A DNA stretch of 64,000 bases from Escherichia phage Ptacy1496: sequence record PQ863253.1, one strand, 5' to 3'. Of the stretch, positions 1 through 64,000 are shown one piece after another (positions within the stretch are counted from its first letter, which is position 1; the number at the start of each line of letters is the position of its first letter). A program made the translations under genes and the position numbers. The notes beneath the pieces are model-generated. The model had not been told where the DNA came from. It ran no database searches and saw only the letters and a list, made by a program, of their open reading frames with translations.

Positions 1-123
1 AACCCATTTGCAGAATCCGCTGCTCAGGCTCCGGCTTCTCGCATCCAGAGCGGTATGCCTTCTATTCTGAATAGCCTTGGTAAAAACGCTTACTTCCGCC
101 GTGTATATGTTAAAGGTATCTAA
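1..123 (+). CDS. 23: Major capsid protein gp23, C-terminal fragment (5' end outside window)
   Basis: Frame 1 translates to ...NPFAESAAQAPASRIQSGMPSILNSLGKNAYFRRVYVKGI then TAA at 121-123; sits directly upstream of gene 24 as in T4. Confidence 0.85.
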   Translation, partial: NPFAESAAQAPASRIQSGMPSILNSLGKNAYFRRVYVKGI

Positions 124-137
124 TCTTTGACGATTTA

Positions 138-166
138 AGGGACCTTCGGGTCCCTTTAGTTGTTTT
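138..166 (+). terminator. Stem-loop GGGACC-TTCG-GGTCCC followed by T-rich run, after gene 23
   Basis: Inverted repeat with UUCG tetraloop and downstream TTTAGTTGTTTTT. Confidence 0.6.
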
Positions 167-171
167 TATGG

Positions 172-179
172 TATAAATA
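172..179 (+). promoter_or_regulatory. T4-type late promoter (TATAAATA) for gene 24
   Basis: Exact TATAAATA about 28 nt upstream of gene 24 ATG. Confidence 0.75.
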
Positions 180-206
180 AATCATATAAACTGAAAGGAA
201 AGCGCA

Positions 207-1490
207 ATGGCTAAAATCAACGAACTTCTGCGCGAATCAACCACAACGAATAGCAACTCAATCGGTCGCCCAAATCTCGTTGCTTTGACTCGCGCTACCA
301 CTAAATTAATATATTCTGACATTGTAGCAACGCAAAGAACTAATCAACCTGTTGCTGCTTTTTATGGTATCAAATACCTTAACCCAGACAATGAATTTAC
401 ATTTAAAACTGGTGCTACTTATGCTGGCGAAGCTGGATATGTAGACCGAGAACAAATCACAGAATTAACAGAAGAGTCTAAATTAACTCTCAATAAGGGC
501 GATTTATTCAAATATAATAATATCGTTTATAAAGTATTAGAAGATACACCATTTGCTGATATTGAAGAAAGCGATTTAGAATTAGCTCTTCAGATTGCAA
601 TTGTTCTTTTAAAGGTTCGTCTATTTTCTGACGCAGCGTCAACAAGCAAATTTGAAAGCTCTGATAGTGAAATTGCGGATGCTAGATTCCAGATTAATAA
701 ATGGCAAACCGCAGTTAAATCTCGTAAACTTAAAACTGGTATCACAGTTGAATTAGCACAAGATTTAGAAGCAAATGGATTCGATGCTCCTAATTTCTTG
801 GAAGATTTGCTTGCAACTGAAATGGCAGATGAAATCAATAAAGATATTCTGCAGTCTTTGATTACAGTGTCAAAACGCTATAAAGTTACAGGAATTACTG
901 ATACTGGATTCATCGATTTGAGTTATGCATCTGCACCTGAAGCTGGTCGTTCATTATACCGAATGGTATGTGAAATGGTTTCGCATATCCAAAAAGAATC
1001 AACTTATACAGCAACGTTCTGTGTTGCTTCAGCTCGTGCTGCTGCGATTCTTGCTGCATCAGGTTGGTTAAAACATAAACCAGAAGATGACAAATATCTT
1101 TCACAAAATGCCTACGGGTTCTTAGCTAATGGTTTACCGCTTTATTGCGATACCAACAGTCCATTAGATTATGTAATCGTTGGCGTAGTAGAAAATATTG
1201 GTGAAAAAGAAATTGTTGGATCAATTTTCTATGCTCCGTATACAGAAGGTCTTGACTTAGATGACCCTGAACATGTAGGTGCATTTAAAGTTGTAGTTGA
1301 TCCAGAAAGTTTGCAGCCATCTATCGGTTTATTAGTTAGATATGCTTTATCTGCAAATCCTTACACTGTAGCAAAAGATGAAAAAGAAGCAAGAGTAATT
1401 GATGGTGGAGATATGGATAAAATGGCGGGTCGTTCAGATTTGTCTGTTTTATTAGGTGTTAAGCTACCAAAAATTATCATTGATGAATAA
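207..1490 (+). CDS. 24: Head vertex protein gp24
   Basis: 427 aa ORF; sequence recognised as T4 gp24, position after gene 23. Confidence 0.95.
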   Translation: MAKINELLRESTTTNSNSIGRPNLVALTRATTKLIYSDIVATQRTNQPVAAFYGIKYLNPDNEFTFKTGATYAGEAGYVDREQITELTEESKLTLNKGDLFKYNNIVYKVLEDTPFADIEESDLELALQIAIVLLKVRLFSDAASTSKFESSDSEIADARFQINKWQTAVKSRKLKTGITVELAQDLEANGFDAPNFLEDLLATEMADEINKDILQSLITVSKRYKVTGITDTGFIDLSYASAPEAGRSLYRMVCEMVSHIQKESTYTATFCVASARAAAILAASGWLKHKPEDDKYLSQNAYGFLANGLPLYCDTNSPLDYVIVGVVENIGEKEIVGSIFYAPYTEGLDLDDPEHVGAFKVVVDPESLQPSIGLLVRYALSANPYTVAKDEKEARVIDGGDMDKMAGRSDLSVLLGVKLPKIIIDE

Positions 1491-1496
1491 AACAAA

Positions 1497-1518
1497 GGGA
1501 CCGAAAGGTCCCTTTTTA
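1497..1518. terminator. Bidirectional stem-loop GGGACC-GAAA-GGTCCC flanked by T-runs on both strands, between gene 24 and rnlB
   Basis: Perfect 6 bp inverted repeat with U-rich flanks in either orientation; convergent genes. Confidence 0.6.
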
Positions 1519-1519
1519 T

Positions 1520-2524
1520 TTAACTTACCAATTCAATCCAAGCCGGACGAAGTACATCTTGTACCATTTTAACTAATTCCTTCTTAATCAAAGAAGGATT
1601 ATCCGCTTGAGTTAGAGTAATACCTTCACGAGAAGTTTCTTCCAAAATATCTTGAACAGTTAGCCCCATCACCTTTCCAAAATCTTTTGGACCAATTTCA
1701 CCAATTTTAGAAATAACGTTATTTACTCGGTTCAGTGTAACGTAACAAGCTAAAATTCCAACCAATTTGTTATCAGCTTCTGACAGTTCAACTTTAGCTT
1801 TAATAGGCTTATCAGACTTTTTCTTTTCACTAAATTTAGAGTTCTTGCATTTGATAGCTACGCGATTGCCATTAGGCATCCAAGAAGGATAACAAGGTTT
1901 CAATACATATCCTTCAGCGGTAAATACTTCGCCTTTTACTTCAGCATTCCAAACGCATTTATTTGCATCAACTAATCCAGCATGGTCTACCGTAAAATTA
2001 TAATCCTGGACGACAGAATCTAAATCATTTGGCAATTTAATAAGTTCTTCAAATTTACCACGACCTAAAAGTGGAGCCATTTTAAATTTAAATGTATTAC
2101 AAAATGATTCCATCATATAATCATCGACATAAGTCACATCACCACTTTCTGTAGTGACAATAATGTCAAATACATAAAAATCTTTATCGCCATAATCGAC
2201 ATTCTTCTGAATGCCAGGTCCAGCGAATTCACCAAAGACTTGATAAGATACAACCGCTGAGGTTTCCATAATATCTTGTACTGCTTTAATAGAATCTTCG
2301 TAATTCTTTAGAATAATTTCATACCCAAAGAAATCTTCAGCAGGAAGAATCGGTCCAGTACGTTTAGCGCAAGTTACTTTATCACGCTCAATAATCAATG
2401 AGAAATTTGTGCCGTGAATCTTTTCACGAGCTACCCACTCCCCACCAGTCAATCCCAAGCTATAAAGTTTTTCAATAAATTTAGAGTTGTAATGATTTTC
2501 AAGACTGCTATACTTTTTAAACAT
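1520..2524 (-). CDS. rnlB: RNA ligase 2
   Basis: 334 aa; KIHG nucleotidyltransferase lysine motif near N-terminus; recognised as T4 Rnl2. Confidence 0.93.
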
Positions 2525-2533
2525 AATTAATCC

Positions 2534-2812
2534 TCAAAATGTAATTTCTAACCAATCACCATCACGCTGATCACTATTGACTTTAAAGCTGAATCCTTCT
2601 TTTCTCAGCCAATCACCAATTTCTTCAGTAATCAATTTATCACGAGCAATACAATAATAACTAAAATGTGTTTTACCTTGTTCAGCTGCTTTATTAGCAA
2701 GTTCCGAAAAATCTTTAATAAAACACTCTAGCTTAAACTGTTTACTTTTAAGTGCTTTTTCGCGCAATTGATTAGCAAAAGATTCATTTTCATAAAGATC
2801 ATACTGTTCCAT
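2534..2812 (-). CDS. Hypothetical protein (24.2 position)
   Basis: 92 aa ORF, tight packing with neighbours. Confidence 0.6.
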   Translation of the reverse strand: MEQYDLYENESFANQLREKALKSKQFKLECFIKDFSELANKAAEQGKTHFSYYCIARDKLITEEIGDWLRKEGFSFKVNSDQRDGDWLEITF

Positions 2813-3014
2813 TTTTCACCTTTTTATTGATATGTCTTTTTCTATAGACGACTTTTTCTCGAGTTTCAAATTTATTTTTAGCAGTCATAGCTCGAGCCCA
2901 TAATACAGCCACTTCTTTTGCCTGTAAGTTTAATTCACGAGCAATTTCAATGAATGACTTTCCAGACTCATGAAGAGTAAACACCACAACCTCAGTTCTC
3001 ATAATCAATCTCAT
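2799..3014 (-). CDS. Hypothetical small basic protein, possible HTH (24.3 position)
   Basis: 71 aa ORF overlapping the upstream ORF end by a few codons. Confidence 0.55.
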   Translation of the reverse strand: MRLIMRTEVVVFTLHESGKSFIEIARELNLQAKEVAVLWARAMTAKNKFETREKVVYRKRHINKKVKNGTV

Positions 3015-3082
3015 GTTATCGAGTTGGTGCCATTATATACATCATTTTCTGATTGTGTTTTGTGTGCTTTCAAAATGAAGAA

Positions 3083-3096
3083 AGGGGCCGAAGCCC
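3083..3096 (-). terminator. GGGGC-UUCG-GCCCC hairpin downstream of hoc, followed by U-rich tract on minus strand
   Basis: Inverted repeat with UUCG loop immediately 3' of hoc stop. Confidence 0.5.
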
Positions 3097-3103
3097 CTTA
3101 TGA

Positions 3104-4522
3104 TTATGGATAGGTATAGATGATACCAGTTTCTAAAGCAGTTTTATGAATGATGTATCCATTACGCGATTCTTGAACATCAACTTCTGGATAGTCTTTC
3201 ATCATCTTCTGAAGAGTGTAACGATGTAGGTAATATTTACTATCTGGGTCGTCAGTTTTCCAATCTTTACCTTCTTCGGTCATTTTTTGGATTTCATCCA
3301 TAACCCACCAACCGCACCAGATATAAGCTGAAGTACGATGTGGAAGAGGATGAACATAAGGTAGTTCACCTTCTGGTTCTGGAGCAACTTTATCAGTTAC
3401 CTGAACTTGACCTTCTGCTGTAATAGTTTTGCTATCGTAATCAGTTGCAGTAACGACAGCAGTAACTTCAATAGTTTGACTTCCAACAGATGAGGTATCG
3501 ACAGTATATACGTTAGTTGACCCTTCTACAGGAGAAGAATCTTTCTTCCATGAGTAAGTAATTTGTGCTTCTTCTGGAGCACCCGTAACATTAGCCGTAA
3601 ATGTAGCCGGAGCATCTTGCTGAACATTAATAGAAGGAGGAGTCAATGTAACCTGTGGATTCATTGTCTTCTTATTAACTGTCAATGATACTTCATTAGA
3701 AGTAACTTCCTTTTCATTGTAATTTTCAGCAGTTACTTGGGCTACGCATTTAATTCTTTTTACTCCACTTGTAGTTGGAGTATAGCTAAATGTAGAGTTA
3801 GTTTCTCCACCAACTTGTGAATCATCTACATACCACTGATACGTAGCAGACGCTCCATCAGGTTGAGAAGCTAAGGCAGCAGTAAATTGAACTGGGGTTC
3901 CGATTACTCCCGCTGGAGGACTATCAGGAGTTACTGCCAAAGTAGTTGTCTGCGTCTTTTTATTAACAGTCAGTGACACTTCATTGGAAGTAACTTCCTT
4001 TGTATCATAATCTGTCGCGGTTACTTGAGCTACGCACTTAATTGTTTTAACTCCGCTTGCGTCAGGAGTGTAATTGAATGTAGTGCTAGTTGCTTCGCCC
4101 ACAGGAGAACCGTCAACGTACCATTGATACGTAGCGTTTGCACCTGATGGCTGTGAAGCTAAGGCAGCGGTAAATTCAATTGGAGTTCCAATCACTCCAG
4201 CATCAGGGCTACCAGGAGTTACTGCCAAAGTAGTTGTTTGTGTCTTATTTTGAACTGTGATAGTTGTACTAATTTCAGCTGTTTCAGGTTCAGATTCTGC
4301 AACTTGATTGGTTGCAACTACTTTAATAGTCTTTTGACCGGCAGGTCCTTTTAGTACATAACTAAAAGTTGCTGACGTTTCTTCCTGTGGAGCGTCGTCT
4401 ACAGTCCAAGCATATGTAATAGTTCCGCCTCCAGTTTCACCACTGGGTGTAGCAGTAAACTGCTTAGTTTCATCAATAACCCCTGTCGGTGTTTTAGGAG
4501 TTATATCAACTGTAAAAGTCAT
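3104..4522 (-). CDS. hoc: Highly immunogenic outer capsid protein Hoc, 472 aa variant with an additional Ig-like domain
   Basis: N- and C-terminal regions recognised as T4 Hoc (remembered as about 376 aa); internal tandem duplication of an Ig-like module. Confidence 0.9.
   Translation of the reverse strand: MTFTVDITPKTPTGVIDETKQFTATPSGETGGGTITYAWTVDDAPQEETSATFSYVLKGPAGQKTIKVVATNQVAESEPETAEISTTITVQNKTQTTTLAVTPGSPDAGVIGTPIEFTAALASQPSGANATYQWYVDGSPVGEATSTTFNYTPDASGVKTIKCVAQVTATDYDTKEVTSNEVSLTVNKKTQTTTLAVTPDSPPAGVIGTPVQFTAALASQPDGASATYQWYVDDSQVGGETNSTFSYTPTTSGVKRIKCVAQVTAENYNEKEVTSNEVSLTVNKKTMNPQVTLTPPSINVQQDAPATFTANVTGAPEEAQITYSWKKDSSPVEGSTNVYTVDTSSVGSQTIEVTAVVTATDYDSKTITAEGQVQVTDKVAPEPEGELPYVHPLPHRTSAYIWCGWWVMDEIQKMTEEGKDWKTDDPDSKYYLHRYTLQKMMKDYPEVDVQESRNGYIIHKTALETGIIYTYP
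3665..4250. repeat. Diverged tandem duplication (two units of about 290 bp) inside hoc encoding repeated Ig-like domains
   Basis: Two adjacent units align over their whole length, e.g. shared ...ccattgatacgtagc...gctaaggcagc(a/g)gtaaatt...ccaggagttactgccaaagtagttgt... Confidence 0.8.
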
Positions 4523-4531
4523 AAGTTATCC

Positions 4532-5212
4532 TTATTTTAATGTTACGAAAGAAGAGTTGCGTGTTTCACGAATTAGAACTGATCCGTCACGGTTAATGTA
4601 ATAAATTAAGCTAAATAAAGTTTGGTGTGCTGACGCATGTTCAAAACTAGTTGGGTGAGATTTCCAATCAGGAGTTTCAGCAATCCATTGATAAATCCAC
4701 CAAGGAACAGTACAGAATCCTGGATTTTTTCCAATCAACTGAAGATTCGGGCTAAAGTTTTCCGGAAGAGTAAATACAGACGGCTTTTCAGATTCAATAA
4801 TCTCAGCTACAGCCTGTTCAAATTTTTCTTCAACAAATGGAGTATCTTCAATCAAAACATCGGTATTTTCAGGAATTTTATCTGTTTCTACTACTTCAAT
4901 TTTAATGTCAGATTTAACCGGAGAATCAATCAAAAGTGCTGCTTCTGGATTGACTTCTTCATCGTCATATTTTAACCCCTCTGCAGCATCAGCAGCATCA
5001 ATTAAGTCTTTAATAGATAACCCATCAGTCTCCGGCATAGGTTCACTAGCGAGCTTCTGGAGAGCTTCTTCAATATCATTAACGATATTATCAAAAGATT
5101 TATTCTTTTTGACCTTTATACCAAACTGTTCAGCATATTCAGCTAATTTAGCTTTAGCTTCTTTATTATCATCAAGAGCCTTCAGCTCTGCAATATAATC
5201 TTTATCTATCAT
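4532..5212 (-). CDS. inh: Inhibitor of prohead protease Inh
   Basis: 226 aa; sequence and position match T4 inh. Confidence 0.85.
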   Translation of the reverse strand: MIDKDYIAELKALDDNKEAKAKLAEYAEQFGIKVKKNKSFDNIVNDIEEALQKLASEPMPETDGLSIKDLIDAADAAEGLKYDDEEVNPEAALLIDSPVKSDIKIEVVETDKIPENTDVLIEDTPFVEEKFEQAVAEIIESEKPSVFTLPENFSPNLQLIGKNPGFCTVPWWIYQWIAETPDWKSHPTSFEHASAHQTLFSLIYYINRDGSVLIRETRNSSFVTLK

Positions 5213-5225
5213 AATATTTCCTCAG

Positions 5226-5233
5226 TATAAATA
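5226..5233 (+). promoter_or_regulatory. Late promoter TATAAATA upstream of uvsW
   Basis: Exact TATAAATA 30 nt upstream of uvsW ATG. Confidence 0.6.
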
Positions 5234-5262
5234 TAGATATATTTATTACATGGTATTTAGAC

Positions 5263-6774
5263 ATGACTGACATTAAAGTACATTTTTATGATTTTAGTCA
5301 CGTGAGAATTGATTGCGAAGAAAGTACATTTCATGAACTCCGTGATTTCTTTAGCTTTGAAGCTGATGGGTATCGTTTTAATCCGAAGTACAAATATGGC
5401 CACTGGGATGGACGAATTCGTCTTTTAGATTATAATCGCCTTCTTCCATTCGGTTTAGTCGGGCAAATTAAAAAGTTCTGCGATAACTTTGGCTATAAAG
5501 CCTGGATTGACCCACAGATTAACGAAAAAGAAGAATTATCAAGAAAAGATTTTGATGAATGGCTTTCTAAATTAGAAATCTATTCAGGAAATAAAAGAAT
5601 TGAACCGCATTGGTATCAAAAAGATGCAGTGTTCGAAGGATTAGTTAATCGTCGTAGAATTCTTAATCTTCCAACATCCGCTGGTAAATCGTTAATTCAA
5701 GCTTTGCTTGCGCGATATTATTTGGAAAATTATGAAGGTAAAATTCTTATCATTGTTCCAACAACTGCTCTAACAACTCAGATGGCTGATGACTTCGTTG
5801 ACTATCGTTTATTCAGTCATGCAATGATAAAGAAAATTGGTGGCGGAGCATCAAAAGATGATAAATATAAAAATGATGCACCAGTCGTTGTTGGTACATG
5901 GCAAACTGTAGTAAAACAACCGAAAGAATGGTTCTCACAGTTTGGAATGATGATGAATGATGAATGCCATCTTGCTACAGGAAAAAGTATTTCATCTATC
6001 ATATCAGGTTTAAATAACTGCATGTTCAAATTTGGTCTATCTGGTTCATTACGTGATGGCAAAGCCAATATCATGCAGTATGTTGGAATGTTTGGTGAAA
6101 TATTTAAGCCAGTAACGACTTCTAAGTTAATGGAAGATGGACAAGTAACTGAGCTAAAAATTAATAGTATTTTTCTTCGCTATCCCGATGAGTTCACTAC
6201 TAAATTAAAGGGAAAAACTTATCAAGAAGAAATAAAAATTATTACGGGGCTTAGTAAAAGAAATAAATGGATCGCTAAATTGGCTATTAAGCTTGCACAA
6301 AAAGATGAAAACGCTTTTGTCATGTTTAAACATGTATCACATGGTAAAGCTATTTTCGATTTAATTAAAAATGAATACGATAAAGTTTATTACGTATCAG
6401 GGGAAGTTGATACCGAAACCCGCAATATAATGAAAACCTTAGCTGAAAATGGTAAAGGAATAATTATAGTAGCTAGTTATGGTGTATTTTCTACTGGTAT
6501 TTCAGTTAAAAATCTGCATCACGTTGTTTTAGCGCACGGTGTTAAATCAAAAATCATTGTATTACAAACAATCGGTCGTGTATTACGTAAGCATGGTTCT
6601 AAAACAATCGCAACAGTCTGGGACCTCATAGATGACTGTGGTGTCAAGCCAAAATCTGCTAATACTAAAAAGAAATATGTTCACTTGAACTATCTTTTAA
6701 AACACGGCATTGATCGTATTCAGCGCTACGCAGATGAAAAATTTAATTACGTAATGAAAACAGTTAATTTATAA
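5263..6774 (+). CDS. uvsW: UvsW RNA-DNA and DNA helicase (SF2 ATPase)
   Basis: 503 aa; Walker A-like PTSAGKS and DEAD-like DECH motifs; recognised as T4 UvsW. Confidence 0.93.
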   Translation: MTDIKVHFYDFSHVRIDCEESTFHELRDFFSFEADGYRFNPKYKYGHWDGRIRLLDYNRLLPFGLVGQIKKFCDNFGYKAWIDPQINEKEELSRKDFDEWLSKLEIYSGNKRIEPHWYQKDAVFEGLVNRRRILNLPTSAGKSLIQALLARYYLENYEGKILIIVPTTALTTQMADDFVDYRLFSHAMIKKIGGGASKDDKYKNDAPVVVGTWQTVVKQPKEWFSQFGMMMNDECHLATGKSISSIISGLNNCMFKFGLSGSLRDGKANIMQYVGMFGEIFKPVTTSKLMEDGQVTELKINSIFLRYPDEFTTKLKGKTYQEEIKIITGLSKRNKWIAKLAIKLAQKDENAFVMFKHVSHGKAIFDLIKNEYDKVYYVSGEVDTETRNIMKTLAENGKGIIIVASYGVFSTGISVKNLHHVVLAHGVKSKIIVLQTIGRVLRKHGSKTIATVWDLIDDCGVKPKSANTKKKYVHLNYLLKHGIDRIQRYADEKFNYVMKTVNL

Positions 6775-6799
6775 GGGCTTCGGCCCTTTGGAGAAAAAG

Positions 6800-7030
6800 A
6801 TGTTACTAGAATTTAAACAATTTCTTTATGAAGCTTCTATTGATGAATTTATGGGTAAAATTGCCTCTTGTCAAACATTAGAAGGTTTAGAAGAACTTGA
6901 AGCTTATTATAAGAAAAGAGTTAAAGAAACTGAATTAAAAGATACTGATGACATCTCAGTCAGAGATGCTTTGGCAGGAAAAAGAGCTGAATTAGAAGAT
7001 TCAGACGATGAAGTAGAAGAAAGCTTTTAA
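6800..7030 (+). CDS. uvsW.1: UvsW.1 small acidic protein
   Basis: 76 aa from first ATG (the ORF track start is an upstream TTG); preceded by GGGC-UUCG-GCCC hairpin and GGAG RBS. Confidence 0.75.
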   Translation: MLLEFKQFLYEASIDEFMGKIASCQTLEGLEELEAYYKKRVKETELKDTDDISVRDALAGKRAELEDSDDEVEESF

Positions 7031-7085
7031 ATTAAAAAAGGCCCAACCAAAAAGGAAGGGCCAAAACTATAGACTAAAGGTCACA

Positions 7086-7253
7086 CTATAGCAAAAGTTG
7101 CGTTTCATTTAATTGTTCTTCCGAACTTTCTGAAACTGGTAGTTCTTTAATGTAATTATAGCAAGGCCCAGGATGTACAGGACCTTTGTCTGTTTCAACA
7201 ACCAATGCAGAATCGATTGGAGTTTTACAGACAACACAAATCTTATCTGACAT
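7086..7253 (-). CDS. Small Cys-containing protein, 55 aa (uvsY.-2 position); absent from the ORF track because under 60 aa
   Basis: Hand translation MSDKICVVCKTPIDSALVVETDKGPVHPGPCYNYIKELPVSESSEEQLNETQLLL; strong GAGGAG RBS 6 nt upstream of the ATG. Confidence 0.55.
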   Translation of the reverse strand: MSDKICVVCKTPIDSALVVETDKGPVHPGPCYNYIKELPVSESSEEQLNETQLLL

Positions 7254-7281
7254 GATTGTCTCCTCTGAATTATATATCTAT

Positions 7282-7506
7282 TTATACAACTCTCATATGC
7301 ATATCAATGCCCATATCTTTAGAATAAAAATATTCATCAAGATATCCGGCAAATTTTCCTTTAATATAAAGAACATCTTCACCGCACGGGTGGTCGGCCA
7401 GGATACGAATATCCTGACGCTTAAGATTATGCTTTTTCATTAAGAATTGAATTTCCGTTTCAAATTCTTCTTCATAATTAAAAGCATCATCAATGTTATA
7501 TCTCAT
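7282..7506 (-). CDS. Hypothetical protein (uvsY.-1 position)
   Basis: 74 aa ORF abutting uvsY stop. Confidence 0.6.
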   Translation of the reverse strand: MRYNIDDAFNYEEEFETEIQFLMKKHNLKRQDIRILADHPCGEDVLYIKGKFAGYLDEYFYSKDMGIDMHMRVV

Positions 7507-7919
7507 TATTTTCCAGCCTCAAATGCTCGCATGTCTTGAATATGCTTAATAGCAAATCCACGTGATTTAATAGCATCAAGAGCTCCGCTACAGAAATCTA
7601 ATAAAATCCCCCAATACTGTAACGAGGTATCAACCTTTAAAACATCCTTATCAGCTGATAGAACTGTCTTCATTTCTGATTTCTCGTAACGATCCATACT
7701 AAATTCATCACCATCTCCTCGTCCCGAGTAGTAGTCTAATTTAGCTTTAAGAGCAACTTTTTTCTGTGCTTCAATTCTAAGCATTTCCTTTTTAATACTT
7801 GAATGCTTATTAAGCCATTTACTATATAACATCACATTATTAGCTGCTTCATACTGTAATTTAGTCGAATCTATAAACACATCTTTCTTCAATTCTTCTT
7901 GAAGATCTTCTAATCTCAT
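7506..7919 (-). CDS. uvsY: Recombination mediator UvsY
   Basis: 137 aa; recognised as T4 UvsY. Confidence 0.93.
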   Translation of the reverse strand: MRLEDLQEELKKDVFIDSTKLQYEAANNVMLYSKWLNKHSSIKKEMLRIEAQKKVALKAKLDYYSGRGDGDEFSMDRYEKSEMKTVLSADKDVLKVDTSLQYWGILLDFCSGALDAIKSRGFAIKHIQDMRAFEAGK

Positions 7920-7985
7920 ATTGTTCTCTATTCAATTGTTATTGGATGGACTTAGATTCATTATACCACGTTTATACGTGAAGCA

Positions 7986-8384
7986 TTATACTCTATTACT
8001 GGAAGCCAGTTGTAGTTTTATCTGCTCAATATCATCAGGGTTATCGATGACTGAAAAGCGTATTTCTACTATCAAAGTATAATCATCATAAACCGGTATT
8101 ACATTAACTGCTAATTTATCAATACGTGGCTCATAGTTTCTTACTGCGCTTTCGATATTACGCTCAACCGTGTCAGCAGTAAGAGGAGTCATATTCTCAA
8201 AAAGTTGGTCAGATAAATCGCATCCAAATTCAGGGTCAAACGGTCTTGAACCTTTTCTTGTTGTAATAATTCCTAAAAGACTATTTTTAATTGACCTTAA
8301 TCCAAGTGATCTTGAAACGTCTTTGTTCCAATCCATTTTCATCTCTGGGTCAATATCAGAATAAAGCTTATTAATATTTGCCAT
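7986..8384 (-). CDS. 25: Baseplate wedge protein gp25
   Basis: 132 aa; recognised as T4 gp25. Confidence 0.93.
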   Translation of the reverse strand: MANINKLYSDIDPEMKMDWNKDVSRSLGLRSIKNSLLGIITTRKGSRPFDPEFGCDLSDQLFENMTPLTADTVERNIESAVRNYEPRIDKLAVNVIPVYDDYTLIVEIRFSVIDNPDDIEQIKLQLASSNRV

Positions 8385-9010
8385 TACAATAGCTCAAAGA
8401 ATTCTTTGAGTCCTCTTATTACATGAGCGTGAGTTTTTCCACACTCTGGACATTTAATTGGAACAGCCAAATAAACAGTAGGCTTTAAAAGCATATCTTT
8501 TATAGCTACAATATCTGACTCTGTGATGATAGAATATAAATCTTCTAGTTCCTTTTCATTTAAGTTTTCAACTGGAATGCTTTCCCCGTTAGCATGAATC
8601 GTTTCTATACATGATACTATCATGTGGGCTATATTTTTATCATCAAAAATTTTAGGGTATCGGAATTTAATTTTAATGTCACCCAGTGTATACCAAAGGT
8701 CTTCTGGTGCATCTATTTGTGTATGTAATAGATTTATATGGGTTGGTATTTTAGTTCCGCAGGTGCACTTCCAGGAGTTTTCGTGATTAACTTCTCCAAG
8801 AGAATGCGCCCATAAATGAATCAACAATAGTTCTGATTCTTGGCGATTTAAATCTTTTGCATTTGTGCAGTCTTTGATTAGCTTTTTAACAATTACTTCT
8901 ACAGAACCATTATTTTTGGCAGTAATAAGTTCTAGATATTCTTTAAGAGTAAATGCGCGACAGTTGATTATTTTAGAACCAACTCTCACATCAAATTTGT
9001 ATTCATACAT
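8384..9010 (-). CDS. 26: Baseplate hub protein gp26
   Basis: 208 aa; position between 25 and 51. Confidence 0.85.
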
Positions 9011-9031
9011 ATTTAGCTCCTTTATTTATCA

Positions 9032-9043
9032 TATTTATAAATA
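9032..9043. promoter_or_regulatory. Divergent overlapping late promoters (TATAAATA on both strands) between genes 26 and 51
   Basis: tatttataaata contains TATAAATA on plus (9036-9043) and minus (9032-9039) strands. Confidence 0.65.
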
Positions 9044-9060
9044 GAATAAAAGGAGCATCT

Positions 9061-9810
9061 ATGGCAAACATTATTCGTTGTAAATTACCAGATGGTGTTC
9101 ATCGTTTTAAACCATTTACGGTAGAAGATTATCGAGATTTTTTGTTAGTTCGAAACGATATAGAGCATCGGTCACCACAAGAACAAAAAGAAATAATTAC
9201 TGATTTAATTGATGATTATTTTGGAGACTATCCGAAGACTTGGCAACCATTTATATTTTTGCAGGTATTTGTAGGTTCAATAGGTAAAACTAAAGTACCA
9301 GTCACATTTGTATGTCCAAAATGTAAAAAAGAAAAGACAGTTCCATTTGAAATATATCAAAAAGAATTAAAGGAACCTATTTTTGATGTAGCTAATGTTA
9401 AAATTAAATTAAATTTTCCTTCTGAGTTTTATGAAAATAAAGCAAAGATGATTACTGAAAATATTCATTCTGTTCAAGTAGATGAAATGTGGTATGATTG
9501 GAAGGAAATTAGTGAATCGAGTCAAATAGAACTTGTTGACGCCATCGAGATAGAAACATTAGAAAAAATTCTCGATGCAATGAATCCTATTAATTTAACA
9601 TTGCACATGTCGTGTTGTGATAAGTACATTAAAAAATACACTGATATAGTAGATGTGTTTAAGCTATTAGTTAATCCAGATGAGATATTTACTTTTTATC
9701 AAATTAATCACACGCTTGTAAAAAGTAATTATAGCTTAAATTCAATAATGAAAATGATTCCTGCCGAGCGCGGATTCGTATTAAAACTGATTGAGAAGGA
9801 TAAACAATAA
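9061..9810 (+). CDS. 51: Baseplate hub assembly protein gp51
   Basis: 249 aa; position and size as T4 gp51. Confidence 0.85.
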
Positions 9811-10982
9811 TGAGTATGTTGCAACGCCCCGGATATCCAAATCTCAGCGTTAAATTATTTGAGAGTTATGACGCTTGGAGTAATAATAGATTTGTTGAAT
9901 TAGCTGCTACTATTACCACATTAACTATGCGGGATTCTCTTTATGGTCGAAATGAAGGAATGCTACAATTTTATGATTCTAAAAATATCCATACAAAAAT
10001 GGATGGAAATGAAATAATTCAGATTTCTGTAGCTAATGCAAACGATATTAATAATGTTAAAACAAGAATTTATGGATGTAAGCATTTTTCTGTATCTGTA
10101 GATTCAAAAGGTGATAACATCATTGCTATTGAATTGGGAACTATTCATTCTATAGAAAATCTTAAATTTGGTAGACCATTTTTCCCTGATGCAGGTGAAT
10201 CTATAAAAGAAATGCTTGGTGTCATTTATCAAGACCGCACATTATTAACTCCAGCAATAAATGCTATAAATGCTTATGTTCCTGATATTCCATGGACTAG
10301 CACATTTGAAAACTATTTGTCATATGTAAGAGAAGTTGCTCTAGCGGTAGGAAGCGATAAGTTCGTATTTGTATGGCAAGACATCATGGGAGTTAACATG
10401 ATGGACTATGATATGATGATAAATCAAGAACCATATCCAATGATTGTAGGTGAGCCAACTTTAATAGGTCAATTCGTCCAAGAATTGAAATATCCATTAG
10501 CATATGATTTTGTTTGGTTGACTAAATCAAACCCGCATAAACGTGATCCAATGAAAAATGCTACTATCTATGCTCATTCGTTTTTAGATTCTTCACTGCC
10601 AATGATTACTACAGGAAAGGGTGAAAACTCTATTGTAGTGTCAAGGTCAGGTGCTTATTCTGAAATGACTTATAGAAATGGATATGAAGAAGCTATTCGT
10701 CTTCAGACTATGGCGCAATATGATGGCTATGCTAAATGTTCTACTGTCGGTAATTTTAACTTGACTCCTGGTGTTAAAATTATTTTTAATGATAGTAAAA
10801 ACCAATTTAAAACAGAATTTTACGTTGATGAAGTTATTCACGAATTATCAAATAATAATTCCGTAACTCATCTTTACATGTTCACTAATGCAACGAAACT
10901 GGAAACAATCGACCCAGTTAAGGTTAAAAATGAATTTAAAACTGATACTACCACTGAAGAAAGTAGTTCTTCCGATAAGTAA
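9810..10982 (+). CDS. 27: Baseplate hub protein gp27
   Basis: 390 aa; position and size as T4 gp27. Confidence 0.9.
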
Positions 10983-11463
10983 TAAAGAAGTTTCTATTCC
11001 TAAGATGGGTCTTAAACATTATAACATTTTAAAAGATGTTAAAGGTCCTGATGAAAATTTAAAGCTTCTTATTGATTCTATTTGTCCAAATTTATCACCG
11101 GCAGAAGTTGATTTCGTTTCTATTCATTTGCTAGAATTTAATGGAAAGATTAAATCTCGTAAAGAAATAGATGGTTATACTTATGATATTAATGACGTTT
11201 ATGTATGCCAAAGATTGGAATTTCAATACCAAGGAAATACATTTTATTTTAGACCTCCTGGAAAATTTGAACAATTTTTAACTGTAAGCGATATGTTATC
11301 CAAATGCTTGCTTAAGATCAATGATGAAGTTAAAGAAATTAATTTTCTTGAGATGCCAGCATTTGTTTTAAAATGGGCAAATGATATTTCTACAACTTTA
11401 GCAATTCCTGGCCCTAATGGTCCAATAACCGGAATTGGCAATATTATTGGATTATTTGAATGA
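10930..11463 (+). CDS. 28: Baseplate hub distal protein gp28
   Basis: 177 aa from internal ATG at 10930 with AGG RBS; overlaps end of gene 27. Confidence 0.8.
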
Positions 11464-13232
11464 AAAAGCCACAAGAAATGCAAACGATGCGTAGAAAAGT
11501 TATTTCAGATAATAAACCAACACAGGAAGCGGCTAAATCCGCTTCTAATACTTTATCTGGTCTTAATAACATTTCTACAAAATTAGATGATGCTCAAGCT
11601 GCTTCTGAATTAATAGCTCAGACTGTTGAAGAAAAATCAAATGAAATAGTTGGAGCAATTGATAACGTTGAAAGCGCAGTAAGTGATACTACTGCCGGTT
11701 CTGAGTTAATTGCCGAGACTGTTGAAATTGGCAATAATATCAATAAAGAAATAGGCGAATCACTCGGAAGCAAATTAGATAAATTAACGAGTTTATTAGA
11801 ACAAAAAATTCAAACAGCTGGAATTCAACAGACTGGAACGAGTTTAGCAGTAGTCGAAAATGCTATTCCTGTTAAAGTTGTTGAGGACGATACAGCTGAA
11901 TCCGTGGGTCCTTTATTACCAGCTCCTGAAGCAGTTAATAATGATCCTGACGCTGATTTTTTCCCTGCCCCTCAACCAGTTGAACCTAAGCGAGAGTCAC
12001 CGGAAGAAAAACAGAAAAAAGAAGCATTTAATTTAAAATTATCTCAAGCTTTAGATAAATTAACAAAGACTGTTGATTTTGGATTTAAAAAATCCATTTC
12101 AATTACTGATAAAATATCAAGCATGCTATTTAAGTATACTGTCAGTGCTGCTATTGAAGCTGCTAAAATGGTTGCATTAATAATGGCTGTTGTTATTGGA
12201 ATAGACCTACTGATGGTTCATTTTAAATATTGGTCAGATAAATTTTCAAAAGCCTGGGATTTGTTTAGCACTGATTTTAAAACTTTTTCAAGCGAAACCG
12301 GAACTTGGGGTCCTTTATTACAGAGCATCTTTGAATCTATTGATGAAATTAAAAAGTTCTGGGAAGCGGGAGATTGGGGCGGTTTGACGGTAGCTATTGT
12401 AGAAGGGCTTGGAAAGGTTCTTTATAATTTAGGAGAACTTATTCAGCTTGGAATGGCTAAATTATCAGCAGCAATTCTTCGAGTTATTCCTGGTATGAAA
12501 GATACTGCTGACGAAGTAGAAGGAAGAGCACTGGAAAATTTCCAAAATTCTACTGGAGCATCTCTCAATAAAGAAGACCAGGAAAAAGTTGCGAATTATC
12601 AAGATAAACGAATGAATGGAGACCTTGGTCCGATAGCAGAAGGACTAGACAAAATTGCGAACTGGAAAACTCGTGCATCTAACTGGATTCGTGGTGTTGA
12701 TAATAAAGAAGCATTGACAACTGATGAAGAACGCGCAGCAGAAGAAGAAAAATTAAAGCAGCTTTCACCAGAAGAAAGAAAAAATGCTTTAATGAAGGCT
12801 AATGAAGCCCGTGCCGCGATGATTCGTTTTGAAAAATATGCTGATTCAGCTGATATGAGTAAAGACTCAACGGTTAAATCAGTTGAAGCTGCCTATGAAG
12901 ACCTTAAAAAACGAATGGATGACCCGGATTTAAATAATTCACCGGCAGTTAAAAAAGAACTTGCTGCTAGATTTTCTAAAATTGATGCTACTTATCAAGA
13001 GCTCAAGAAAAATCAGCCTAATGCCAAACCTCAAACTTCTGCTAAATCGCCAGAAGCAAAACAAGTCCAGGTAATAGAAAAGAACAAAGCACAGCAAGCT
13101 CCTATTCAACAAGCATCTCCTTCAATCAATAATACTAATAATGTTATTAAGAAAAATACTGTCGTTCATAATATGACACCCGTAACGAGCACGACTGCTC
13201 CTGGTGTATTTGATGCGACTGGAGTTAATTAA
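11460..13232 (+). CDS. 29: Baseplate hub / tail length determinator gp29
   Basis: 590 aa; size and position as T4 gp29. Confidence 0.9.
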   Translation: MKKPQEMQTMRRKVISDNKPTQEAAKSASNTLSGLNNISTKLDDAQAASELIAQTVEEKSNEIVGAIDNVESAVSDTTAGSELIAETVEIGNNINKEIGESLGSKLDKLTSLLEQKIQTAGIQQTGTSLAVVENAIPVKVVEDDTAESVGPLLPAPEAVNNDPDADFFPAPQPVEPKRESPEEKQKKEAFNLKLSQALDKLTKTVDFGFKKSISITDKISSMLFKYTVSAAIEAAKMVALIMAVVIGIDLLMVHFKYWSDKFSKAWDLFSTDFKTFSSETGTWGPLLQSIFESIDEIKKFWEAGDWGGLTVAIVEGLGKVLYNLGELIQLGMAKLSAAILRVIPGMKDTADEVEGRALENFQNSTGASLNKEDQEKVANYQDKRMNGDLGPIAEGLDKIANWKTRASNWIRGVDNKEALTTDEERAAEEEKLKQLSPEERKNALMKANEARAAMIRFEKYADSADMSKDSTVKSVEAAYEDLKKRMDDPDLNNSPAVKKELAARFSKIDATYQELKKNQPNAKPQTSAKSPEAKQVQVIEKNKAQQAPIQQASPSINNTNNVIKKNTVVHNMTPVTSTTAPGVFDATGVN

Positions 13233-13240
13233 GGAATAAT

Positions 13241-14335
13241 ATGGCAATTGTTAAAGAAATAACTGCTGATTTAATTAAAAAGTCCGGTGAGAAAATTTCA
13301 GCCGGACAGAGTACTAAATCAGAAGTAGCAACTAAAACATACACTGCCCAGTTTCCAACTGGGCGTGCTAGTGGTAATGACACTACAGGGGACTTCCAGG
13401 TAACAGATCTATATAAGAATGGATTATTATTTACTGCATACAATATGTCATCTAGGGATTCTGGAAGTCTTAGAACGATGAGATCTAACTACTCTTCTTC
13501 ATCTTCGAGTATTTTACGTACAGCCAGAAACACTATCAGTAATACAGTATCAAAACTATCAAATGGACTAATATCAGATAATAATTCAGGAACAATAAGT
13601 AAAGTTCCTGTTGCAAATATTCTTTTACCTAGATCTAAATCTGACGTCGATACGTCATCACATAGATTTAATGATGTTCAAGATAGTCTTATTACAAAAG
13701 GTGGAGGTACTGCTACTGGTGTGCTAAGCAATATGGCTTCAACCGCAGTATTTGGAGCGCTGGAAAGTATAACACAAGGTATAATGGCTGATAATAATGA
13801 ACAGATTTATACGACAGCCAGAAGCATGTACGGCGGTGCTGAAAATAGAACTAAAGTGTTCACTTGGGATTTGACTCCGCGCTCAACAGAAGATTTAATG
13901 GCTATTATTAATATCTATCAGTATTTTAACTATTTTTCTTACGGTGAAACTGGTAAATCTCAATATGCTGCTGAAATAAAAGGATATCTAGATGAGTGGT
14001 ACCGTTCTACTTTTATTGAGCCGTTAACTCCAGAAGATGCAGTTAAAAATAAGACGTTATTTGAGAAAATGACATCGAGTTTAACTAACGTTCTTGTAGT
14101 TTCAAACCCGACAATTTGGATGGTGAAAAACTTTGGTGCAACATCTAAGTTTGATGGAAAAACGGAAATATTCGGTCCATGTCAAATCCAGAGTATCAGA
14201 TTTGATAAAACACCTAATGGTAACTTTAACGGATTAGCTATTGCTCCAAATCTCCCTAGTACATTTACTCTCGAGATTACTATGAGAGAAATTATCACGT
14301 TAAACCGTGCTTCTTTATATGCGGGGACTTTTTAA
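13241..14335 (+). CDS. 48: Baseplate tail-tube junction protein gp48
   Basis: 364 aa; size and position as T4 gp48. Confidence 0.9.
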   Translation: MAIVKEITADLIKKSGEKISAGQSTKSEVATKTYTAQFPTGRASGNDTTGDFQVTDLYKNGLLFTAYNMSSRDSGSLRTMRSNYSSSSSSILRTARNTISNTVSKLSNGLISDNNSGTISKVPVANILLPRSKSDVDTSSHRFNDVQDSLITKGGGTATGVLSNMASTAVFGALESITQGIMADNNEQIYTTARSMYGGAENRTKVFTWDLTPRSTEDLMAIINIYQYFNYFSYGETGKSQYAAEIKGYLDEWYRSTFIEPLTPEDAVKNKTLFEKMTSSLTNVLVVSNPTIWMVKNFGATSKFDGKTEIFGPCQIQSIRFDKTPNGNFNGLAIAPNLPSTFTLEITMREIITLNRASLYAGTF

Positions 14336-15300
14336 TGTATTCTTTAGAGGAATTTAATAATCAAGCAATAAACGCAGATTTCCAACGTAATAATATGTTC
14401 AGCTGTGTTTTTGCTACAACTCCATCAACTAAAAGCTCTTCGTTGATAAGTTCAATTAGCAACTTTTCTTATAATAACTTGGGCCTAAATTCAGATTGGT
14501 TAGGATTAACTCAAGGCGATATTAATCAGGGAATTACTACGCTAATTACAGCTGGCACACAAAAACTGATAAGAAAATCAGGGGTTAGTAAATATCTTAT
14601 TGGTGCCATGAGTCAACGTACAGTTCAAAGTTTATTAGGCTCATTTACAGTTGGTACATATTTAATTGACTTCTTTAACATGGCATATAACTCATCTGGA
14701 TTGATGATATACTCTGTAAAAATGCCAGAGAATAGATTATCCTATGAAACTGACTGGAACTATAATTCTCCTAATATTCGTATAACTGGGAGAGAATTAG
14801 ACCCTTTGGTTATTTCATTCAGAATGGATTCAGAAGCTTGTAACTATCGTGCAATGCAAGACTGGGTTAACGCTGTTCAAGACCCAGTAACTGGATTGCG
14901 TGCTTTGCCGCAAGATGTCGAGGCTGATATTCAGGTTAATCTTCATTCTCGCAATGGATTACCACATACTGCGGTGATGTTCACTGGATGCATTCCAGTG
15001 TCCGTAAGCGCTCCTGAGTTATCATATGATGGAGATAACCAAATAACTACATTTGATGTTACTTTTGCGTATAGAGTCATGCAGGCTGGAGCAGTTGATA
15101 GACAAGCTGCGCTTGAATGGCTTGAATCTGCTGCTATAAATGGTATTCAAAGCGTTCTCGGAAATAGTGGAGGTGTCACTGGACTATCTAATTCGCTTTC
15201 ACGACTTAGTAGATTAGGGGGAACTGCAGGAAGCATTTCAAATATTAACACTATGACAGGAATTGTCAATTCGCAAAGTAAAATATTAGGAGCAATATAA
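14335..15300 (+). CDS. 54: Baseplate tail-tube initiator gp54
   Basis: 321 aa; size and position as T4 gp54. Confidence 0.9.
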   Translation: MYSLEEFNNQAINADFQRNNMFSCVFATTPSTKSSSLISSISNFSYNNLGLNSDWLGLTQGDINQGITTLITAGTQKLIRKSGVSKYLIGAMSQRTVQSLLGSFTVGTYLIDFFNMAYNSSGLMIYSVKMPENRLSYETDWNYNSPNIRITGRELDPLVISFRMDSEACNYRAMQDWVNAVQDPVTGLRALPQDVEADIQVNLHSRNGLPHTAVMFTGCIPVSVSAPELSYDGDNQITTFDVTFAYRVMQAGAVDRQAALEWLESAAINGIQSVLGNSGGVTGLSNSLSRLSRLGGTAGSISNINTMTGIVNSQSKILGAI

Positions 15301-15304
15301 CAAT

Positions 15305-15333
15305 GGGGACCTTTCGGTCCCCATATTTTTATT
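15305..15333 (+). terminator. Rho-independent terminator GGGGACC-TTTC-GGTCCCC plus T-run after gene 54
   Basis: 7 bp GC stem followed by ATATTTTTATTT. Confidence 0.7.
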
Positions 15334-15619
15334 TACGGAATGAAATGAAAGCAGCAACTGAAGCAACTAAACTGTCTTCAATATAAACTTCAATTTTTAC
15401 CGGAGCTTCTGACTCAAATTTACCTGTTACTACACCCTGAAAAATACTTTCAGTCTGTTCTGGCTTTGAAAAATTTTCAGAAGGAAAAATTCCGAACTTT
15501 TTATCTGTTCCAAAAATTTTGATAAATTCATCGTAAACTGCTTCATTAAAAGCATTATCAGCAGGAATAACGCCTTCAACTACAAGTTCTTGACCTAAAA
15601 AGCGCAAAGAAGATTTCAT
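15329..15619 (-). CDS. Hypothetical protein, 96 aa (alt.-3 position)
   Basis: ORF with GAGG RBS; driven by early promoter copy at 15628-15680. Confidence 0.65.
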   Translation of the reverse strand: MKSSLRFLGQELVVEGVIPADNAFNEAVYDEFIKIFGTDKKFGIFPSENFSKPEQTESIFQGVVTGKFESEAPVKIEVYIEDSLVASVAAFISFRK

Positions 15620-15627
15620 TTTGTGTT

Positions 15628-15680
15628 CCTCATGTTATGTCAGTAAGACTACTATAACACAACACGAGGGACTTGTAAAC
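15628..15680 (-). promoter_or_regulatory. Early promoter cassette (-35 GTTTACA, 17 nt spacer, -10 TATAGT); 53 bp, 52 of 53 identical to the alc promoter region at 30886-30938
   Basis: Direct comparison of the two segments in the sequence. Confidence 0.65.
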
Positions 15681-17737
15681 TACATCTTGAACTTTTTAGA
15701 CATTCCGTTGATGTTAACCAAAGAAGCTAAGATTTGAGAAACTTCGTTTTCCTCTTCTTTTGATTCTTCTACAAGGAATTGATTAAATCCAGCCATTGGA
15801 CGAACTTCACCAGTTTCCATTAGATGGTCGCCATCATATACTGATTCTTCTAATTGTTCAGAAGGAGGAACGATTGTACCTTCGATTAGATACTTGTTAT
15901 AAGCAGTTTCTTTCATAAAGTAAGTACTTACTTTATTAATCTTCAGTAAAATTCCACGTGGTAGAATAACTTCAGCTTCTGACGGAAATCCTGATAAATG
16001 ACCCGGAACGATAACTTTGATTCGCTCAGCTCCTTTAATTACCATACCCACGCTAGTTTCAGCATCTTCATTAGCATATGTAGAATGACTACCCATATGC
16101 ATCAAATCTTCTGCATCAACGGAACCTTCTCCTTCACCAGAAAATACTGCGCCGGAATCATCTAGAGCCATATAGTTTTTACCATGCTCACCGAAGATAT
16201 TTGGTTTAAGCGATGTGGATACGAAGTTCTTGAAATAGAACATTTTATTTTCAATGTTATGACGCAAAGTTTTAAAGGTAACTTCTTGTCCACGGTAAAG
16301 TGTAGTTCCTGGAGGAAGAACTGAACCTTTAGCGAATGCAGAATCAAGCGTCTCAATATGTTTAATAGCTCGTTCCATATATTCTTCACGGGTAGAATCT
16401 GGTTTACCCAAAAGGAACGAGTTCATTTCAACATATGAATCTGCACAATAATCTTCAATTACATCAGATTCAGCTTGAGTTAATCCTTTTGGAGTTACTT
16501 CAGTGCTTGCGTATTCATATGCCTGAGCAGCAGATTCATTAATCAATTTATAAATGCCATTCATGACAAATTGAATAATAGCTGTCTTTTCATCTGGCGT
16601 AGCTTTAGAACCTTTAACCAAATCATTGATAATTTTCTTAATAACATCAAAGCTATTAGAAATATTAATATCAGCAAGATCGCTTAAAATTTTATCAGTC
16701 TTATAATCAAAGAATTCTTTATTCTTTAAATATTCTTGAGAACCTTGATATGTTATATCGCTCTGTAACTTGATAAATGGATCACGTAAACGTGCATGGG
16801 CTAATGCAATATGATTTCGGAAGCTTTCGAGTTCATAATCACTAGATTTAAAACGAGAAGCGCTTCTCATACCGCCTATAGCTCCTTTGCTGAAGTTTGA
16901 ACCAATTTGAATAACGCCAGAGTTCATTGGTCCTTCTGCTTTATACACCGGAACTTTAGATTCAAACTCTTGATATTTCTTAGCAGCGAAGCTATCACCC
17001 TGAAGTGAAGCATCAACAGTAGAATATTGAGCTTGTGCTGCTAATCGACGACTAATTTTAGTTTTCTGAATAACAGCTTGGTCCGTGCGCTTATCATTTT
17101 CTAAAGCAATAGAAGCAGCAACAGCGACAGCTTTAGGAACAGCATTTCCTGTTTTAACGTCTACATAAACATCACCGACCTTTGATTCAACTTTTGTGAA
17201 TAACTCAGTTGAAATAGGAGGTACACCTGGAATGTCTTCTAAATTGGCATTTTTACGATAAACCATAATATATGCGTACTTTTTATCATAATCCCAGATT
17301 TCCTTTAAAAGAACATATCGACCTGCTCCTTTAGTACGTACTAAACGGTCAGCAATAACTTGCATTTGACGAGCAGCGCCATTTGTTTTACTCTTTAGTA
17401 CGCGGAATAAGCATGCATCAATTTTATACTGTTTCATTGTTTGAAGAGCAGTATCAAAAACAGCGTTAATGACGCCAATTGGATTTCCACCCAAGTTTCT
17501 AAGTTTAACCAGTGATAATTTCTCGTTGACACCTATCATTACGATATGCATCATTTTATCGCCCGGCTTAACGTTTTTATTTGTATCACCTCCAGAGGTG
17601 TATGTACAAAATCTAAATCCAGGAAGCACGCTTTCTTCGCCGGCTTGAATAGCAAAAATTTGAGGTATTTTATGCTTAGGATTTAAGTTAACAACCGGCG
17701 CCGAAGCGCCGTCAAATAATTCTGTAATAAGTTCCAT
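15680..17737 (-). CDS. Alt-like ADP-ribosyltransferase paralog (685 aa), tandem to alt
   Basis: N-terminal 230 aa and C-terminal tail closely similar to Alt; ART motifs retained (TLYRGQ, FYFKNFVSTSL, EAEVILPRG); central region divergent. Confidence 0.85.
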   Translation of the reverse strand: MELITELFDGASAPVVNLNPKHKIPQIFAIQAGEESVLPGFRFCTYTSGGDTNKNVKPGDKMMHIVMIGVNEKLSLVKLRNLGGNPIGVINAVFDTALQTMKQYKIDACLFRVLKSKTNGAARQMQVIADRLVRTKGAGRYVLLKEIWDYDKKYAYIMVYRKNANLEDIPGVPPISTELFTKVESKVGDVYVDVKTGNAVPKAVAVAASIALENDKRTDQAVIQKTKISRRLAAQAQYSTVDASLQGDSFAAKKYQEFESKVPVYKAEGPMNSGVIQIGSNFSKGAIGGMRSASRFKSSDYELESFRNHIALAHARLRDPFIKLQSDITYQGSQEYLKNKEFFDYKTDKILSDLADINISNSFDVIKKIINDLVKGSKATPDEKTAIIQFVMNGIYKLINESAAQAYEYASTEVTPKGLTQAESDVIEDYCADSYVEMNSFLLGKPDSTREEYMERAIKHIETLDSAFAKGSVLPPGTTLYRGQEVTFKTLRHNIENKMFYFKNFVSTSLKPNIFGEHGKNYMALDDSGAVFSGEGEGSVDAEDLMHMGSHSTYANEDAETSVGMVIKGAERIKVIVPGHLSGFPSEAEVILPRGILLKINKVSTYFMKETAYNKYLIEGTIVPPSEQLEESVYDGDHLMETGEVRPMAGFNQFLVEESKEEENEVSQILASLVNINGMSKKFKM

Positions 17738-17740
17738 GAT

Positions 17741-19789
17741 TTATCCTTGAACGAACTTGTAAGGCATGTTTGTAATATCTATGCAAGACGCAATAATTCC
17801 AAGAGATGATTCTACTTTCTGTTTAACATTTGATGAAACAAATGATGCAAAGTCAACTCTATCTTCTATATCACCTGTCATTGTAACTACTTCGCCGGTT
17901 TCCATTAAACGGTCACCGTCATAAATTACTGATTCGGTGAGTTCTTCGGTGGTCATAACTTCAGCTTGAATAAGCTTGTTGTTAGTTTTGACTGTTCCAT
18001 CATTGTAAGATGCATCAGTTATTTTATTAACTTTGACCATTAATCCACGTGGCAAAATGACTTCCATTTCATTTGAAGGCGCTAAACTTCCACCGGGTAA
18101 AACAACATTGACTTTATCAGCCCCAGTAATAACCCATCCAATTCCGACTAAATTATCGCTAGAATTAACAAGCCCTTCATCATTTTTATCGATAGAAATG
18201 TTTAGACGCTTTTCATCTGGTAAAACACCAACAGCTGAATCAGTCATCCAAGTACCAAAAATGTTTGGATATAATGATGTTGATACAAAATTTCTAAAAT
18301 AAAAAACTCGATTTTTTACCATTGCTTCGTATATTGAAGGTAACATTCGTTGTGAACGATACAAAGTAATACCTTTTGGTAATCGTTCACCATTTTTAAA
18401 GGCTGAATCTAAATTATCAATAGCTTTTTCTATGTCAGATGCTGTCAAAATACTTGTACGCTCATCTGGATTATATAATCCCAAAAGAGCATTATTTATG
18501 TCTACATATCCTGAACCTACGTATTCACGAATTCCGCGTTTTTGTGCTGGTGTGTATTTAGATGAATCTTTATTTTCGACTATAGGATGTAATGACCATC
18601 CAGCTGTAAGAGCATATCCACGTAATTCTCTTCGAATAATCTTTGTTTTTATTGCATTCCAAGAATTTTGTACTAACTCATTTGCAGCATCTTGGTTTAA
18701 ATGCGAATGTTTGTTAATATTTCTTTCAAACCAAGCACCTTTATATTTTTCTAAAGTATCATCGACGATAGAAGCAATAGTTTCTAAAGTTTTTATTGAA
18801 GTAATAGATTCTTTTCGTAATTTTTCTAAAGCTTTATTTTTTATTTCTGCATTAATAATGGATTCTTTATCTTCAGGAATTATAGAAGCTTCTCTGAATG
18901 CCATCCCAGCTGTAACATTGCTAAGAGCATTCTCTAGTGCAAATCCTGAAGTAGAAATTACCGTTAATTCATTAGAATCAGAAATTAAAGGCGCATCAGC
19001 GGGTTTATTTAATTCTGCTGCTGAAGCCTCAAATTTTTGAAACATCGGTGTTTCAAATCTAGAAGATTCCAATGACTGACTTTGTGCAATTGCTCTACGG
19101 GAAATTTTAACTTTAACGATTACAGCTTGGTCAGAACGTTTATCATTTTCTTGTGCAATAGATGCTGCAATTGCCTCATTTTTGGTTACTTGAGCTCCGG
19201 TATCTTTATTGATATAAACATCACCGACCTTCGATTCAACTTTAGTAAAGAGCTCGGTACTAATTTCCGGAACTCCTGGAATGTCTTCTAGTGATACATT
19301 TTTGCGATGTATAAGAATATATGCATACTTTTTATCATAATCCCAGAGTTCCTTAAGAAGGACGTATCTGCCACCTGAACGACTACGGATAAGTCTATCA
19401 GCAATAACTTGAATTTGTCGAGCTTGACCAGCGGTTTTAGACTTAAGAATACGAAGCATACAAGCATCAATTTTATACTGACGCATTGTTTGCATTGCAA
19501 CAGTAAAAACTGAATTGATATAATTAATTGGGCTTGGACCAAGACCTTTTAATTTAGCAATTGAACCTTTAGCGGTTAATGTAAAAGGAACAATATGCAT
19601 CATTTTATCGCCCATTTTTAAATCGCGATTAGTATCACCTCCAGATGTATAGGTACATAAACGAAAGCCTGGTTGTTCAATTGCATCATCAACATGAACT
19701 GAAAAAATTTGCGGTATTTTCTTCTTTGGATTTAAGTTTGTAATCGGAAGAGTAGTATCTTCGTCAAATAATTCTGTAATAAGTTCCAT
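17741..19789 (-). CDS. alt: Alt, head-packaged ADP-ribosyltransferase
   Basis: 682 aa from second ATG (better RBS spacing); recognised as T4 Alt; R-S-E type motifs (LYRSQ, FVSTSL, EMEVILPRG). Confidence 0.92.
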   Translation of the reverse strand: MELITELFDEDTTLPITNLNPKKKIPQIFSVHVDDAIEQPGFRLCTYTSGGDTNRDLKMGDKMMHIVPFTLTAKGSIAKLKGLGPSPINYINSVFTVAMQTMRQYKIDACMLRILKSKTAGQARQIQVIADRLIRSRSGGRYVLLKELWDYDKKYAYILIHRKNVSLEDIPGVPEISTELFTKVESKVGDVYINKDTGAQVTKNEAIAASIAQENDKRSDQAVIVKVKISRRAIAQSQSLESSRFETPMFQKFEASAAELNKPADAPLISDSNELTVISTSGFALENALSNVTAGMAFREASIIPEDKESIINAEIKNKALEKLRKESITSIKTLETIASIVDDTLEKYKGAWFERNINKHSHLNQDAANELVQNSWNAIKTKIIRRELRGYALTAGWSLHPIVENKDSSKYTPAQKRGIREYVGSGYVDINNALLGLYNPDERTSILTASDIEKAIDNLDSAFKNGERLPKGITLYRSQRMLPSIYEAMVKNRVFYFRNFVSTSLYPNIFGTWMTDSAVGVLPDEKRLNISIDKNDEGLVNSSDNLVGIGWVITGADKVNVVLPGGSLAPSNEMEVILPRGLMVKVNKITDASYNDGTVKTNNKLIQAEVMTTEELTESVIYDGDRLMETGEVVTMTGDIEDRVDFASFVSSNVKQKVESSLGIIASCIDITNMPYKFVQG

Positions 19790-19812
19790 CATAGCCTCTC
19801 TAGTGTTTATTC

Positions 19813-19820
19813 TATTTATA
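19813..19820 (-). promoter_or_regulatory. Late promoter TATAAATA upstream of alt
   Basis: tatttata on plus strand 24 nt upstream of alt start; Alt is a late, head-packaged protein. Confidence 0.6.
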
Positions 19821-19841
19821 AAATTAAAGGCCCGAAGGCCT

Positions 19842-20030
19842 TTAGTAATCTAGTGGTAAGAGAGTACGATATATTTCAAACTTTGGTCCTTTTTCATAGG
19901 CATCAAATGTTTCTGTAAATTTATTATAAGCGTATGCATCTACAAATTCGAGAATGACTTGTGATACAGAAGTAGAAACATCTCCACCTTCTTTTTGAGC
20001 AATGACAATTGTTTCTAAGTAAGCTTTCAT
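19842..20030 (-). CDS. Hypothetical protein, 62 aa
   Basis: ORF overlapping ligase stop by 4 nt. Confidence 0.5.
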   Translation of the reverse strand: MKAYLETIVIAQKEGGDVSTSVSQVILEFVDAYAYNKFTETFDAYEKGPKFEIYRTLLPLDY

Positions 20031-21490
20031 AAACCAGTTACCTCATGAAAATCACCAAATACATCCTCGAATGTATTAGCTTTAGTTTTATCTTCACGTA
20101 AACGAATCGCAATCGGAAGAAATAATTTAACGTAATCAGTGCGGCCGTCAGATTTTAACCAACCGTTGCATTCGCACTCTAGAATTTTTCCAATATAATA
20201 ATTTTGGTTTTCCATAATGCGAGTACGGTCAAGTTCATGCGATTTTACACCGGCTTTATCTTTTAAGCCTGAACCAGCATTTACCTTAATTTTTCCACAC
20301 TCTGATTCAAGAATAAATCCACCCGCTTTAGTAGGGTCTTTACGGTGAGGATAAATTCCTACAATTTTTAAATCAACATCAATTACTTCTTTAAATTTAT
20401 AGAGATTTTTTGAACGAGCATTTTCCCACAATCCATCGGTATTTTTGAGAATAATACCTTCAAGACCTTGGTCAATATACTTTTTATAAATTACCTTAGC
20501 TTCATCTAGGTTATTTACTACCTGGTTTTCAATTAAAATTACTTTATCATAACCTGATGTCATTTGTTCTAGTTTAGAAAAACGTACATCATATTTCAAA
20601 CGAAATGCAGGAAGACCGTATATTTCTACCAACGGGACATAATCCCAGACCTGAAACTTCATGCATTGAGCTTCTTTTTCAGAAATGGTTCCCTTTAAAG
20701 ATTTATTGGCGATGCCATTAGATGCAGTACGTGATTCAGCTACTTCGGCGAATTCTTTAGCTTTACTAATTTCAGGATAAGCATCAAAAAGAAAATCTAG
20801 GCCTTCTGGCTCCTTTTCAACTTGCTCATGGTATACCAATTCGCCATCAATTAACACACCTTCTGGATGAATCTGGCGAGCTTCTGCAGTCATTTTGATT
20901 AACTCTTCCTTAAGAAGATCTAATCCTAGATATTCATTACCAGCTCGTGATAAAAGACGAACATCATCTAATTCATCACCTCTGACTTCAGCAAAACACC
21001 GAGCTCCATCAGCTTTTAACTGGGCAAAGGCTGGAAATTTGATATTCTTATTAATGCCTTTTTCATCATAAGAACTTGCAAGCATTTGAGGTTGTTCAGG
21101 AATTAAACCTGGCCAAACTTTGTTTGCAATAGATACTGAAGCACCGCATTCAAGGTCTCGCATCATCACCCGACGCAAAACTTCAACATCATCTTTTTTA
21201 CCGTCAGTAATATATCCAGTTAATTCCTCAATTGCCGCATTTCCAGTCAATTTCCGAGTAGCTAACGTGAATTCAATGAAGTCAAGCATATCGGTAAGAG
21301 TCAACATTCCAAAACTCTGGGTAGCAATACCCGGTTTAGGCCATTTCTTGATATAATACTGTAACCCACGAGAATAAGTCAGACGATATACTCGTTTAAG
21401 CAATTCATTATCTTTATTCTTTTCAAGAATTGCTTGCTTCTGCTTAGTTGAACCAATAGATGCTATTTCGTTCAGAATTTTAAGAATCAT
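20027..21490 (-). CDS. 30: ATP-dependent DNA ligase
   Basis: 487 aa; recognised as T4 DNA ligase. Confidence 0.95.
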   Translation of the reverse strand: MILKILNEIASIGSTKQKQAILEKNKDNELLKRVYRLTYSRGLQYYIKKWPKPGIATQSFGMLTLTDMLDFIEFTLATRKLTGNAAIEELTGYITDGKKDDVEVLRRVMMRDLECGASVSIANKVWPGLIPEQPQMLASSYDEKGINKNIKFPAFAQLKADGARCFAEVRGDELDDVRLLSRAGNEYLGLDLLKEELIKMTAEARQIHPEGVLIDGELVYHEQVEKEPEGLDFLFDAYPEISKAKEFAEVAESRTASNGIANKSLKGTISEKEAQCMKFQVWDYVPLVEIYGLPAFRLKYDVRFSKLEQMTSGYDKVILIENQVVNNLDEAKVIYKKYIDQGLEGIILKNTDGLWENARSKNLYKFKEVIDVDLKIVGIYPHRKDPTKAGGFILESECGKIKVNAGSGLKDKAGVKSHELDRTRIMENQNYYIGKILECECNGWLKSDGRTDYVKLFLPIAIRLREDKTKANTFEDVFGDFHEVTGL

Positions 21491-21756
21491 TGTTCATCCT
21501 TTAGAGTTTGGTTTACAGCTCTATTATAAATCAATTCATCATTAAGCTCAGTCAAAGACCTGTGGTACGTGGTTCTAACTTTATTTCCTTGCATCCAGTG
21601 CTTGACATAAATGAAACCTTGCTCTACACATTTTTTAAAAATTCGTTCGTCTTTTTGAGCTCGGAATTCTGGATTGCATCTAAAAAATTGATTTACGTGA
21701 CCGTAATCACGTGTAGTATTACCTTCATTTTCATAAATAGTATGAACAACAAACAT
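21487..21756 (-). CDS. Hypothetical protein (30.1 position)
   Basis: 89 aa ORF with 4 nt overlaps to neighbours. Confidence 0.6.
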   Translation of the reverse strand: MFVVHTIYENEGNTTRDYGHVNQFFRCNPEFRAQKDERIFKKCVEQGFIYVKHWMQGNKVRTTYHRSLTELNDELIYNRAVNQTLKDEQ

Positions 21757-22595
21757 TAGAATGCTCCTTGGAAAATATTATCACCACTAGTAGGTCTATT
21801 ATACAAATACTCTATGCCACCAGGTTTAATATAGTTCCATGTCTGAAACGGATGTGTCTGATATGGATGATATAGATGATTATAAGGATTAAATCCAGGA
21901 GTTCTCCAGGTAGTGTTCCAAGGAAAAGAATCGTTTTTGATCATCTTCTCAATTACATCTTTTATAGCTTTTTCACTATCAAAACTTTCTTTATTTTCCT
22001 TTGGTGAAAAAAGCTTATTTTCTACATCATTCCATGTATAAACTCGCTGTGCAGTTTTTGGAATATTGTCACGCTCTCCTCGAGCCATCCAATAAACAGG
22101 AACATTTAATATTTCACTCGCGTGATCGCAGTGGTGAGCGAGATCGTCAATATAACAAATTACGTTATATTTCTCTTTTGCCTTTTTGAACAACTCTTCT
22201 TTTGAAGAATCATGACCACACATCAATACTTCTGAGAAGGCACCAGGAAAAAGAGCATTCAAATTAAATTGACGATTCAGCAGAGCGTCAATAGAATCAC
22301 CCAATGCTGTAACAGCTACAAAATTATAATCTTCTTTTAATTTGTTAATTACACACAGGGCATCTTTATATGGAGACAAGTAACGAATAAAATCTGAACG
22401 ATTGTATTTTTCAATTAACTTGACGCCAAGTTCTTCATCACAATTAAAGAGTTTACCAGGAGAAATAAATTTCTCATCTTGGATCATTTTTAAAATATGT
22501 TCTAACGGAAGATTATATTTCTGAGCAAAATAAGGAAGGCCTGATTGCCAGCTTAAACATACTCCATCAATATCAGTTAAAATAGTAGGCTTCAT
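21756..22595 (-). CDS. HAD-superfamily hydrolase-like protein (30.2 position)
   Basis: 279 aa; N-terminal LTDIDGV motif typical of HAD phosphatases. Confidence 0.65.
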   Translation of the reverse strand: MKPTILTDIDGVCLSWQSGLPYFAQKYNLPLEHILKMIQDEKFISPGKLFNCDEELGVKLIEKYNRSDFIRYLSPYKDALCVINKLKEDYNFVAVTALGDSIDALLNRQFNLNALFPGAFSEVLMCGHDSSKEELFKKAKEKYNVICYIDDLAHHCDHASEILNVPVYWMARGERDNIPKTAQRVYTWNDVENKLFSPKENKESFDSEKAIKDVIEKMIKNDSFPWNTTWRTPGFNPYNHLYHPYQTHPFQTWNYIKPGGIEYLYNRPTSGDNIFQGAF

Positions 22596-23056
22596 AGAGA
22601 GTCTCTTAATAGGTTTAACACATCAATAAATTCAGCTTCGGTTAATATTGTATCATCTTTTGTTAGACCACTAGCCATGCTGTGCTTCAAAACTTTTCCT
22701 TTCGAGGCGTGTAATGCATCACGAAAGCCCTTGTTTTGGATCGCTGCTTCAAAATATGCATTTGTGTATAATTCTTTCCATGCTGGGGAGTATCTTGAAA
22801 ACGGAACTCCAAGCCAGAAGAGGGTCCCACGGTCCTGAGCTCTAGCATAAGACCTTCCAGCTTGTTGGGCGGCAAGCCCGGATAACCCAAATATACGACG
22901 TTGTTGTTCAGCATTTTTCACCTTGCATCCTTGGAGGAATCCTTCAAGACCTCCGAATTGAATACCATCCATGACGAAAGGCCATTGGGCGAAATTACTT
23001 AATGCACACGATGGCCATCTAAAATTGCTTCTAATCTCTAACTCAGACATTTTCAA
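22592..23056 (-). CDS. NADAR/YbiA-like protein (30.3 position), putative ADP-ribose processing
   Basis: 154 aa; family assignment from memory of T4 30.3, not from a search. Confidence 0.55.
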   Translation of the reverse strand: MKMSELEIRSNFRWPSCALSNFAQWPFVMDGIQFGGLEGFLQGCKVKNAEQQRRIFGLSGLAAQQAGRSYARAQDRGTLFWLGVPFSRYSPAWKELYTNAYFEAAIQNKGFRDALHASKGKVLKHSMASGLTKDDTILTEAEFIDVLNLLRDSL

Positions 23057-23249
23057 TACTTATAATTTCAACATCAGCCCAATGACCATAGCAAGGAAGA
23101 CGAAATTCAACTGGCCAGTTAGGGTCCTTTTCTAATATAATAGACTTAACTTGTGGTTCTTCATGTTCATCAGTATATGGATTTTTATCTGTTACTTTAT
23201 ATGTGACCTTAATGTACTGAATTCCAAAAATCTTATTAATTATATTCAT
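23043..23249 (-). CDS. Hypothetical protein, 68 aa
   Basis: ORF in tight operon packing. Confidence 0.5.
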   Translation of the reverse strand: MNIINKIFGIQYIKVTYKVTDKNPYTDEHEEPQVKSIILEKDPNWPVEFRLPCYGHWADVEIISIENV

Positions 23250-23443
23250 ACTAATTCCTTTAATCCGTAAATAGGAGATAATTCATCACCCATACGAAGG
23301 TCTTCATTTCCATCTACCCAGGAAACAATATAAGCCTCTTTTATTTGAACACCACTCCATTTAAATGGAGGTAGAACCTTAGAAATTAATCCAGGTATAC
23401 CAACTCCCTTTAATTCAACAGTTTGACCTAAAAAGAATTTCAT
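23246..23443 (-). CDS. Hypothetical protein, 65 aa
   Basis: ORF in tight operon packing. Confidence 0.5.
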   Translation of the reverse strand: MKFFLGQTVELKGVGIPGLISKVLPPFKWSGVQIKEAYIVSWVDGNEDLRMGDELSPIYGLKELV

Positions 23444-23730
23444 CAGAACCTCATCTGAAAGCCGTGTGATTTAACATTACCGCCGCCAATATCAGAAATA
23501 TTAATTTCACGCGCAATTGAAGGGTCAATGTCAATTTCACGATTAAGTTTAGCGATAGCTAAAGTATCACGCCCATTTACTGTACGGAATTCTAAAGGAC
23601 AAACCACATCAACATAATTTTTAATCGATTCACTGGTAGGTTGCAAATGAGCAGGAAGGTCTTTAGGCGCCTTAGAGAAAACAACTTCACAGAAATTTTT
23701 GCGGGTATCAAAATAAGTAGTCATAAACAT
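23443..23730 (-). CDS. Hypothetical protein, about 95 aa
   Basis: Start placed at ATG 23730 with GAGG RBS; ORF track extends upstream through a GGGGC-UUCG-GCCCC hairpin. Confidence 0.5.
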   Translation of the reverse strand: MFMTTYFDTRKNFCEVVFSKAPKDLPAHLQPTSESIKNYVDVVCPLEFRTVNGRDTLAIAKLNREIDIDPSIAREINISDIGGGNVKSHGFQMRF

Positions 23731-23770
23731 AGTATTTTCCTCAGTAAGGGGCCGAAGCCCCTGTTTTATT

Positions 23771-24136
23771 TTAAATATCAAATTCGTTAAGAACTACATC
23801 AAAGATTGCTTCAAGATGCTCAGGTTTAGCTCTGTTACTCAAAATATGACGAATCCAAGTTTTAACCAGAAGCTTACGATTAGCGCCATTCCAGCAAGGA
23901 TGGGTCCCTAAATCGCGTTGACGAAAATCATCATCCAGAGCGATTTTGAAGTTTGAACCTTCCATTGTGATTGAAACCGTGATGCCATTTTCAAATCGCA
24001 TATAAACGTAGTTAGGAGTCATATACTGTTCAATTTCGCATACTGATCCATTTTGATGTTTCCAAAGGCAAATAGTATCAATAGAACCTGCAATACCATT
24101 AGAAACATATTTACGTTCAAAGTTGATGTAGTTCAT
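23771..24136 (-). CDS. Hypothetical protein, 121 aa
   Basis: ORF. Confidence 0.55.
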   Translation of the reverse strand: MNYINFERKYVSNGIAGSIDTICLWKHQNGSVCEIEQYMTPNYVYMRFENGITVSITMEGSNFKIALDDDFRQRDLGTHPCWNGANRKLLVKTWIRHILSNRAKPEHLEAIFDVVLNEFDI

Positions 24137-24204
24137 TTTTATTCTCCAAGATGTTTAATTGCGGTACAGGTATATAATATCATATCCTGTACCAAAGTAA
24201 ACAA

Positions 24205-24537
24205 TTATTTTACTACTTTCCAATGCTGCATGTCAAGTTTACCAACTTTTTTCATCTTCTCAATTAAGCGTTCGGCACGTTGGCGAGCTGTAACATAATA
24301 CCATTCACCTAATTCATTTTGTTCAATTTTTCCAACGATTACTGTATTCAATTCATAAATCCAACCAGTAAAGAAATTATGAACTTGAATTGTAAAGGTG
24401 AAATCTGTTCCCATACCTTCTGTTGTTTCTACTTCAATAATATCACCTTCAACTGCCATTAAGAACCACATAGTTTCATCATATTTACCATTGAAGCATT
24501 TAGTTTTAACTGCAGCGTTCAGATTAATCGTTTTCAT
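24205..24537 (-). CDS. Hypothetical protein, 110 aa
   Basis: ORF with AAGGAG RBS, downstream of early promoter at 24565-24594. Confidence 0.6.
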   Translation of the reverse strand: MKTINLNAAVKTKCFNGKYDETMWFLMAVEGDIIEVETTEGMGTDFTFTIQVHNFFTGWIYELNTVIVGKIEQNELGEWYYVTARQRAERLIEKMKKVGKLDMQHWKVVK

Positions 24538-24564
24538 TTTATTCTCCTTTGTTTGTGTAAGATA

Positions 24565-24594
24565 ATACTATCACAAAGGAACCATACTGTAAAC
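24565..24594 (-). promoter_or_regulatory. Early promoter (-35 GTTTACA, -10 TAGTAT) directly downstream of terminator hairpin
   Basis: Motifs with 17 nt spacing on minus strand. Confidence 0.5.
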
Positions 24595-24614
24595 AACTTT
24601 ATGCAATCTTTGGA

Positions 24615-24642
24615 AAATAAAAAAGGACTCCCGAAGGAGTCC
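24615..24642 (-). terminator. Terminator GGACUCC-UUCG-GGAGUCC plus U-run
   Basis: 7 bp stem, UUCG loop, UUUUUUAUUUU on minus strand. Confidence 0.7.
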
Positions 24643-24647
24643 TCAAC

Positions 24648-24824
24648 TTATGCTTTCTGCTTACCAAAACGAGAAGCATCATCTCGAAGAACCGCACGTG
24701 CTCGGCGCATGATCTTCTCAACAGTTTGATTGATACGAGAGTTCGACCCACGCTTGTAGCCAGCGCGTTTAGAATCACCAACTTTCTTTTCAACTGCTTT
24801 CTTTGCTTTAGCTTGTTTTGCCAT
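24648..24824 (-). CDS. Small basic protein (30.9 position)
   Basis: Lys/Arg-rich ORF; start placed at MAKQAKAKK; an upstream in-frame ATG exists. Confidence 0.5.
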   Translation of the reverse strand: MAKQAKAKKAVEKKVGDSKRAGYKRGSNSRINQTVEKIMRRARAVLRDDASRFGKQKA

Positions 24825-25068
24825 TATAAATTCTCTTTTAAATGAAAATGCAGGACTTATTGGCATTGCCTGCGCAAGCCCTCAAGGGGAACATAGGTTT
24901 TTGGATATTTAACGACCAGGATAACCATAAACCCGTCATCATTCACATTCAAGAGGTACACCGTAAAACTGCCGGGGTCTTAAAACTATAATGATTCGCA
25001 AATCATTAATCAGACAGTTCGACGGCTCCTCGATTTAGCTCACACTAAGGCAGTGAATCTCCAATAAA

Positions 25069-25317
25069 TTACTTCAATGTTACCACAAAGTGACGAACTG
25101 CTTTTCGCGCAGCAGAAGCCAAAGGCTTAGCATATTTAAGTTCATCTTTTTCCTGAAGCTCAGCAGCTAATGCAGTTTGAGCAGGATTCAGATGTTTGAA
25201 ATAACGCAGGATTTCAAGAGCTTCGGCTTCAACATCAATAGATGCGCCATAGTTTTCGTGACCATTATTCCATGCGTTTCGTTGCAGTTCAAGAGCGTGT
25301 TGTAATTGTTTAATCAT
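25069..25317 (-). CDS. rIII: Lysis inhibition accessory protein RIII
   Basis: 82 aa; recognised as T4 rIII. Confidence 0.9.
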   Translation of the reverse strand: MIKQLQHALELQRNAWNNGHENYGASIDVEAEALEILRYFKHLNPAQTALAAELQEKDELKYAKPLASAARKAVRHFVVTLK

Positions 25318-25464
25318 TTAAAAATTCTCGTTAGAGATTAAAACTCGGTAGTCACGTTCTTCTGAATTTCATCTTCTTTCGACAGATCTCTCAGTTGTAG
25401 ACTACCACATAGAATTGTTCGGTTAACTTATTATTCCGACACCCAATTCATATTATTATTTATA

Positions 25465-25800
25465 TCACTTATAAAGACACGGAATAGCTTTATAGTGACA
25501 AGTAACGAATTTTTGTTTAATTTCTTTTGGCTGCTTAAGACCCAGAGCTACAAAAGGATGCGGAACATTTCGAATTTGACCAACTGGAAGAGAAGTCAAA
25601 TCACCAACTTCGCAGAAACCTTCAGGAACATCAGGACCGACAGAGTGAACTACACACAGTTCAGGAACTTCACCTTGAACACGTTTACCGATAATAAGTC
25701 CTGATTCTGTAACTTCTTCATCACCGGCTTGTGCAGGTTCAGAAACTAAAATAACATATTCACCGACAGCACGAATTGGTAGCTGTTGTACTTCAGACAT
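25465..25800 (-). CDS. 31: Co-chaperonin gp31 (GroES analogue)
   Basis: 111 aa; recognised as T4 gp31. Confidence 0.93.
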
Positions 25801-25856
25801 CGTTTTTCCTTTTTGTTAACAGATGAATTAATAATAACAAATAATTCTTAAAGCAT

Positions 25857-26165
25857 TTATTTACCAATAAATTGGAGCAAATGCTCAACTTTCATACCAT
25901 TAACGGAAATCAATTTGTCAATAGAAAAACCTCGCCATGCACCAAGTTCAACATCAAATACTGGAATCATGTCAGTAGATTCTTTCCGAGTAGATTCAGT
26001 CAATTTACCAGTTTGCATGGTTGGCATAAAGTCTGCATCACGAGTACCTTTCATAGTACGAATAGTACCATCAGACTTTTCAAAAACTACGTTTGAAACA
26101 CCCATGGACAATTTGGTTTTCAAAATTTCGCGAATTGCTACTTTCTGCTCAGTTGTCAGTTTCAT
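25857..26165 (-). CDS. Hypothetical protein (31.1 position)
   Basis: 102 aa ORF. Confidence 0.6.
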   Translation of the reverse strand: MKLTTEQKVAIREILKTKLSMGVSNVVFEKSDGTIRTMKGTRDADFMPTMQTGKLTESTRKESTDMIPVFDVELGAWRGFSIDKLISVNGMKVEHLLQFIGK

Positions 26166-26402
26166 TTATTTACCTATTACAGTTTTAATATGAGTTGTTC
26201 CACGTTCTTTAAGGGTGGAAAGTAATTTTTGGCATTTTTCTAAATCAGATTTCCAACTATATGGTCTATCAATACTAGTCCAATCAGTTTTATAATACTG
26301 TTTCCATTTAGAGAAAAAATATTTCTTATACTCTACAGCAAACGAGATGTTCTCGTTAGAATAAGAACTAATTGCTGTAAGCTTTACCAAACGAAATTTC
26401 AT
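26166..26402 (-). CDS. Hypothetical protein (31.2 position)
   Basis: 78 aa ORF. Confidence 0.55.
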   Translation of the reverse strand: MKFRLVKLTAISSYSNENISFAVEYKKYFFSKWKQYYKTDWTSIDRPYSWKSDLEKCQKLLSTLKERGTTHIKTVIGK

Positions 26403-26983
26403 TATTCACCACAGAATTCGTTGATATTTTCCCAGTTTAACTTATTCAAGTTTTTCTTAGGAACATTAAACACTTCAATACCTGCATTTCGCAGAATATC
26501 ATCCCAGCCAGGTTTATTTTTATCGTATGTTTCACAATAAACCAACTTTTTAATTCCAGATTGAGCTATTGCTTTTGCACAATCTGGGCAAGGAGAAAGT
26601 GTTACATACATAGTAGCACCTTCAATTGAAGAACCATTTCGTGCAGCAAACAAAATCGCATTTAGTTCAGCATGAATTTCATTTTTAGACGACCATTCAG
26701 AGTGAGCGCTACGATGTTCTTTCGCCAATACAAAACGATCAGTTGAACCAAATGATACACATTCGGGTTTATGACCTTGGATAATAGTATGTTTAGGTTT
26801 ATTCAGCAACCAACCTTGCTCGGCAGCATAATCACAGCAGTTCACACCACCAGCAGGTGAACCATTATATCCGGTAGAAATAATACGTCCATTCTTTTCA
26901 ATTACTGCTCCTACCTTCCAGGAGCAACATTTTGATTCTTGTGATACTAAATATGCAATTTGAAGTACTGTACTCGCTTTCAT
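26402..26983 (-). CDS. cd: dCMP deaminase
   Basis: 193 aa; zinc-binding cytidine/deoxycytidylate deaminase motifs (HAE ... PCxxC). Confidence 0.93.
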   Translation of the reverse strand: MKASTVLQIAYLVSQESKCCSWKVGAVIEKNGRIISTGYNGSPAGGVNCCDYAAEQGWLLNKPKHTIIQGHKPECVSFGSTDRFVLAKEHRSAHSEWSSKNEIHAELNAILFAARNGSSIEGATMYVTLSPCPDCAKAIAQSGIKKLVYCETYDKNKPGWDDILRNAGIEVFNVPKKNLNKLNWENINEFCGE

Positions 26984-27318
26984 TTCATAATCACCAGATA
27001 AGCAGATTTAGCAGTTTCAACACGATAAATTTCATGACGAAGTTTAGTTATACTTTTAATAACAGAACTAATTATATTCTGCCCATCTTTAAAGCGGTTT
27101 TTCTTGTCAATAAAAATTGCGCCAACCATCTTTTTGTGAAGCTCAACTGGATACTTCGTCACAATAATAGCATCATATACAGAAGGATGAATACTATTTA
27201 CTAGAGTGTCATTCATTAAAGTTATTCTAATGAACTGTGCTGTTTCAGAGTCAAGCGCTCTATGATCGCCAGTATCATTTTCAAGACAATTATCAATTAT
27301 ATCAGTTAAATTCATCAT
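26980..27318 (-). CDS. Hypothetical protein (cd.1 position)
   Basis: 112 aa ORF. Confidence 0.55.
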   Translation of the reverse strand: MMNLTDIIDNCLENDTGDHRALDSETAQFIRITLMNDTLVNSIHPSVYDAIIVTKYPVELHKKMVGAIFIDKKNRFKDGQNIISSVIKSITKLRHEIYRVETAKSAYLVIMK

Positions 27319-27650
27319 AGTACGCCATACACCCTTTGTGCTTCAACTAATCCATCAAAATCCAGTTTAAGATGCGATATTTGATCGCCATCACCTGGAT
27401 TCACAATTACTAATACTGAACGAGGAGTTTCGGTAATAACACGAACCGATGTTTCAGGAAATCGTTCAGAAACCTTATTTACCAATTCCTGAGCAAATAG
27501 TTTAACTTTTTCTTGGAATTCTTTAACAGTAATTGATTTTTCACTTAGCAGCATTTTGTTTTCCTCATTTGTTTGGTAGAGCCATAATATCACAACTCTA
27601 CCGTAAAGTAAACTATTAAATCGCTTTGAATTCCGCAGTTTGAGATTCAA
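27315..27650 (-). CDS. Hypothetical protein (cd.2 position)
   Basis: 111 aa ORF. Confidence 0.55.
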   Translation of the reverse strand: MNLKLRNSKRFNSLLYGRVVILWLYQTNEENKMLLSEKSITVKEFQEKVKLFAQELVNKVSERFPETSVRVITETPRSVLVIVNPGDGDQISHLKLDFDGLVEAQRVYGVL

Positions 27651-27891
27651 AGCGAATGTCGCCTTTGATAACTAACTCAACATCAAGACCGAATACGACA
27701 ATGATATGCGCGGAACCTGGATACAGCGTAATGGCAACAGAATCCACCTGGTCTGGAAGCAAAGTGTTCAATACATGAGTCACTTGAGCATGGATTCGAA
27801 GTTCAGATGCGTTATCAAGCTTTTCAAACATATTATTAGCGATAATTTGACTAAACACTACTTCTACGATTTTAGAATAAGTCGGAAACAT
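27616..27891 (-). CDS. Hypothetical protein (cd.3 position)
   Basis: 91 aa ORF. Confidence 0.5.
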   Translation of the reverse strand: MFPTYSKIVEVVFSQIIANNMFEKLDNASELRIHAQVTHVLNTLLPDQVDSVAITLYPGSAHIIVVFGLDVELVIKGDIRFESQTAEFKAI

Positions 27892-27893
27892 AT

Positions 27894-28094
27894 TTACCTC
27901 ACATAATTTTCTTCAAGCCAATCAATAACATCCAACGCATTATCAAAAGTTGAACCATCTACTTTGTCTTCTGTTTCATAATCAAGAACATCTAAACCTA
28001 CTCTTCCATTAACAATAGGCCATAAACAAAACAGGTATTTCTTTTCTTTTTCAATTTTATCGCAAAGATGATAAATTTTTTCTATGTTATTCAT
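27894..28094 (-). CDS. Hypothetical protein (cd.4 position)
   Basis: 66 aa ORF. Confidence 0.5.
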   Translation of the reverse strand: MNNIEKIYHLCDKIEKEKKYLFCLWPIVNGRVGLDVLDYETEDKVDGSTFDNALDVIDWLEENYVR

Positions 28095-28283
28095 AAGTTT
28101 TCCATGGTAAAGGCAGTTTAGTTTTCTTTACTGTTAGTTCAACATCAGGATTCTTTTCTCTTAATTTAAGGCATTCCTCCCAAGCTCTGATTTCACTAGT
28201 GAATACACAAAATTGCCCATTACTAGTACCGACTAAACCACTATTTACAATAATAATAGCCCAAGTTTCATGATGCCACGCCA

Positions 28284-28284
<1 letters not shown>
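28087..28284 (-). CDS. Hypothetical protein (cd.5 position)
   Basis: 65 aa ORF. Confidence 0.5.
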
Positions 28285-29509
<1,225 letters not shown>

Positions 29510-29743
29510 TTATTTTTTCTCAACTAATGATTGAATATAATCATGCAGATCTTTAGATGCTTTGCCCCACTTATTTTGGTATTCATTTTTAAGATTAGCA
29601 CGTGATTGAGCCAATAAAACATCATTAGTTGGAGGTAAAGATTCTAATCGCTGAATCTGGCGTCCATAAATCATTGCAGCCATCTCGGATTCATAAATCA
29701 ATCCTTTAAGATGTTCAAATTGATGCCATGAAATCATTTGCAT
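29510..29743 (-). CDS. Hypothetical protein, 77 aa
   Basis: ORF. Confidence 0.5.
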   Translation of the reverse strand: MQMISWHQFEHLKGLIYESEMAAMIYGRQIQRLESLPPTNDVLLAQSRANLKNEYQNKWGKASKDLHDYIQSLVEKK

Positions 29744-30033
29744 TTATCCTCTTTTAACTCTTGACGATAATAACATATCATAGTTTTCTGGTCATGTACA
29801 TATCGTTTTACATCATTAAGCCAAATACGGAATTCCTGAGAATCTTCAAATGGCATACCGACCCAAGCTTTACCATCGATAACTTTAACTTGCCAAGATA
29901 GTTTAGCTTCGTCATATGACTTTATTTGTACAGGCCAATTAGGATGAACTGTTTCTTTCTTTACTTCTAGAGGCTTTGTCGAACAACCAACTAGAAGACC
30001 AATAGATAATATTACTGCTGATAGTTTAATCAT
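29734..30033 (-). CDS. Outer-membrane spanin subunit (lipoprotein; pseT.2 position)
   Basis: Signal peptide with lipobox LLVGC near N-terminus; follows the i-spanin. Confidence 0.7.
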   Translation of the reverse strand: MIKLSAVILSIGLLVGCSTKPLEVKKETVHPNWPVQIKSYDEAKLSWQVKVIDGKAWVGMPFEDSQEFRIWLNDVKRYVHDQKTMICYYRQELKEDKCK

Positions 30034-30383
30034 TTAGAAAGGTCCTGGATGTCTTCTGCGAACTTGTTGAAGGAGTTGTTGATTTGTTTTTCAACCAATC
30101 CTGGCTTATGAGCCACCACATCCGCCTTCTTTGCGTCTTTGCGCAGTTTTTCATTTTCACGCTCAATAGCAGCAATTGCCTCACGATTTTTATTATTCAT
30201 CGCATCAATATAATTATACTGAATTCGCAAATTATTTAATGCTAAGGCGTTTTCATTGGCCGTTTTTGTAATTTCAGTAACTGATGTTTCTAATCTTTCT
30301 ACCTTATTTTTTAAAATTAAAGAAGTTCCGCCCAATGCAATTACAATTAATAACAAGCCTGCTGTAAAATTACTTACATGCAT
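30030..30383 (-). CDS. Inner-membrane spanin subunit (pseT.3 position)
   Basis: N-terminal TM helix followed by coiled-coil-like periplasmic region; adjacent to lipoprotein partner. Confidence 0.7.
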   Translation of the reverse strand: MHVSNFTAGLLLIVIALGGTSLILKNKVERLETSVTEITKTANENALALNNLRIQYNYIDAMNNKNREAIAAIERENEKLRKDAKKADVVAHKPGLVEKQINNSFNKFAEDIQDLSK

Positions 30384-30880
30384 AAAGTTTTAATAACCTC
30401 TATAATATCGTCTTGAGAAAGACCGTTAATTAAAATATGATGTTCAGCTGGAGATTTAGAAATTTTAAAGCATGCCTCAACATCTTCTGCCATATCCGAT
30501 GCACTACGATTTGGATTACTAATCCCAAGGCGATGTTTTCCCGTCAAAGGATTAACGATGATATAGCATTTGCAGCTATTGATATGAACATTGGGTTGAG
30601 TCTGATTAATGAACACATCGCAATCATATTTCGCAAGCTGATTTTCTAAAAAGACTTTCATCTCCTCAACCGCATCAGGAAGCATATCACGGGCTTGCTC
30701 AAGACGACGATTTCGATATTCTTTAATGGTCGTTTTCCGCTTGACTTGCTTAGCTAAATCTTTCTTAAGATCGGTGATATATCCAACTCGACGGTTTCCT
30801 TTAAATACAGAAATCCCATCTGTAGTATCACCGTATGCTTCAACGACCATTTCAGTAGTAATGAGCTGCAAATCCATCAT
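30374..30880 (-). CDS. alc: Alc, inhibitor of host transcription on cytosine-containing DNA
   Basis: 168 aa; recognised as T4 alc by sequence and position. Confidence 0.85.
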   Translation of the reverse strand: MMDLQLITTEMVVEAYGDTTDGISVFKGNRRVGYITDLKKDLAKQVKRKTTIKEYRNRRLEQARDMLPDAVEEMKVFLENQLAKYDCDVFINQTQPNVHINSCKCYIIVNPLTGKHRLGISNPNRSASDMAEDVEACFKISKSPAEHHILINGLSQDDIIEVIKTLCM

Positions 30881-30885
30881 AAAGT

Positions 30886-30938
30886 CCTCATGTTATGTCA
30901 GTAAGACTACTGTAACACAACACGAGGGACTTGTAAAC
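30886..30938 (-). promoter_or_regulatory. Early promoter of alc (-35 GTTTACA, -10 TGTAGT-like); near-identical copy of 15628-15680
   Basis: 52 of 53 identical positions with the cassette upstream of the alt.-3-like ORF. Confidence 0.6.
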
Positions 30939-30941
30939 AGC

Positions 30942-32529
<1,588 letters not shown>

Positions 32530-32556
32530 AATAAAATGGGCCTTGCGGCCCACTCC

Positions 32557-33735
32557 TTAAAAGTATTTTTTAAAACTCATCATAACTTTATCATCAACGT
32601 CATTATCAATCTGTGCTACAAGATAAGATGACAGTTCTACTTCTTGTGGCGCGGATTGAACATTATCAGAATTAAGATATTCACGAATCCAAGGATACGG
32701 ATGTTTAACCGGAGCATCGGTAATTGGGCATGGAAGACCACACTGTTTCATACGAGATACAGTTAAGTAATCAATAAAGCTCCACATGCTATTTGTATTT
32801 AATCCAGGAACATCGCCATCTTTAAATAAATGAACCGCCCAATCTTTTTCTTGGCGGTTAACTTCCATGAAAATATCAACTGCTTCTTGTTCACACTCTT
32901 GGGCAATTTTAACCCATTCATCGCCATCAGTGCCAAGTTGAAGTTGACGAATAATATATTGAGTACCTTTAAGGTGAAGTTGCTCATCGCGCGCAATGAA
33001 CTTCATAATCTTGGCATTACCTTCCATGATTTCCATGTTCTTATGGAAGTTAAAGGTACATGCGAAAGATACATAAAAACGAATAGCTTCCAATGCGTTG
33101 ATTACGTGCAGGCAGAGGTAAAGAGATTTCATTAGCTCACGCTTCCAATATGTCTCATGCTCAATAGCATCTTCAATAACGTCTTCGTCTGCATTAATTT
33201 CTTTTTGGTATTCGATATCAGCTTTAGCGTTTTCCCAATAACGAGTTTTAATTAGAACATCATCATAATAACGTCCAATTGATTCAGCACGTTTCATAAT
33301 AGCTTCATCTAGTACAATCTCATCAAATACCTTCGATGGATCAGTATAAAGATTTCGCATGATATGAGTATATGAACGGCTGTGAATAGTTTCACTAAAA
33401 GTCCATGTAGCAACCCATGTATCAAGACTTGGGTCTGAAATTAATGACATAAGTACAGCAGATGGCGCACGACCCTGAATGCTATCCAAAAGTGATTGAT
33501 ACTTCAAGTTATTAGTAAAAATATTCTGCTGATACTGAGGAAGTTTATTAAATTGTGCAGCATCCATCATTAAGTTTACTTCTTCCGGGCGCCAGAAGAA
33601 TGATAAAGACTTCTCAGTAAGTTCTTCAAATACTCTATGTCGTTGAATATCATAACGCGCAATACCAAGACCTGAACCAAAAAACATAGGTTCTTTTAAA
33701 ACATCAACTGGATTTGTATTAAAAACTGTAGACAT
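32557..33735 (-). CDS. nrdB: Ribonucleotide reductase small subunit, uninterrupted (no intron)
   Basis: 392 aa from MSTVF with GAGG RBS; continuous ORF. Confidence 0.93.
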   Translation of the reverse strand: MSTVFNTNPVDVLKEPMFFGSGLGIARYDIQRHRVFEELTEKSLSFFWRPEEVNLMMDAAQFNKLPQYQQNIFTNNLKYQSLLDSIQGRAPSAVLMSLISDPSLDTWVATWTFSETIHSRSYTHIMRNLYTDPSKVFDEIVLDEAIMKRAESIGRYYDDVLIKTRYWENAKADIEYQKEINADEDVIEDAIEHETYWKRELMKSLYLCLHVINALEAIRFYVSFACTFNFHKNMEIMEGNAKIMKFIARDEQLHLKGTQYIIRQLQLGTDGDEWVKIAQECEQEAVDIFMEVNRQEKDWAVHLFKDGDVPGLNTNSMWSFIDYLTVSRMKQCGLPCPITDAPVKHPYPWIREYLNSDNVQSAPQEVELSSYLVAQIDNDVDDKVMMSFKKYF

Positions 33736-34466
33736 TAATTTTTCCTCTTTAAAATTCTGCCGTGTTTCCAACCTGGCGGTATAATATCATCTTTACCTAT
33801 AAGCGTGCATTCACTTCCGTTATTAATCCATTTCTTACCGCGGATTCCTTTATAATCTCTTGGTTTTATTTTGTCAAACTTTGCATCAAGTTGATATGAC
33901 CATCTAAATCCATAAGCATATTGAAATTTACCCTCGGCACAATATTTGATATTTGACCCGTTTCCATTAACTGACCGGGACGCTGCCGCAATAGAGTGAA
34001 AGGTTTCTATGAAATCCCCATCTAATGAGAATTTATGTATTTCTACAGATGGGCACGCATATCTATTCACGTTAGATACATGCTGTTTAGTTTCGTTTTT
34101 ATGATGCTTGCCTAGCATCCCTTTAGGATGAGGATTATTTTTCCAATATTTCTTAAAGAACTCAGAATTAGCTTTAGCAAATAATTTTCTGTGTAAGCTG
34201 TACAATCTGTTATTAATTCTATTGCCAGCTTTATCTGTTGCCATTAACGTTAACGCAGAGGCAAGACCAAAATGACCTTCATTTATCTTACATAGTAATA
34301 GATGAGCTATAAAATGTTCTCTGGCTGTTAATTCAACTAAATTTTCCTTATCATCAGAACCTCCCATACATTTAGGGATTATATGATGTGTCTCTTTATA
34401 TTCTAGTAAAGATTCCCGAGCCTGAGCTCGGGAAATTAGGTCGTTATAGATTTTTTGATAATTCAT
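33735..34466 (-). CDS. mobE: HNH homing endonuclease (MobE-like), free-standing between nrdA and nrdB
   Basis: 243 aa; HNH motif HHIIPKCMGGSDDKENLVELTAREHFIAH; stop overlaps nrdB start (TAATG). Confidence 0.8.
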   Translation of the reverse strand: MNYQKIYNDLISRAQARESLLEYKETHHIIPKCMGGSDDKENLVELTAREHFIAHLLLCKINEGHFGLASALTLMATDKAGNRINNRLYSLHRKLFAKANSEFFKKYWKNNPHPKGMLGKHHKNETKQHVSNVNRYACPSVEIHKFSLDGDFIETFHSIAAASRSVNGNGSNIKYCAEGKFQYAYGFRWSYQLDAKFDKIKPRDYKGIRGKKWINNGSECTLIGKDDIIPPGWKHGRILKRKN

Positions 34467-36730
34467 TACAATTTACACGCTGCACAATCATCGGCTTTTG
34501 GAGTTTCTATTTCATAATCATCAGTACCGGAACCATCACGAGTATTATGATAATAGAAGTTTTTAATGCCATAATACCATCCGTATAGCATGTCATCAAT
34601 CATTACAGACATTGGAACCTTTCCTTTTGGAAAAATCTGCGGGTCATAGTATGTATTTGCTGAAGCTGATTGACATACCCATTTCAGCATAATAGCTACC
34701 TGCGTAAGATAAGGTTTATTACCTTTCTTAGCTAATTTCCATGTATAATCATAGAGGTCTATGTTATGCTCAATATTGGGCACGACTTGATTAAAGGAGC
34801 CCTCTTTTGATTCTTTAACAGAGACTGGTCCACGTGGAGGCTCGATACCGTTTGTACTGTTAGAAACTTGGGAAGATGACTCACATGGCATAAGTGCTGA
34901 TAATGTGCTATTACGGATGCCAAAGAGCTTAAGGTCTTCCCGCAGCGACGACCAGTCACAAACGTATTTTGGAGCTGCGATTTGGTCAATCTTTTTATTG
35001 TACCAGTCGATAGGTAATTCGCCTCGAGACCAACGAGTGTCTGAATAATATTCACAAGGTCCTTTTTCTTTGGCGAGTTTAATGGATGCTTTAATGAGTC
35101 CATACTGTAATCTCTCAAATAGTTCATGTGTTAAATCGTTAGCATCTTCATAAGAAGCAAAGTTACTTGCCAACCAAGCTGCATAGTTAGTAACACCTAC
35201 ACCGAGGTTACGACGCTTTTTAGCTTTTTCTGCTTCAGGAACTGGATATCCTTGGTAATCCAAAAGATTATCAAGAGCACGAACCTGGACTTCTGCCAAT
35301 TCATTAATTTTATCTTGGTCTTGCCAGTCAAAATTATCCAGTACGAATGCAGAGAGAGTACACAATCCAATTTCAGCATCAGGACTATTCACATCATTTG
35401 TTGGAATAGCAATTTCACAACACAAGTTGCTCTGACGAATAGGTGCCTTTTCACGAATAAACGGAGTATAGTTATTCGTATTATCTATGAACTGTACATA
35501 AATCCTTGCTGTTCCTGAGCGTTCAGTCATGAGTAATTCAAACAGTTCACGGGCTTTAATACGCTTTTTACGAATATTAGGGTCTTTTTCTGCGGCTTCG
35601 TATAATTCACGGAAACGGTCTTGGTCTTTAAAATAAGAATAATAAAGCTCGCCACCCATTTCATGCGGACTGAACAAAGTAATGTAATCGTTCTTTCCAA
35701 AACGTTCCATCATCAAATCATTCAGCTGAACACCATAATCCATATGACGAATGCGGTTTTCTTCTACGCCTTTGTTATTTTTCAAAACGAGAAGATTTTC
35801 AACTTCCAAATGCCAAATAGGATAATAAGCAGTAGCAGCGCCGCCACGAATTCCGCCCTGTGAACATGATTTAACAGCAGTCTGAAAATGTTTCCAAAAA
35901 GGAATAACACCAGTATGGCGTACTTCACCCATGCCAATCTTAGAACCTTCAGCACGAATCATACCAACGTTAATACCAATTCCAGCACGTTTGGAGATAT
36001 ATTCAACAATTGAAGCAGAAGCCTTATTAATAGACTTTAATGAATCACCTGCCTCAATAACAACGCATGAACTAAACTGCCGAGTTGGAGTACGACAACC
36101 AGCCATAATAGGAGTTGGTAATGAAATCTGTCGAGTAGATACTGCTTCATAAAAACGAATAACATGTTTTAATCTATCAACAGGTTCATCTTGATGCAAT
36201 GCCATTCCAATAGTCATAAATGCAAACTGCGGAGTTTCATAAATTTGACCAGTGGTTTTATCTTTAACTAAATATTTTTCTTTTAATTGCATCGCCCCGG
36301 AATAAGTAAATTCCATATCCCGCTCGTGCTTAATTTTTGATTCTAAAAATGTAATTTCTTCTGCTGAATATTTTGACAACAATTCAGGGTCATATTTACC
36401 TGCATTTACACAGTAAGAAATATGGTCAATAAATGAACGTGGTTCATACTGCCCATAAACATGCTTACGAAGAGCAAACATTAAACAGCGTGCAGCTACA
36501 TATTGATAATCAGGTTCTTCAACCGAAATAGAATTCGCAGCAGCCTTAATGACAATAGTCTGAATATCATCAGTTGTCATTCCATCACGGAGATAAGATT
36601 TAATATTTTCATATAATTCATAAGGATCTACTGATGTTCCTTCAGCTGCCCAAGATAAAACTTTAATAATTTTTTGTGGGTCAAAGCTCTGAGAAACACC
36701 ACTACTTTTGATAACATTAATTAATTGCAT
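34466..36730 (-). CDS. nrdA: Ribonucleotide reductase large subunit
   Basis: 754 aa; ATP-cone N-terminus and class I RNR catalytic core. Confidence 0.95.
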   Translation of the reverse strand: MQLINVIKSSGVSQSFDPQKIIKVLSWAAEGTSVDPYELYENIKSYLRDGMTTDDIQTIVIKAAANSISVEEPDYQYVAARCLMFALRKHVYGQYEPRSFIDHISYCVNAGKYDPELLSKYSAEEITFLESKIKHERDMEFTYSGAMQLKEKYLVKDKTTGQIYETPQFAFMTIGMALHQDEPVDRLKHVIRFYEAVSTRQISLPTPIMAGCRTPTRQFSSCVVIEAGDSLKSINKASASIVEYISKRAGIGINVGMIRAEGSKIGMGEVRHTGVIPFWKHFQTAVKSCSQGGIRGGAATAYYPIWHLEVENLLVLKNNKGVEENRIRHMDYGVQLNDLMMERFGKNDYITLFSPHEMGGELYYSYFKDQDRFRELYEAAEKDPNIRKKRIKARELFELLMTERSGTARIYVQFIDNTNNYTPFIREKAPIRQSNLCCEIAIPTNDVNSPDAEIGLCTLSAFVLDNFDWQDQDKINELAEVQVRALDNLLDYQGYPVPEAEKAKKRRNLGVGVTNYAAWLASNFASYEDANDLTHELFERLQYGLIKASIKLAKEKGPCEYYSDTRWSRGELPIDWYNKKIDQIAAPKYVCDWSSLREDLKLFGIRNSTLSALMPCESSSQVSNSTNGIEPPRGPVSVKESKEGSFNQVVPNIEHNIDLYDYTWKLAKKGNKPYLTQVAIMLKWVCQSASANTYYDPQIFPKGKVPMSVMIDDMLYGWYYGIKNFYYHNTRDGSGTDDYEIETPKADDCAACKL

Positions 36731-37047
36731 AAGTCCTCAACTTGAAAATCGTCTTTAAACAATCGGTTAACTATATGAGCTATTATATCACCATGACACG
36801 GCTTTGGTTTACATGTGCATCCTAGCCTCATTCCACGTAAAGGCTCTAAATGTGCTTTAGTTATTTCTCCGGATTTAATTCGACGTATAAAATCTTTTTT
36901 GAATAATTCAATGGCAGCCTCCCGGCTGCCAGCATCTTTACCGACGTAATTTCCCCAAAATGTACCACGGTGAATATTAACATCAAAGTCGGATTTATAT
37001 TTATTCACTACCCGACATAGACGGCCCGCGCGGTGATAATTCGGCAT
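36721..37047 (-). CDS. Hypothetical Cys/His-containing protein (nrdA.1 position)
   Basis: 108 aa; CxC...CH motif; overlaps nrdA start. Confidence 0.55.
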
Positions 37048-37276
37048 ATTGTTTTTCCGTTAAAACAGTAATATCATAATAACAGTCAGAAGAAATTTTA
37101 ATGGTGGAAACTTTATTATCAAAATACTCACGGGTCATTTTATGAGTATAATATTTTTTGCCATAAATGATAATAGGCTGATTTGGTCCTGGAACTTCTA
37201 ACTCGCTTGGGTTAGGAAGTGTAAAAAGAACAACGTCAGAAGTATCTTTAAATCGTAAAATCATAAATCCTCGCAA
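37001..37276 (-). CDS. Hypothetical protein (nrdA.2 position)
   Basis: 91 aa ORF overlapping next ORF by 47 nt in another frame. Confidence 0.5.
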
Positions 37277-37284
37277 TAATAAAA

Positions 37285-38145
37285 TTATACCGCCATCTTT
37301 CCTTTAATTGGCGGGTGAGATACATAGTCGTTAAGAACAAAATTATGCGGCTTTGCGAATTGACTCAACCAAAATACCTGTGATTCTGTGTCCCATTCAT
37401 CAAATTCATCTGGGAATTTTAATTGTAATTCGCATAAATCCATAGGTTCACGACGCAAAATTTCTTTACATTGTTCTACGTGATTCATATAGATATGAGT
37501 ATTACCGCCAGAAAATATCAAATCTCCCGGAATAAGATTACATATCTTAGCTACAATATGAACTAACGCAGCATATGATGCAATATTAAATGGAAGACCG
37601 AGGAAAACATCTACTGATCGTTGATACCACTGAAGGTCAAGGTATCCATTACGAACATTAAATTGATAGAACATATGACAAGGTGGTAATGCCATCTGCT
37701 TGAGTTCAGCTGGATTCCATGCTGAAACAATTTGACGCCTATCATTTGGCAGTTTTTTAATACGATCAATAACTTCTATAATTTGGTCTACACCACCAAA
37801 ATCACGCCACTGTTTTCCATAAATTGGACCAAGTTCACCGCTATGGTATCCTAAATCTTTTGCTTGATTTTCGTAATTTTCATCCCAAACTGTTTTGCCT
37901 TGGATTAACGAATCATGTTGAATTAATCGCAAATCATTGACATTTGTGCTTCCCGATAAAAACCATATTAGCTCAGCAATGCAAGCTTTCCAGGCGAGCT
38001 TCTTAGTTGTTACTGCAGGAAAACCTTTAGTTAAATCCCAGCGTAATTTAGTACCGAACAAAGCAATTGTTCCTGTGCCCGTTCGGTCATCGGTTTCATA
38101 GCCATTTTCAAAAATGTCTTTAATTAAATCTTGGTATTGTTTCAT
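37285..38145 (-). CDS. td: Thymidylate synthase, uninterrupted (no group I intron)
   Basis: 286 aa continuous ORF with conserved TS active-site region (PPCH). Confidence 0.95.
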
Positions 38146-38190
38146 TTAGTACCTTATATAAATTATAATACATTTTATGAAGCTAAATAA

Positions 38191-38550
38191 TCAATACGGT
38201 TTAGCATCAAATTTTCTCTCAATTTCAGGCGTGAAATATAATTCTTTACCGCGTTTGGAAAAGCGACCAATAATATGATAATTATTCTCATCAAACGTGA
38301 TATTACCAATATCCATAGCTTTCAACCAAATATCGATATTTCTATCCAGCTTTATGTCAAAATTCCAATACGGAGAACTATTACCGAAAATACTGCAAGC
38401 GGATTCAGTGAAACAACTGCTATAAATCTTGTCTTTAGGAACTACTAATTGATAGACACCTTTAATAAACTGAGGACCCTGCCACTTTGGCTGTTTCGCG
38501 TCTTTTTCTAATAAAATAGGGTAATAATTAAAATTCATATTTTCCGCCAC
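38191..38550 (-). CDS. Hypothetical protein inserted between frd and td (115-119 aa; first ATG at 38538, ORF track start 38550 is GTG)
   Basis: Complete ORF filling the 413 bp between frd stop and td start. Confidence 0.6.
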   Translation of the reverse strand: MAENMNFNYYPILLEKDAKQPKWQGPQFIKGVYQLVVPKDKIYSSCFTESACSIFGNSSPYWNFDIKLDRNIDIWLKAMDIGNITFDENNYHIIGRFSKRGKELYFTPEIERKFDAKPY

Positions 38551-38558
38551 GCGTTATT

Positions 38559-39385
<827 letters not shown>

Positions 39386-39396
39386 TTTATCTCCTA

Positions 39397-39729
39397 TTAA
39401 AAAGGATCAGGAACATATCCACTAGCTTTAATCATTTTAATTAACGTTAACATTCCTTTATTAACTGCTAGTGAAATTTCATCAAAAACTTCATCACTAA
39501 AAAGTTCTAACACGCCCTTTTGAACTTTTAGTTTACAGCCAACAATTTCGTCATCGCCTATAGTAAATTCGTTTCCGCCAATTCCACCGAAAAACTTAAT
39601 TACACCAGTTAACTGTCTTCCACGAGAATATGGGTCGTGTGATAAAGTAATGTGAGTCACCCCAGATACAGTTTTAAATTGGCAGCGGATGTTTACTTGA
39701 GCAATTCCAGTTACATGAATGTCAGACAT
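39397..39729 (-). CDS. Hypothetical protein
   Basis: 110 aa ORF. Confidence 0.55.
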   Translation of the reverse strand: MSDIHVTGIAQVNIRCQFKTVSGVTHITLSHDPYSRGRQLTGVIKFFGGIGGNEFTIGDDEIVGCKLKVQKGVLELFSDEVFDEISLAVNKGMLTLIKMIKASGYVPDPF

Positions 39730-39739
39730 AATATTTTCC

Positions 39740-40039
39740 TCAAACAGACTTTTTCACAATTTTCCAATCAGCTTTAAACTGATCAACGTCAGAATGGTAA
39801 ATCCAGAATCCTGCGCTTTCTCCATCCTCATAAAGAGGGCATCCATCACATTCATCTTCCCATCCCATGTCACGCAAAAGACGTTCAGCTTTTTCAACAA
39901 GTTCAGAATCTTTACCGATGATATTAAAATACCATTTACCTCTAACTTCTGAATCTTTGATGCTCTGGCGTTGTAATCTCATTTTATTCTCCTTAGTTGA
40001 TAAGGCTATAGTATCACTACCATAGCCTGTTGTAAACAA
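39740..40039 (-). CDS. Hypothetical protein
   Basis: 99 aa ORF. Confidence 0.55.
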   Translation of the reverse strand: MFTTGYGSDTIALSTKENKMRLQRQSIKDSEVRGKWYFNIIGKDSELVEKAERLLRDMGWEDECDGCPLYEDGESAGFWIYHSDVDQFKADWKIVKKSV

Positions 40040-40342
40040 TTATTTTTGAATTTTATCGAGCCACTTACCAAGCTTAATCATTTCTTTAGTAGCCTTTTCC
40101 ATACTTCTGAACTTAACCAATAGAGGATAGGTATCGACACCCATAACTAAACTGGTTACAAGACTGTGTTCACCCACAAGCCATAACGAATACGTTTGAA
40201 TATCGAGCCCGTAATTTCTGTCTTTATGGACCCGTACACCCATCACTTCAAATTTCTCACTAGCTTTTTCTACCGCATCCAGGAAATCATCTTTAGTCAT
40301 ATTAGGCCTTAAAAGTTTTTCGCAAAAGTTCAATGATTTCAT
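40040..40342 (-). CDS. Hypothetical protein (start uncertain)
   Basis: 100 aa ORF; 5' end overlaps upstream ORF. Confidence 0.5.
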   Translation of the reverse strand: MKSLNFCEKLLRPNMTKDDFLDAVEKASEKFEVMGVRVHKDRNYGLDIQTYSLWLVGEHSLVTSLVMGVDTYPLLVKFRSMEKATKEMIKLGKWLDKIQK

Positions 40343-40688
40343 CTACATTGTTTTCGTCAACAATGCAGTGAATTTTTGTTACGCCAGAAACCTTGTCTTT
40401 AACTTCATCCTCTTCAGAAGTCGGTTCTTTATATTCGCGGAAACAATAAAACTCTTCTTCACTAAGTTCAAAATAATCATCACCCATACCATCATCATTA
40501 TAGATTTCACCATTAGCACAAATGATTTCGGTTACATAATCAAAGCCATCTAAACTTGATATTGATTTAACTTCAAACCAACCACCATTTTCTTGAATGA
40601 TGCCGACCATACTAGCATTTGATGAACTAATATCAATGAAAGATTTAATACGATGTGGATTTAACTCGTATTTTTTGCCGATTTCCAT
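40302..40688 (-). CDS. Hypothetical acidic protein
   Basis: Start placed at ATG 40688 with GAGG RBS. Confidence 0.5.
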   Translation of the reverse strand: MEIGKKYELNPHRIKSFIDISSSNASMVGIIQENGGWFEVKSISSLDGFDYVTEIICANGEIYNDDGMGDDYFELSEEEFYCFREYKEPTSEEDEVKDKVSGVTKIHCIVDENNVDEIIELLRKTFKA

Positions 40689-40733
40689 TTTGATTTTCCT
40701 CATTTTAATAGGGGCTTGATAGCCCCTTGATAA

Positions 40734-40964
40734 TTATTGTTCAATCAGTCCCATGTAAAATTCTGCGTCTTCAGAATCCATGCCATCACAATATTCATTA
40801 GCCATAAAGCGGGTGAGGTCTTCAAGAGGACCTTCAATGACAATAGAAAAATTGCAATAATTGGGATCATCGTGAATACTTGTGATACTAAGTTCAGGAT
40901 AACGATTACGAATAATTTCTTCAATATATTCAAAATCAACGATGTCAATATCAACTTTAGCCAT
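40734..40964 (-). CDS. Hypothetical protein, 76 aa, expressed from promoter cassette at 40999-41087
   Basis: Start at MAKVDIDIV with GAGG RBS directly downstream of early promoter. Confidence 0.55.
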
Positions 40965-40998
40965 ATTATTTTCCTCTTTAATTATCAGCAGTATTGCC

Positions 40999-41087
40999 GA
41001 TAGTTGTATAGTACAATGGAATGACAAGGATGTAAACCGTTTTGTGAAAAAATTTTTGAAATAAAAAAGGGGACCTCTAGGGTCCCC
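40999..41087 (-). promoter_or_regulatory. Terminator plus early promoter cassette (PeSL-like): GGGGACC stem-loop with U-run, A/T-rich UP region, -35 GTTTACA, -10 TACTAT
   Basis: Hairpin at 41069-41086 terminates gene 32 transcript; promoter motifs with 17 nt spacer; about 57 bp identical to 58268-58340 outside the spacer. Confidence 0.65.
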
Positions 41088-41109
41088 AATTAATTAGTAA
41101 TATAATCTA

Positions 41110-42015
41110 TTAAAGGTCATTCAAAAGGTCATCTAGGTCCGTGTCATCAGCACTAGATGAACTGCCAGAGCTTGAGCTCATAAAATCATCTTCAGTTTTT
41201 GTATTGAAGTCATCAACATTGAATGCATCCAAATCATCAGCAACTTTATCAGCTTTCTTAGCAGCAGTTGCAGCAGCACCGCCCATCACAGCAGTTCCCA
41301 TAACTTGACCGAATTTAGTATTCAGTTCTTCAAATGATTTGAATTTATCTTTAGAAGTCATTTCAGAAAGGTCAACCATTTGTTCGAACAGTTCTTTCTG
41401 GAAAGATTCATCATCAATGTTTGGAATCGCAGATTGATTCAGGAATTTAGATTCATCGTAGTTACTAAATCCGGAAACTTGTTTAACTTTCAGTACAAAG
41501 TTAGCACCTTCCCACGGACAAGTTACATCAACCGGAGTTTCACCCATTTCAACATCAACCGCAATCATTGCATTGATTTTATCCCAGATTTTCTTACCGA
41601 AACGATATTTAAATACTTTACCTTCATTTTCTGGAGCAGCTGGGTCTTTTACAACAAGAATATTAGCCCAGTAAGAAGTTTTACGTTTAACAAGACTGTA
41701 CTCTTTATTGTCAGTGTTGTACAGATCATTTTTACTGATGTACTGACATACTGGGCAAGAATCGTAATCACCATGGGTAGATGAACATGTTTCAATATAC
41801 CATTTACCATTTTTCTTGAAACCGTGATTTACAAGAATTGCGAATGGTGCTTGTTCATCATTTTTAGACGGAAGAAAACGAATTACTGCTTGACCGTTAC
41901 CCGCATTATCGAGTTTCAGTTTCCACTCGCCTTTATCTTCAGAAGAAAAACCTTTATTGCCATTCAGTTTAGCCATTTGTGCAGCAAGTTCAGCAGTAGA
42001 TTTACGTTTAAACAT
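41110..42015 (-). CDS. 32: Single-stranded DNA-binding protein gp32
   Basis: 301 aa; recognised as T4 gp32 including acidic C-terminal tail. Confidence 0.96.
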
Positions 42016-42095
42016 TTTATTTCCTTTTTAATTTAATTTAATTTAATTTAATTAACAGTTGGTGCTATGACACTTTACCTCATAGCTGGCATAAT
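42016..42095 (-). promoter_or_regulatory. Gene 32 autoregulatory translational operator: (UUAAA)n unstructured tract plus upstream pseudoknot-forming region
   Basis: mRNA-sense AAUUAAAUUAAAUUAAAUUAAA directly 5' of the 32 RBS, preceded by GUGCUAUGAGGUAAAGUGUCAUAGCACC. Confidence 0.75.
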
Positions 42096-42712
42096 TCGCA
42101 ATACTCTGGGTCTTCGAGAGGTATCCAACCTAAGTTGAAATACTTTACCATCGATTTAGCAGTTGTATCAGTTATATTTATATTACCTTTAACTCTTCGC
42201 CATCCAGGAGTTTTACCGTACAGATTAGAGGATAATAATAACACATAATTCTCGTAAGCAATATGAGATAATTTCCAAGACTCTATATTAGCTCGTGATG
42301 TTTTCCAAGGTCTAAAATCGTCACGGTTCATATAATTAGCCAATCTCATATGCTCTCTAACTTCCGGGTCTTTGGCTGGATGAGTTTCACCACTCACACC
42401 AAATCCACCACCAGCATATACCAGATTAAAATAGTCTGGATTATCTCTTGCATTTACTTCAAGTTGGTATTTTCGTTCTGCTTCAATAACATCCAAGTCA
42501 TCATCAATTTGAATTATTTTAACGCTCGGTTTTTGAAGCATTAGCGCATTCAAAAATCTTTTTTGTTTACATGAGCTCCAGTATTCCTTTCCGGAAGAGT
42601 CATATATTATTCCGTTCTCAAATGAGCAATTTAATTTACTACCGATATAATAGTATGGCGGAGTCTTATTTTTGACACGGTCTTCAAATGTAAACCAATA
42701 TACTATATTCAT
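42080..42712 (-). CDS. segG: GIY-YIG homing endonuclease (SegG-like)
   Basis: 210 aa; N-terminal GIY-YIG-like motif (IVYWF ... YYIGSK); position between 32 and 59. Confidence 0.7.
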   Translation of the reverse strand: MNIVYWFTFEDRVKNKTPPYYYIGSKLNCSFENGIIYDSSGKEYWSSCKQKRFLNALMLQKPSVKIIQIDDDLDVIEAERKYQLEVNARDNPDYFNLVYAGGGFGVSGETHPAKDPEVREHMRLANYMNRDDFRPWKTSRANIESWKLSHIAYENYVLLLSSNLYGKTPGWRRVKGNINITDTTAKSMVKYFNLGWIPLEDPEYCELCQL

Positions 42713-42713
42713 A

Positions 42714-43367
42714 TCAATACTTGCAAGATTTCACAGTTTCAATGAAAACACTTTTAGCTTTCTGTGAATCAATATTTAAAATTTTTCTATAAGCCTTTAA
42801 CTTTATAGAATAATTATTCCAGACTAAATTATCAGTCTGTTCATCATGTTTATCAATTATATTTAAAAACGAATCAAGCAAGATAAACGTCTCAAACGAA
42901 ATTATGTTCGATTGAAGTAGTTTAAAAATATAACTTGATTGAACTTTTGGATTATATTCAAAAATTTCTTTAAAAGCAGAAACTTCAACTTTTTTACTGA
43001 AATAGTAAATGTTGCGAATATCTTCTTCAAACTTAAATTTAATTTGCTTCAAGCGTCCGATATATTCACGATAAAACACAAGTGCATCAGCGTCAGAGAT
43101 GTCACCAATCCAAGCATCTTGGTTAGCTACAAGATTGCTAATAAAAATTAAAGTTAATTCTTTTAATTTATACTTTTCTGATAGCTTTTGGAAAAAATAC
43201 TTATCCCTTCGCTTTTGATAAGCGGCATCAGACACCCGCATGCACCAATTATACTTAATTACATCATACTTTCCATTCATATGTTGTTTTATCATTAAGT
43301 ATAATTTATAAACTGATTTACCATCAATGTATCTTTCACCACCAGCAGGCATGCGGAGTTTAATCAT
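42714..43367 (-). CDS. 59: Helicase loader gp59
   Basis: 217 aa; recognised as T4 gp59. Confidence 0.93.
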   Translation of the reverse strand: MIKLRMPAGGERYIDGKSVYKLYLMIKQHMNGKYDVIKYNWCMRVSDAAYQKRRDKYFFQKLSEKYKLKELTLIFISNLVANQDAWIGDISDADALVFYREYIGRLKQIKFKFEEDIRNIYYFSKKVEVSAFKEIFEYNPKVQSSYIFKLLQSNIISFETFILLDSFLNIIDKHDEQTDNLVWNNYSIKLKAYRKILNIDSQKAKSVFIETVKSCKY

Positions 43368-43702
43368 AGTAGAAAATCTAATGTATTAGTTTTTTCACAA
43401 CGAACAACAGAAGGACGCAAAAGATTTTCGTCGATAGCTTCTGACTGAATTTTTTCAATTATACCCGAAGGAATAAATTTAGCAAATTGAGTTTCAGGAA
43501 TAGAGTTTTCTTCTAAGAATGCTGTTGTAGCTTCAAGATAACTCATTCCAAACTCTTCTACCATTTTTTCAATAATAAATCCATTTTCTTGACGATCAAG
43601 AAGCTTTGCTATTTCATCCTTTTCTTTCTTGATTGAAAGTTCTTTTTCTGAAAGACCGGTCTCATCGACCGGACGAATGTCATTTAGAGAAAACTGTGTC
43701 AT
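43364..43702 (-). CDS. 33: Late transcription co-activator gp33
   Basis: 112 aa from MTQFSLNDIRP; recognised as T4 gp33. Confidence 0.9.
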   Translation of the reverse strand: MTQFSLNDIRPVDETGLSEKELSIKKEKDEIAKLLDRQENGFIIEKMVEEFGMSYLEATTAFLEENSIPETQFAKFIPSGIIEKIQSEAIDENLLRPSVVRCEKTNTLDFLL

Positions 43703-43949
43703 AAAGTTCAACTACCTCTTCAGTTTCAGCTTCAAACACATCACGGTTATCTTTATGATACAAAGCTAATAGACGATTAAACATCTTACCATCAACGCCA
43801 AGTTCATCTTTGGCACGAATTCGAATATCTTTAATCAATTCATTATAACCGGAAATTTTCAGTTTATGATCAGATGCTTCTTTAATAAATTTAGCCAAGT
43901 CTTCGCCATGGATAGCTTCATCAAATTCAACCATTTCTTTTTTAGCCAT
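43680..43949 (-). CDS. dsbA: Double-stranded DNA-binding protein DsbA
   Basis: 89 aa; overlaps gene 33 start. Confidence 0.85.
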   Translation of the reverse strand: MAKKEMVEFDEAIHGEDLAKFIKEASDHKLKISGYNELIKDIRIRAKDELGVDGKMFNRLLALYHKDNRDVFEAETEEVVELYDTVFSK

Positions 43950-43957
43950 TATTCACC

Positions 43958-44875
43958 TCAAAATTCATTAATGCTATTAGTTAATTTAGAAAGACCCGCT
44001 TTTACAAAATATGAATAAATTTTGCCACGCGGTGGTAATTTATATGAATTATAGTAATTCACAATGTTTGAAGCAATATTATCAGGAATATAATCAAAAT
44101 CAATTAGAACTAAATTTTCTTTATAACGATTATATTCAGATTCTGTGAGAAGCACCTTAGCTTGCTCACGGTCATTAGCAATAGCTTCAACGATTGAAGT
44201 TTTCATTGAAGGGGTTCGTTCACCTTCAACTCTGGTAAACCAAAAGTCAGATCGTACTTTAACTGAAGCAACGTTATCCTTTTTGTCGCCTTTAAGGATT
44301 TTAGTCATACAGTCAATTTCAGCAGAACCGCTTTTAATTTTAACCCATTTCTTATGCATCGGTGACCATTGCTTAACATTTGGATATTTGTGAAGCTGTG
44401 TAAAGTCACCGTCCGATGAAATGATTAAAATCTTATGTCCTTCTAAAGAGAACTTTTTAACAAGAACAGCAATGTGGTCATCTGCTTCATACTTATCAAT
44501 ATCCATAACAATGTATGGCATATAAGCTTTCAATTCATCTATAACTTTATGACTGGATTCAAAATAACCTTCCCAGTCCCAAGTAGATTCTTCTCGTGCT
44601 TTTCCACGGTTTTTCTTGTAATAGTAAGCGAAATCACGACGCCAGTATCCAGATTTCGCGTTATCAATACATAGTACAATTTTAGTGTATCCAAGCGTTT
44701 TTGCTTTTTTGACATTAAACTTAATTGAGTTCAATATCAAATGACGAACCATTGATAAATTAATTTTTTCTTTATCTGGGAAGTTTACCAGAGCAGTTGA
44801 AAGAGCAATTTGACTAAAGTCAATAAAGCAAATTCCTTCTTTGTAATCTTCATCCAGCATCATTTCTAAATCCAT
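43958..44875 (-). CDS. rnh: RNase H (5'-3' exonuclease, FEN-like)
   Basis: 305 aa from MDLEMMLDEDY with GAGG RBS. Confidence 0.93.
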   Translation of the reverse strand: MDLEMMLDEDYKEGICFIDFSQIALSTALVNFPDKEKINLSMVRHLILNSIKFNVKKAKTLGYTKIVLCIDNAKSGYWRRDFAYYYKKNRGKAREESTWDWEGYFESSHKVIDELKAYMPYIVMDIDKYEADDHIAVLVKKFSLEGHKILIISSDGDFTQLHKYPNVKQWSPMHKKWVKIKSGSAEIDCMTKILKGDKKDNVASVKVRSDFWFTRVEGERTPSMKTSIVEAIANDREQAKVLLTESEYNRYKENLVLIDFDYIPDNIASNIVNYYNSYKLPPRGKIYSYFVKAGLSKLTNSINEF

Positions 44876-44937
44876 ATGAACCTCGTTCAATTAGTGAGAT
44901 TTCTATTATATACTATCTAAATCTTAAAGTAAACAGG

Positions 44938-44945
44938 TATAAATA
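44938..44945 (+). promoter_or_regulatory. Late promoter TATAAATA for gene 34
   Basis: Exact motif 35 nt upstream of gene 34 ATG. Confidence 0.7.
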
Positions 44946-44979
44946 CTTATTATTGAAAACACAATAGGAGCCCGGGAGA

Positions 44980-47900
44980 ATGGCCGAGATTAAAAGAAAG
45001 TTCAGAGCAGAAGATGGTCTGGACGCAGGTGGCGATAAAATAATCAACGTAGCTTTAGCTGACCGTACCGTAGGAACTGACGGTGTTAACGTTGATTACT
45101 TAATTCAAGAAAACACAGTTCAGCAATATGATCCAACTCGTGGATATTTAAAAGATTTTGTAATCATTTATAATAATCGTTTTTGGGCAGCAACGGATAA
45201 TATTCCAAAACCTGCTGGAAATTTTAATAGAATTCGTTGGAAAGCATTACGTACTGATGCCGTATATACAACCGTATCATCTGGACCATATCAATTAAAA
45301 TCCGGAGAAGCAATTTCAGTAGATACATCAGTTGGCAATGACATTGAGTTTACTTTACCACCTTCTCCGCTTGATGGAGAAACCGTAATAATTCAAGATA
45401 TCGGTGGAAAACCTGGCATAAATCAGGTTAAAATAAATTCTTCAAATCAGAGTATTGTCAATTTTAGAGGTGAACAGGTACGTTCAGTTTTAATGACTCA
45501 TCCAAAGTCACAGATGATATTCATTTTTAATAATCGTTTGTGGCAAATGTATGTTGCTGATTATAGCAGAGAAGCTGCGATTGTTACTCCATCGACTGCG
45601 TATCAAGCACAATCTAATGATTTTATCGTACGTAGATTTACTTCTGCTGCACCAATTAATGTTAAACTTCCGAGATTTGCTAATCATGGCGATATTATTA
45701 ATTTCGTTGATTTAGATAAACTGAATCCACTTTATCATACAATTGTTACTACATACGATGAAACGACTTCAGTACAAGAAGTTGGAACTCATTCCATTGA
45801 AGGCCGTACATCGATTGACGGTTTCTTGATGTTTGACGATAATGAGAAATTGTGGAGATTGTTTGACGGGGATAGTAAAGCACGTTTACGCATTATAACA
45901 ACTAATTCAAATATTCGTCCAAATGAAGAAGTCATGGTATTTGGCGCGAATAATGGAACAACCCAAACAATTGAACTTCAGCTTCCGACTGATATTTCTG
46001 TTGGTGATACTGTTAAAATTTCCATGAATTACATGAGAAAAGGACAAACAGTTAAAATCAAAGCTGCTGGTGAAGATAAAATTGCTTCTTCAGTTCAATT
46101 GCTGCAATTCCCAAAACGTTCAGAATATCCGCCTGAAGCTGAATGGGTAACAGTTCAAGAATTAGTTTTTAATGGTGAAACTAATTATGTACCAGTTTTG
46201 CAACTTGCTTATATAGAAGATTCTGATGGAAAATACTGGGTTGTACAGCAAAACGTTCCAACAGTTGAAAGAGTCGATTCTTTAAATAATTCTACTAGAG
46301 CAAGATTAGGCGTAATTGCTTTAGCTACACAAGCTCAAGCAAATGCTGATTTAGAAAATTCTCCACAAAAAGAATTAGCAATTACTCCAGAAACGTTAGC
46401 TAATCGTACTGCTACTGAAACTCGCAGAGGTATTGCAAGAATAGCAACTACTGCTCAAGTAAATCAGAACACTACATTCTCTTTTGCAGATGACCTTATC
46501 ATCACTCCTAAAAAGCTGAATGAAAGAACTGCTACAGAAACTCGCAGAGGTGTTGCTGAAATTGCTACGCAGCAGGAAACTAATACAGGTATCGATGATA
46601 CTACAATCATCACTCCTAAAAAGCTTCAAGCTCGTCAAGGTTCTGAATCATTATCTGGTATTGTAACTTTTGTATCTACCGCAGGAGCTACTCCAGCTTC
46701 TAGTCGTGAATTAAATGGTACGAATGTTTATAATAAAAACACTAATAATTTAGTTGTTTCACCTAAAGCTTTGGATCAGTATAAAGCTACTCCAACGCAA
46801 CAAGGCGCAGTAATTTTAGCAGTTGAAAGTGAAGTAATTGCTGGACAAAGCCAAGAAGGATGGGCAAATGCGGTTGTAACGCCAGAAACGTTACATAAAA
46901 AGACATCAACTGATGCAAGAATTGGTTTAATTGAAATTGCTACACAAAGTGAAGTTAATACAGGAACTGATTATACTCGTGCAGTCACTCCTAAAACTTT
47001 AAATGACCGTAGAGCAACTGAAAGTTTAAGTGGTATAGCTGAAATTGCTACACAGGTTGAATTCGACGCAGGCGTCGACGATACTCGTATCTCTACACCA
47101 TTAAAAATTAAAACCAGATTTAATAGTACTGATCGTACTTCTGTTGTTGCTCTATCTGGATTAGTTGAATCAGGAACTCTCTGGGACCATTATACCCTTA
47201 ATATTCTTGAAGCAAATGAGACACAGCGTGGTACACTTCGTGTAGCTACACAAGTTGAAGCTGCTGCAGGAACATTAGATAATGTTTTAATAACTCCTAA
47301 AAAGCTTTTAGGTACTAAATCTACCGAATCGCAAGAAGGTGTTATTAAAGTTGCAACTCAGTCTGAAACTGTGACTGGAACGTCAGCAAATACTGCTGTA
47401 TCTCCAAAAAATTTAAAATGGATTGTGCAGAGTGAACCAACTTGGGCAGCAACTACTCTGATAAGAGGGTTTGTTAAAACTTCTTCTGGTTCATTAACGT
47501 TTGTTGGTAATGATACGGTAGGTTCAACACAGCCATTAGAATCATATGAGAAAAATGGTTATGCAGTATCACCATATGAATTAAATCGCGTATTAGCAAA
47601 TTATTTGCCATTAAAAGCAAAAGCTGTAGATAGTAATTTATTAGATGGTCTAGATTCGCTCCAGTTCATTCGTAGGGACATTGCACAAACAGTTAATGGT
47701 TCACTAACCTTAACCCAACAAACGAATCTGGGTGCCCCTCTTGTATCATCTAGTACTGCTACATTCGGTGGATCAGTTTCAGCAAATAGTACATTAACTA
47801 TTTCTAATACTGGAACGGCAACTCGTCTGATTTTTGAGAAAGGACCTCAAACTGGAACAAACCCGGCTCAAACGATGACAGTCAGAGTGTGGGGAAATCA

Positions 47901-48849
47901 ATTTAGCGGGGAATCAGACACAACACGTTCTACCGTATTTGAAGTTAGTGATGAAACGTCTAGTCATTTTTATTCTCAGCGTAATAAAGCTGGAAATATA
48001 ACATTTAATATCAACGGTACAGTAACACCGATAAATGTTAATGCTTCAGGAACATTGAATGCAAATGGTGTAGCAACATTTGGTAATTCAGTCACTGCAA
48101 CTGGTGAAATTATTTCTCGAAGCGCAAATGCTTTCCGTGCTATTAACGGAAATTATGGTTTCATTGTTCGCAATGATGGATCAGTAACGAATTTTATGCT
48201 TACTGCATCGGGTGATCAGACTGGTGGATTTAATGGATTACGTCCTTTAGCTATTAATAATGCATCTGGCCAAGTAACGATTGGTGAAAGCTTAATCATT
48301 GCCAAAGGTGCTACTATAAATTCAGGCGGTTTGACTGTTAACTCGAGAATTCGTTCTCAGGGCACTAAAACATCTGATTTATACACCCGCGCGCCAACAT
48401 CTGATACAGTAGGATTCTGGTCAATCGATATTAATGATTCAGCCACTTATAACCAGTTCCCGGGTTATTTTAAAATGGTTGAAAAAACTAATGAAGTTAC
48501 TGGACTTCCATACTTAGAACGTGGTGAAGAAGTTAAATCTCCTGGTACATTGACTCAGTTTGGTAACACACTTGATTCACTTTACCAAGATTGGATTACT
48601 TATCCAACGACCCCAGAAGCACGTACCACTCGCTGGACACGTACATGGCAGAAAACCAAAAACTCTTGGTCAAGTTTTGTTCAGGTATTTGACGGAGGTA
48701 ACCCTCCTCAACCTTCAGATATAGGAGCGATCCCATCTGATAATGGAATAATAGGTAATCTTACTATTCGTGATTTCTTACGAATTGGTAATGTTCGCAT
48801 TATTCCTGACCCAGTGAATAAAACTGTTAAATTTGAATGGGTTGAATAA
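44980..48849 (+). CDS. 34: Long tail fiber proximal subunit gp34
   Basis: 1289 aa; repeated TPKxL ... ETRRG ... IATQ motifs. Confidence 0.95.
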   Translation: MAEIKRKFRAEDGLDAGGDKIINVALADRTVGTDGVNVDYLIQENTVQQYDPTRGYLKDFVIIYNNRFWAATDNIPKPAGNFNRIRWKALRTDAVYTTVSSGPYQLKSGEAISVDTSVGNDIEFTLPPSPLDGETVIIQDIGGKPGINQVKINSSNQSIVNFRGEQVRSVLMTHPKSQMIFIFNNRLWQMYVADYSREAAIVTPSTAYQAQSNDFIVRRFTSAAPINVKLPRFANHGDIINFVDLDKLNPLYHTIVTTYDETTSVQEVGTHSIEGRTSIDGFLMFDDNEKLWRLFDGDSKARLRIITTNSNIRPNEEVMVFGANNGTTQTIELQLPTDISVGDTVKISMNYMRKGQTVKIKAAGEDKIASSVQLLQFPKRSEYPPEAEWVTVQELVFNGETNYVPVLQLAYIEDSDGKYWVVQQNVPTVERVDSLNNSTRARLGVIALATQAQANADLENSPQKELAITPETLANRTATETRRGIARIATTAQVNQNTTFSFADDLIITPKKLNERTATETRRGVAEIATQQETNTGIDDTTIITPKKLQARQGSESLSGIVTFVSTAGATPASSRELNGTNVYNKNTNNLVVSPKALDQYKATPTQQGAVILAVESEVIAGQSQEGWANAVVTPETLHKKTSTDARIGLIEIATQSEVNTGTDYTRAVTPKTLNDRRATESLSGIAEIATQVEFDAGVDDTRISTPLKIKTRFNSTDRTSVVALSGLVESGTLWDHYTLNILEANETQRGTLRVATQVEAAAGTLDNVLITPKKLLGTKSTESQEGVIKVATQSETVTGTSANTAVSPKNLKWIVQSEPTWAATTLIRGFVKTSSGSLTFVGNDTVGSTQPLESYEKNGYAVSPYELNRVLANYLPLKAKAVDSNLLDGLDSLQFIRRDIAQTVNGSLTLTQQTNLGAPLVSSSTATFGGSVSANSTLTISNTGTATRLIFEKGPQTGTNPAQTMTVRVWGNQFSGESDTTRSTVFEVSDETSSHFYSQRNKAGNITFNINGTVTPINVNASGTLNANGVATFGNSVTATGEIISRSANAFRAINGNYGFIVRNDGSVTNFMLTASGDQTGGFNGLRPLAINNASGQVTIGESLIIAKGATINSGGLTVNSRIRSQGTKTSDLYTRAPTSDTVGFWSIDINDSATYNQFPGYFKMVEKTNEVTGLPYLERGEEVKSPGTLTQFGNTLDSLYQDWITYPTTPEARTTRWTRTWQKTKNSWSSFVQVFDGGNPPQPSDIGAIPSDNGIIGNLTIRDFLRIGNVRIIPDPVNKTVKFEWVE

Positions 48850-48857
48850 GAGGTATT

Positions 48858-49973
48858 ATGGAAAAATTTATGGCAGAGTTTGGACAAGGATATGTCCAAA
48901 CGCCATTTTTATCGGAAAGCAATTCAGTAAGATATAAAATAAGCATAGCGGGTTCTTGCCCGCTTTCTACTGCGGGGCCATATGTTAAATTTCAGGATAA
49001 TCCCGTTGGAAATCAAACATTTAGTGCAGGTCTTCATTTAAGAGTTTTTGACCCTTCTACGGGAGCATTAGTTGATAGCAAGTCATATGCTTTTTCTGCT
49101 TCAAACAATACAACATCTGCCGCTTTTGTCAGTTTCATGAATTCTTTGTCAAACAATAGACTTGTTGCTATATTAACTAGCGGAAAGGTTAATTTTCCTC
49201 CTGAAGTGGTATCTTGGTTAAGGGGAGCAGGAACTTCAGTTTTTCCATCAGATTCAGTATTGTCAAGATTTGACGTATCATATGCTGCTTTTTATACTTC
49301 TTCTAAAAGAGCTATTGCATTAGAGCATGTTAAACTAAGTAATAGAAAAAGCACAGATGATTATCAAACTATTTTAGATGTTGTATTTGATAGTTTAGAA
49401 GACGTCGGAGCGACAGGATTTCCAAAAAGAACTTATGAAAGTGTCGAGCAATTCATGTCAGCAGTTGGTGGAACTAATAACGAAATTGCGCGATTGCCAA
49501 CTTCAGCTGCTATAAGTAAACTTTCTGACTATAATTTAATTCCTGGTGATGTTCTTTATCTTAAAGCACAGTTATATGCTGATGCTGATTTACTTGATCT
49601 TGGAACTACAAACATATCCATTCGTTTTTATGATGCATCAAATGGATATATTTCCTCTACCCAAGCTGAGTTTACTGGGCAAGCTGGGTCTTGGGAATTA
49701 AAAGAAGACTATGTAGTTGTTCCAGAAAACGCCGTAGGATTTACGATATATGCACAAAGAACTGCTCAAGCAGGTCAAGGCGGCATGAGAAATTTAAGCT
49801 TTTCTGAAGTATCAAGAAATGGCGGCATTTCAAAACCTGCCGAATTTGGCGTCAACGGTATTCGCGTTAATTATGTCTGCGAATCGGCTTCACCTCCAGA
49901 TATAATGGTACTTCCTACACAAGCCTCTTCTAAAACTGGCAAAGTGTTTGGGCAAGAATTTAGAGAAGTTTAA
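48858..49973 (+). CDS. 35: Long tail fiber hinge protein gp35
   Basis: 371 aa; position between 34 and 36. Confidence 0.88.
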   Translation: MEKFMAEFGQGYVQTPFLSESNSVRYKISIAGSCPLSTAGPYVKFQDNPVGNQTFSAGLHLRVFDPSTGALVDSKSYAFSASNNTTSAAFVSFMNSLSNNRLVAILTSGKVNFPPEVVSWLRGAGTSVFPSDSVLSRFDVSYAAFYTSSKRAIALEHVKLSNRKSTDDYQTILDVVFDSLEDVGATGFPKRTYESVEQFMSAVGGTNNEIARLPTSAAISKLSDYNLIPGDVLYLKAQLYADADLLDLGTTNISIRFYDASNGYISSTQAEFTGQAGSWELKEDYVVVPENAVGFTIYAQRTAQAGQGGMRNLSFSEVSRNGGISKPAEFGVNGIRVNYVCESASPPDIMVLPTQASSKTGKVFGQEFREV

Positions 49974-49980
49974 ACTGAGG

Positions 49981-50007
49981 GAGCCTTCGGGTTCCCTTTT
50001 TTTTAAT
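49981..50007 (+). terminator. Terminator GGGAGCC-TTCG-GGTTCCC followed by T8
   Basis: GC-rich stem, UUCG loop, TTTTTTTT. Confidence 0.75.
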
Positions 50008-50035
50008 AAATAATATTAAAATAAAGGGGCATATA

Positions 50036-50686
50036 ATGGCTGATTTAAAAGTAGGTTCAACTGTAGGTGGATCTGTCATTTGGCATCAAGGAAATTTTCC
50101 ATTGAATTCAGCCGGTGACGATGTACTCTACAAATCATTTAAAATATATTCAGAATATAATAAACCGCAGGCAGCTGATAACGATTTCGTTTCTAAAGCT
50201 AATGGTGGTACTTACACCGGTCCAATTACTATTAATTACGGGGTAAATAGTTATCTTCAATTAAGTAATAATGAAACCCCCATCCGAATTCGTTCTGGTG
50301 GCGGCACTGGTAATACTCTTGTAGTTGGTGGCTCTTCTGGCGGTATTAGTTTTAGACCAGCAGGTAGTGAAATCACTACTGGACAAATTACTATTACGCC
50401 AGAAGGTTTGACAACATTTACCAAAGCTGTAACGGCTCCATCTGTAACTGTTACATCTACTCCTTCCGCAGCATCTGATGTTACTCGCAAAGATTATGTT
50501 GATGGAGCAATAAATACTGTTACAGCAAATGCAAACTCTAGGGTATTACGCTCTGGAGACACTATGACAGGAAATTTAACTGCGCCAAACCTTTTTTCAC
50601 AGAATCCTGCATCTCAACCTTCACACGTTCCACGATTTGACCAAATCGTAATTAAGGATTCTGTTCAAGATTTCGGCTATTATTAA
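50036..50686 (+). CDS. 36: Long tail fiber distal connector gp36
   Basis: 216 aa; position between 35 and 37. Confidence 0.88.
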
Positions 50687-50694
50687 GAGGACTT

Positions 50695-53661
50695 ATGGCT
50701 ACTTTAAAACAAATACAATTTAAAAGAAGCAAAACTGCGGGTCAACGTCCTGCTGCTTCAGTATTAGCCGAAGGTGAATTGGCTATAAACTTAAAAGATA
50801 AAACAATTTTCACAAAAGATGACTCAGGTAGTGTTATAGAATTAGGTTTAAAATATGGAGGAACAATTGATGGTTCTTTAACTGTTAATGGAAATATAAT
50901 TGGAAATTTAACAGGTAACGCTGCAACTGCAACGAAATTAAAAACAGCACGAAAAATTAATGGTATATCCTTTGATGGGTCAAAAGATATCACGCTAACT
51001 CCATCTGACATAAATGTCAATAGCACAACGTTTATAAAAAATAATGGCGAATTACCTGTTGATGCTAATTTAGATACGTATGGGCCTGTTGAAGAATATC
51101 TTGGAGTTTGGTCGAAAGCAACTTCAACCAACGCTCAACCAGCAAATAAATTTCCAGAAGAAAATGCTGTAGGTGTGCTAGAAGTATTTGTGGCCGGTCA
51201 ATTTGCTGGTACTCAGAGATATACAACTAGATACGGAAATGTTTATATTCGTTCCTTGACTGCTACATGGAACGGAGTAAATGGTCCGTGGAGTGTGTGG
51301 CGAAATATTCAATCCGGTACTCGTCCACTGTCAACAACAATTGATCTTAATGATCTAGGAGGTGCTGAACACTTTGGCTTGTGGAGGAATAGTTCAAATT
51401 CCATTGCTACCTTTGACAGAAATTTCCCAGAAGAGGGGTCGTCCGCTCAAGGTCTTTTGGAAGTATATGAAGGTGGAAACTATTCTCGCACACAGAGATA
51501 TACAACCAGATTTGGTGTTGTTTATACTCGTTGTCTTGCTGCCGCGTGGGATGCTTCTGCTCCTAAATGGGGACCGTGGCAACAAGTCGGTAATGTCACA
51601 CCGGCGACTTTCTATGACGGAGACCTGAATGATTTTAAAACTCCTGGGTTATATAATATTTTAGGTACTGATGCCGTTATTAACTGTCCTACAGGTGAAG
51701 GTTTGCCGACTGTTATTGTTGGTTTGCTGGAAGTTAAACAGCGTGCTTCTGGCGGTGCTATTTTCCAAAAATTTACTACTGCCGGAACGGGTGCAACTAC
51801 TCGCGATCGTATTTTTGAGCGTGCATATACCGGTGGCGCGTGGGGTACATGGAACGAAGTATATACATCTTACTCTTTGCCAATTACTTTGGGTATGGGT
51901 GGTATTAAAACTCAATTAGCGGAGCTAGATTGGCAAACATTTGATTTTGTTCCTGGTAGTATGTTTAGCGTTCCTTTGAACAAAATAAAGAACATGCCAG
52001 CAAATATGAATTGGGGTACAATTGACGGAAACTTAGTTATGTTTTCTGTCGGTCCTAGCGAACACACCAGCACAGGACGTACTGTTCAGGTTTGGCGTGG
52101 TACTGTATCCCAGACAAACTACCGTTATTTTGTCGTTCGTGTGTTCGGTAATTCTGGAAATAGAACTTGCACAGTTCGCCGTGTTGTTCTTGAAGACGGA
52201 TCACATACTTGGACTGCTCAACAAGATTTTAATGGTGCTGTTAACTTTGGTAGTTCAACAACGTTTAAATCAACTACAACATTTAATACAGAAGTTAAAT
52301 TTCGCTCATTGAATGCATTCCGTATGTATGGCGGAAAATTTGGTACATTTTTACGTAATGATGGAGAGAGTCTTTATATTCTTTCCACCGACGAAGATGA
52401 TCAAGATGGAAACTTTAATACAAATAGACCTTTCCGTTATGAATTAAGAACTGGTGATGTTACTTTGGGTGGTGCTAGTGGTGCTAACGTTTTAAAATTA
52501 AAACGTGATTCTCTCACCGCATTTTTTGGCGGTGATATTAACATTAAAGGCACGATGACTTTTGACGCCGGACGTTTAGGATCACGAGATTATTTTAAAT
52601 TTAACCATTGGGGTGATAGTAATAATGCGCGTGATAACATTATTCAGTTAGAAGACAGCAAAGGCGCTCATTTTTCAACTGAACGTACTTTAGCGACTGG
52701 TGCAATTAAGACTAAATTTTTTGGTGAAATTGAATCCGATGGTAAATTGGTTATTAAACGTCCGGGTGATTCTATTGTATTATCAACGACTGCTAGTAAT
52801 TCTTTGCATATTCGTGGTGACATAGACGGGACTGGTAACTGGTATATTGGTAAGGGTGGTGCTGATAATTCGCTAGCATTTTATAGCTATGCTTCTCAGG
52901 CGGCAGTACATATCACAAACAATGGTGAGATTGCGTTAAACCCGCAAAATACCGCAATGGTTAACGTTAACCGTGACCGTGTACACATTAACGGTTCTGG
53001 ATGGATTGCTAGACAACCGGGTGATTGGGGCAACCAATGGCGAGTAGAAGCTCCATTATTCGTTGATCATGGTTATGTTTCACAGGATTGTTATTATCCT
53101 ATTCTTAAAGCAAGAAGCGTTATAACCAATCAAGGATATAGCACCGCTGTTGACTTTGGTATGCGTCGTATTCCATCACAGTGGGGGCAAGCAATCATTC
53201 GTGTCGGATCCACGGAGGCTTCTCCTGATGCTGGACACCCACAAGCTGTGTTTGAATTCCATCATGATGGATTCTTTTATACACCAGGAAATGGTAGCTT
53301 TAGCGATGTGTATATTCGTTCTGACTCCCGTCTCAAGATTAATAAAGAAGAATTAGAATATGGAGCGGTCGAAAAAGTTTGCCGACTGAAAGTTTATATT
53401 TACGATAAAGTTAAGTCTATTAAAGACCGTAGTGTTATTAAACGTGAAGTTGGTATTATTGCTCAGGACCTTGAAAAGGAATTACCGGAAGCTGTATCTA
53501 AAGTTGAAGTTGATGGATCTGATGTTCTGACAATTTCTAACTCTGCTGTGAATGCTCTTTTAATTAAGGCTATTCAGGAAATGAGTGAAGAAATTAAAGA
53601 ATTGAAAACGCCTCTCTTTACTAAAATTGCTCGCAAAATTAGTAAATATTTTAAATTCTAA
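50695..53661 (+). CDS. 37: Long tail fiber distal subunit gp37, T2/T6-type with C-terminal intramolecular chaperone-like domain
   Basis: 988 aa; C-terminal SDSRLK ... IYIYD segment resembles self-cleaving chaperone domains of other phage fibres. Confidence 0.9.
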
Positions 53662-53697
53662 CAACAAGGGGGAAATGCCCCCTTTGGAGTATAAATT

Positions 53698-54480
53698 ATG
53701 GCAGTAGTTGGTGTTCCTGGTTGGATTGGAAGTTCAGCCGCAAATGAAACAGGACAACGCTGGATGAGTCAAGCGGCTGGTCAATTAAGATTGGGTGTTC
53801 CTTGCTGGATGAGTCAATTTGCAGGTCGCTCACGAGAAATTATTCACACGCTTGGAGCAGACCATAACTTCAATGGTCAATGGTTCCGAGATAGATGTTT
53901 TGAGGCAGGTAGTGCACCTATAGTGTTTAATATTACAGGTGATTTAGTATCATATTCTAAAGATGTTCCTTTATTCTTCATGTACGGAGATACACCAAAT
54001 GAATATGTTCAGTTAAATATACATGGCGTAACGATGTATGGTCGTGGAGGTAATGGTGGTAGCAATAGTCCTGGCTCAGCTGGGGGTCATTGTATTCAAA
54101 ACGATATTGGTGGGAGACTAAGAATTAATAATGGCGGAGCTATTGCAGGCGGTGGCGGTGGCGGTGGCGGCGGATATTATTCTCCTTTTTCACAAATGAG
54201 ATTGACCTTTGGCGGCGGTGGCGGTCGTCCTTTTGGTGCGCCAGGCGGATCTATTGATATGCAATCAGGCGCGACTGGTGGTACTATTTCTGCACCTGGC
54301 TCAGGATCCGTGAATGGTATCTATAATGGCGGAAACGGTGGTGAAGTAGGTTCCGCGGGAGGTAGATGCAATATTCGCGGTCAAGGATCTGAATATGATG
54401 GCGGTGCTGCTGGTTATGCTGTCATAGGGTCCGCTCCAACATGGCAAAATGTTGGAGCAATATATGGTCCAAGAGTATAA
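53698..54480 (+). CDS. 38: Tail fiber tip adhesin gp38 (T2/T6-type, glycine-rich)
   Basis: 260 aa; N-terminal gp37-attachment region then multiple Gly-rich motifs (GGNGG, GGGGGGGGG, GGGGG); unlike the shorter T4 gp38 chaperone. Confidence 0.88.
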
Positions 54481-54510
54481 TGTGAATAAATACCCTTAAA
54501 AGGAGGGTCT

Positions 54511-55167
54511 ATGGCAGCACCTAGAATATCATTTTCGCCCTCTGATATTCTATTTGGTGTTCTAGATCGCTTGTTCAAAGATAATGCTACCGGGAAAGTT
54601 CTTGCTTCCCGGGTAGCTGTCGTAATTCTTTTGTTTATAATGGCGATTGTTTGGTATAGGGGAGATAGTTTCTTTGAGTACTATAAGCAATCAAAGTATG
54701 AAACATACAGCGAAATTATTGAAAAGGAAAGAAATGCACGCTTTGAATCTGTCGCCCTGGAACAACTCCAGATAGTTCATATATCATCTGAGGCAGACTT
54801 TAGTGCGGTATATTCTTTCCGCCCTAAAAACTTAAACTATTTTGTTGATATTATAGCATACGAAGGAAAATTACCTTCAACAATAAGCGAAAAATCACTT
54901 GGAGGATATCCTGTTGATAAAACTATGGATGAATATGCAGTTCATTTAAATGGACGTCATTATTATTCCGACTCAAAATTTGCTTTTTTACCAACTAAAA
55001 AGCCTACTCCCGAAATAAATTACATGTACAGTTGTCCATATTTCAATTTGGATAATATCTATGCTGGAACAATAACCATGTACTGGTATAGAAATGATCA
55101 TATAAGTAATGACCGCCTTGAATCAATATGTTCTCAGGCGGCCAGAATATTAGGAAGGGCTAAATAA
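54511..55167 (+). CDS. t: Holin T
   Basis: 218 aa; single N-terminal TM segment and large periplasmic domain. Confidence 0.93.
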   Translation: MAAPRISFSPSDILFGVLDRLFKDNATGKVLASRVAVVILLFIMAIVWYRGDSFFEYYKQSKYETYSEIIEKERNARFESVALEQLQIVHISSEADFSAVYSFRPKNLNYFVDIIAYEGKLPSTISEKSLGGYPVDKTMDEYAVHLNGRHYYSDSKFAFLPTKKPTPEINYMYSCPYFNLDNIYAGTITMYWYRNDHISNDRLESICSQAARILGRAK

Positions 55168-55440
55168 TTATTTGTTTGTATACATCTCTAGATATCGATA
55201 TACACCCTCAAAACCCTCGTTGAATTCGTCGATGAGGGTTTTCTTATCTTCTTGGGTTAATTCAGAAACAATTTTACGGAATGAATTCTGATTTAACTTT
55301 CTACCTTCATGCGTTACTCCAATCTCATTCAGAAATGCAATAAAATTAGCACGATTCTCAACAATATCTTCTCTGGAAAATTTAATCAAAATAGACGCAA
55401 CAGTAATAATTTCACGAACTGTATCAATGTTTTTATTCAT
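55168..55440 (-). CDS. asiA: Anti-sigma70 factor AsiA
   Basis: 90 aa; recognised as T4 AsiA. Confidence 0.95.
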   Translation of the reverse strand: MNKNIDTVREIITVASILIKFSREDIVENRANFIAFLNEIGVTHEGRKLNQNSFRKIVSELTQEDKKTLIDEFNEGFEGVYRYLEMYTNK

Positions 55441-55452
55441 TAACTATACCAC

Positions 55453-55605
55453 TCAATTAGTTGACTTTGTTATAATATCATCAGACACTTGATTTGTAAA
55501 CTGGTCTGTGTTATTTTCTTCAAAAATTTTTTCTACGAATTCCTTGAACGACTCGCGTTCCTGAGCTACATTATGTTCGATTACCATTTCAAGATTATGA
55601 CTCAT
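55453..55605 (-). CDS. Possible small acidic protein, 50 aa, between arn and asiA
   Basis: ATG overlaps arn stop in an ATGA arrangement; contains the asiA promoter within its coding sequence. Confidence 0.3.
   Translation of the reverse strand: MSHNLEMVIEHNVAQERESFKEFVEKIFEENNTDQFTNQVSDDIITKSTN
55472..55501 (-). promoter_or_regulatory. Early promoter for asiA (-35 GTTTACA, 17 nt spacer, -10 TATTAT)
   Basis: Motifs read on minus strand 30-60 nt upstream of asiA ATG. Confidence 0.6.
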
Positions 55606-55880
55606 TCGAAATAATCTTCAATTTCGTAATCATGGACATAAATCATTATAGTTTTTAATACATCATCAATACTTTTTCCTGGAGCTGGAATTACGTAAAA
55701 ATATCCTGCTTTTGAGAGGTCTTTATAAGTTCCAACCAAGAAATCATTATTCTCGAGATGTAATTCTTCAACTAATTCATTAACAATTGAATGGTATAAA
55801 TTTGGTAGAAACTTATATAGCTTTTCTAGAATATCAATTTTGATTGTATATTGAACCACAGATTGAGAATCAATAATCAT
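55602..55880 (-). CDS. arn: Anti-restriction nuclease Arn
   Basis: 92 aa; recognised as T4 Arn by size, position and sequence. Confidence 0.8.
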   Translation of the reverse strand: MIIDSQSVVQYTIKIDILEKLYKFLPNLYHSIVNELVEELHLENNDFLVGTYKDLSKAGYFYVIPAPGKSIDDVLKTIMIYVHDYEIEDYFE

Positions 55881-55963
55881 AGACCTTCCCCTTATGTTTC
55901 TGTTTGCGATTAGATTCTTTAAACGCTTTCTTCTTATCTTTATGAACAGAAGCTTTATTAAAA

Positions 55964-56182
55964 TTATGCTTTGCGACTAAATTGTTCATAGTGCTGAATT
56001 ACCTCTCTCAAACATTTGCATGTGAATGAAAACTTTTTAGCTACACCACATTCAAATATATGTTCTCTTAAATCGCGTGTATCCGTATATCCCATCTCAA
56101 CAATAAAATGTCGTATTAGATTTTTATCTTTATCATTGAGAGAATTAAAATAATCGGATTTTGAATTAATTTCCCTGGCCAA
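55964..56182 (-). CDS. Hypothetical protein (arn.1 position)
   Basis: 72 aa ORF. Confidence 0.5.
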   Translation of the reverse strand: MAREINSKSDYFNSLNDKDKNLIRHFIVEMGYTDTRDLREHIFECGVAKKFSFTCKCLREVIQHYEQFSRKA

Positions 56183-56462
56183 ATTGAATCACCTTCAGTT
56201 GACGTTTTAGTTCTTTTATCATTTCTTCATTCATCGCAATATAAAGATCGCGTAAAGCGGGTTTTAACATTCCATTTACTGGAGAACTAAATGGACATAC
56301 ATAATCTTTTCCTACAAGCTTTTTAGTAAATTCCATATCACAGAACTTAAATCCCGGCTCATTGGTATAAATTCCCCAATTAGTTGACATCATTTTATTG
56401 GCATATTCTAGTGCCTGGATTTGATTCATAATTCCATCAATTTGAAACTTTTTAATATTCAT
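56166..56462 (-). CDS. Hypothetical protein (arn.2 position)
   Basis: 98 aa ORF. Confidence 0.55.
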   Translation of the reverse strand: MNIKKFQIDGIMNQIQALEYANKMMSTNWGIYTNEPGFKFCDMEFTKKLVGKDYVCPFSSPVNGMLKPALRDLYIAMNEEMIKELKRQLKVIQFGQGN

Positions 56463-56923
56463 TAGTAAAGGTCCTCAGAGTAAAGTTCTTTTTCACTACC
56501 ACCACGTTCAATACGTACTTGTCCAGCGTAAGTTGCAATAATCATTGCTTCTTCACGTGTCCAATAATTACTGTATTGGTCAATAAACCCTTGGTCATCA
56601 TCACAAACTTGTTGAGTAACTAATTGAGGTTTAACTACATCTAAAACTTCTGCCATATCTTTAGAATAATGACGAGCACCTGGAATAATAAGAGTTCGTC
56701 CATCTTTTAATTTAAAACGGTTGGCTGCACAGACAATTCGTCGTTGATACTTTTGGTTTTCATCCCAATACGCAGTCTGCCAACAGATTTCAGGAACTTC
56801 TTTCAGAATATCTTCTTCTGTGCATTTATAACCATGCGCTTTAAATTTTTCAGCAAGACTTTCTGGAGTTTCACGAGATAAAGGAACATTCAGCATTTTT
56901 AAACGATTGATAAATGGGTTCAT
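56462..56923 (-). CDS. Hypothetical protein (arn.3 position)
   Basis: 153 aa ORF. Confidence 0.6.
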
Positions 56924-57249
56924 TTAAACCATCCTTTAATACGTTGCCACAAAGTTTTCTGCTGAGCTTTGTTAACACCAATTGAACGAATAACCGGTTG
57001 AGATTCCTGGAATTCTTTATAATCGGCAAGGTAAATTTCGTAAGCTGCATCCGTAAATGAACTTATCGCTGCCATAAAATTATTGCGAATACCTACTGGA
57101 GCATCTTTACTTTCACGAATAATCATGTATTTACCAGTCTTAATCTTTACGATAGTTCCAAGATAAGCTCCATGGTACCAGATGTCCCAACCCTCTTGAG
57201 TAGGTTCTACACAACGACGAAGTTCATTGACAATTTCTAACTTGTTCAT
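56920..57249 (-). CDS. Hypothetical protein (arn.4 position)
   Basis: 109 aa ORF. Confidence 0.55.
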
Positions 57250-57259
57250 TATTTATTCC

Positions 57260-57895
57260 TCACAGTTCAGATGCTACAGTGATTACAGCTTCAATGTTTT
57301 CTGCCGAGCGTTTAATGTCAAGATACACATTACCGTTTTTAGCGATTTTACATGACATTCCGATATCAGTAAATTTCTGAATATGATGTTCCATCATTTT
57401 GTATCCAAAAATTCGCATATTTCCATTATTGTTAATTTCAAAATTACGAATTCCGTGAGTGCGTTTTTCTAAAATGGCAAGATAATTACTACGATAAGTT
57501 TCAACCTTTTTAAGAACAAATCCATTTTCATCTAAAAGTTTTAACATGAGGTCTTTATCTTCTTCCATATCAGAAGTAATCTCACGAGCTTTACGAGTTG
57601 CTCGTTTTTTCAGTAGTTCCGGAGCATTTTTCTGCGCGTATAAAGTTGCTGCGTTTGAAATAATATCTTGAGCTTCACCTGTAATGATTAATCCATCACC
57701 AGATTTCTCCACCAGGCCTTTTTTAATCAATACCCCAATATTACTATTAACTACTGCGTTACCTAAATCTGGATGCACCTCACGAACTTCTGCGGCTGTA
57801 ATGAAATCTTTCTTAGCAATAGTAATTAAAATCGCAGCAGTTTTTTCATTCAGAACATCGTTAGAAGCTTTGATGATGTAAGTCACTTTAGACAT
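57260..57895 (-). CDS. motA: Middle transcription activator MotA
   Basis: 211 aa; recognised as T4 MotA. Confidence 0.93.
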   Translation of the reverse strand: MSKVTYIIKASNDVLNEKTAAILITIAKKDFITAAEVREVHPDLGNAVVNSNIGVLIKKGLVEKSGDGLIITGEAQDIISNAATLYAQKNAPELLKKRATRKAREITSDMEEDKDLMLKLLDENGFVLKKVETYRSNYLAILEKRTHGIRNFEINNNGNMRIFGYKMMEHHIQKFTDIGMSCKIAKNGNVYLDIKRSAENIEAVITVASEL

Positions 57896-57931
57896 TTTAA
57901 TCTCCGTTTCAGTTCATTTATTTGATAGGTC

Positions 57932-57960
57932 TATAGTATCATGTTTAAAGCAGAAGTAAA
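57932..57960 (-). promoter_or_regulatory. Early promoter for motA (-35 GTTTAC, -10 TACTAT)
   Basis: Motifs with 17 nt spacer; leader CTATCAAATAAATGAACTGAAAC shared with promoter at 58268-58340. Confidence 0.6.
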
Positions 57961-57999
57961 CACTTTTTGCACTCTTTTTCAAGAGCTCTAATAAAGTAC

Positions 58000-58227
58000 T
58001 TACTTAATGTTCAGATTACGAACTTCGATTTCGTCTTCATGGGCAAAATCAAACTGTTTGAATTCTGTGTCACCTTTAAATTTAAAAATCATTGTGAAGA
58101 AAGTCAGAACACCAGGTTTTTCTTCACGAACTCCACAGATATCATATTCAATACCATCTACAACCAGTTTGTTAGCAGTCAGAGCATTTTTAGCTTTAAC
58201 GATTTCGTTTTCGATTTTAAATTTCAT
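58000..58227 (-). CDS. Hypothetical protein, 75 aa, in its own promoter-terminator cassette (motA.1 position)
   Basis: ORF with GGAG RBS directly downstream of cassette at 58268-58358. Confidence 0.6.
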   Translation of the reverse strand: MKFKIENEIVKAKNALTANKLVVDGIEYDICGVREEKPGVLTFFTMIFKFKGDTEFKQFDFAHEDEIEVRNLNIK

Positions 58228-58267
58228 TTTTTGTATCTCCGGGTTGTTTGTTTCAGTTCATTTATTT

Positions 58268-58358
58268 GATAGTTGTATAGTACCACAGTATGCTTTGGTT
58301 GTAAACCGTTTTGTGAAAAAATTTTTGAAATAAAAAAGGGAGAGCCGAGGCTCTCCCT
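58268..58358 (-). promoter_or_regulatory. Terminator (GGGAGAGCC stem-loop plus U-run) and early promoter cassette (PeSL-like), paralogous to 40999-41087
   Basis: About 57 bp identical to the gene 32-downstream cassette outside the 17 nt spacer, including gatagttgtatagtac and tgtaaaccgttttgtgaaaaaatttttgaaataaaaaaggg. Confidence 0.65.
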
Positions 58359-58362
58359 AAAA

Positions 58363-58512
58363 TTACTGCATGACTGTGATAACTGTCATGATAACACGTT
58401 GAATTCCGAACGCAAGAAGACCTCCTGCTACGGCAGGAACAACACCTAAACCCGCCAGTAAAATGCCACCAGATACTAATGCAGCGCTTGTGATACCAAT
58501 GAATGGACTCAT
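58363..58512 (-). CDS. Small hydrophobic protein, 49 aa, start overlapping the gene 52 stop (ATGA)
   Basis: Hand translation MSPFIGITSAALVSGGILLAGLGVVPAVAGGLLAFGIQRVIMTVITVMQ; GAGG RBS; Gly-zipper-like TM segment. Confidence 0.55.
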   Translation of the reverse strand: MSPFIGITSAALVSGGILLAGLGVVPAVAGGLLAFGIQRVIMTVITVMQ

Positions 58513-59837
58513 TTGATTTCCTCTAAATCTTTGGTGTATTCTGTAACTACATCAGTAGTTTTCCAATATTCGTTTTCTTCTTTTTTGGCTTTAGCTTCTT
58601 CAGCAAGTTTCTTTGCTTCGTCGGAAGTCATATGAAAAATGTTCATTCCAACTAGTTTATCAACATAAGAAGAATACACATCAATTTTAGAAAGTTCTTC
58701 GGTCAGTTCTTTGCGAGTTTTACCTTGTACAACAATTTCACCTGAAATTACTTTCTTAATGAAATGTGCCTTGGCAAAAGCTAAACGAAATGCTGATTCA
58801 GTTTCTTTGATTTTGTTATCAATTCGTTTTTGGACATAAGTTTTACGAACTTCAACGAAGTCTTTGATTAAATCAACTACATTATCGTAAACTTGCAGCT
58901 TTCCTTTCTCATTAATGACGGTAATATTCTGGGAACGACGCTCAATCAACCCGAAGTCTTTCATAATTTTTGCATGGCGTTCTTCTTCATTATCGCTCAA
59001 AGAGTATTCTTTTCGGAATTTAACTTTGAAGCCAAAGCCATGCTCACCACAAGCATCATCCCATGTAATGAAGCCTTTATCTTCAAGCGGGTCTAAGATT
59101 TTACTCACATAAGTTTCACGATCATACTTATATGGAATCTCAGTGATATGCATTTGAGTTCGTGAAGTAAACTTATATGTTCCACGAATTTCATATTGCC
59201 CATCAATTTCAACGACTTCACCACGAAATTCTGGGAATTCTACCTTCGGTTTAGTTACTTTCTTTCCTTGAAGAGCTTGCAGTACAGCTTTCTTGACAGA
59301 AGAAACACTATGAGGAAGAATGTAAGTTGCATAACCAGTTGCAATACCGGAAACGCCATTAAGAAGAACAGTAGGAATAATAGGCAAATAGAAAGCAGGC
59401 GGAATGTGTTCTTTATCTTGATGTACTGGAGCATATTCAGTATCTTTATATACGTTATAGAAATTTTTACTTACACGAGCAAAAATATAACGACTTGCTG
59501 CTGCCTTTTGGACAGTACGAGAACCAAAGTTTCCTTGACCGTCTAACAGAGGAAAGTTATTATTCCAAGTGTTAGCCATCAAAGCACCTGCGTCTTGCGC
59601 AGAGTTTTCACCATGATGATATCCAAGGTCAGCTACACCGCCTGCGATAGAAGCGAGTTTGTGAAACTTATCTTTATTTCCTCGTGCCAAATCAAGAGCT
59701 CGAGCAATAACAAATCGTTGAACTGGCTTAAATCCGTCAATCATATTTGGAATGGCACGATTTTCAACCGTGTACATAGCATAAGCCAATGCTTCATTAT
59801 CAATGATACTTTTTAAATCACGATTATTCAGTTGCAT
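58509..59837 (-). CDS. 52: DNA topoisomerase II medium subunit gp52
   Basis: 442 aa; gyrase A-like N-terminal region; recognised as T4 gp52. Confidence 0.95.
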   Translation of the reverse strand: MQLNNRDLKSIIDNEALAYAMYTVENRAIPNMIDGFKPVQRFVIARALDLARGNKDKFHKLASIAGGVADLGYHHGENSAQDAGALMANTWNNNFPLLDGQGNFGSRTVQKAAASRYIFARVSKNFYNVYKDTEYAPVHQDKEHIPPAFYLPIIPTVLLNGVSGIATGYATYILPHSVSSVKKAVLQALQGKKVTKPKVEFPEFRGEVVEIDGQYEIRGTYKFTSRTQMHITEIPYKYDRETYVSKILDPLEDKGFITWDDACGEHGFGFKVKFRKEYSLSDNEEERHAKIMKDFGLIERRSQNITVINEKGKLQVYDNVVDLIKDFVEVRKTYVQKRIDNKIKETESAFRLAFAKAHFIKKVISGEIVVQGKTRKELTEELSKIDVYSSYVDKLVGMNIFHMTSDEAKKLAEEAKAKKEENEYWKTTDVVTEYTKDLEEIK

Positions 59838-59841
59838 AAAT

Positions 59842-59982
59842 TTACCATACTAGTGAATGTAGTGCCATAATAACATCAGAAATGAAAAGCACGACTTGAA
59901 TTAATCCGAACATTATTCCGTAATATAATGCTATCAATAAAATAGCAAGGGCTAATGAATAGCCCAAGATTTTCTTAATCAT
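59842..59982 (-). CDS. Small hydrophobic protein, 46 aa (52.1 position)
   Basis: Hand translation MIKKILGYSLALAILLIALYYGIMFGLIQVVLFISDVIMALHSLVW. Confidence 0.5.
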   Translation of the reverse strand: MIKKILGYSLALAILLIALYYGIMFGLIQVVLFISDVIMALHSLVW

Positions 59983-60133
59983 TAGTAGATAACAACACAA
60001 ATGTTAAATATGCACACATACCCTGAGCTAAAGCTTGCGAAAACACACTGCTGGCATCAATACAGATAGTTAAAACACATGCTACTATCCAACAAATAAA
60101 TGAAATAACTCCTAATAATTTTGCGATATTCAT
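59975..60133 (-). CDS. ac: Small membrane protein Ac (acriflavine sensitivity), 52 aa
   Basis: Hand translation MNIAKLLGVISFICWIVACVLTICIDASSVFSQALAQGMCAYLTFVLLSTND; size and position between 52 and stp. Confidence 0.6.
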   Translation of the reverse strand: MNIAKLLGVISFICWIVACVLTICIDASSVFSQALAQGMCAYLTFVLLSTND

Positions 60134-60140
60134 ATTTTCC

Positions 60141-60221
60141 TCACTGGCGTCCGAAGACGCCTTTAGTTTTAAGATTATTACGATAGAACTGCATCACGTG
60201 TTCGTTGTGGAAATTACTCAT
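60141..60221 (-). CDS. stp: Stp peptide (26 aa), suppressor of pseT phenotype / host restriction modulator
   Basis: Hand translation [26 protein letters not shown] matches T4 Stp; start overlaps ndd stop. Confidence 0.85.
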
Positions 60222-60679
60222 TAATATGCCTGCAAAACGAATTTAAAATTATCAGCCAACATACGGTTCATTTCTTCAAGTGTTTGATACTCAGAATGAT
60301 GATTACGAGTAAACGCTAAAGCTAACTGTCCTTTTCCAAATCCCGTCGTCAGAGGTTTCATCTTAGAAGCAGGCAGATAAAATACTGTGTATACCATATT
60401 GTTATTTGCAATAGTACGTGCAAGCTGAGACCGACGTTGACGAATATGACTTAGAACTGCACTGAATCCTTGCTTAGAACGCTGATTACCTACATAAAAT
60501 CGTGCAGACACACATGGATTACTAAATGGACGACCATCTAATTTACTTACTAAAAAATAAAATCCAGGTTTAGATAAAATATCTTTATGCGGAGTTCCCA
60601 AAAACCACTCACCACCCTTGATTGTGCCAATAACAGTAGCGCCTGCATTATTCAGATCAGTAACAGTCATGTATTTCAT
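60221..60679 (-). CDS. ndd: Nucleoid disruption protein Ndd
   Basis: 152 aa from [13 protein letters not shown]; recognised as T4 Ndd. Confidence 0.88.
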
Positions 60680-60739
60680 ATTAATTTCCTCTAAATTATT
60701 TTCTACTCCAAGGCCGCGTGTATTCATGCGGCCATTAAA

Positions 60740-60955
60740 TTAATCGTCGCAGTCGACGCTCAATTCCCAAAACTCTTCTACGGTATAAGTTTCAGTATCA
60801 TTTTCAATACAGAAACGTTCATTACTGTTATTTGCTAAAGTAGCGTTAACTGTCATTTTCTCGCTGGTGCTCTTAAGAGGTGAAATACGAATTAACTGAT
60901 CACCACTATCCAAGCAAAAAATTTCACCAACTTTTACATCTTTAAAGATTTTCAT
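60740..60955 (-). CDS. Hypothetical protein (ndd.1 position)
   Basis: 71 aa ORF. Confidence 0.55.
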   Translation of the reverse strand: MKIFKDVKVGEIFCLDSGDQLIRISPLKSTSEKMTVNATLANNSNERFCIENDTETYTVEEFWELSVDCDD

Positions 60956-61070
60956 AATTCACCTCAAGGAGTATAAAATCCAAATGCAGTTGTTGACCAT
61001 CCCATCCAATATGGAAAATTTGCGCCAATGTAAAACATAAGAATATAAAACCAACCACTCAGCAAATTCA

Positions 61071-61289
61071 TCATTTTACACCATTCCAAATTGTTTCAAC
61101 CACGGATTTTAAACCATTTTGATGAATATCCATTCCGACTACCGTCATCAAATAAATTCCAACTACAACTGAACCTAAGGCAAAAATCAGCATGAAAATG
61201 AATAAAGCCGGAAAAATATTATCGAAAAACCATTCAATAAATGTAAAAGCACTGCGTTTACGCTTCATATTTTCCTCACATAAATCCAA
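61071..61289 (-). CDS. Hypothetical membrane protein, 72 aa
   Basis: ORF with two predicted hydrophobic helices. Confidence 0.55.
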   Translation of the reverse strand: MDLCEENMKRKRSAFTFIEWFFDNIFPALFIFMLIFALGSVVVGIYLMTVVGMDIHQNGLKSVVETIWNGVK

Positions 61290-61389
61290 AGTAAACGTTT
61301 AATACATCAATCATTAAAACGATTGGGAATATACTCAAAACTATTAGTATTATAACTACATTCCATATAGCTTTAACAATCTTTTTCAT
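61276..61389 (-). CDS. Small membrane peptide, 37 aa, downstream of early promoter at 61400-61450
   Basis: MKKIVKAIWNVVIILIVLSIFPIVLMIDVLNVYFGFM with GGAGG RBS. Confidence 0.5.
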   Translation of the reverse strand: MKKIVKAIWNVVIILIVLSIFPIVLMIDVLNVYFGFM

Positions 61390-61632
61390 TTTCTGTTCCT
61401 CCGTAGTTGATAGGGTAATAGTACCACGGAAGAACAGTCTTGTAAACAACTTTTTTAAAAATATTCGTAATAAATGTGAATACCAATCACTACTGCCGAA
61501 ACTTGTGCAACCCACCATGCACACGCAATAAGTACAGAATTCAAAATTTTCATAATAACCTCATCACAAAAGTAAATGTTAAACAAATTACTGGAATACT
61601 AATTAACCAAACAAAACACCAACATAATGAAC

Positions 61633-61896
61633 TCATAGTTCAATCTCAACGATTTCCAAGTGTTTTTGTTTTATTGCCTTTTTAACACAATCATGGACTA
61701 AATATGACCATGAATCATTATATTCTCCATTAACTAATCGTTGGAGATCTTCACGTGATGATAAGTAAGGTTGATCTGATTCCCATTTTGATAAAAATAC
61801 TGCAGTAAAAATATCTCCTTCATCTGTAGTTGAAGTCGTAAATGCAATAAATTCACCGGTAATTTTATGTTTAGCGTAATAAAATTTAAATTTCAT
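61633..61896 (-). CDS. Hypothetical protein, 87 aa, downstream of early promoter at 61900-61970
   Basis: Start at MKFKFYYAK with GGAGGAG RBS; ORF track extension upstream is promoter read-through. Confidence 0.6.
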   Translation of the reverse strand: MKFKFYYAKHKITGEFIAFTTSTTDEGDIFTAVFLSKWESDQPYLSSREDLQRLVNGEYNDSWSYLVHDCVKKAIKQKHLEIVEIEL

Positions 61897-61970
61897 TTTT
61901 ACTCCTCCGTAGCTGATAGCTGTATAGTACCACGGTCCTTGTGGTATGTAAACTGTTTTGTGAAAATTTT

Positions 61971-62528
61971 TTAAATGGAAAGATACCATCCATTGTAGTT
62001 GCTTTTTCTTACAACCTTACGAAGGTCTTCTCTGTCACCGATGAACTTCGGAGTGTACTGGATAACACCTGGATGAATTTCTTTAGTGTTGAATATAATT
62101 ATACAGTCAGCGACTTGATGATTTAGAATGGGCCCTAGATTTATTCCAGAACCGTATGGATACTCTCCGCTGCATCCTGTTGTTACAGAAATCCAACGTG
62201 AGCCAGTTTGATGTGTCTTAACTTCTACACGAAGCCCACAGTATTTTGGATGTGCTAAAACATCCCACGCGTATGTATATGGATCATCGACATCTTCTTG
62301 ACCTTTATTAACATACCCGCTTAGCCAATCTGCTACAAAAAACTCTGCGTATACAGCAATACGACATCTTTCAATAACTTCTGCTTTATCCTGGTTCGGG
62401 TTTTGTTTTAAAGAGTATCTTGCAGTATCAGCAATTTTGACCTTCATTTCGCTAGTCAAGTCACTGTTCGATAGGGTAAATGTCGGAATCTGAAATAGTC
62501 TCTGTAAACCCGGATTCGTTTTCTGCAT
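61971..62528 (-). CDS. denB: Endonuclease IV
   Basis: 185 aa; recognised as T4 EndoIV. Confidence 0.88.
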   Translation of the reverse strand: MQKTNPGLQRLFQIPTFTLSNSDLTSEMKVKIADTARYSLKQNPNQDKAEVIERCRIAVYAEFFVADWLSGYVNKGQEDVDDPYTYAWDVLAHPKYCGLRVEVKTHQTGSRWISVTTGCSGEYPYGSGINLGPILNHQVADCIIIFNTKEIHPGVIQYTPKFIGDREDLRKVVRKSNYNGWYLSI

Positions 62529-62790
62529 TTAGACTTTCCTTTTTACCACTGAGATAAGCGTTATATACTTTAAGAGTGCCGTAATAAATTCGGTCATTTT
62601 CATCTAAAGACTCGCGGTCAAGTTCATCGAGCTCCTTTTTATCCATGACTATAACATCATTACAGTAAAGAAACCCAAGTTTTTCGTGACCAAACTCAAA
62701 TTTATTACAGTACACAATATTAGCGTGATGATTTCCGTGCAGTTTAATCTCTTTTATGTCGGAATCACCGATATTCATACAATAAATCAT
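62461..62790 (-). CDS. Hypothetical protein (denB.1 position), 3' end overlapping denB start
   Basis: 109 aa ORF with AAGGA RBS. Confidence 0.5.
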   Translation of the reverse strand: MIYCMNIGDSDIKEIKLHGNHHANIVYCNKFEFGHEKLGFLYCNDVIVMDKKELDELDRESLDENDRIYYGTLKVYNAYLSGKKESLNAENESGFTETISDSDIYPIEQ

Positions 62791-62805
62791 AATTTTTCCT
62801 TAAAA

Positions 62806-62822
62806 CAAAAGGGCCGAAGCCC
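62806..62822 (-). terminator. GGGC-UUCG-GCCC hairpin followed by U-rich tract on minus strand
   Basis: Inverted repeat plus UUUUGUUUUAAGG downstream on minus strand. Confidence 0.5.
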
Positions 62823-62827
62823 TTATT

Positions 62828-63022
62828 TTATTTGAATTGTGCAATTCTTTTCTCTAGACATTCAGCATAAGATTTCATTGAGATAAACTGCGAAAGTAAC
62901 AGTTCTTGCTCAACTGCATTAACTGTTAGAAACTTTGCGCTTTCTAAAAATTTGCTCAGTGCATTAATTTTGAGCATTAATTGATCGTATTCTTCTTTTA
63001 CTCGTGCTTGATAACCTAACAT
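62828..63022 (-). CDS. Hypothetical protein, 64 aa
   Basis: ORF preceded by GAGG RBS and GGGC-UUCG-GCCC hairpin. Confidence 0.5.
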   Translation of the reverse strand: MLGYQARVKEEYDQLMLKINALSKFLESAKFLTVNAVEQELLLSQFISMKSYAECLEKRIAQFK

Positions 63023-63050
63023 AATTTTCCTCAGTTAAGGGCCGAAGCCC

Positions 63051-63989
63051 TTATTTAAATTGTTCAGTAACGTCTTCAACTACTTCGTATTGGCAGGTAC
63101 GCATTTTAGCATCGTTGTAATCAATCGGAATTGATACTACATCACGCGGATGTACTTTAACTTTTACAACTCGGCTAGTTGAACTGCCAAAGTGACGAAT
63201 ATAAGATTTAGAACACACATGCAGACCGCGAGAACAAGTTTGTGTATCATCGTCATTCACACGAGTACGTGGCATTTTAACTACTTTACCAGGGCTGTTA
63301 TCAAAAGTATTTGAATGACAGTCAAAGTAATTACTGCGAACTACTTTCCAAGCATAGAAGTAACCGTCTTCTGTAATTTCAATATCGTTTGCTACCAAGA
63401 AATCAAAGAGTCGAGATACCGCTTTTTGGCTTGGGTTTTCCAACAGATTTTCCAAGAACGGAAAATAGAATTCAAAGTTTTCGCCTTTTTCCATCGAGTC
63501 AAGAATACGATCAACCAAACCAGATCGCAATTCAATATTTTGATAGAACAAGCTTCCACCTTCAATTCGAACATCGCCGGAAATATATTTTTCAACAGCG
63601 CGACGAACATTAATTTTTTGTGCCGCTTCTTCCAACTTATCCGCTACAAGCAGATTAAGAATTTCCTGGAAGTTTGAATGAGTATTAGGAGTTGCGTTAT
63701 AAGTTACACCGTCAACAGTAATTGAAATGAATTTTTTAGATGCATTCCAAATAATGTCAGATTTAGCAACTGGAGCAATAACTACATCGCTATTAACTTT
63801 AACTGTAATATCACCGCTAATAGTAACTTTAGAGCGTTTAGCTTCTTCAGCATTTTTCAAAACACGACGGATTGTGTCAACCGATACACCTTGCCAATCA
63901 GCCAATTCCTGTTGGGTGTAATTACCACTTGAATACAGCTTAACAATTTCAGCTTGTTCGTTTTTGGTCAGGCATTTAATATTGTACAT
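63051..63989 (-). CDS. rIIB: RIIB, rapid lysis / exclusion protein
   Basis: 312 aa; recognised as T4 rIIB. Confidence 0.93.
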   Translation of the reverse strand: MYNIKCLTKNEQAEIVKLYSSGNYTQQELADWQGVSVDTIRRVLKNAEEAKRSKVTISGDITVKVNSDVVIAPVAKSDIIWNASKKFISITVDGVTYNATPNTHSNFQEILNLLVADKLEEAAQKINVRRAVEKYISGDVRIEGGSLFYQNIELRSGLVDRILDSMEKGENFEFYFPFLENLLENPSQKAVSRLFDFLVANDIEITEDGYFYAWKVVRSNYFDCHSNTFDNSPGKVVKMPRTRVNDDDTQTCSRGLHVCSKSYIRHFGSSTSRVVKVKVHPRDVVSIPIDYNDAKMRTCQYEVVEDVTEQFK

Positions 63990-64000
63990 AATTTTCCTTA

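Follow-up and report, generated by a model that had tools for sequence, protein, structure and literature searches.

Hoc, a non-essential decoration fibre of T4-like phages that occupies the middle of every capsid hexamer, is used as a scaffold for phage display and vaccines, is highly immunogenic and has been studied more than any other mediator of phage adherence to mucus, and the T4 protein with three Ig-like domains is usually taken as the standard form. T4 Hoc (NP_049793, genome NC_000866.4; PDB 5vf3 and 8t1x) has 376 aa and forms a fibre of ~180 Å (PMC10385173). In a study of 650 Hoc homologues, the family was described as a string of Ig-like domains (1 to 10) attached to a capsid-binding domain that is conserved (Fokine et al, 2023; PMC10385173). 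The Hoc-like protein of Klebsiella phage PMBT63 (468 aa), known here by its published description alone, was reported to have four Ig-like domains, which is one more than T4, with the insertion at Lys109–Glu209 relative to T4 (PMC13435897, 2026), and the Hoc of PhiPNJ-9 was reported without domain 3 (PMC11853027). The variable number of Ig-like domains in Hoc is thus already published.

The window analysed here is a stretch of 64,000 nucleotides from Escherichia phage Ptacy1496 (PQ863253.1). The ORF list contains a 472-aa reading frame on the minus strand at 3104–4522, with the stop codon at 3104–3106, which was identified as hoc by alignment to T4 Hoc. The phmmer search against the PDB returned T4 Hoc chains as the sole matches (5vf3_Z, E = 8.9e-222), and the best stretch paired residues 189–472 of the Ptacy1496 protein with residues 93–376 of T4 Hoc. 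The gene order rnlB (1520–2524), 24.2, 24.3, hoc, inh (4532–5212) and uvsW (5263–6774, 503 aa), as judged from the annotations of T4 and vB_EcoM_G4498, is the same as in T4. A terminator scan showed an intrinsic-terminator-like hairpin on the minus strand at 3082–3099, just past the hoc stop codon (AAGGGGC-TTCG-GCCCCTT followed by a T-rich tail), and the annotation of vB_EcoM_G4498 places a terminator at the equivalent position. Exact matches to the late promoter TATAAATA were searched on the hoc strand directly upstream of inh and hoc, and none was found there.

The neighbourhood of hoc showed some other features. The genes inh and uvsW adjoin each other in Ptacy1496 (gap at 5213–5262) and in vB_EcoM_G4498, whereas in T4 they are separated by segE, a homing endonuclease gene. 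The uvsW frame ends at 6774 and is followed by a separate ORF of 80 aa in another frame (6788–7030), whereas the T4 RefSeq record has a single uvsW CDS of 1764 nt; this arrangement may reflect either a genuine difference in frame or the history of the annotation. The 24.3 homologue at 2799–3014 encodes 71 aa and equals the RB32 gene in length (216 nt), whereas T4 24.3 has 171 nt.

The hoc gene of Ptacy1496 is not private to this phage. The hoc genes of vB_EcoM_G4498 (Escherichia), PYps5T (Yersinia) and UAB_60 (Salmonella) are 99.9% identical to it in nucleotide sequence across the whole gene, so that their 472-aa products represent the same allele with essentially zero difference, and dozens of phages that were sequenced independently carry the same gene at 94–99.9% identity. 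The records of this 472-aa allele label it variously as “PKD domain protein,” “Hoc-like head decoration” or “putative Hoc protein.” The allele is therefore already sequenced and annotated, and it is an ordinary one for Ptacy1496.

The first-pass annotation had described two adjacent, related but diverged units of about 290 bp inside this gene, and the search for repeats bore this out with two units of 288 nt each. Tandem Repeats Finder reported a period of 288 with 2.0 copies, 78% matches and a score of 708 at 3666–4246, and a repeat search placed 288-nt copies with 77% identity at 3666–3953 and 3954–4241. In codon register, unit 1 spans 3956–4243 (residues 94–189) and unit 2 spans 3668–3955 (residues 190–285). 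When the CDS was compared with itself at all lags, the identity was 76.7% at lag 288, against a mean of 29.4% (sd 4.0) and a maximum of 41.7% at the other lags, and the internal repeat expected from the annotation was thus seen. The all-lag comparison of T4 hoc gave no comparable peak (maximum 43%). At the protein level, the two units are 79% identical, and the extra unit shows 42% identity to the first and last Ig-like domains. The exact runs common to both units, of 25 nt (unit nt 7–31) and 15 nt (unit nt 243–257), are located near the unit ends, and 14 of the 20 amino acid differences between the units fall outside the predicted strands (Fisher p = 0.025). The units are adjacent, in frame and of equal length with a similarity far above background, as in an intragenic tandem duplication.

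The domain organization of the protein was examined with an AlphaFold2 model that was built on an alignment of 62 homologues. The model contains four confident beta-sandwich domains (residues 1–93, 94–189, 190–285 and 286–378) with pLDDT of about 85–95 by block, and the two repeat units are predicted domains 2 and 3 with coincident boundaries. On the minus strand, the Ig-like domain 1 at the distal tip (4244–4522; residues 1–93; pLDDT about 90) is followed by unit 1, an “A-type” middle Ig domain that is absent from T4, and then by unit 2, a “B-type” middle Ig domain that is the counterpart of T4 domain 2. The last Ig-like domain (3389–3667; residues 286–378) was assigned as the counterpart of T4 domain 3 by alignment and model, and the capsid-binding domain at the C-terminus (3107–3388; residues 379–472) by its near identity to T4. 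The model has low confidence in the C-terminal domain (residues 381–472), probably because of the shallow alignment. Foldseek against the PDB gave as top matches the four-Ig fragments of Dscam1 (Ig1–4), Sidekick (Ig1–4) and ICAM-5 (D1–D4), and Pfam matches to PKD, Ig_2 and Ig_3 were located in the repeated region and the domain following it. As each unit corresponds to one Ig-like beta-sandwich, the protein is predicted to have four Ig-like domains against three in T4. Thus, from alignment and modelling, Ptacy1496 Hoc is a five-domain allele with four Ig-like domains and a T4-type capsid-binding domain, and the earlier assignment of one Ig-like domain to each unit agrees with the predicted fold.

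The comparison with T4 supported the same organization. The T4 protein aligns end to end with Ptacy1496 Hoc with a single gap of 96 aa (residues 94–189 in unit register) and 90% identity over the aligned residues, and the first, the B-type middle and the last Ig-like domains are common to both. The lengths given in the first-pass annotation (472 aa, and about 376 aa for T4) were therefore correct, and T4 Hoc is shorter by exactly one unit. Unit 2 is 90% identical to T4 domain 2 in nucleotide sequence, and the C-terminal domain, which is homologous to T4 Hoc residues ~281–376 and matches the chains whose structures were determined on the capsid (5vf3 and 8t1x), differs from T4 at one position in residues 379–472 (one nonsynonymous difference, dN 0.004). 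The dS against T4 was 0.21 for domain 1, 0.27 for unit 2, 0.22 for the last Ig-like domain and 0.14 for the C-terminal domain. Between unit 1 and unit 2, dN was 0.137 and dS was 1.03, giving dN/dS of 0.13. The high dS indicates an old split of the two units, and the low dN/dS indicates that both have been kept by purifying selection.

The relatives of each unit were then looked for in other phages. Among the 15 hoc genes compared, unit 1 was nearest to the single unit of teqdroes (90% nucleotide identity) and of IMG/VR locus L006 (88%), and unit 2 shared 94% identity with the only unit in IMG/VR locus L004 and 91% with that in phage JS09. The two copies in Ptacy1496 are therefore not each other's closest relatives, as the units of other phages are 88–94% identical to them and the neighbouring unit only 77%. 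DNA painting of the same set (14 other hoc genes plus Ptacy1496) showed that first units are of pure A lineage and later units of pure B lineage, whereas single-copy units are A, B or mosaic, the T4 unit being B except for an A-like 3′ end, that of RB32 B-A-B and that of L004 A-B. This painting resolves the order of the mosaics rather than the direction of change. Clean protein sites that are diagnostic of first and second units were limited to four (unit positions 47, 50, 51 and 54), the remainder being mosaic, and they give little power to distinguish a single from multiple origins.

The homologue lengths form a series of 376, 472 and 568 aa. In the phage collection, the 288-nt unit was found at 890 places in 616 records, and an evenly spread sample of 60 of these records contained one copy in 38, two copies in 21 and three copies in one (Shigella phage ESh36). 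From this sample and the totals, rather than a full count, the two-unit gene is expected in about 35–40% of the roughly 616 T-even-type hoc genes. The two-unit form was present in both Tequatrovirus and Mosigvirus, and the record of the Mosigvirus moskry itself annotates a repeat_region over the repeated units. The combinations of units differ between phages, with A + B in Ptacy1496, A + C in ime09 and pSs-1, A + B′ + C in ESh36, B-like + B-like in Pu-Krd-SF3 and A′ + B in moskry. The A-type unit comes first in 29 of 30 two-unit proteins and in all seven three-unit proteins, and the two types are about equally represented among the single-unit proteins. The three-unit Hoc proteins (568–570 aa) of ESh36 and of Escherichia phages UGKSEcP1 and UGKSEcP2 have the same unit family and architecture with the A-type unit first, and differ by an additional third unit of type “C,” a type that ime09 and pSs-1 carry in second place. 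The ESh36 gene (ON528746.1, 732–2438 of the extracted locus) is expected to encode five Ig-like domains. No Hoc protein longer than 570 aa was present among the best-scoring 120 homologues listed. The literature searched gave general statements on variable Ig number and the PMBT63 report, and no description of the series of one, two or three middle-domain units in E. coli T-even phages was found in it; the population-level cassette behaviour of the middle Ig domain is a small unreported detail.

Some of these records were informative in other respects. In the two-unit hoc of moskry (731–2149 of its locus), the second unit shares 98% identity with the only unit found in the Mosigvirus JS09, and the flanks of hoc are 88–97% identical between Tequatrovirus and Mosigvirus; together these similarities suggest that the hoc region may move between the two genera. 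Several records, among them those of Escherichia phage FriedrichMiescher, a T2 escape mutant and T6, show hoc broken up into two or three ORFs. In FriedrichMiescher (MZ501066.1, 301–1720 of its locus), the split results from one extra G in a G-run of unit 2 (GTGGGGG vs GT-GGAG). These split records could represent real Hoc-null phages or sequencing errors.

The origin of the extra domain was evaluated against these results. The first-pass annotation had attributed it to an internal tandem duplication, and a recent duplication in the Ptacy1496 lineage itself followed by rapid divergence of the copies would account for two clearly homologous units of 288 nt lying adjacent and in frame. The paralogy of the tandem units stands, but an origin in this genome does not: the units differ from each other in dS four to seven times as much as the flanking domains differ from T4, unit 1 is 88–90% and unit 2 is 90–94% identical to units of other phages at a mutual identity of 77%, and the A-then-B order is found in many phages of two genera. 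Such an event is therefore highly improbable, and a recent private duplication was ruled out by the dS together with the closer relatives in other phages. An error of assembly or sequencing that collapsed or expanded the repeat has a negligible chance of being correct. Although tandem repeats are prone to misassembly, the reading frame is intact, units with only 77% identity would not be confused by assemblers, and dozens of phages, each sequenced independently, have the gene at 94–99.9% identity; the unit divergence and the recurrence in many independent genomes ruled this possibility out. Horizontal capture of the domain from a gene other than hoc might be imagined, because the structural proteins of phages widely carry Ig-like and PKD domains, but it is hardly credible here. 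All 616 records matching the unit fall in T-even-type hoc genes wherever the annotation was shown, which ruled out another gene as the source, and the extra unit is far closer to its neighbour (79% protein identity) than to the first and last Ig-like domains (42%).

The possibility that the two-unit gene is ancestral in the E. coli T-even group, and that the 376-aa Hoc of T4 is a derived deletion, has more in its favour than any of these and was nevertheless judged rather unlikely. The near-fixed order of the units (A first in 29/30 and 7/7) fits one old origin, and single-copy A-to-B chimeras such as that of L004 are expected from deletion by unequal crossover. Against it, the B-to-A and B-A-B single-copy mosaics of T4 and RB32 are not produced by simple deletion, and T4-like phages at a greater distance, of the Klebsiella, Enterobacter and Cronobacter types, carry a single and different middle domain, which suggests that one copy is likely to be the deeper ancestral state. 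The sharing of the extra domain among phages, the dS of ~1.0, the closer single-copy relatives and the differing combinations all point to an old, recombining cassette. The five-domain Hoc allele is thus very probably an old and widely shared array of A and B middle domains, with unequal homologous recombination as the probable route of its gain and loss. Its gain and loss would most likely occur between the conserved ends of the units, mixed infection would provide the setting for unequal recombination between hoc alleles, and frequent exchange between such alleles would shuffle the combinations of units. As to the direction of change, this old recombining array accommodates either two ancestral units with loss in T4, or one ancestral unit with the array being built from two alleles.

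The number of Ig-like domains was also found to vary outside the E. coli T-even phages. The IMG/VR scan for hoc relatives gave 21 loci, which are too few for population counts, and relatives from IMG/VR and GenBank at about 50% identity ranged from 279 aa to >549 aa. The Hoc of Klebsiella phage Marfa (471 aa; 1501–2907 of its locus) is about 50% identical to Ptacy1496 Hoc and has four Ig-like domains and a capsid-binding domain, and IMG/VR locus L007 (1501–2910) encodes a protein of 472 aa that also has four Ig-like domains. Unlike in Ptacy1496, where the middle Ig domain is repeated, both of these have the last domain duplicated, with 79% identity between Ig3 and Ig4 in Marfa and 59% in L007, and both copies resemble the last Ig-like domain of Ptacy1496. 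This duplication of the last domain in the Klebsiella-type phages indicates that they gained a fourth Ig-like domain independently of the middle-domain array of E. coli phages. A further relative, of 282 aa (L013, 1501–2340), has no middle domain. The gains in Marfa and L007 and the loss in L013 indicate that the gain and loss of whole Ig-like domains in Hoc is recurrent and independent.

With a C-terminal domain nearly identical to that of T4, Ptacy1496 Hoc should bind to the capsid as T4 Hoc does, and by the same homology each gp23* hexamer of the mature capsid would be expected to carry one Hoc at its centre, and the protein would be dispensable for growth. The extra Ig-like domain would place the tip domain further from the capsid and extend the fibre by roughly the length of one Ig domain, adding ~4–4.5 nm to the ~18 nm of T4. 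The residues reported for MUC2 or fucose binding are present in Ptacy1496 Hoc, which speaks for their presence in sequence only; these residues were defined by co-immunoprecipitation of Hoc proteins with another domain layout and may not transfer to this protein. The tip domain contains E29-T-G-G-G33 (4424–4438), with E29 in place of the Q29 of T4; E29 and G33 were required for MUC2 binding by PhiPNJ-6 Hoc (PMC11150434). The motif NEVSLT occurs at the end of each unit and is therefore present twice, at residues 180–185 in unit 1 (3968–3985) and at residues 276–281 in unit 2 (3680–3697). In PhiPNJ-9 Hoc, where this motif is N180–T185, S183, L184 and T185 were required for MUC2 binding (PMC11853027). 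In the last Ig-like domain, D342 is the retained equivalent of T4 D246, and the D246N change in T4 Hoc alters glycan binding (PMC9271167). On the modelled architecture, an altered adhesion from the longer Hoc fibre is plausible.

A broader but tentative possibility, less probable than not on the present data, is that the middle Ig domain is a maintained, recombination-driven array of 1–3 ordered units (A, B and C), kept as a long-lived polymorphism in two genera with balancing or diversifying selection acting on the length of the fibre, its glycan-binding valency or its antigenicity, and with Klebsiella phages converging independently by duplicating another domain. Staphylococcal protein A is an exposed and immunogenic surface protein with domain-sized tandem repeats, the copy number of which varies by strain through recombination. 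By analogy, a maintained Hoc cassette array, if true, would be a viral counterpart of the repeat-number variation in bacterial surface proteins, although the Hoc units would differ in being strongly diverged (77%), ordered, limited to 1–3 and part of a viral capsid decoration. The importance of the finding is modest, and the cassette behaviour could merit a short comparative study. Among natural T-even relatives, a large minority have the four-Ig Hoc and a few have the five-Ig form, and the natural series of one, two and three units provides a ready-made set for the effects of fibre length and motif number on mucus adherence. Given these natural four- and five-Ig forms, what has been learned from the T4 protein about fibre reach, binding sites and antigenicity may not be directly applicable to therapeutic isolates.

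Follow-up and report, generated by a model that had tools for sequence, protein, structure and literature searches.

Why would a T4-like phage carry two complete genes of the Alt family side by side? Alt of phage T4 (NP_049811) is a mono-ADP-ribosyltransferase that is packaged in the head, injected, and modifies Arg265 of the RNA polymerase alpha subunit. The question is raised by Escherichia phage Ptacy1496 (PQ863253.1), a member of the genus Tequatrovirus, of which a stretch of 64,000 nt (the window) was analysed. Two adjacent Alt-family ORFs are found there, both on the minus strand (Table 1). ORF A is Alt itself; its length is counted from the second ATG (19789), and an in-frame ATG at 19792 would extend it to 683 aa. 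ORF B is a full-length paralogue, and its Shine-Dalgarno sequence (AAGGA) sits within the 3′ end of alt. A first-pass annotation of the DNA had proposed this layout, including the gap of 3 nt, and the coordinates confirm it. It had left undecided whether the second copy was already annotated in the 54-alt interval of reference T-even phages; it is, as alt.-1 plus alt.-2 in T4, alt.-1 in T2 and alt.-2 in T6, and the gene pair itself has been noted in print.

Table 1. Features of the alt region, in window coordinates; residue numbers are those of the protein named.
Feature	Position	Strand	Remarks
Bidirectional terminator hairpin	15303–15324	.	Separates gene 54 from alt.-3; the leftward transcription unit ends here
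alt.-3 homologue	15329–15619	−	96 aa, DUF5498; neighbour, outside the pair
Early-type promoter	15651–15679	−	TTTACA-17-TATAGT, −10 preceded by TG; follows immediately on the B stop codon, ahead of alt.-3
ORF B, full-length Alt paralogue	15680–17737	−	685 aa, 76.0 kDa; 99% identical to T2 AYD82791 and T6 AXN58232
B 632–685, predicted C-terminal propeptide	15683–15844	−	SVYDGDHLMETGEV...KFKM
Segment absent from T4	15699–17398	−	1,699-nt deletion between CTAAAGAGT (B nt 340–348) and CTAAAAAGT (B nt 2039–2047)
B L629-E630-E631, predicted C-terminal gp21 cleavage motif	15845–15853	−	Aligned with Alt LTE-619; low-pLDDT stretch of the model
B 381–622, R-S-E ADP-ribosyltransferase (ART) domain	15872–16597	−
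B catalytic EAE (587–589)	15971–15979	−
B loop 518–556	16070–16186	−	Disordered and hypervariable, within the ART domain
B catalytic STS (507–509)	16211–16219	−
B catalytic R482	16292–16294	−
B 236–412, hypervariable centre	16502–17032	−	All-helical; 22% identity to Alt (A 237–410)
B 7–200, N-terminal domain (N-domain)	17138–17719	−	Conserved, alpha/beta; Pfam PF26846, Tevenvirinae_ADPRT
B 1–6 (MELITE), predicted N-terminal propeptide	17720–17737	−	Ends in gp21 site I-T-E
Spacer, alt stop to B start	17738–17740	−	Exactly 3 nt
ORF A, alt, Alt ADP-ribosyltransferase	17741–19789	−	682 aa; 98% identity to T4 NP_049811
A gp21 site LTE-619	17933–17941	−	PMC5694885
A catalytic EME (E574/E576)	18062–18070	−
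A catalytic STS (S503–S505)	18275–18283	−
A catalytic R478	18356–18358	−
A propeptide ending in gp21 site ITE-6	19772–19789	−	PMC5694885
Predicted T4-type late promoter, TATAAATA	19813–19820	−	24 nt ahead of the start of alt
Terminator-like hairpin AAAGGCCTTCGGGCCTTT with T-run	19825–19844	−	Follows the alt.1 homologue and directly precedes the late promoter of alt

The pairwise alignment that the first-pass annotation had called for extends over the full length of the two proteins (41% identity, BLASTP E = 5e-157). Both start with MELITELFD, as had been noticed, and the first 28 nt of the genes are identical; in Alt this start holds the published gp21 site ITE-6. Pfam ADPrib_exo_Tox matches A and B (3e-36 and 6e-20), both proteins match PHROG 802 from end to end (B residues 1–685 at E = 9e-256), and PF03496 and PF26846 are precomputed domain calls on the cluster containing B. 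BLASTP and PHROG 802 agree in giving B end-to-end homology to T4 Alt, with which it has in common its length, first 9 residues, N-domain (68%), R/STS/ExE motifs, both gp21-site motifs and the tail motif YDGDxLMETGEV; the tail ends in KFKM in B and in KFVQG in Alt.

The similarity is unevenly distributed. Over the N-terminal ~235 aa (the N-domain and the helices up to about residue 235) A and B are 68% identical, less than the "nearly identical" 230 aa first reported. From about residue 411 onwards the ART domains show 38–44% identity, and the loop between STS and ExE of B is only 17% identical to that of Alt. The strong divergence that had been placed at residues 230–480 is real for A 237–410 and B 236–412 (22%), but does not continue beyond about residue 411, and there is a further hypervariable loop at B 518–556. 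Despite its divergence the centre of B is homologous at the profile level (PHROG 802 positions 239–410, E = 2.5e-21).

Both copies keep the Arg, STS and ExE motifs, in line with the first reading, and R482, S507, E587 and E589 of B are invariant among 43 diverse homologues. Two findings would have spoken against the earlier proposal of a pair of enzymes: loss of the catalytic Arg or Glu, which is seen in neither copy, and identity with an already characterised Alt homologue, which applies to the copy at 17741–19789. The AF2 model of B (pLDDT 78.6, pTM 0.69, disordered at 629–636) shows the VIP2/C3-type ART fold, and its closest solved folds are protein-arginine ARTs; the R and ExE of Alt align with those of CdtA. 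The nearest arginine-specific R-S-E toxins are Vis, the C3-like exoenzymes, the enzymatic components VIP2, iota and CdtA, and SpvB. Sequence, profile and predicted fold thus support the proposal of two Alt-type R-S-E transferases, and B is predicted to be a second intact, arginine-specific mono-ADP-ribosyltransferase of the Alt family beside Alt; arginine is the predicted acceptor because of the E-x-E motif. Two other assignments of B were considered and rejected. It does not have the two tandem ART folds with an inactive N-terminal adaptor that mark the enzymatic components of binary toxins (VIP2, iota Ia, CdtA, C2-I), and its N-domain did not show the combination expected of the GNAT acyl-CoA N-acyltransferase fold, a clear fold match together with the acetyl-CoA-binding Q/R-x-x-G-x-G/A loop.

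In T4 the slot of B, 3 nt after alt, is taken by alt.-1 and alt.-2 (NP_049810, NP_049809), whose DNA is ~93–95% identical to the first ~340 nt of B and whose PHROGs (23015 and 15247) match B residues 1–56 and 62–117. By DNA alignment, T4 carries B nt 1–~348 and the last 20 nt of B, with one 1-nt and one 1,699-nt deletion. The smaller, of one A in the A-run at B nt ~160–164 (about 17574–17578 in the window), splits the frame into alt.-1 and alt.-2; the larger takes out codon ~116 to the last 6 codons, and its endpoints are 9-bp near-repeats. In the T4 record alt.-1 and alt.-2 are explained by an ancient duplication of the first portion of alt; the alignment indicates that they are the deletion remnant of B. 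T2 (AYD82791, "alt.-1") and T6 (AXN58232) have the same gene at the same position, encoding 685 aa with 99% identity to B. The T6 product is annotated as "apparent insertion in alt.-2; also similar to alt", and the insertion reading is rejected here since the evidence is for a deletion in T4. Next to B, T2 and T6 carry another allele of alt, encoding 697 aa at 72% identity to T4 Alt. Its N-domain is identical and its C-terminal tail 95% identical, but the centre and ART domain differ.

Full-length B was found at an amino-acid identity of at least 95% in about 396 phage records, and the T4-type deletion junction in 91, including T4, so that B is kept in roughly four-fifths of the sequenced records matching the locus. 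In most of the genus B is intact, and T4 is the exception. The dN/dS of B (0.025–0.067, versus 0.047–0.066 for Alt) indicates strong purifying selection.

With moderate confidence, B is probably a late-expressed, gp21-trimmed, packaged and injected arginine ART with at least partly its own targets. Late transcription from the TATAAATA promoter would cover both alt and B, with B translated from a Shine-Dalgarno sequence of its own. The Alt-like N-terminal propeptide and N-domain would bring it into the prohead core. The prohead protease gp21 would cut it after E6 and E631 to give an enzyme of ~69 kDa that stays inside the head and is injected along with the DNA. In the new host cell it would move ADP-ribose from NAD+ onto arginine residues of host proteins at least partly different from those modified by Alt. 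The targets are expected to differ because the helical centre and the STS-ExE loop have diverged; the catalytic core and E-x-E motif common to both proteins mean that they may also overlap or be identical. No biochemistry on the activity or targets of B was found in the literature searched. Alt is non-essential (PMC9026906) and T4 thrives without B, so any phenotype of B may be conditional.

Alt paralogues are found at this locus in other Tevenvirinae: in Dhakavirus QL01 (3 copies), in 44RR (ORF187c/188c) and RB49 (ORF183c) (Nolan 2006, PMC1524935), and in 6phi13/SHFML-11, where functional divergence was suggested for two Alt-like paralogues of 43% identity (PMC13600099). Like the present pair, these arrays lie between ligase/alt.1 and alt.-3/gene 54, with 3-nt spacers, the same architecture and one to three copies, and across the subfamily the locus behaves as a mosaic tandem array. 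Among the QL01 copies, QL01_3 is the orthologue of B (centre 47%, ART 59%, tail 63%), the ART domain of the T2-type Alt is 95% identical to that of QL01_1, and N-domains are more alike within one genome than between orthologues. The N-domain thus appears to track the genome, while the centre and ART domain point to cross-genus orthology and exchange. Between A and B, synonymous substitutions approach saturation (dS ~1.2–1.5), so the duplication is old.

These comparisons bear on whether B, though packaged and injected, might simply be redundant with Alt, acting on the same targets (chiefly Arg265 of RNA polymerase alpha) and retained for dosage, or as insurance against variation in the host or among alleles. 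We consider this unlikely. The common architecture, catalytic and processing motifs and E-x-E arginine signature speak for redundancy, T4 lost B without obvious cost, and promiscuity of Alt in vitro has been reported (Depping 2005, as cited in PMC5512222). However, in spite of the age of the duplication, the centre and ART domain of B are each conserved across genera as a lineage of their own. The 47–63% identity between B and QL01_3, against 10–39% for paralogues among themselves, is the pattern expected of distinct, individually selected functions, and dN/dS values of 0.03–0.07 also argue against redundancy.

The proposed delivery of B follows the example of Alt, which is present at ~40 copies per head (PMC5694885, PMC9026906) and is cut by gp21 at ITE-6 and LTE-619 to a mature protein of 68.2 kDa (PMC5694885), in agreement with the mass computed for A 7–619. 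The putative cut sites of B are MELITE/L and QLEE/SVYDGD, the latter aligned to LTE/SVIYDGD of Alt. E6 is kept in 42 of 43 homologues and E631 in all of them, with L or I at −2 in 40. B therefore carries both propeptide/gp21 motifs of the Alt family at the sequence level, the cleavage itself being predicted, and mature B (7–631) would have a mass of 69.2 kDa. From 9040 to 25456 the minus strand has a single late-promoter motif, and the call represents a consensus match, not a mapped transcript. Scans for motifs and hairpins gave no second late promoter or terminator between alt and B, and the first terminator for leftward transcription through both genes lies after alt.-3.

Alternatively, B may be active as an ART but not travel with the DNA, either acting late in the producing cell or not being retained in the mature head. 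This seems improbable. Packaging is deduced from motifs, and the literature searched gave no proteomic identification of B in virions; the only virion proteome linked to a two-copy phage, that of SH7, detected the upstream copy only (2 peptides, 3% coverage). Against this, the N-terminal propeptide is the same as that of Alt, no part of the protein is better conserved than the N-domain (68% versus 22–38% elsewhere), and the Glu of the aligned C-terminal (L/I)-x-E site is invariant. In Alt such features are tied to core incorporation and gp21 processing (PMC5694885, PMC9026906), and their constraint would be unexpected in an unpackaged protein. The first-pass view of a head-packaged, injected pair is supported indirectly for B, by its propeptide, its (L/I)-x-E motif, the late promoter upstream of alt and the lack of a terminator between the genes.

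The Mod proteins of T4 are small, are made after infection and unpackaged, and have neither the N-domain nor the propeptides of Alt, whereas B has all the Alt-specific parts. ModA and ModB are, like B, phage ARTs of the R-S-E clade, and act on host proteins (PMC9503650, PMC5512222). It is very doubtful that B uses another class of substrate than Alt, for example by attaching NAD-capped RNA (RNAylation, as ModB) or by modifying nucleic acids. ModB has been shown to link RNA chains to proteins of the host (Wolfram-Schauerte 2023, as cited in PMC13600099 and PMC9503650), and loop 518–556 and the centre of B are unlike those of Alt; but the sequence of B holds no specific pointer to such chemistry, and both its closest solved folds and the E-x-E signature indicate protein arginine.

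The stub of T4 might suggest that B is a decaying duplicate, a pseudogene in the making, and T4 and 90 other records have nothing but the frameshifted, truncated form. This reading is hardly credible and is contradicted by the tests run here: B is intact (685 aa, no stops) in about 400 records at an identity of at least 95%, has a dN/dS of 0.025–0.067, retains every catalytic and processing residue, and has an orthologue in another genus.

The favoured reading of B as a second injected enzyme can be extended, tentatively, to the locus as a whole. The alt locus may be an array, able to expand from one to three cassettes, of effectors delivered from the head. Each cassette would consist of a genome-specific N-terminal packaging domain, two propeptides removed by protease, and a helical-centre/ART "cargo" that is swapped among genera. 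This would make B the fourth ADP-ribosyltransferase of T-even phages, beside Alt, ModA and ModB, and one with host or defence-system targets of its own. The mosaic of N-domains that go with the genome and centre-ART regions that go with the orthologue makes a tidy case of modular evolution of injected effectors. B is also easy to test, as the locus is non-essential and T4 provides natural null alleles. Work on phage ADP-ribosylation has been almost entirely based on T4, in which the active enzymes are Alt, ModA and ModB. If the array reading is true, what T4 has taught about injected takeover enzymes would fall short of the full set in most of the genus, T2 and T6 among them. If the targets of B differ from those of Alt, B could be one source of the differences that T-even phages show in taking over the host or in their sensitivity to bacterial defences.

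Two long ORFs occupy 15680-19792 on the minus strand: ORF A (alt, encoding the Alt ADP-ribosyltransferase) and ORF B, a second Alt-type paralogue. The tandem arrangement described in the first-pass annotation was recovered, with exactly 3 nt (17738-17740) between the A stop codon and the first codon of B. ORF A is T4 Alt, with 671 of 682 residues identical to NP_049811. An extra in-frame ATG lies directly 5′ of the annotated alt start (19790-19792, giving MMELITE...); the downstream ATG is the start used by T4 numbering and by the published ITE-6 cleavage site. The neighbouring genes follow the T4-type phage order. The 62 aa alt.1 homologue matches Pfam 'Phage_blade' (PF24647, E = 1.9e-29), and the annotation of alt.1 in T4 says conserved hypothetical protein and nothing more. 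Escherichia phages vB_EcoM_G4498 and ESCO58 share the 4.6-kb A/B segment at 99.9% identity, and 530 phage records, nearly all of them Tequatrovirus, match it.

Features of the alt region, in window coordinates, and regions of the ORF B protein, in residues
Feature	Position	Strand	Description
Genes 29, 48, 54	left of B/alt region	+	flanking genes
Minus-strand gene order	after gene 54	-	alt.-3 homologue, B, A, alt.1 homologue, DNA ligase
Next terminator	15324-15303		between gene 54 and alt.-3; scores on both strands
alt.-3 homologue	15329-15619	-	DUF5498
Early-type promoter TTTACA-17-TATAGT	15679-15651	-	directly after B stop, serves alt.-3; consensus match
ORF B	15680-17737	-	685 aa
AAGGA ribosome-binding site for B	within end of alt	-	consensus match
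ORF A (alt)	17741-19789	-	682 aa
T4 late-promoter motif TATAAATA	19820-19813	-	24 nt before alt start; consensus match
Terminator-like hairpin	19844-19825	-	after alt.1, directly before late-promoter motif
alt.1 homologue	19842-20030	-	small ORF upstream of alt, 62 aa
Short N-terminal helix	B N-terminus		AlphaFold2 model
Alpha/beta domain	B residues ~15-195		AlphaFold2 model
Long all-helical region	B residues 202-414		AlphaFold2 model
ART domain	B residues ~381-622		AlphaFold2 model; loop 518-556 disordered
Low-confidence stretch	B residues 629-636		AlphaFold2 model
Helical tail	B C-terminus		AlphaFold2 model

A and B are homologous along their whole length, as had been proposed (BLASTP E = 5e-157, 41% identity); both match Pfam ADPrib_exo_Tox, and PHROG 802 ('Alt-like RNA polymerase ADP-ribosyltransferase') covers each end to end. 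They share the MELITELFD start, the first nine residues and the first 28 nt being identical. The N-terminal region, previously described as nearly identical, is well conserved but at only 68% identity over residues 1-236, and the diverged zone placed at 230-480 exists but is narrower (237-410, 22% identity). Identity is 38% both in the core of the R-S-E ADP-ribosyltransferase (ART) domain (411-600) and in the tail, and just 17% in a loop at A 521-555. The Arg, S-T-S and E-x-E motifs are present in A and B, so neither copy lacks the catalytic residues. Across 43 aligned family members, the most distant at ~28% identity, R482, S507, E587 and E589 (B numbering) never vary. Column statistics for the 43 homologues (residues 1-240 conserved, 241-420 hypervariable, the ART core conserved except 521-560, and a conserved island at 621-640) show the pattern of conserved ends and divergent centre to be, at the level of aligned sequence, family-wide. 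The structure of B was modelled by AlphaFold2 with the 43-sequence alignment (mean pLDDT 78.6, pTM 0.69). Just 112 relatives were found among 1.84 billion representative proteins searched, many with separate N-domain and ART matches and an unmatched centre, and a word-indexed protein search with B 236-413 alone returned a single 112-aa fragment. A PDB sequence search gave zero matches for B and nothing but a weak CdtA match for Alt, no solved Alt-family structure being found by sequence; neither A nor B is represented among the NCBIfam models.

Whether the second copy corresponds to an ORF already annotated between gene 54 and alt had been left as a question; it lies in the slot of T4 alt.-1/alt.-2. 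There, 3 nt downstream of alt, T4 carries alt.-1 (61 aa) and alt.-2 (67 aa), which, according to its record, go back to an old duplication of the beginning of alt and contain a stop followed by a new start. PHROG 23015 (alt.-1 family) matches B 1-56, and PHROG 15247 (alt.-2 family) matches B 62-117. Alignment of the T4 interval to the window showed that the first ~340 nt of B are kept in T4 at ~93-95% identity, with one A missing from an A-run at B nt ~160-164, a 1-nt loss that shifts the frame and thereby splits alt.-1 from alt.-2. T4 is also without the 1,699 nt between two 9-bp near-repeats, CTAAAGAGT (B nt 340) and CTAAAAAGT (B nt 2039), and continues beyond the gap with the final 20 nt of B and the stop codon. 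Since B is a complete Alt-like protein and the T4 version is frameshifted and cut at a microhomology, it is T4 that shows the derived, deleted form. The T6 annotation, 'apparent insertion in alt.-2', has the direction backwards, the deletion being in T4. B is intact (685 aa, 99% identity to that of the window) in T2 (MH751506) and T6 (MH550421), labelled hypothetical protein alt.-1 and alt.-2, respectively. B at ≥95% identity was found by tblastn in about 396 phage records, while 91 records match a T4 deletion-junction probe across the junction. Intact pairs therefore outnumber deleted ones by about four to one and are the norm for the genus, and the one junction common to the 91 records suggests that the T4-type deletion arose once.

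In Dhakavirus QL01 the same locus holds three Alt paralogues in tandem (QL01_1 to QL01_3; 694, 681 and 707 aa; L005 864-7124) with 3-nt spacers, phage 04086 likewise has three (L007 2484-9035), and other genera have one copy. T4 alt.-1/alt.-2, RB49 ORF183c and 44RR ORF187c/188c were given as alt duplications by Nolan et al. 2006 (PMC1524935). B and QL01_3 are orthologous, with 47% identity in the centre, 59% in the ART domain and 63% in the tail, and both end in KFKM, whereas identity between their N-domains is only 45%; N-domains are closer within a genome (A/B 68%, QL01_2/QL01_3 89%). Recent gene conversion as the source of this within-genome likeness was ruled out by the near-saturation of synonymous sites, seen even in the A/B N-domain (pS 0.60, dS ~1.2). 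Comparison of the window (17741-19789) with T2 (L002 3805-5898) and T6 (L003 6363-8456) revealed at least two alt alleles, a T4 type of 682 aa, present in the window, and a T2/T6/WL-3 type of 697 aa. Relative to T4 Alt, the T2/T6 allele has an identical N-domain and a 95% identical tail, but only 32% identity in the centre and 65% in the ART domain. The latter is 95% identical to the ART domain of QL01_1, suggesting cross-genus module exchange. On the simplest view, each N-domain would be matched to the head-assembly machinery of its own phage, and centre and ART modules would be swapped by recombination.

Three proteins (P0202, P0218 and P0222) match the N-domain only, with no Pfam or PHROG match to ART. 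Fusion of an Alt N-domain to non-ART cargo was ruled out for P0202 and P0222 by their degenerate ART motifs: YK / TSCS / NxE in P0202, where Alt has R / STS / ExE, and YRYQG...DAEV...EHVEVLLPG in P0222. Both are very diverged Alt-locus proteins. P0202 may be catalytically altered or dead. P0222 (1142 aa; 552-3980 of the metagenomic contig L008) directly follows a DNA ligase gene, i.e., it occupies the same locus, and seems to contain two degenerate ART-like segments. Outside the Alt family, Foldseek matches to the modelled B N-domain (17018-17737, model m57b500e84ef1) were to predicted viral structures and were weak to moderate (E 1e-7 to 1e-4, TM ~0.4-0.5, 11-15% identity). The proteins matched are large and uncharacterised and come from unrelated big myoviruses (Erwinia phiEa2809, Dickeya RC-2014, Shigella MK-13, Vibrio VP-1 and Agrobacterium Atu_ph07); the matches lie in their N-terminal parts, and some of the proteins carry zeta-toxin, deaminase or ParB/Srx domain annotations. 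The modelled fold may represent a wider delivery module; a GNAT fold for this domain was rejected, the resemblance being only weak.

Published mass spectrometry shows that T4 Alt is shortened by six residues at its N-terminus, cut at the motif ITE-6 of the prohead protease gp21, and by 63 at its C-terminus, cut at LTE-619; each head contains about 40 copies of the mature 68.2 kDa protein (PMC5694885; PMC9026906). The calculated mass of A residues 7-619 is likewise 68.2 kDa. B has an identical start (MELITE/L, the slash marking the cut), and its QLEE/SVYDGD aligns with LTE/SVIYDGD of Alt. Across the family, the Glu of the C-terminal site is invariant (43/43), L or I stands two residues before it in 40/43, and E6 is retained in 42/43. 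The model places this predicted C-terminal site in its disordered segment 629-636, and cleavage there would give a mature form of 69.2 kDa (computed). Virion mass spectrometry of SH7 was set aside as proof of packaged B, the detected ORF (119150-121210) being the upstream copy. No second late-promoter motif was found on the minus strand for kilobases, nor a terminator between alt and B, and the predicted signals fit late co-transcription of the two genes, as proheads form. The B stop codon, TAG, overlaps the -35 region (TAGTTTACA) of the alt.-3 promoter. The hairpin at 15303-15324 has a perfect 9-bp stem with a loop of GAAA in the window versus TTTC in T4, and this loop appears to be inverted between the two.

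It is proposed that B would be a second Alt-type enzyme, made late and built into the prohead core, trimmed by gp21, and entering the host along with the phage DNA; there it would act as an arginine ADP-ribosyltransferase, with its own helical centre and ART loop setting the target range. B is very probably an active Alt-family ART, and it is probably packaged and injected; the chances that its targets differ from those of Alt, an enzyme reported to inactivate MazF (Alawneh 2016), are about even. The account as a whole is modestly favoured. Redundancy with Alt is unlikely. That B is an enzyme that stays unpackaged is rather improbable, given a start and C-terminal site that align with those of Alt. 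Action on a different substrate class is quite improbable. Least credible by far is B as a decaying duplicate or pseudogene, which is contradicted by the ~396 intact records and by pairwise Nei-Gojobori dN/dS of 0.025-0.067 among the B alleles of the window, T2, T6 and WL-3 (61-98 synonymous versus 6-24 non-synonymous differences; 0.047-0.066 for the Alt alleles).

The pair itself is already known: RefSeq and many GenBank records call both genes Alt-like ADP-ribosyltransferases, and the duplication is covered by the T4 annotation, by Nolan et al. 2006 and by the 2026 genome paper of phage 6phi13, which reported two Alt-like paralogues of 43% identity and interpreted them as 'functional divergence following gene duplication' (PMC13600099). 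For the second Alt copy, the searchable literature yielded genome-description remarks (PMC1524935, PMC13600099) and no functional, proteomic or structural study. The present analysis adds an explicit account of how deletion produced T4 alt.-1/alt.-2, the counts of intact and deleted alleles with a selection estimate for B, and the conserved, predicted C-terminal protease site together with the cross-genus mosaic. As a finding this is less a surprise than a clean, testable gap in T-even biology.

Follow-up and report, generated by a model that had tools for sequence, protein, structure and literature searches.

An RB3-type mobE allele as a probable free-standing homing endonuclease gene in an intronless nrd-td region of a Tequatrovirus

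It has long been textbook knowledge that T-even phages vary in whether they carry the td and nrdB introns, and patchy presence is a hallmark of mobile, dispensable elements such as homing endonuclease genes. The intron endonuclease I-TevI cleaves 23/25 nt upstream of the td insertion site (PMC2988022), and for I-TevIII we used the cleavage positions given in PMC1865063. The free-standing endonuclease MobE of T4 nicks nrdB of phage T2 at nt 122-126 (Wilson & Edgell 2009, PMC2790892). Site-specific nicking or cleavage and super-Mendelian inheritance have been published for the T4 allele only (PMC2790892), and roles have been described for the terminator inside T4 mobE and for its UAAUGA overlap (PMC2790892, PMC2988022). 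For the allele found in phage RB3, we found no data on activity, target site or mobility in the literature covered, to which Sandegren et al. 2005 did not belong.

The window analysed here is a stretch of 64,000 nucleotides from Escherichia phage Ptacy1496 (PQ863253.1), a Tequatrovirus (T4-like coliphage) with ∼96.6% identity to EO1 and G9062 over 6.5 kb. Every gene of its nrd-td region lies on the minus strand, as do all features described below, and the order nrdB-mobE-nrdA-nrdA.1-nrdA.2-td is that of an ordinary T4-like coliphage stretch. At least 13 GenBank phages have the same collinear, uninterrupted nrd-td arrangement; the arrangement and its RB3-type mobE are already known, being catalogued in dozens of GenBank phage genomes. 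The nrdA CDS (34466..36730, 754 aa) carries the Pfam domains ATP-cone, Ribonuc_red_lgN and Ribonuc_red_lgC. Next to it lie homologues of nrdA.1 (36721..37047; DUF4326, E=5.5e-22), positioned as in T4, and of nrdA.2 (37001..37264; DUF5496, E=8e-55), which starts at the ATG at 37264. Taken as a whole, we consider it probable that the region is a Tequatrovirus block without td and nrdB introns in which an RB3-type mobE resides as a free-standing homing endonuclease gene, acting by the mechanism set out below.

The td CDS (37285..38145, 286 aa) is uninterrupted and matches the full Pfam Thymidylat_synt profile (E=5e-95). In blastn comparisons, its nt 1-549 correspond to T4 nt 1-549 (94.5% identity) and its nt 550-861 to T4 nt 1567-1878. 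Since the two HSPs abut at 549|550, the 1017-nt intervening segment of T4 is exactly absent, and the exon junction ...CTCGGT|CTTCCA... falls at 37597|37596. The gap was taken from the blastn HSPs, as a MAFFT alignment with the T4 gene misplaced it. Similarly, the nrdB CDS (32557..33735, 392 aa; Pfam Ribonuc_red_sm, E=1.4e-36) is uninterrupted: nt 1-674 correspond by blastn to RB3 exon 1, and nt 677-1179 to RB3 nt 1768-2270 (exon 2) as well as to T4 nt 1263-1765, which places the junction at 33060|33059. We assigned the start of nrdB to the ATG at 33735, with an N-terminus (MSTVFNT...) identical to that of the T4, T2 and RB3 proteins; a TTG start at 33771, present in the program-made ORF list, was rejected because NrdB of these three phages begins at the former position. 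No intervening sequence was detected in the alignments at td nt 549|550 or nrdB nt 676|677, the exons being contiguous. An Rfam scan of the window for group I introns gave no match either, but it also missed the introns of the T4 and RB3 control loci; it is thus uninformative, and the exon alignments alone count. The first-pass annotation had described both genes as continuous, with a 243-aa HNH ORF between nrdB and nrdA whose stop overlaps the nrdB start. Both descriptions are borne out, the alignment with T4 giving precise junctions and no insertion or split ORF. The T4 introns were either never acquired in these td and nrdB genes or lost from them.

Both empty insertion sites retain sequences close to the known homing sites. 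Around the td site (37567..37625), comparison with the spliced T4 sequence shows seven substitutions between -27 and +30, and the I-TevI cleavage motif CAACG is kept at 37619-37623 (-27..-23). Around the nrdB site (33030..33090), only two substitutions (-5 and -2) separate positions -30 to +30 from the spliced exons of T4 and RB3, and the -14/-16 region, where I-TevIII cleaves, is identical. As these target sequences are nearly intact, td and nrdB could gain introns from a co-infecting intron-carrying phage, and it is plausible on this comparison that they may serve as recipients of the I-TevI and I-TevIII introns. The region had also been viewed in the first-pass annotation as the configuration expected of a genome that receives homing introns; this view can only be called plausible. 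In this phage group, intronless td and nrdB are more common than interrupted ones. The td intron occurs in ∼35% of related records and the nrdB intron in ∼25%, and most relatives are without both.

The free-standing HNH ORF (33735..34466, 243 aa; nrdB.2) is 96.7% identical at the amino acid level to the RB3 gene annotated mobE. It has 854 homologues at E≤1e-5 and matches PHROG 655, 'homing endonuclease', with E=4.6e-57. With a pN/pS of 0.10 relative to the RB3 allele, it is a real gene under purifying selection. Its ATG overlaps the nrdA stop codon (TTGTAATGAAT, TAATGA type), and its TAA shares one base with the nrdB ATG (AAAATTAATGTCT, TAATG type). A terminator scan revealed within its 5' end a terminator-like hairpin (34413..34434), TTCCCGAGC-TCAG-GCTCGGGAA followed by TCTTTACTAG. 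It corresponds to the weak intrinsic terminator that T4 mobE contains; T4 and RB3 have the very same stem-loop, and a few bases of the T-rich tail differ. At the other end of the ORF, a GAGG Shine-Dalgarno sequence lies 9 nt upstream of the nrdB ATG. By eye, we also noted a candidate middle promoter for nrdB (33781..33805) consisting of a MotA-box-like CGCTTAT, a 12-nt spacer and a -10 TATTAT; with one mismatch, it weakly suggests that nrdB may be transcribed from within the HNH ORF. The strict MotA-box/-10 pattern TGCTT...TAnnnT was absent from the ORF in both the window and RB3, and two matches were present in T4.

The protein encoded by this ORF carries an N-terminal HNH motif, HHIIPKCMGGSDDKENLVELTAREHFIAH, in which H27, H28, N42, H51 and H55 are invariant across a 24-sequence family alignment. 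The Pfam HNH score (19.7 bits, E=9e-4) is slightly under the 21.4-bit gathering cutoff. Codons 1-55 (34302..34466), which form the HNH (beta-beta-alpha-Me) core, share at least 93% nucleotide identity with mobE of T4, T4T (a resequenced T4) and T6. Codons 56-243 (33738..34301) form an allele-specific DNA-binding cassette unrelated to those of T4 and T6 mobE. It includes a NUMOD1/IENR1-type helix-turn-helix module at aa 147-177 (33936..34028; Pfam NUMOD1, 25.9 bits vs a 22.8-bit cutoff). In the AlphaFold model of the protein (pLDDT 86.9), the region of this module (aa 143-190) folds as strand-strand-helix-helix-strand with pLDDT >90. By fold, I-HmuI (1U3E; probability 0.96) is the best match in PDB, with a low TM-score (0.22-0.28) that is to be expected of flexible proteins with several modules, and T4 MobB is the second match in a viral structure library (E=1.6e-18). 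Searches of PDB by sequence, with the single sequence and with a profile, returned the generic HNH motif only, I-HmuI being found solely by fold comparison. In layout, the HNH core precedes a helical linker, the NUMOD1/IENR1 module and a conserved C-terminal beta-hairpin with the PxGWxxGR motif, the last three forming an extended DNA-binding arm of the I-HmuI/MobB type. As in the Mob family, a C-terminal NUMOD-type DNA-binding region thus follows the nuclease core, as indicated by the NUMOD1 match, the I-HmuI-like model and the MobB-like alignment.

Compared with the MobE proteins of T4 and T6, the window protein shares the insertion point between nrdA and nrdB, the first 55 codons (at least 93% nucleotide identity), the hairpin and the UAAUGA coupling. 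However, MobE of T4T and T6 has NUMOD3 repeats and a C-terminal CxxC...HxxxC zinc finger, whereas the window protein combines NUMOD1/IENR1 with a PxGWxxGR tail. In all allele pairs, identity drops to chance level exactly after nt 165, and the window protein aligns to T4T MobE over aa 1-105 only. Pfam gave hints of NUMOD3 and the zinc finger in MobE of T6 and HY03 and in T4 NrdB.1, and neither domain was detected in the window protein. Judged by sequence, the ORF thus shares the locus and regulatory context of T4-type MobE but does not appear to be its strict orthologue, as a homologous DNA-binding domain is missing. The first-pass annotation had considered the endonuclease larger than expected for MobE and thought that it may carry an extra C-terminal DNA-binding region. 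The first point fails because its yardstick, the 141-aa MobE, comes from the T4 reference record, in which the gene is broken up into mobE and nrdB.1 by two insertions of 1 nt that T4T does not have; with 232 aa in T4T and 213 aa in T6, 243 aa is a normal size. As for the second, the DNA-binding region was found but it replaces that of MobE rather than extending it, the protein being MobB-like after codon 55. A T4 MobE with an added tail was accordingly rejected, the sequence beyond codon 55 being unrelated to MobE of T4 and T6.

The RB3-type allele is present in 54 phage records (allele-specific 553 nt, ≥95%), against ∼21 records for the T4-type and ∼50 for the T6-type allele. A query with the 5' part of nrdB matches ∼507 related records, and the RB3-type allele occurs in ∼10% of close relatives; in most IMG/VR relatives, merely a 38-56 bp spacer lies between nrdA and nrdB. 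Like members of the Mob family, the gene is thus free-standing between conserved genes, outside any intron or intein, and patchily distributed among close relatives. Its flanks are mosaic. A comparison of nrdA 3' ends showed that the window's variant of the last 25 nt is seen only in mobE-carrying Tequatroviruses, and the existence of a distinct variant in these carriers is consistent with co-conversion of the flank. On the nrdB side, the region corresponding to the one that T4 MobE nicks, nt 96-135 (33601..33640), is of a T6/RB32-like haplotype embedded in RB3-like flanks. We considered whether this patch had been left behind when a T6-type MobE attacked, an idea dropped because the mobE-less phages RB32 and HP3 share it. 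No polymorphism in the 5' part of nrdB separates the RB3-type carriers from the mobE-less phages, both main haplotypes occurring with and without mobE, a point against the reading preferred here.

By analogy with T4 MobE, the window gene would lack a promoter of its own and be transcribed from the nrdA promoters, with transcription attenuated by the hairpin within its 5' end and low-level translation ensured by coupling to nrdA termination at the UAAUGA overlap. In a mixed infection, its product would nick or cut the genome of a co-infecting relative without the gene, in the region of the nrdA/nrdB junction, and recombinational repair would then copy mobE and flanking markers into the cut genome. 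Nuclease activity and mobility are thus attributed to the window protein through its T4 counterpart, as is the position of its presumed target.

The three alleles have a common left arm of ∼190 bp, composed of the last 25 nt of nrdA and HNH codons 1-55, and a common breakpoint right after the His55 codon; shared sequence resumes at the nrdB start codon. We tentatively propose, as a possibility that falls well short of being established, that at least three mobE alleles supplant each other at one docking site, the nrdA-nrdB junction of T-even phages. The RB3-type allele, with its MobB-like DNA-binding cassette, would then have a target other than the T4 MobE nick site; a candidate is the nrdA-3'/spacer sequence that stands empty in phages without mobE. 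If true, the alleles could displace each other via recombination in the shared nuclease-coding arm.

Alternatively, the RB3-type protein might keep the specificity of T4 MobE and, in mobE-less phages, make its nick around nt 122-126 of nrdB in the non-coding strand, its different C-terminal arm reading the same conserved FFWRPEE-coding block. The shared locus, catalytic core (codons 1-55, at least 93% identical in nucleotides) and regulatory hairpin speak for this, as does the target-site logo of Wilson & Edgell, which pooled mobE-containing vs mobE-lacking phages with RB3 listed (PMC2790892). However, the DNA-binding part is unrelated, with NUMOD1/IENR1 instead of the NUMOD3 and zinc finger of T4 and T6 MobE. 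Moreover, nt 96-135 of nrdB are essentially identical to those of T2, the sensitive type, in 10 of the 12 RB3-type carriers, which would cut themselves unless this is tolerated; the T6/RB32-like patch of the window, for its part, recurs in mobE-less phages. We regard a T4-like specificity as rather unlikely.

The strength of purifying selection (pN/pS 0.10), together with the conservation of the locus in other genera, would also be compatible with a gene that is kept for its usefulness and is not purely selfish. Homologues with 60-73% amino acid identity lie at the same locus in Salmonella phage Melville and Escherichia phage RZ, both judged from the annotation, and in Citrobacter phage CF1 ERZ-2017, the latter placed by record coordinates that match IMG/VR locus L020. 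The ORF might then be a domesticated, immobile gene kept for the benefit of the phage, either by excluding the nrd markers of competitors or for the nrdB expression signals embedded in it, since its 3' end contains the nrdB Shine-Dalgarno sequence and possibly a promoter, and a promoter embedded in T4 mobE has been argued to select against deletion (PMC2790892). Yet only ∼10% of close relatives carry the ORF, many having an empty 51-bp spacer, and the mosaic flanks fit ongoing gene conversion, so that we find domestication improbable. Finally, we hold it very improbable that the ORF is no more than the inactive remains of a homing endonuclease gene, like the deleted I-TevIII of T4: homing endonuclease genes often decay once fixed and the Pfam HNH score is slightly below threshold, but the ORF is full-length, matches its homologues end to end, keeps all catalytic residues, has a pN/pS of 0.10 and yields a confident structural model. 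A mobile, RB3-type homing endonuclease gene therefore remains our preferred reading.

Under the name MobE, at least three alleles are thus grouped that share just a 55-codon nuclease core, so that enzymes with unrelated DNA-binding domains are mixed in those published target-site logos for which all phages with mobE were pooled. In resequenced T4 strains, one ORF of 232 aa takes the place of the 141-aa MobE and NrdB.1 of the T4 reference record. The nrdA-nrdB locus is also a tidy natural case in which homing endonucleases have swapped their DNA-binding domains at a defined breakpoint. Allele heterogeneity, record correction and domain swap are by-products of this analysis, and of modest value only.

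Among known systems, mobE of RB3 and its copies (RB5, RB6, RB9, RB10, SH7, G50, Sf23, EC121, EO1 and others) come closest, with the same locus, a length of 243 aa, 96-100% amino acid identity and the same overlaps; RB3 differs in that its td and nrdB contain introns, with I-TevI and I-TevIII, and these are absent from the window. T4 MobB, which adjoins alpha-gt, shares 40% amino acid identity over aa 1-191, including the IENR1/NUMOD1 module, but it lies at another locus, has two IENR1 repeats and is without the C-terminal WINNG...PxGWxxGR. I-HmuI, the nicking endonuclease of Bacillus phage SPO1, resembles the window protein in its N-terminal HNH, extended arm and terminal helix-turn-helix, whereas it is intron-encoded, the window ORF being free-standing, and only 12% identical. 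Phage T2 (AP018813) has intronless td and nrdB, the same gene order as the window and, as in the window, an extra ORF between td and frd; in contrast, it has no mobE, a 51-bp spacer separates its nrdA and nrdB, and its nrdA 3' end is of a different variant.

The ORF map of the window, based on its ORF listing with domains assigned by Pfam, contains a single minus-strand gene series from rnlA (30942-32102) through frd (38559-39140). Between these two genes lie the Pfam-supported denA (GIY-YIG, 32119-32553), nrdB (32557-33735), a 243-aa HNH ORF (33735-34466), nrdA (34466-36730), nrdA.1 (DUF4326, 36721-37047), nrdA.2 (DUF5496, 37001-37264) and td (37285-38145), all unambiguously assigned, and a 119-aa ORF (38191-38550) that matches PHROG 1928 and no Pfam family. 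RB3 and T2 also have this last ORF, but T4, whose frd and td overlap, does not. When 32100-38600 was compared with GenBank phages by megablast, the window fell within Tequatrovirus, the best hits being Escherichia phages EO1 and vB_EcoM_G9062 (96.6% across the entire 6.5 kb, in a single piece). Over its full length, the query is collinear and gap-free in at least 13 different phages (EO1, G9062, Ec_O157kw, JLBYU31, JLBYU24, ESH35, Sf23, Aplg8, G50, IsaacDaniel, bov9_1, bov10K1 and FriedrichMiescher). The 100-nt identity profile of the region is the usual mosaic, with divergent patches at the nrdB 5' end, nrdB nt 436-636 and the td 3' end. Outside this series, two tandem minus-strand ORFs of ∼685 aa each (15680-17737 and 17741-19792) both carry an ADP-ribosyltransferase domain (ADPrib_exo_Tox) and look like Alt paralogues.

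The first-pass annotation described td and nrdB as continuous genes lacking the group I introns of T4, and alignment with the annotated T4 and RB3 loci bears this out. In td, nt 1-549 correspond to T4 exon 1 and nt 550-861 to T4 nt 1567-1878, giving an exact exon junction at 37597|37596 and a full-length protein. The two exons of RB3 and T4 are likewise matched by nrdB nt 1-674 and 677-1179, with the junction at 33060|33059. The nrdB start is ATG 33735; TTG 33771, proposed by the mechanical listing, was rejected because it precedes the conserved N-terminus MSTVFNT. An Rfam scan of the window found no intron and also missed the known introns of the T4 and RB3 controls; since gathering thresholds fail to pick up these ORF-containing group I introns of td and nrdB, this negative scan carries no weight and cannot exclude such introns. 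The C-terminal part of td at 37300-37450 (codons ∼232-270) is strongly diverged: it has 57-69% nucleotide identity to T4, T2 and RB3, the protein segment being replaced relative to these phages, but is 90% identical to EO1. A second patch, hypervariable and situated on the upstream side of the empty intron site of nrdB (nt ∼436-636, 33100-33300), shares 68-81% identity with T4/RB3, 84-86% with T2 and 96-98% with EO1, and encodes a variable loop with four more residues than in T4.

The intronless state is the majority condition among related records. With the T4 td intron and 136 nt of its exon 1 as query, 533 records were matched, 187 of them over at least 80% of the query length, which puts the intron encoding I-TevI in roughly 35%. 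The pure intron sequence of RB3 nrdB matched 129 records (85 at full length), and the nrdB 5' region was matched by ∼507. As in the window, both genes are intronless in phage T2 (AP018813). At the td site, the CAACG cleavage motif is kept at -27 to -23; seven positions differ from spliced T4 between -27 and +30, most of the substitutions also occurring in T2. I-TevI cuts 23/25 nt upstream and its contacts are sequence-tolerant (PMC2988022). The nrdB site has two differences (-5 and -2), and the -14/-16 region cleaved by I-TevIII, the nrdB intron endonuclease (PMC1865063), is unchanged. These kept cleavage regions, the few substitutions and the tolerant contacts make it plausible that both genes would be competent intron recipients.

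The HNH ORF fits tightly between its neighbours, its start codon (ATG) overlapping the stop of nrdA (TAATGA) and its stop codon (TAA) the nrdB ATG (TAATG), so that the reported endonuclease gene with a stop overlapping nrdB is confirmed. Pfam finds NUMOD1 above cutoff (aa 147-177) and HNH just below it (aa 22-44), and PHROG 655, 'homing endonuclease', matches with E=4.6e-57. The protein is 96.7% identical to the RB3 product annotated 'mobE, putative homing endonuclease, nrdB.2', and 854 homologues were retrieved by database search. Residues H27, H28, P31, C33, G36, N42, E50, H51, A54 and H55 are invariant in 24 full-length relatives. Its differences from the RB3 allele number 23.2 synonymous and 8.8 non-synonymous (pN/pS 0.10), a ratio indicative of purifying selection. 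The AlphaFold model (pLDDT 86.9) has four parts: a beta-beta-alpha core, helices 66-74, 89-110 and 124-136, a strand-strand-helix-helix-strand module (143-190) and a C-terminal beta-hairpin (211-224). Its best match among solved structures is I-HmuI (1U3E, probability 0.96), and T4 MobB is the second among viral models (E=1.6e-18). A GAGG Shine-Dalgarno sequence lies within the ORF upstream of nrdB. A strict MotA-box/-10 pair is absent from the ORF, whereas T4 has two; a one-mismatch promoter candidate lies upstream of nrdB (CGCTTAT, 12 nt, TATTAT; 33805-33781).

In 54 phage records the 553 allele-specific nucleotides occur with an identity of ≥95%. A 100% identical protein copy, together with a T4-like nrd-td region, occurs in PV654520.1, 'Pseudomonas phage vB_PSGBLB0006' (host P. 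aeruginosa); the explanation is probably a wrong host or label, or else a contaminated sample. A comparison of 34 dereplicated IMG/VR loci that encode close relatives of NrdB showed an nrdA-nrdB spacer of 38-56 bp in most of them and the RB3-type gene in four (one 100% identical, three 60-69%). Homologues of 60-73% adjoin nrdA in Salmonella phage Melville and Escherichia phage RZ, and another does so in Citrobacter phage CF1 ERZ-2017, whose record coordinates match IMG/VR locus L020. The nrdA 3' ends and alleles were compared in loci L001-L006 and L041-L051. The last 25 nt of nrdA are GCCGAYGATTGYGCAGCGTGTAAATTG in every mobE-carrying Tequatrovirus examined, whatever the allele, while the mobE-less T2, RB32, HP3 and three IMG/VR loci have another variant, GCTGAAGATTGTTCATCCTGTAAATTA, followed in these by a 51-nt spacer that contains TGATATAAT and, in addition, a GACTCAYGGACGAGTC hairpin. 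That the variant tracks mobE presence is consistent with co-conversion of the flanks along with the element. T4 MobE nicks T2 nrdB at nt 122-126 (PMC2790892). A protective polymorphism was sought in this region (nrdB nt 96-135), which is T2-like in 10 of 12 RB3-type carriers; the T6-like haplotype of the window, SP1 and Aplg8 also occurs in the mobE-less RB32 and HP3, and thus there is no allele-specific signature. In the window these positions (33601-33640) form a short T6/RB32-like patch with RB3-like flanks, and the surrounding 141 nt have a best GenBank phage match of ≤96.5%.

The ORF had been considered larger than expected for MobE, a view that does not hold. The T4 reference (NC_000866) lists a 141-aa mobE followed by an 83-aa nrdB.1, but the 213-aa HY03/T6 protein ends in a sequence identical to NrdB.1, and T4T (HM137666) has a single annotated mobE of 699 nt. 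Comparison of the two loci (L003:6717-7417, NC_000866; L005:234-932, HM137666) revealed two 1-base insertions in the reference (A at mobE nt 351, C at nt 438), attributable either to a sequencing error in the reference or to a mutation of the laboratory strain. In T4T, RB59 and other T4 isolates a single 232-aa ORF encodes both the NUMOD3 repeats and a zinc finger. MobE proteins therefore span 213-243 aa, and the 141-aa form belongs to the split record.

Overall, the observation of intronless td and nrdB with an HNH gene is confirmed and its earlier interpretation was partly right; the gene is already known and its arrangement is common. Only the split mobE of the T4 reference and, priority relative to Sandegren et al. 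2005 aside, the three-allele structure with a single breakpoint after codon 55 are mildly new. The DNA of the window, T4 and RB3 is near-identical from nrdA into the ORF and then similarity ends abruptly. The shared stretch includes the hairpin TTCCCGAGC-TCAG-GCTCGGGAA, corresponding to the weak terminator inside T4 mobE (PMC2790892, PMC2988022). In matches per 15 nt, the pairs window/T4T, window/T6 and T4T/T6 all score 12-15 as far as nt 165 (codon His55) and chance level thereafter. The RB3, T4 and T6 types have in common the last 25 nt of nrdA (34469-34493) and HNH codons 1-55 (34302-34466), part at this one point, and are alike again from the nrdB start codon. The suspected extra C-terminal DNA-binding region is right as to NUMOD1, but the window allele is an alternative cassette after codon 55 rather than MobE plus an extension. 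NUMOD3 repeats and a CPHCG...HYDKC zinc finger characterize the 213-aa T6/HY03 allele; alignment of the window protein is limited to aa 1-105 with T4T MobE but covers aa 1-191 with T4 MobB (40% identity). The protein is therefore MobE in position and nuclease core, whereas its DNA-binding arm is of the MobB kind. Domain shuffling among phage homing endonucleases has already been described (PMC10448857, PMC2790892).

Follow-up and report, generated by a model that had tools for sequence, protein, structure and literature searches.

In bacteriophage T4, the genes frd and td, which encode dihydrofolate reductase (DHFR) and thymidylate synthase (TS), overlap directly. In the T4 genome (NC_000866), td runs to position 145112 and frd starts at 145109, giving a 4-nt ATGA overlap with nothing between the two genes, as an earlier note on the DNA described here had stated. 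This overlap, said to have been described by Purohit and Mathews in 1984, is the reference arrangement of the junction.

Many other T4-like phages carry a further gene at this position. In T2, T6, RB14, RB32 and RB51, the gene is catalogued as RB32ORF229c, a hypothetical protein (e.g., AXN58269.1 in T6), and its position, orientation and flanking spacers are as in the DNA analysed here, with synonymous differences only. The gene is therefore not a new object, being already known as RB32ORF229c and as a member of PHROG 1928. This group is catalogued without an assigned function, and membership gives no mechanism. Literature searches on RB32ORF229c and PHROG 1928, on the frd-td junction and on genes absent from T4 returned nothing on the ORF. 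More distant systems are found in Pectobacterium phage PM2 (gp191/gp192), Salmonella phage Melville, Enterobacter phage ZX14 and Kosakonia phage Kc304, which share both slot and family with the present locus, at 32-46% identity for the intervening protein. These four phages contain two copies each and a metagenomic contig (L016) contains three, in frames overlapping frd and td. The PM2 protein A0A0A0Q0X7 is predicted to have the same fold as the model described below (Foldseek, TM 0.66).

Two further kinds of element are relevant for comparison. Mobile accessory cassettes in T4-type phages are insertions flanked by promoter and stem-loop elements. The frd-td ORF protein resembles the homing endonuclease I-TevI and the Seg proteins in no more than a short GIY-like tetrapeptide within a beta strand and a location in a region rich in homing elements.

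The locus analysed here belongs to Escherichia phage Ptacy1496 (PQ863253.1). The window, i.e., the whole stretch of DNA analysed, comprises 64,000 nt, and frd, the ORF and td all lie on its minus strand. The features of the junction are the following:

37285..38145, minus strand: td, thymidylate synthase, 286 aa, no intron; Pfam Thymidylat_synt, E 5.4e-95 over residues 2-286; downstream neighbour of the ORF
38140..38148, minus strand: td-side copy of the 9-bp direct repeat TAAATGAAA, from the comparison of the window with T4
about 38160..38186, minus strand: promoter-like module TTAGCTTCATAAAATGTATTATAAT in the ORF-td spacer, from conservation and a sigma-70-like scan
38191..38538, minus strand: frd-td ORF, 115 aa plus stop, orthologue of RB32ORF229c; from the ORF list, PHROG 1928, dN = 0 and AlphaFold2
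38539..38550, minus strand: possible 4-codon N-terminal extension (MAEN) from a GTG, probably unused
38557..38565, minus strand: frd-side copy of the 9-bp direct repeat TAAATGAAA, read directly from the sequence
38559..39140, minus strand: frd, dihydrofolate reductase, 193 aa, so named in T6 and T4; Pfam DHFR_1, E 4.4e-19; upstream neighbour of the ORF

The frd stop and the td start lie 413 bp apart (38146..38558), the figure given in the earlier note, and one sizeable ORF lies inside. It is complete, as had been claimed, and can be read in two forms: 119 aa if a GTG is the start (38191..38550), and 115 aa if translation begins at the in-frame ATG at 38538. The ATG is invariant across the compared alleles. 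The GTG at 38550 is missing from the KFS-EC3 and F2/PTK alleles, in which this position reads CTGGCTGAAAAT and ACTGGCGGAAAAT, respectively. Because the ATG is kept and the GTG is lost in these alleles, the 115-aa form is taken to be the gene, and the GTG-started form is probably not used. Database entries for the protein give the 115-aa form. The ORF is separated from its neighbours by 20 nt on the frd side and 45 nt on the td side. Unlike the phages with tandem copies, the window thus contains one copy with spacers of its own and a promoter-like module before td; no paralogue was found elsewhere in the 64-kb window.

The frd-td ORF is a genuine protein-coding gene under very strong selection. 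Its protein is 100% identical to those of T2, T6, RB14 and KFS-EC3, and exactly this 115-aa protein occurs on 341 public contigs, every one of them labelled 'hypothetical protein'. The window copy differs from those of T6, AugustSocin, T2 and KFS-EC3 by 7, 8, 14 and 17 synonymous changes, respectively, and by no nonsynonymous change (dS 0.12-0.34). Across all pairs of these five copies, 7-18 synonymous differences were counted (dN = 0, dS 0.12-0.36), and the comparison with the diverged F2/PTK allele gives a dN/dS of about 0.04. A chance ORF is ruled out by this result, with 0 nonsynonymous differences among the T2-type copies. Over the same genome pairs, dN/dS amounts to 0.03-0.22 for frd and 0.07-0.35 for td. 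Where it is present, the ORF protein is under tighter constraint than the products of the two genes beside it.

Two aberrant copies were encountered. In Escherichia phage Pu-Krd-SF1 (L024), the unannotated ORF is matched by tblastn in two pieces, a sign of either a frameshift or a sequencing error. In Yersinia phage ZN18 (L015:1538-1891), a change close to the gene's end has left the protein with a different C-terminus (…AKPLII). Both may be rare decaying copies.

The protein matches PHROG 1928 with an E-value of 9.5e-36, residues 8-115 aligning to positions 2-125 of the 126 in the profile. As far as sequence searches reach, the family is small and confined to phages. HMMER, run exhaustively against 1.84 billion representatives, yielded only 22 cluster representatives, all of about 95-116 aa without fused domains, apart from two longer matches (P0021 and P0023). 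These were rejected as spurious, one being a repetitive reverse-transcriptase fragment and the other having no domains, and offer no informative fusion. Six residues are invariant among 26 family sequences including paralogues, namely Q16, W19, G27, G91, K95 and G97, all of which are present in the window protein; L9, Y29, F93 and F102 are nearly invariant. The conserved stretches are LLExDxKQxKW in an N-terminal loop, HGIYxL in a strand and IGRFxKxGxxxxF in a C-terminal hairpin. The earlier impression that the protein has no recognisable motif was borne out by searches of Pfam, NCBIfam, PADLOC and the PDB (phmmer and family profile), none of which gave a match to the query. PADLOC, which is a library of defence proteins only, returned 0 matches. 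Searching all 26 members against Pfam produced only scattered single-member noise and no nuclease family.

The gene is widespread among T4-like phages. The 413-bp segment is found at a DNA identity of at least 80% in 362 phage records, including T2, T6, RB10, RB14 and RB51, and the same gene, at a protein identity of at least 90%, in 362 phage records, including T2, T6, RB14, RB32 and RB51. A tblastn search with the ORF protein reaches 588 records. In 226 of them the identity is below 60%, and these belong mostly to phages of Klebsiella, Salmonella, Enterobacter, Citrobacter, Serratia and Erwinia. The frd-ORF-td context of the window recurs in T6 and AugustSocin. Synteny across genera was sampled in five other genera of the Tevenvirinae and in two metagenomic T4-like contigs. 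The slot between DHFR and TS holds a homologue in Klebsiella phage KP17 (Jiaodavirus), Pectobacterium phage PM2 (Mosugukvirus), Salmonella phage Melville (Gelderlandvirus), Enterobacter phage ZX14 (Kanagawavirus), Kosakonia phage Kc304 and the contigs L016 and L020. Only the weakest family match (P0024, E 4.8e-4) lies outside this slot.

In KP17, PM2, Melville, ZX14 and Kc304, the frames of the homologues overlap those of their DHFR and TS neighbours, and in the last four a second small ORF is present in the slot. That of PM2 is a paralogue (E 3e-8) and likewise belongs to PHROG 1928. Contig L016 (SRR28387184) shows the largest expansion of the family among the genomes inspected, with three tandem PHROG 1928 members (148, 106 and 95 aa) and a 76-aa ORF between DHFR and TS (2245-3288). 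Within the same genomes, cross-genus identity is 32-46% for the intervening protein, 43-54% for DHFR and 73-78% for TS (57% in L016). The protein diverges in step with DHFR and TS, as expected for vertical inheritance.

Among close relatives, the junction occurs in three forms. For a survey, 60 records were sampled evenly from the 514 matching the T4 junction. About two thirds have the 115-aa ORF, with a span of about 657 bp. The empty junction of the T4 type, a single contiguous piece of 241 bp, is found in 6 of the 60 sampled Tequatrovirus-like records, and about one fifth of the sample contains an insert of roughly 206 bp. This insert encodes a 68-aa ORF of PHROG 9550, which has no assigned function, and is present in 165 records. 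Altogether, between about one quarter and one third of Tequatrovirus-like records have the slot empty or filled with the 68-aa ORF. In Yersinia phage fPS-65, an example of the 68-aa allele (L009:924-1130), the frame overlaps both frd and td. About 26 of the records are phages of Klebsiella, Serratia and similar hosts, at 60-80% DNA identity. The possibility that the 68-aa ORF of the fPS-65 type is a truncated copy of the 115-aa ORF was rejected, as the two are unrelated.

T4 itself contains no copy of the gene elsewhere. When the family HMM was searched against a six-frame translation of the whole T4 genome, no member was found (best E 0.52). The gene is therefore dispensable on laboratory E. 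coli. The alignment against T4 and other T-even genomes that the earlier note had proposed shows 417 bp to be lacking in T4, and T2, T6 and RB14 to carry the identical protein. The note had called the ORF a likely accessory insertion. The first half of this description stands, T4 having no copy; the second is not supported, since most relatives carry the ORF at the same spot. The same note had also considered that an orthologue might be conserved at this position in T4 as well as in most relatives; it is present in most relatives and missing from T4.

The genes from gene 32 through nrdA are all co-oriented, and no terminator-like site or stem-loop was found between frd and td. This fits co-transcription of the ORF with the nucleotide-metabolism genes, as had been presumed in the earlier note. 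The 45-bp ORF-td spacer contains the promoter-like module TTAGCTTCATAAAATGTATTATAAT (38162-38186), located 15-40 nt upstream of the td ATG. The module consists of a MotA-box-like GCTTCA followed by a perfect TATAAT after a 10-nt spacer or TAATTT after a 12-nt spacer. It is unique within the window and is kept in T2, T6, AugustSocin, KFS-EC3, N2 and ZN18. The F2/PTK allele is without this module of roughly 30 nt, and its ORF-td spacer measures only 13 nt. A sigma-70-like scan match lies at 38194..38165 on the minus strand. A loose MotA-type pattern occurs at 23 sites in the window, the TTAGCTTCATAAAATGTATTATAAT site included, compared with 8.8 expected, and 0 of 100 shuffles reached 23. The module is thus a candidate middle promoter for td and may provide td with a start of its own in those phages in which the ORF broke the frd-td overlap.

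Further polymorphisms were observed in the neighbourhood. Two ORFs lie between frd and frd.1 in the window on the minus strand, one of 81 aa (39140-39385, PHROG 3183) and one of 110 aa (39397-39729, PHROG 3566); neither PHROG has an assigned function. The gap from frd to frd.1 in T4 is only 71 bp, and the corresponding ORFs of T6 are labelled RB32ORF231c and RB51ORF237. The td gene of the window is intronless, and an Rfam scan of the window gave no RNA family and no group I intron in td. The I-TevI intron is present in td of T4, T6, Melville, N2 and ECML-134. The 115-aa ORF is combined with an intron-containing td in T6 and with an intronless td in T2 and the window, so the two polymorphisms are independent. 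Between the window and T2 (L007:3918-4778), td shows 61 nonsynonymous differences (dN 0.095), and the value is larger against KFS-EC3. Unlike td, the frd and ORF proteins are nearly identical over the pairs of window, T2 and KFS-EC3, which suggests that td segments are exchanged as a mosaic. Directly downstream of nrdA, at the place of mobE in T4, the window encodes a 243-aa protein (33735-34466, minus strand) that matches NUMOD1 and, weakly, HNH and is probably a homing endonuclease of the free-standing type. A 210-aa ORF (42080-42712, minus strand) lies between gene 32 (41110-42015) and the ORF at 42714-43367. The counterpart place in T4, between genes 32 and 59, is occupied by segG, and the 210-aa protein has no Pfam match at E <= 1e-3, GIY-YIG included.

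Taken as a whole, the locus is best explained by an ancestral slot gene that was deleted in T4 and that encodes a small early or middle binding protein, preferably with a host or defence target; we put the probability of this reading at roughly 60%. On this reading, the 115-aa gene would have occupied the frd-td slot of enterobacterial Tevenvirinae since their ancestor and would be translated early or middle in infection. In T4 and a small minority of Tequatroviruses, a 417-bp deletion between the TAAATGAAA copies would have joined the stop of frd to the start of td (ATGA); another subset carries the unrelated 68-aa ORF in the same slot. The protein may be translated from transcripts that it shares with DHFR and TS, at an early stage of infection. 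No catalytic motif was found, from which we infer a non-enzymatic protein; with its mass of 13.6 kDa and its mildly basic, aromatic-rich composition, it would most likely act by binding rather than by catalysis. It is suggested to be a modulator of a conserved host or defence factor rather than an obligate partner of DHFR or TS. A target of this kind is preferred because the slot tolerates loss and replacement, and because the family expands to two or three tandem paralogues elsewhere, an expansion typical of host-interaction genes. A housekeeping partner in nucleotide-precursor synthesis would account equally well for the absence of amino-acid changes within Tequatrovirus and for a divergence that follows DHFR.

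Such a partner is the subject of the first alternative, in which the protein serves the phage thymidylate cycle, i.e., DHFR-TS and the dNTP-synthesising complex, as a stoichiometric accessory subunit or adaptor, for example as a tether or regulator. The slot position is invariant across genera, the overlapping frames in KP17, PM2, Melville, ZX14 and Kc304 suggest translational coupling, the constraint is very strong, and the divergence tracks that of DHFR. However, T4 DHFR and TS are functional although the phage has no copy at all, and the many Tequatrovirus-like records with the 68-aa ORF or nothing in the slot speak against a stoichiometric subunit. Furthermore, gene order is conserved throughout T4-like genomes, which makes synteny a weak argument for functional linkage. 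An accessory subunit is regarded as unlikely, though as a serious competitor of the preferred reading.

In silico modelling bears on a further alternative. The protein has a pI of 8.5, 20 of its 115 residues are aromatic, and it contains no hydrophobic segment. AlphaFold2, run with a 23-sequence alignment, predicts with confidence a single domain (pLDDT 92, pTM 0.84) that is rich in beta structure; besides several strands, it has a single helix (68-76) and a long IGRFxKxG hairpin at the C-terminus. Foldseek found nothing significant for this model in the PDB (best E 0.48). In BFVD, every significant match is to a viral protein that is unnamed or uncharacterised; those with a name come from T4-like phages, namely PM2 and Muldoon and, more weakly, Cronus and the Aeromonas phages Ah1 and phiAS5. 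The sub-threshold PDB matches are dominated by OB-fold binders, namely HIN, Teb1, S1, Cdc13, RecO, RPA, SSB and RuvA domain I. The protein could accordingly be imagined as a small OB-like nucleic-acid binder, for example one that regulates the neighbouring genes by binding RNA or ssDNA. The order of elements in the model, strand-strand-strand-helix-strand-strand, resembles that of an OB fold, and the conserved residues W19, Y29, F93 and K95 (with R92 in most members) as well as the basic pI would suit such a role. The top structural matches are non-significant and are taken as a lead; this assignment is considered rather improbable.

A bolder proposal is also given little chance. The family might represent a third, so far overlooked component of the DHFR-TS module, with a fold absent from the PDB, that acts as an adaptor coupling or shielding the thymidylate cycle, for instance against host sensing or starvation of dTMP or folate metabolism. 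If this were true, the loss in T4 would explain some of the differences in host range or defence sensitivity between T2 or T6 and T4.

The next alternative concerns the origin of the gene and not its role. It holds that a recent accessory cassette was inserted into an ancestral frd/td overlap of the T4 type, the 9-bp repeat being the target duplication. T4 has the compact ATGA overlap, and the boundaries of the 417 bp missing in T4 coincide exactly with the direct repeat TAAATGAAA. The frd-side copy holds the frd stop TGA (38559-38561) and an ATG-AAA-TAA mini-frame, and the td-side copy holds the td start ATG (38143-38145). Flanking genes and sequences of T4 match the window on both sides of the repeat, and removing one repeat copy together with the intervening DNA (417 bp) from the window yields the T4 junction GTATATAAATGAAACAATACC exactly. 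Taken alone, the repeat gives no direction and is formally compatible with insertion and target duplication as well as with deletion. An insertion would also be in line with the polymorphism of the slot, including the unrelated 68-aa ORF in 165 records, and with the extra promoter-like module on the T2-type allele.

Several observations speak against insertion. In the F2/PTK allele, the frd-side stretch reads AAAAATGAAATAG and lengthens frd by 12 aa, so that frd overlaps the start of the ORF; a 2-nt deletion in the T2-type allele, relative to F2/PTK, creates the frd stop. Since this stretch is coding in F2/PTK, the frd-side repeat appears to be native to the ORF-bearing allele and not to have been copied from the td start. 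In the five other genera inspected, the slot is filled by homologues whose divergence parallels that of DHFR, and the empty junction is rare. Neither a transposase nor an endonuclease nor a stem-loop cassette accompanies the ORF. The earlier note had proposed to look for promoter and terminator remnants of a cassette at the flanks; there is no stem-loop, and the promoter-like module is found on the td side only and is missing in F2/PTK. The patchy, non-syntenic distribution of a mobile cassette was not seen either, the ORF being syntenic across the genera inspected. A recent insertion is therefore deemed very improbable.

Deletion in the T4 lineage is favoured instead because the frd-side repeat appears native, the gene is syntenic across genera and empty junctions are rare. 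The synteny strongly suggests that the ORF was already present at the root of the enterobacterial clade. The T4 state is thus best read, on the alignments, as a microhomology deletion that is derived and not ancestral. The ORF alleles of F2 (Tequatrovirus) and PTK (Mosigvirus) are nearly identical, which means that exchange between genera happens and makes loss followed by regain within Tequatrovirus conceivable. These comparisons indicate that recombination among T-even phages scrambles phylogeny.

The idea that the ORF is a small homing endonuclease or its remnant, which draws on the label 'putative homing endonuclease' given to the homologue in the records of the BASEL phages AugustSocin, TadeuszReichstein and FriedrichMiescher, on the superficial likeness of the conserved stretch 'KGVYQL / HGIYxL' to the GIY motif of I-TevI and on the td region being a known homing hot spot, is scarcely credible, as the protein differs from GIY-YIG homing endonucleases in having no significant profile similarity, no catalytic residues and another predicted fold. 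This candidate was rejected. No Pfam nuclease domain was detected in the query or in any of the 26 members. The alignment with I-TevI by hhalign covers 12 columns around the GIY-like tetrapeptide at a probability of 0.7%, the catalytic YIG, Arg and Glu are not conserved among the 26 family sequences, and the AlphaFold2 model does not resemble a nuclease-like fold.

The locus establishes no new principle and represents ordinary variation that is already catalogued. The ORF protein is among the most tightly constrained uncharacterised small proteins of the T-even nucleotide-metabolism cluster, and the combination of a confidently predicted fold without a solved relative and tight constraint makes it a clean and cheap target for functional work. 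For the T-even phages, the junction illustrates that T4 should not be taken as the ancestral model of its relatives: a gene that is extra relative to T4 need not have been inserted.

Follow-up and report, generated by a model that had tools for sequence, protein, structure and literature searches.

Two related cassettes lie between genes on the minus strand of the 64,000-nt stretch of Tequatrovirus DNA analysed here (Escherichia phage Ptacy1496, PQ863253.1; hereafter the window), and its early genes are read from that strand. Copy 1 is intergenic between same-strand ORFs, with the stop of gene 32 at 41110 on one side and the start of frd.3 at 40964 on the other. Its 5' neighbour, gene 32 (41110..42015, minus), is a 301-aa ORF for the single-stranded DNA-binding protein. 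A 701-nt query covering the gene 32 3' end and the cassette (40600-41300) shows 95% identity with T4, whose annotation has gene 32 at the corresponding place, and the copy 1 region is 95–96% identical to T4, RB27 and AR1, in which the genes are 32, frd.3 and frd.2. The transcription terminator of T4 gene 32 belongs to the classical literature on that phage. Here, a terminator scan returned the hairpin GGGGACCCTAGAGGTCCCC (41069..41087, minus; 7-bp stem, 5-nt loop), which folds as RNA at −14.3 kcal/mol and is followed directly on its 3' side by a run of six Ts (41063-41068). Both hairpin and T-run are identical in T4, and the gene 32 terminator of PST and T2 has the loop/stem variant GGGGACCTCTAGGGTCCCC. 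A terminator 3' of gene 32 is kept in five of six T4-like genomes (Nolan et al. 2006, PMC1524935).

The end of the copy 1 stem, the T-run, an A/T-rich UP-like tract and the −35 sequence GTTTACA together form a 41-nt block (41031..41071). A consensus scan placed a promoter, TTTACA-N17-TACTAT, at 41036-41008. Its 17-nt spacer, TCCTTGTCATTCCATTG (41014..41030), is a variant of the type called E below in which the TGn extended −10 motif is lost: the promoter scan found TTG, not TGG, before the −10. Judged by its sequence, a promoter without the extended −10 may be weaker than the TGn form. A G, the −10 TACTAT (41008-41013) and the start region ACAACTATC make up a further block of 16 nt (40999..41014), and the cassette ends in a Shine-Dalgarno sequence and start codon, AAAGAGGAAAATAATATG. 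The ORF on its 3' side, frd.3 (40734..40964, minus; 76 aa), matches Pfam family PF05798 (Phage_FRD3, E=6e-38) and has the same position in T4. In the available portion of a recent preprint (bioRxiv 10.1101/2024.04.04.588121), frd.3 RNA ranks with the most abundant of the T4 RNAs that carry an NAD cap, which suggests a transcript with a primary 5' end at the copy 1 promoter; that portion gives no mapped 5' end for frd.3 RNA. Between frd.3 and frd.2, a G+C-rich stem-loop (GGGGCTATCAAGCCCC, 40705-40727, minus; −12.9 kcal/mol, z = −3.1) has no T-run on its 3' side and is therefore not a canonical terminator. On the other side of gene 32, a 210-aa ORF (42080-42712, minus) between genes 59 and 32 has the place and length of the T4 SegG homing endonuclease; a Pfam search returned no match for it. 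T4, PST and pSe_SNUABM_01 have such an ORF, and T2, T6, KIT03 and SH7 lack it. A tie between this ORF and the kind of spacer carried at the gene 32 locus was considered and rejected, with no link among eight genomes.

Copy 2 lies 17,269 bp upstream of copy 1 on the same strand and is likewise intergenic, between the stop of a motA.1 homologue at 58363 and the start of a 75-aa ORF at 58227. Phage AV119 matches the region at 100% identity, and the corresponding T4 genes are 52, motA.1 and motA. Identified from the ORF list and the T4 annotation, the motA.1 homologue (58363..58512, minus) encodes a 49-aa hydrophobic protein and lies 3' of gene 52 and 5' of copy 2; phage records label it variously as a putative membrane, periplasmic or hypothetical protein. 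The copy 2 hairpin from the terminator scan, AGGGAGAGCCTCGGCTCTCCCT (58337..58358, minus), has a 9-bp stem (AGGGAGAGC-CUCG-GCUCUCCCU), folds at −21.1 kcal/mol (z = −5.5) and is followed by a T-run. Its 41-nt block (58300..58340) carries the −35 at 58300-58305, the consensus scan gave the promoter TTTACA-N17-TACTAT at 58305-58277, and the spacer is ACCAAAGCATACTGTGG. The 16-nt block (58268..58283) has the −10 TACTAT at 58277-58282, with TGG before it, and ACAACTATC again as the start region 3' of the −10; a Shine-Dalgarno sequence and start codon, CCCGGAGATACAAAAAATG, close the cassette. The 75-aa ORF (58000..58227, minus) is followed by motA (57260..57895, minus), which encodes the 211-aa activator of middle transcription and is 96% identical in DNA to T4 motA. 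A Pfam search returned no match for the 75-aa ORF or for motA.1, and PHROGs matches were to families of unknown function only (phrog_10955 for the 75-aa ORF). In phage JS10 (L008, 1780-1885), the place of motA.1 is taken by a small hydrophobic ORF (MSLGVEFLLL...) that has no annotation and ends in a hairpin-T-run terminator on its 3' side, just 5' of the first promoter of the ORF module discussed below.

Aligned without gaps on the minus strand and anchored at TTTACA, the two copies are identical at 70 of 91 positions. The 57 identical bases of the preliminary description were recovered as one run of 41/41 nt (CCCTTTTTTATTTCAAAAATTTTTTCACAAAACGGTTTACA; 41031-41071 = 58300-58340) and one of 16/16 nt (GTACTATACAACTATC; 40999-41014 = 58268-58283). 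Both copies show the order that it had listed, of terminator, A/T tract and early promoter (−35 GTTTACA, −10 TACTAT), and each is followed by a small ORF (40734-40964, 76 aa; 58000-58227, 75 aa). The hairpins, which it had counted within the repeated sequence, proved to have non-homologous stems, the copies becoming homologous from the final CCC of the stem onward. The 17-nt spacers, TCCTTGTCATTCCATTG and ACCAAAGCATACTGTGG, are also non-homologous, and TTTTTTATTTCAAAAATTTTTTCACAAAAC is found in both copies. A 38-nt core, searched with up to three mismatches, occurs at two sites in the window and at none in 100 dinucleotide-preserving shuffles. At the T/C site of the A/T tract (TTTYAAAAA), both T4 copies read T and both window copies read C. 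Concerted evolution at this site was considered and dropped; copies 1 and 2 were concordant in five of eight genomes only.

Such likeness could be purely functional, with strong early promoters kept near one optimum by selection and no recombination or mobility involved. The extended consensus of T4 early promoters does go beyond the hexamers (PMC2988021), and the loci of both cassettes do not vary among the eight T-even genomes examined. However, over the 51 nt of the upstream block copies 1 and 2 reach 88% identity, as against 29–60% in the other pairs among ten early-promoter-like sites in the window, so that the likeness exceeds generic promoter hexamers, to which the preliminary description had allowed that it might be limited. 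The spacer and junction data given below tell further against selection by itself.

These two cassettes are members of a larger family. A recent duplication within the Ptacy1496 genome does not account for them: T4 has both at the same two loci and with the same long identity. Nor is the family one of two copies, since three to four members were found in the window and six in T4. A third window member, TTTCACAAAACAGTTTACA-N17-TACTATACAGCTATC (61924..61952, minus), came from a repeat search and lies between denB and the next ORF. It is 78% identical to copy 2 over 59 nt, is the counterpart of the T4 promoter at 167085 and has no strong hairpin, its weak stem folding at −5.2 kcal/mol (z = −0.4). 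The same search gave a looser fourth member in the ndd hyperplastic region (61418..61446, minus; 63% to copy 2). Copies 2–4 thus sit in the variable motA-ndd-denB region, and copy 1 and the 43>imm.1 member adjoin core replication genes. A census of T4, run on the sequence beyond that equivalent to the window itself, listed six tight members, 32>frd.3, motA.1>motA, denB>ndd.6, nrdC.11>nrdC.10, >e.8 and 43>imm.1, under promoter names that follow the GenBank annotation. Pairwise, the six are identical at 53–74 of 95 nt, and all contain the motif TTTTCACAAAACNGTTTACA-N17-TACTATACAACTATC. Across 542 phage records, a 126-nt query found about five matching places per genome. Scanning metagenomes with the family pattern returned 29 stretches, on T-even contigs, and each of three full-length metagenomic T-even contigs (~167–168 kb) had four to five strict matches; a scan of IMG/VR with the 37-nt core gave five stretches only.

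Several other repeats were seen in the window. An unrelated pair of early-promoter cassettes (15627-15680 and 30885-30938, minus) is 98% identical over 54 nt, GTTTACAAGTCCCTCGTGTTGTGTTA(T/C)AGTAGTCTTACTGACATAACATGAGGA, running from the −35 to the Shine-Dalgarno sequence with a different ORF 3' of each. At three intergenic sites (23746-23788, 62808-62850 and 63024-63061), a T-run adjoins a hairpin of the pattern GGGCC-GAAG-CCC (GGGGCCGAAGCCCC, GGGCCGAAGCCC); by their sequence, these hairpins apparently represent another small family of terminator-like repeats. A tandem duplication at 3666-4241 (288-nt unit, 77% identity) presumably corresponds to repeated protein domains in a structural gene, and two paralogous genes are suggested by direct repeats at 17541-17740 and 19590-19792, some 2 kb from each other (158 nt at 72% and 31 nt at 97%).

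The hairpins themselves could serve mainly in RNA stability or processing, for instance in protecting the 3' end of gene 32 mRNA, with their adjacency to promoters being incidental. Their stems are unrelated in sequence, a strong G+C-rich hairpin with T-run precedes only three of the six T4 members, and the further G+C-rich stem-loop after frd.3 (~40705-40727) lacks a T-run. Against this, a T6 run follows immediately on both hairpins, and both copies show the intrinsic-terminator pattern of a G+C-rich hairpin with a T-run at once after it; the copy 1 region has one site of this pattern and the copy 2 region three, compared with 0.4 expected from shuffles. Moreover, in the available portion of the work on promoter-early stem-loop (PeSL) elements of RB49 and phi1, their stem-loops terminated as strongly as rrnB T1 (PMC2839356). 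We consider a role chiefly in RNA stability highly improbable and regard both hairpins as candidate terminators. An Rfam scan of the whole window gave no family at gathering score.

The clearest variation among T-even genomes concerns the promoter spacers. We denote the loci by letters (A, gene 32; B, motA; C, denB; D, nrdC.10; E, e.8). Each of loci B, C, D and E carries its own 17-nt spacer throughout the genomes examined, one or two base differences being allowed. Locus A, in contrast, is polymorphic, with four types, and each common form is the spacer resident at another locus of the family. A B-type spacer (ACCAAAGCATACTGTGG) is found at locus A in OIWM17 L020 and ERZ483 L044 (metagenomic) and in RB14, a C-type (TACCACAAGGACTGTGG) in SH7 and OBRH9 L024, a D-type (AGCATAAAGCTTTATGG) in T4 and KIT03, and an E-type (TCCTTGTCCTTCCATGG) in T2, T6 and PST and, with two changes, in the Ptacy1496 window. 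When the 126-nt form of each type was searched at 95% identity or above, it was represented by 61 (B), 59 (C), 80 (D) and 251 (E) records, of about 500. In T4 coordinates, the putative donor loci are from ~17 kb to ~76 kb or more away from locus A. The base at −37 (G, T or A) travels with the spacer in some cases and not in others, and this inconsistent co-transfer fits conversion tracts of variable length.

Since identical 17-mers at different loci are not a product of convergence, and the conserved flanks can act as homology arms, the spacer polymorphism at locus A indicates, as read from these sequences, ectopic gene conversion. Selection on strong promoters gives no account of identical 17-nt spacers at different loci in different phages, nor of the module junctions inside the cassette described below; given the spacer swaps, a purely selective origin of the likeness appears largely refuted, and we rate it as having very little chance of being correct. 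We put forward only tentatively, and consider somewhat doubtful, the broader proposition that the six T-even cassettes are a dispersed, concertedly evolving family in which locus A has been converted repeatedly from four or more ectopic donors and the spacer behaves as a swappable module. Swapped spacers could possibly tune promoter strength or regulation. The available portions of the PeSL literature (PMC2839356, PMC4122927) contain no mention of whole-spacer swapping or of a hotspot at the gene 32 locus.

A different kind of exchange is seen at copy 2. The preliminary description took the ORFs downstream of both copies for recently acquired cargo. For frd.3 (40734-40964) this does not hold: T4 has it in the same position behind gene 32, and so do 487 of 523 matching phage records. 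It does hold for 58000-58227, a variable ORF within a module that is ~98% identical to JS10. In T4, T2, T6, PST, KIT03, SH7 and pSe_SNUABM_01, the promoter runs straight into motA and the 75-aa ORF is absent from the interval between motA.1 and motA; the ORF is present in ~137 of ~540 Tequatrovirus-like records (at least 95% protein identity). A three-way alignment with T4 and JS10 delimits a 387-bp leader-ORF-promoter-leader module of Dhakavirus JS10 type (57886..58272, minus). It includes a second, JS10-type early promoter, TTTACT-N16-TACTAT (57933..57960, minus), directly 5' of motA and preceded by a weak stem-loop (57971-57986). It also includes a 36-nt direct repeat (57906..57941, minus; repeat family D10), 92% identical to 58250-58285, and this pair brackets the cargo ORF. 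Compared with JS10, the module has 379 identities, seven mismatches and three gaps (~97–98%), as against 74–76% in the flanking genes 52 and motA. Left of a CTATCAA junction in the transcription-start region, the window is 97% identical to T4 and 49% to JS10; the right junction is AAAATGTCTAAA at the motA start, and from the motA start codon on the window is T4-type again. The junctions fall in stretches of 7 and 12 nt that are common to donor-type and recipient-type cassettes.

The slot between gene 52 and motA is old. In Dhakavirus JS10, the 75-aa ORF is flanked by two near-identical promoter-plus-leader repeats, and in Moonvirus Merlin a homologue of the ORF occupies the same slot, preceded by a module-type promoter. 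These phages would be compatible with ancient, fixed paralogous promoters and a loss of the ORF in T4-type phages, the window lineage having acquired nothing; two promoters with a common leader flank the ORF and would permit its deletion. However, a module that is ~98% identical between genera within flanks at 74–76% requires a recent transfer. Of the two promoters, the left one is of T4 type and the right one, with its leader, of JS10 type, the hybrid expected from an import, and the T4 motA leader is family-typical, with no deletion scar of a JS10-type leader. The protein identities of the ORF also fall into two bands, at least 95% or at most 80%, with nothing between. Loss from T4-type phages is thus quite unlikely. 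By these comparisons the module is the product of a recent inter-genus transfer, one crossover lying in the start region of the promoter and the other at the ribosome-binding site and start codon. Transfer was probably from a Dhakavirus-like donor to Tequatrovirus; a module-type promoter also precedes the Merlin homologue.

As a route of entry, the PeSL mini-circle was considered and rejected: it predicts a recipient-type second leader, and the leader observed is donor-type up to the motA ATG, so that a double crossover is needed. A search of 50,697 phage records for a precise excision between the 36-nt direct repeats gave no such product. A T4-type promoter joined to a JS10-type leader and motA had no single-piece match, the best being two-piece matches at occupied sites. 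Salmonella phage Melville (Gelderlandvirus; L010, MF957259.1, 48094-48330) has a 61%-identical homologue of the 75-aa ORF adjoining a putative nucleotidyl transferase, not between gene 52 and motA. With a homologue located elsewhere, the family of this ORF has moved between loci as well as between genera.

Altogether, we propose, with a probability of roughly 85%, that both copies are T-even terminator plus sigma-70 early-promoter cassettes of the PeSL class which double as homology arms for recombination. In this proposal, a Rho-independent terminator would close the upstream unit, gene 32 at copy 1 and gene 52-motA.1 at copy 2, and a strong sigma-70 early promoter would restart transcription, into frd.3 or into the 75-aa ORF and motA. 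The promoter would consist of the A/T-rich UP-like tract, the −35 GTTTACA, the 17-nt spacer, the −10 TACTAT and the conserved start region; the T-run of the terminator would double as the distal part of the A/T tract, and T-run and tract together probably form an UP element. T4 early promoters have been described as 'uber' UP/−35/TGn/−10 promoters (Hinton 2010, PMC2988021). For both copies, promoter and terminator activity is predicted from the consensus scans, the T4 literature and the experiments on PeSLs, which, in the available part of the source, concern RB49 and phi1 elements only (PMC2839356).

As members of a dispersed family of near-identical cassettes of ~90 bp (six in T4), the copies would be long dispersed repeats in a highly recombinogenic phage and could serve as homology arms in two ways. 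Ectopic gene conversion between members would produce the whole-spacer swaps at the gene 32 locus, and small ORF modules would be exchanged through junctions inside the cassette, as with the JS10-type module after copy 2. We infer this recombination role because of the spacer and module data and because T4 recombines efficiently at short homologies (PMC9391042). Against assignment to the PeSL class stands the setting of copy 1, which lies in a non-hyperplastic cluster of replication genes with a conserved downstream gene.

The kind of element is already known, and the same loci carry it in T4, so that no new kind of element is revealed. Rather, the results chiefly bear out what was already known, that T-even terminator/early-promoter cassettes insulate small early genes and serve as portable homology for shuffling. 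Two clear illustrations are added at the level of sequence: a 387-bp promoter-ORF-promoter module transferred between genera, with junctions legible to within a few bases, and a population polymorphism in which the spacer of one promoter is overwritten by those of four paralogous promoters. Both cases are possible natural markers for the rate of ectopic recombination in T4-like phages, and they call for caution in annotating 'novel' ORFs beside such cassettes.

With T4 early promoters in general, for which the consensus is that of Liebig & Rueger 1989 and Wilkens & Rueger 1996 (reviewed in Hinton 2010, PMC2988021), the cassettes share the GTTTACA −35, the TGn and TACTAT −10, an A/T-rich UP-like region and extra conserved positions, and T4 itself has the same promoters 5' of frd.3 and motA. 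They differ in forming a six-member subfamily (53–74 of 95 nt) far closer than the general consensus demands, and copy 1 of the window lacks the TGn. Lambdoid morons, which are promoter-ORF-terminator insertions, resemble the module after copy 2 in that a small ORF brings its own transcription signals. Morons enter by non-homologous recombination and have a deviant G+C content (PMC1524935), whereas the entry points here are homologous regulatory repeats and the composition appears phage-like; with junctions in shared stretches of 7 and 12 nt, the moron class was rejected for the ORF module.

The closest relatives are the PeSLs of Arbiol et al. 2010 (PMC2839356), a class to which Comeau et al. 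2014 (PMC4122927) added the PST/T4 pair, and we compare the cassettes with the available portions of both papers. The comparison with mobile regulatory cassettes of T4-type phages made in the preliminary description is upheld to that extent, both copies matching the published class. In each, TTTACA-N17-TACTAT agrees with the PST/T4 PeSL consensus TTTACW-N17-TAYWAT (PMC4122927), and a stem-loop upstream of the promoter is one of the published PeSL subclasses. The shared architecture comprises an intergenic stem-loop terminator, an A/T-rich tract, a sigma-70-like early promoter, a Shine-Dalgarno sequence and a start codon, in a multicopy element conserved over ~100 bp that adjoins small ORFs differing between close relatives. 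A link to indels and replacements is also shared, with an ORF module at copy 2 that is absent from T4 and, at copy 1, a replaced spacer and unchanged gene content. PeSLs differ in that copy 1 is placed beside replication genes and the conserved frd.3, and in that ORF exchange here needs a double crossover, their authors having proposed a mini-circle route. One published example (Comeau 2014, Fig. 6A; ndd.4/.5 versus ORF268/269) comes from the denB-ndd region, in which the third and fourth members here also lie. In addition, internal-protein genes of T-even phages are shuffled at the conserved regulatory sequences on either side of them (Repoila et al. 1994, cited in the available part of PMC4122927); at another locus, small early genes are replaced there, too, by recombination in the flanks that hold the promoter and ribosome-binding site.
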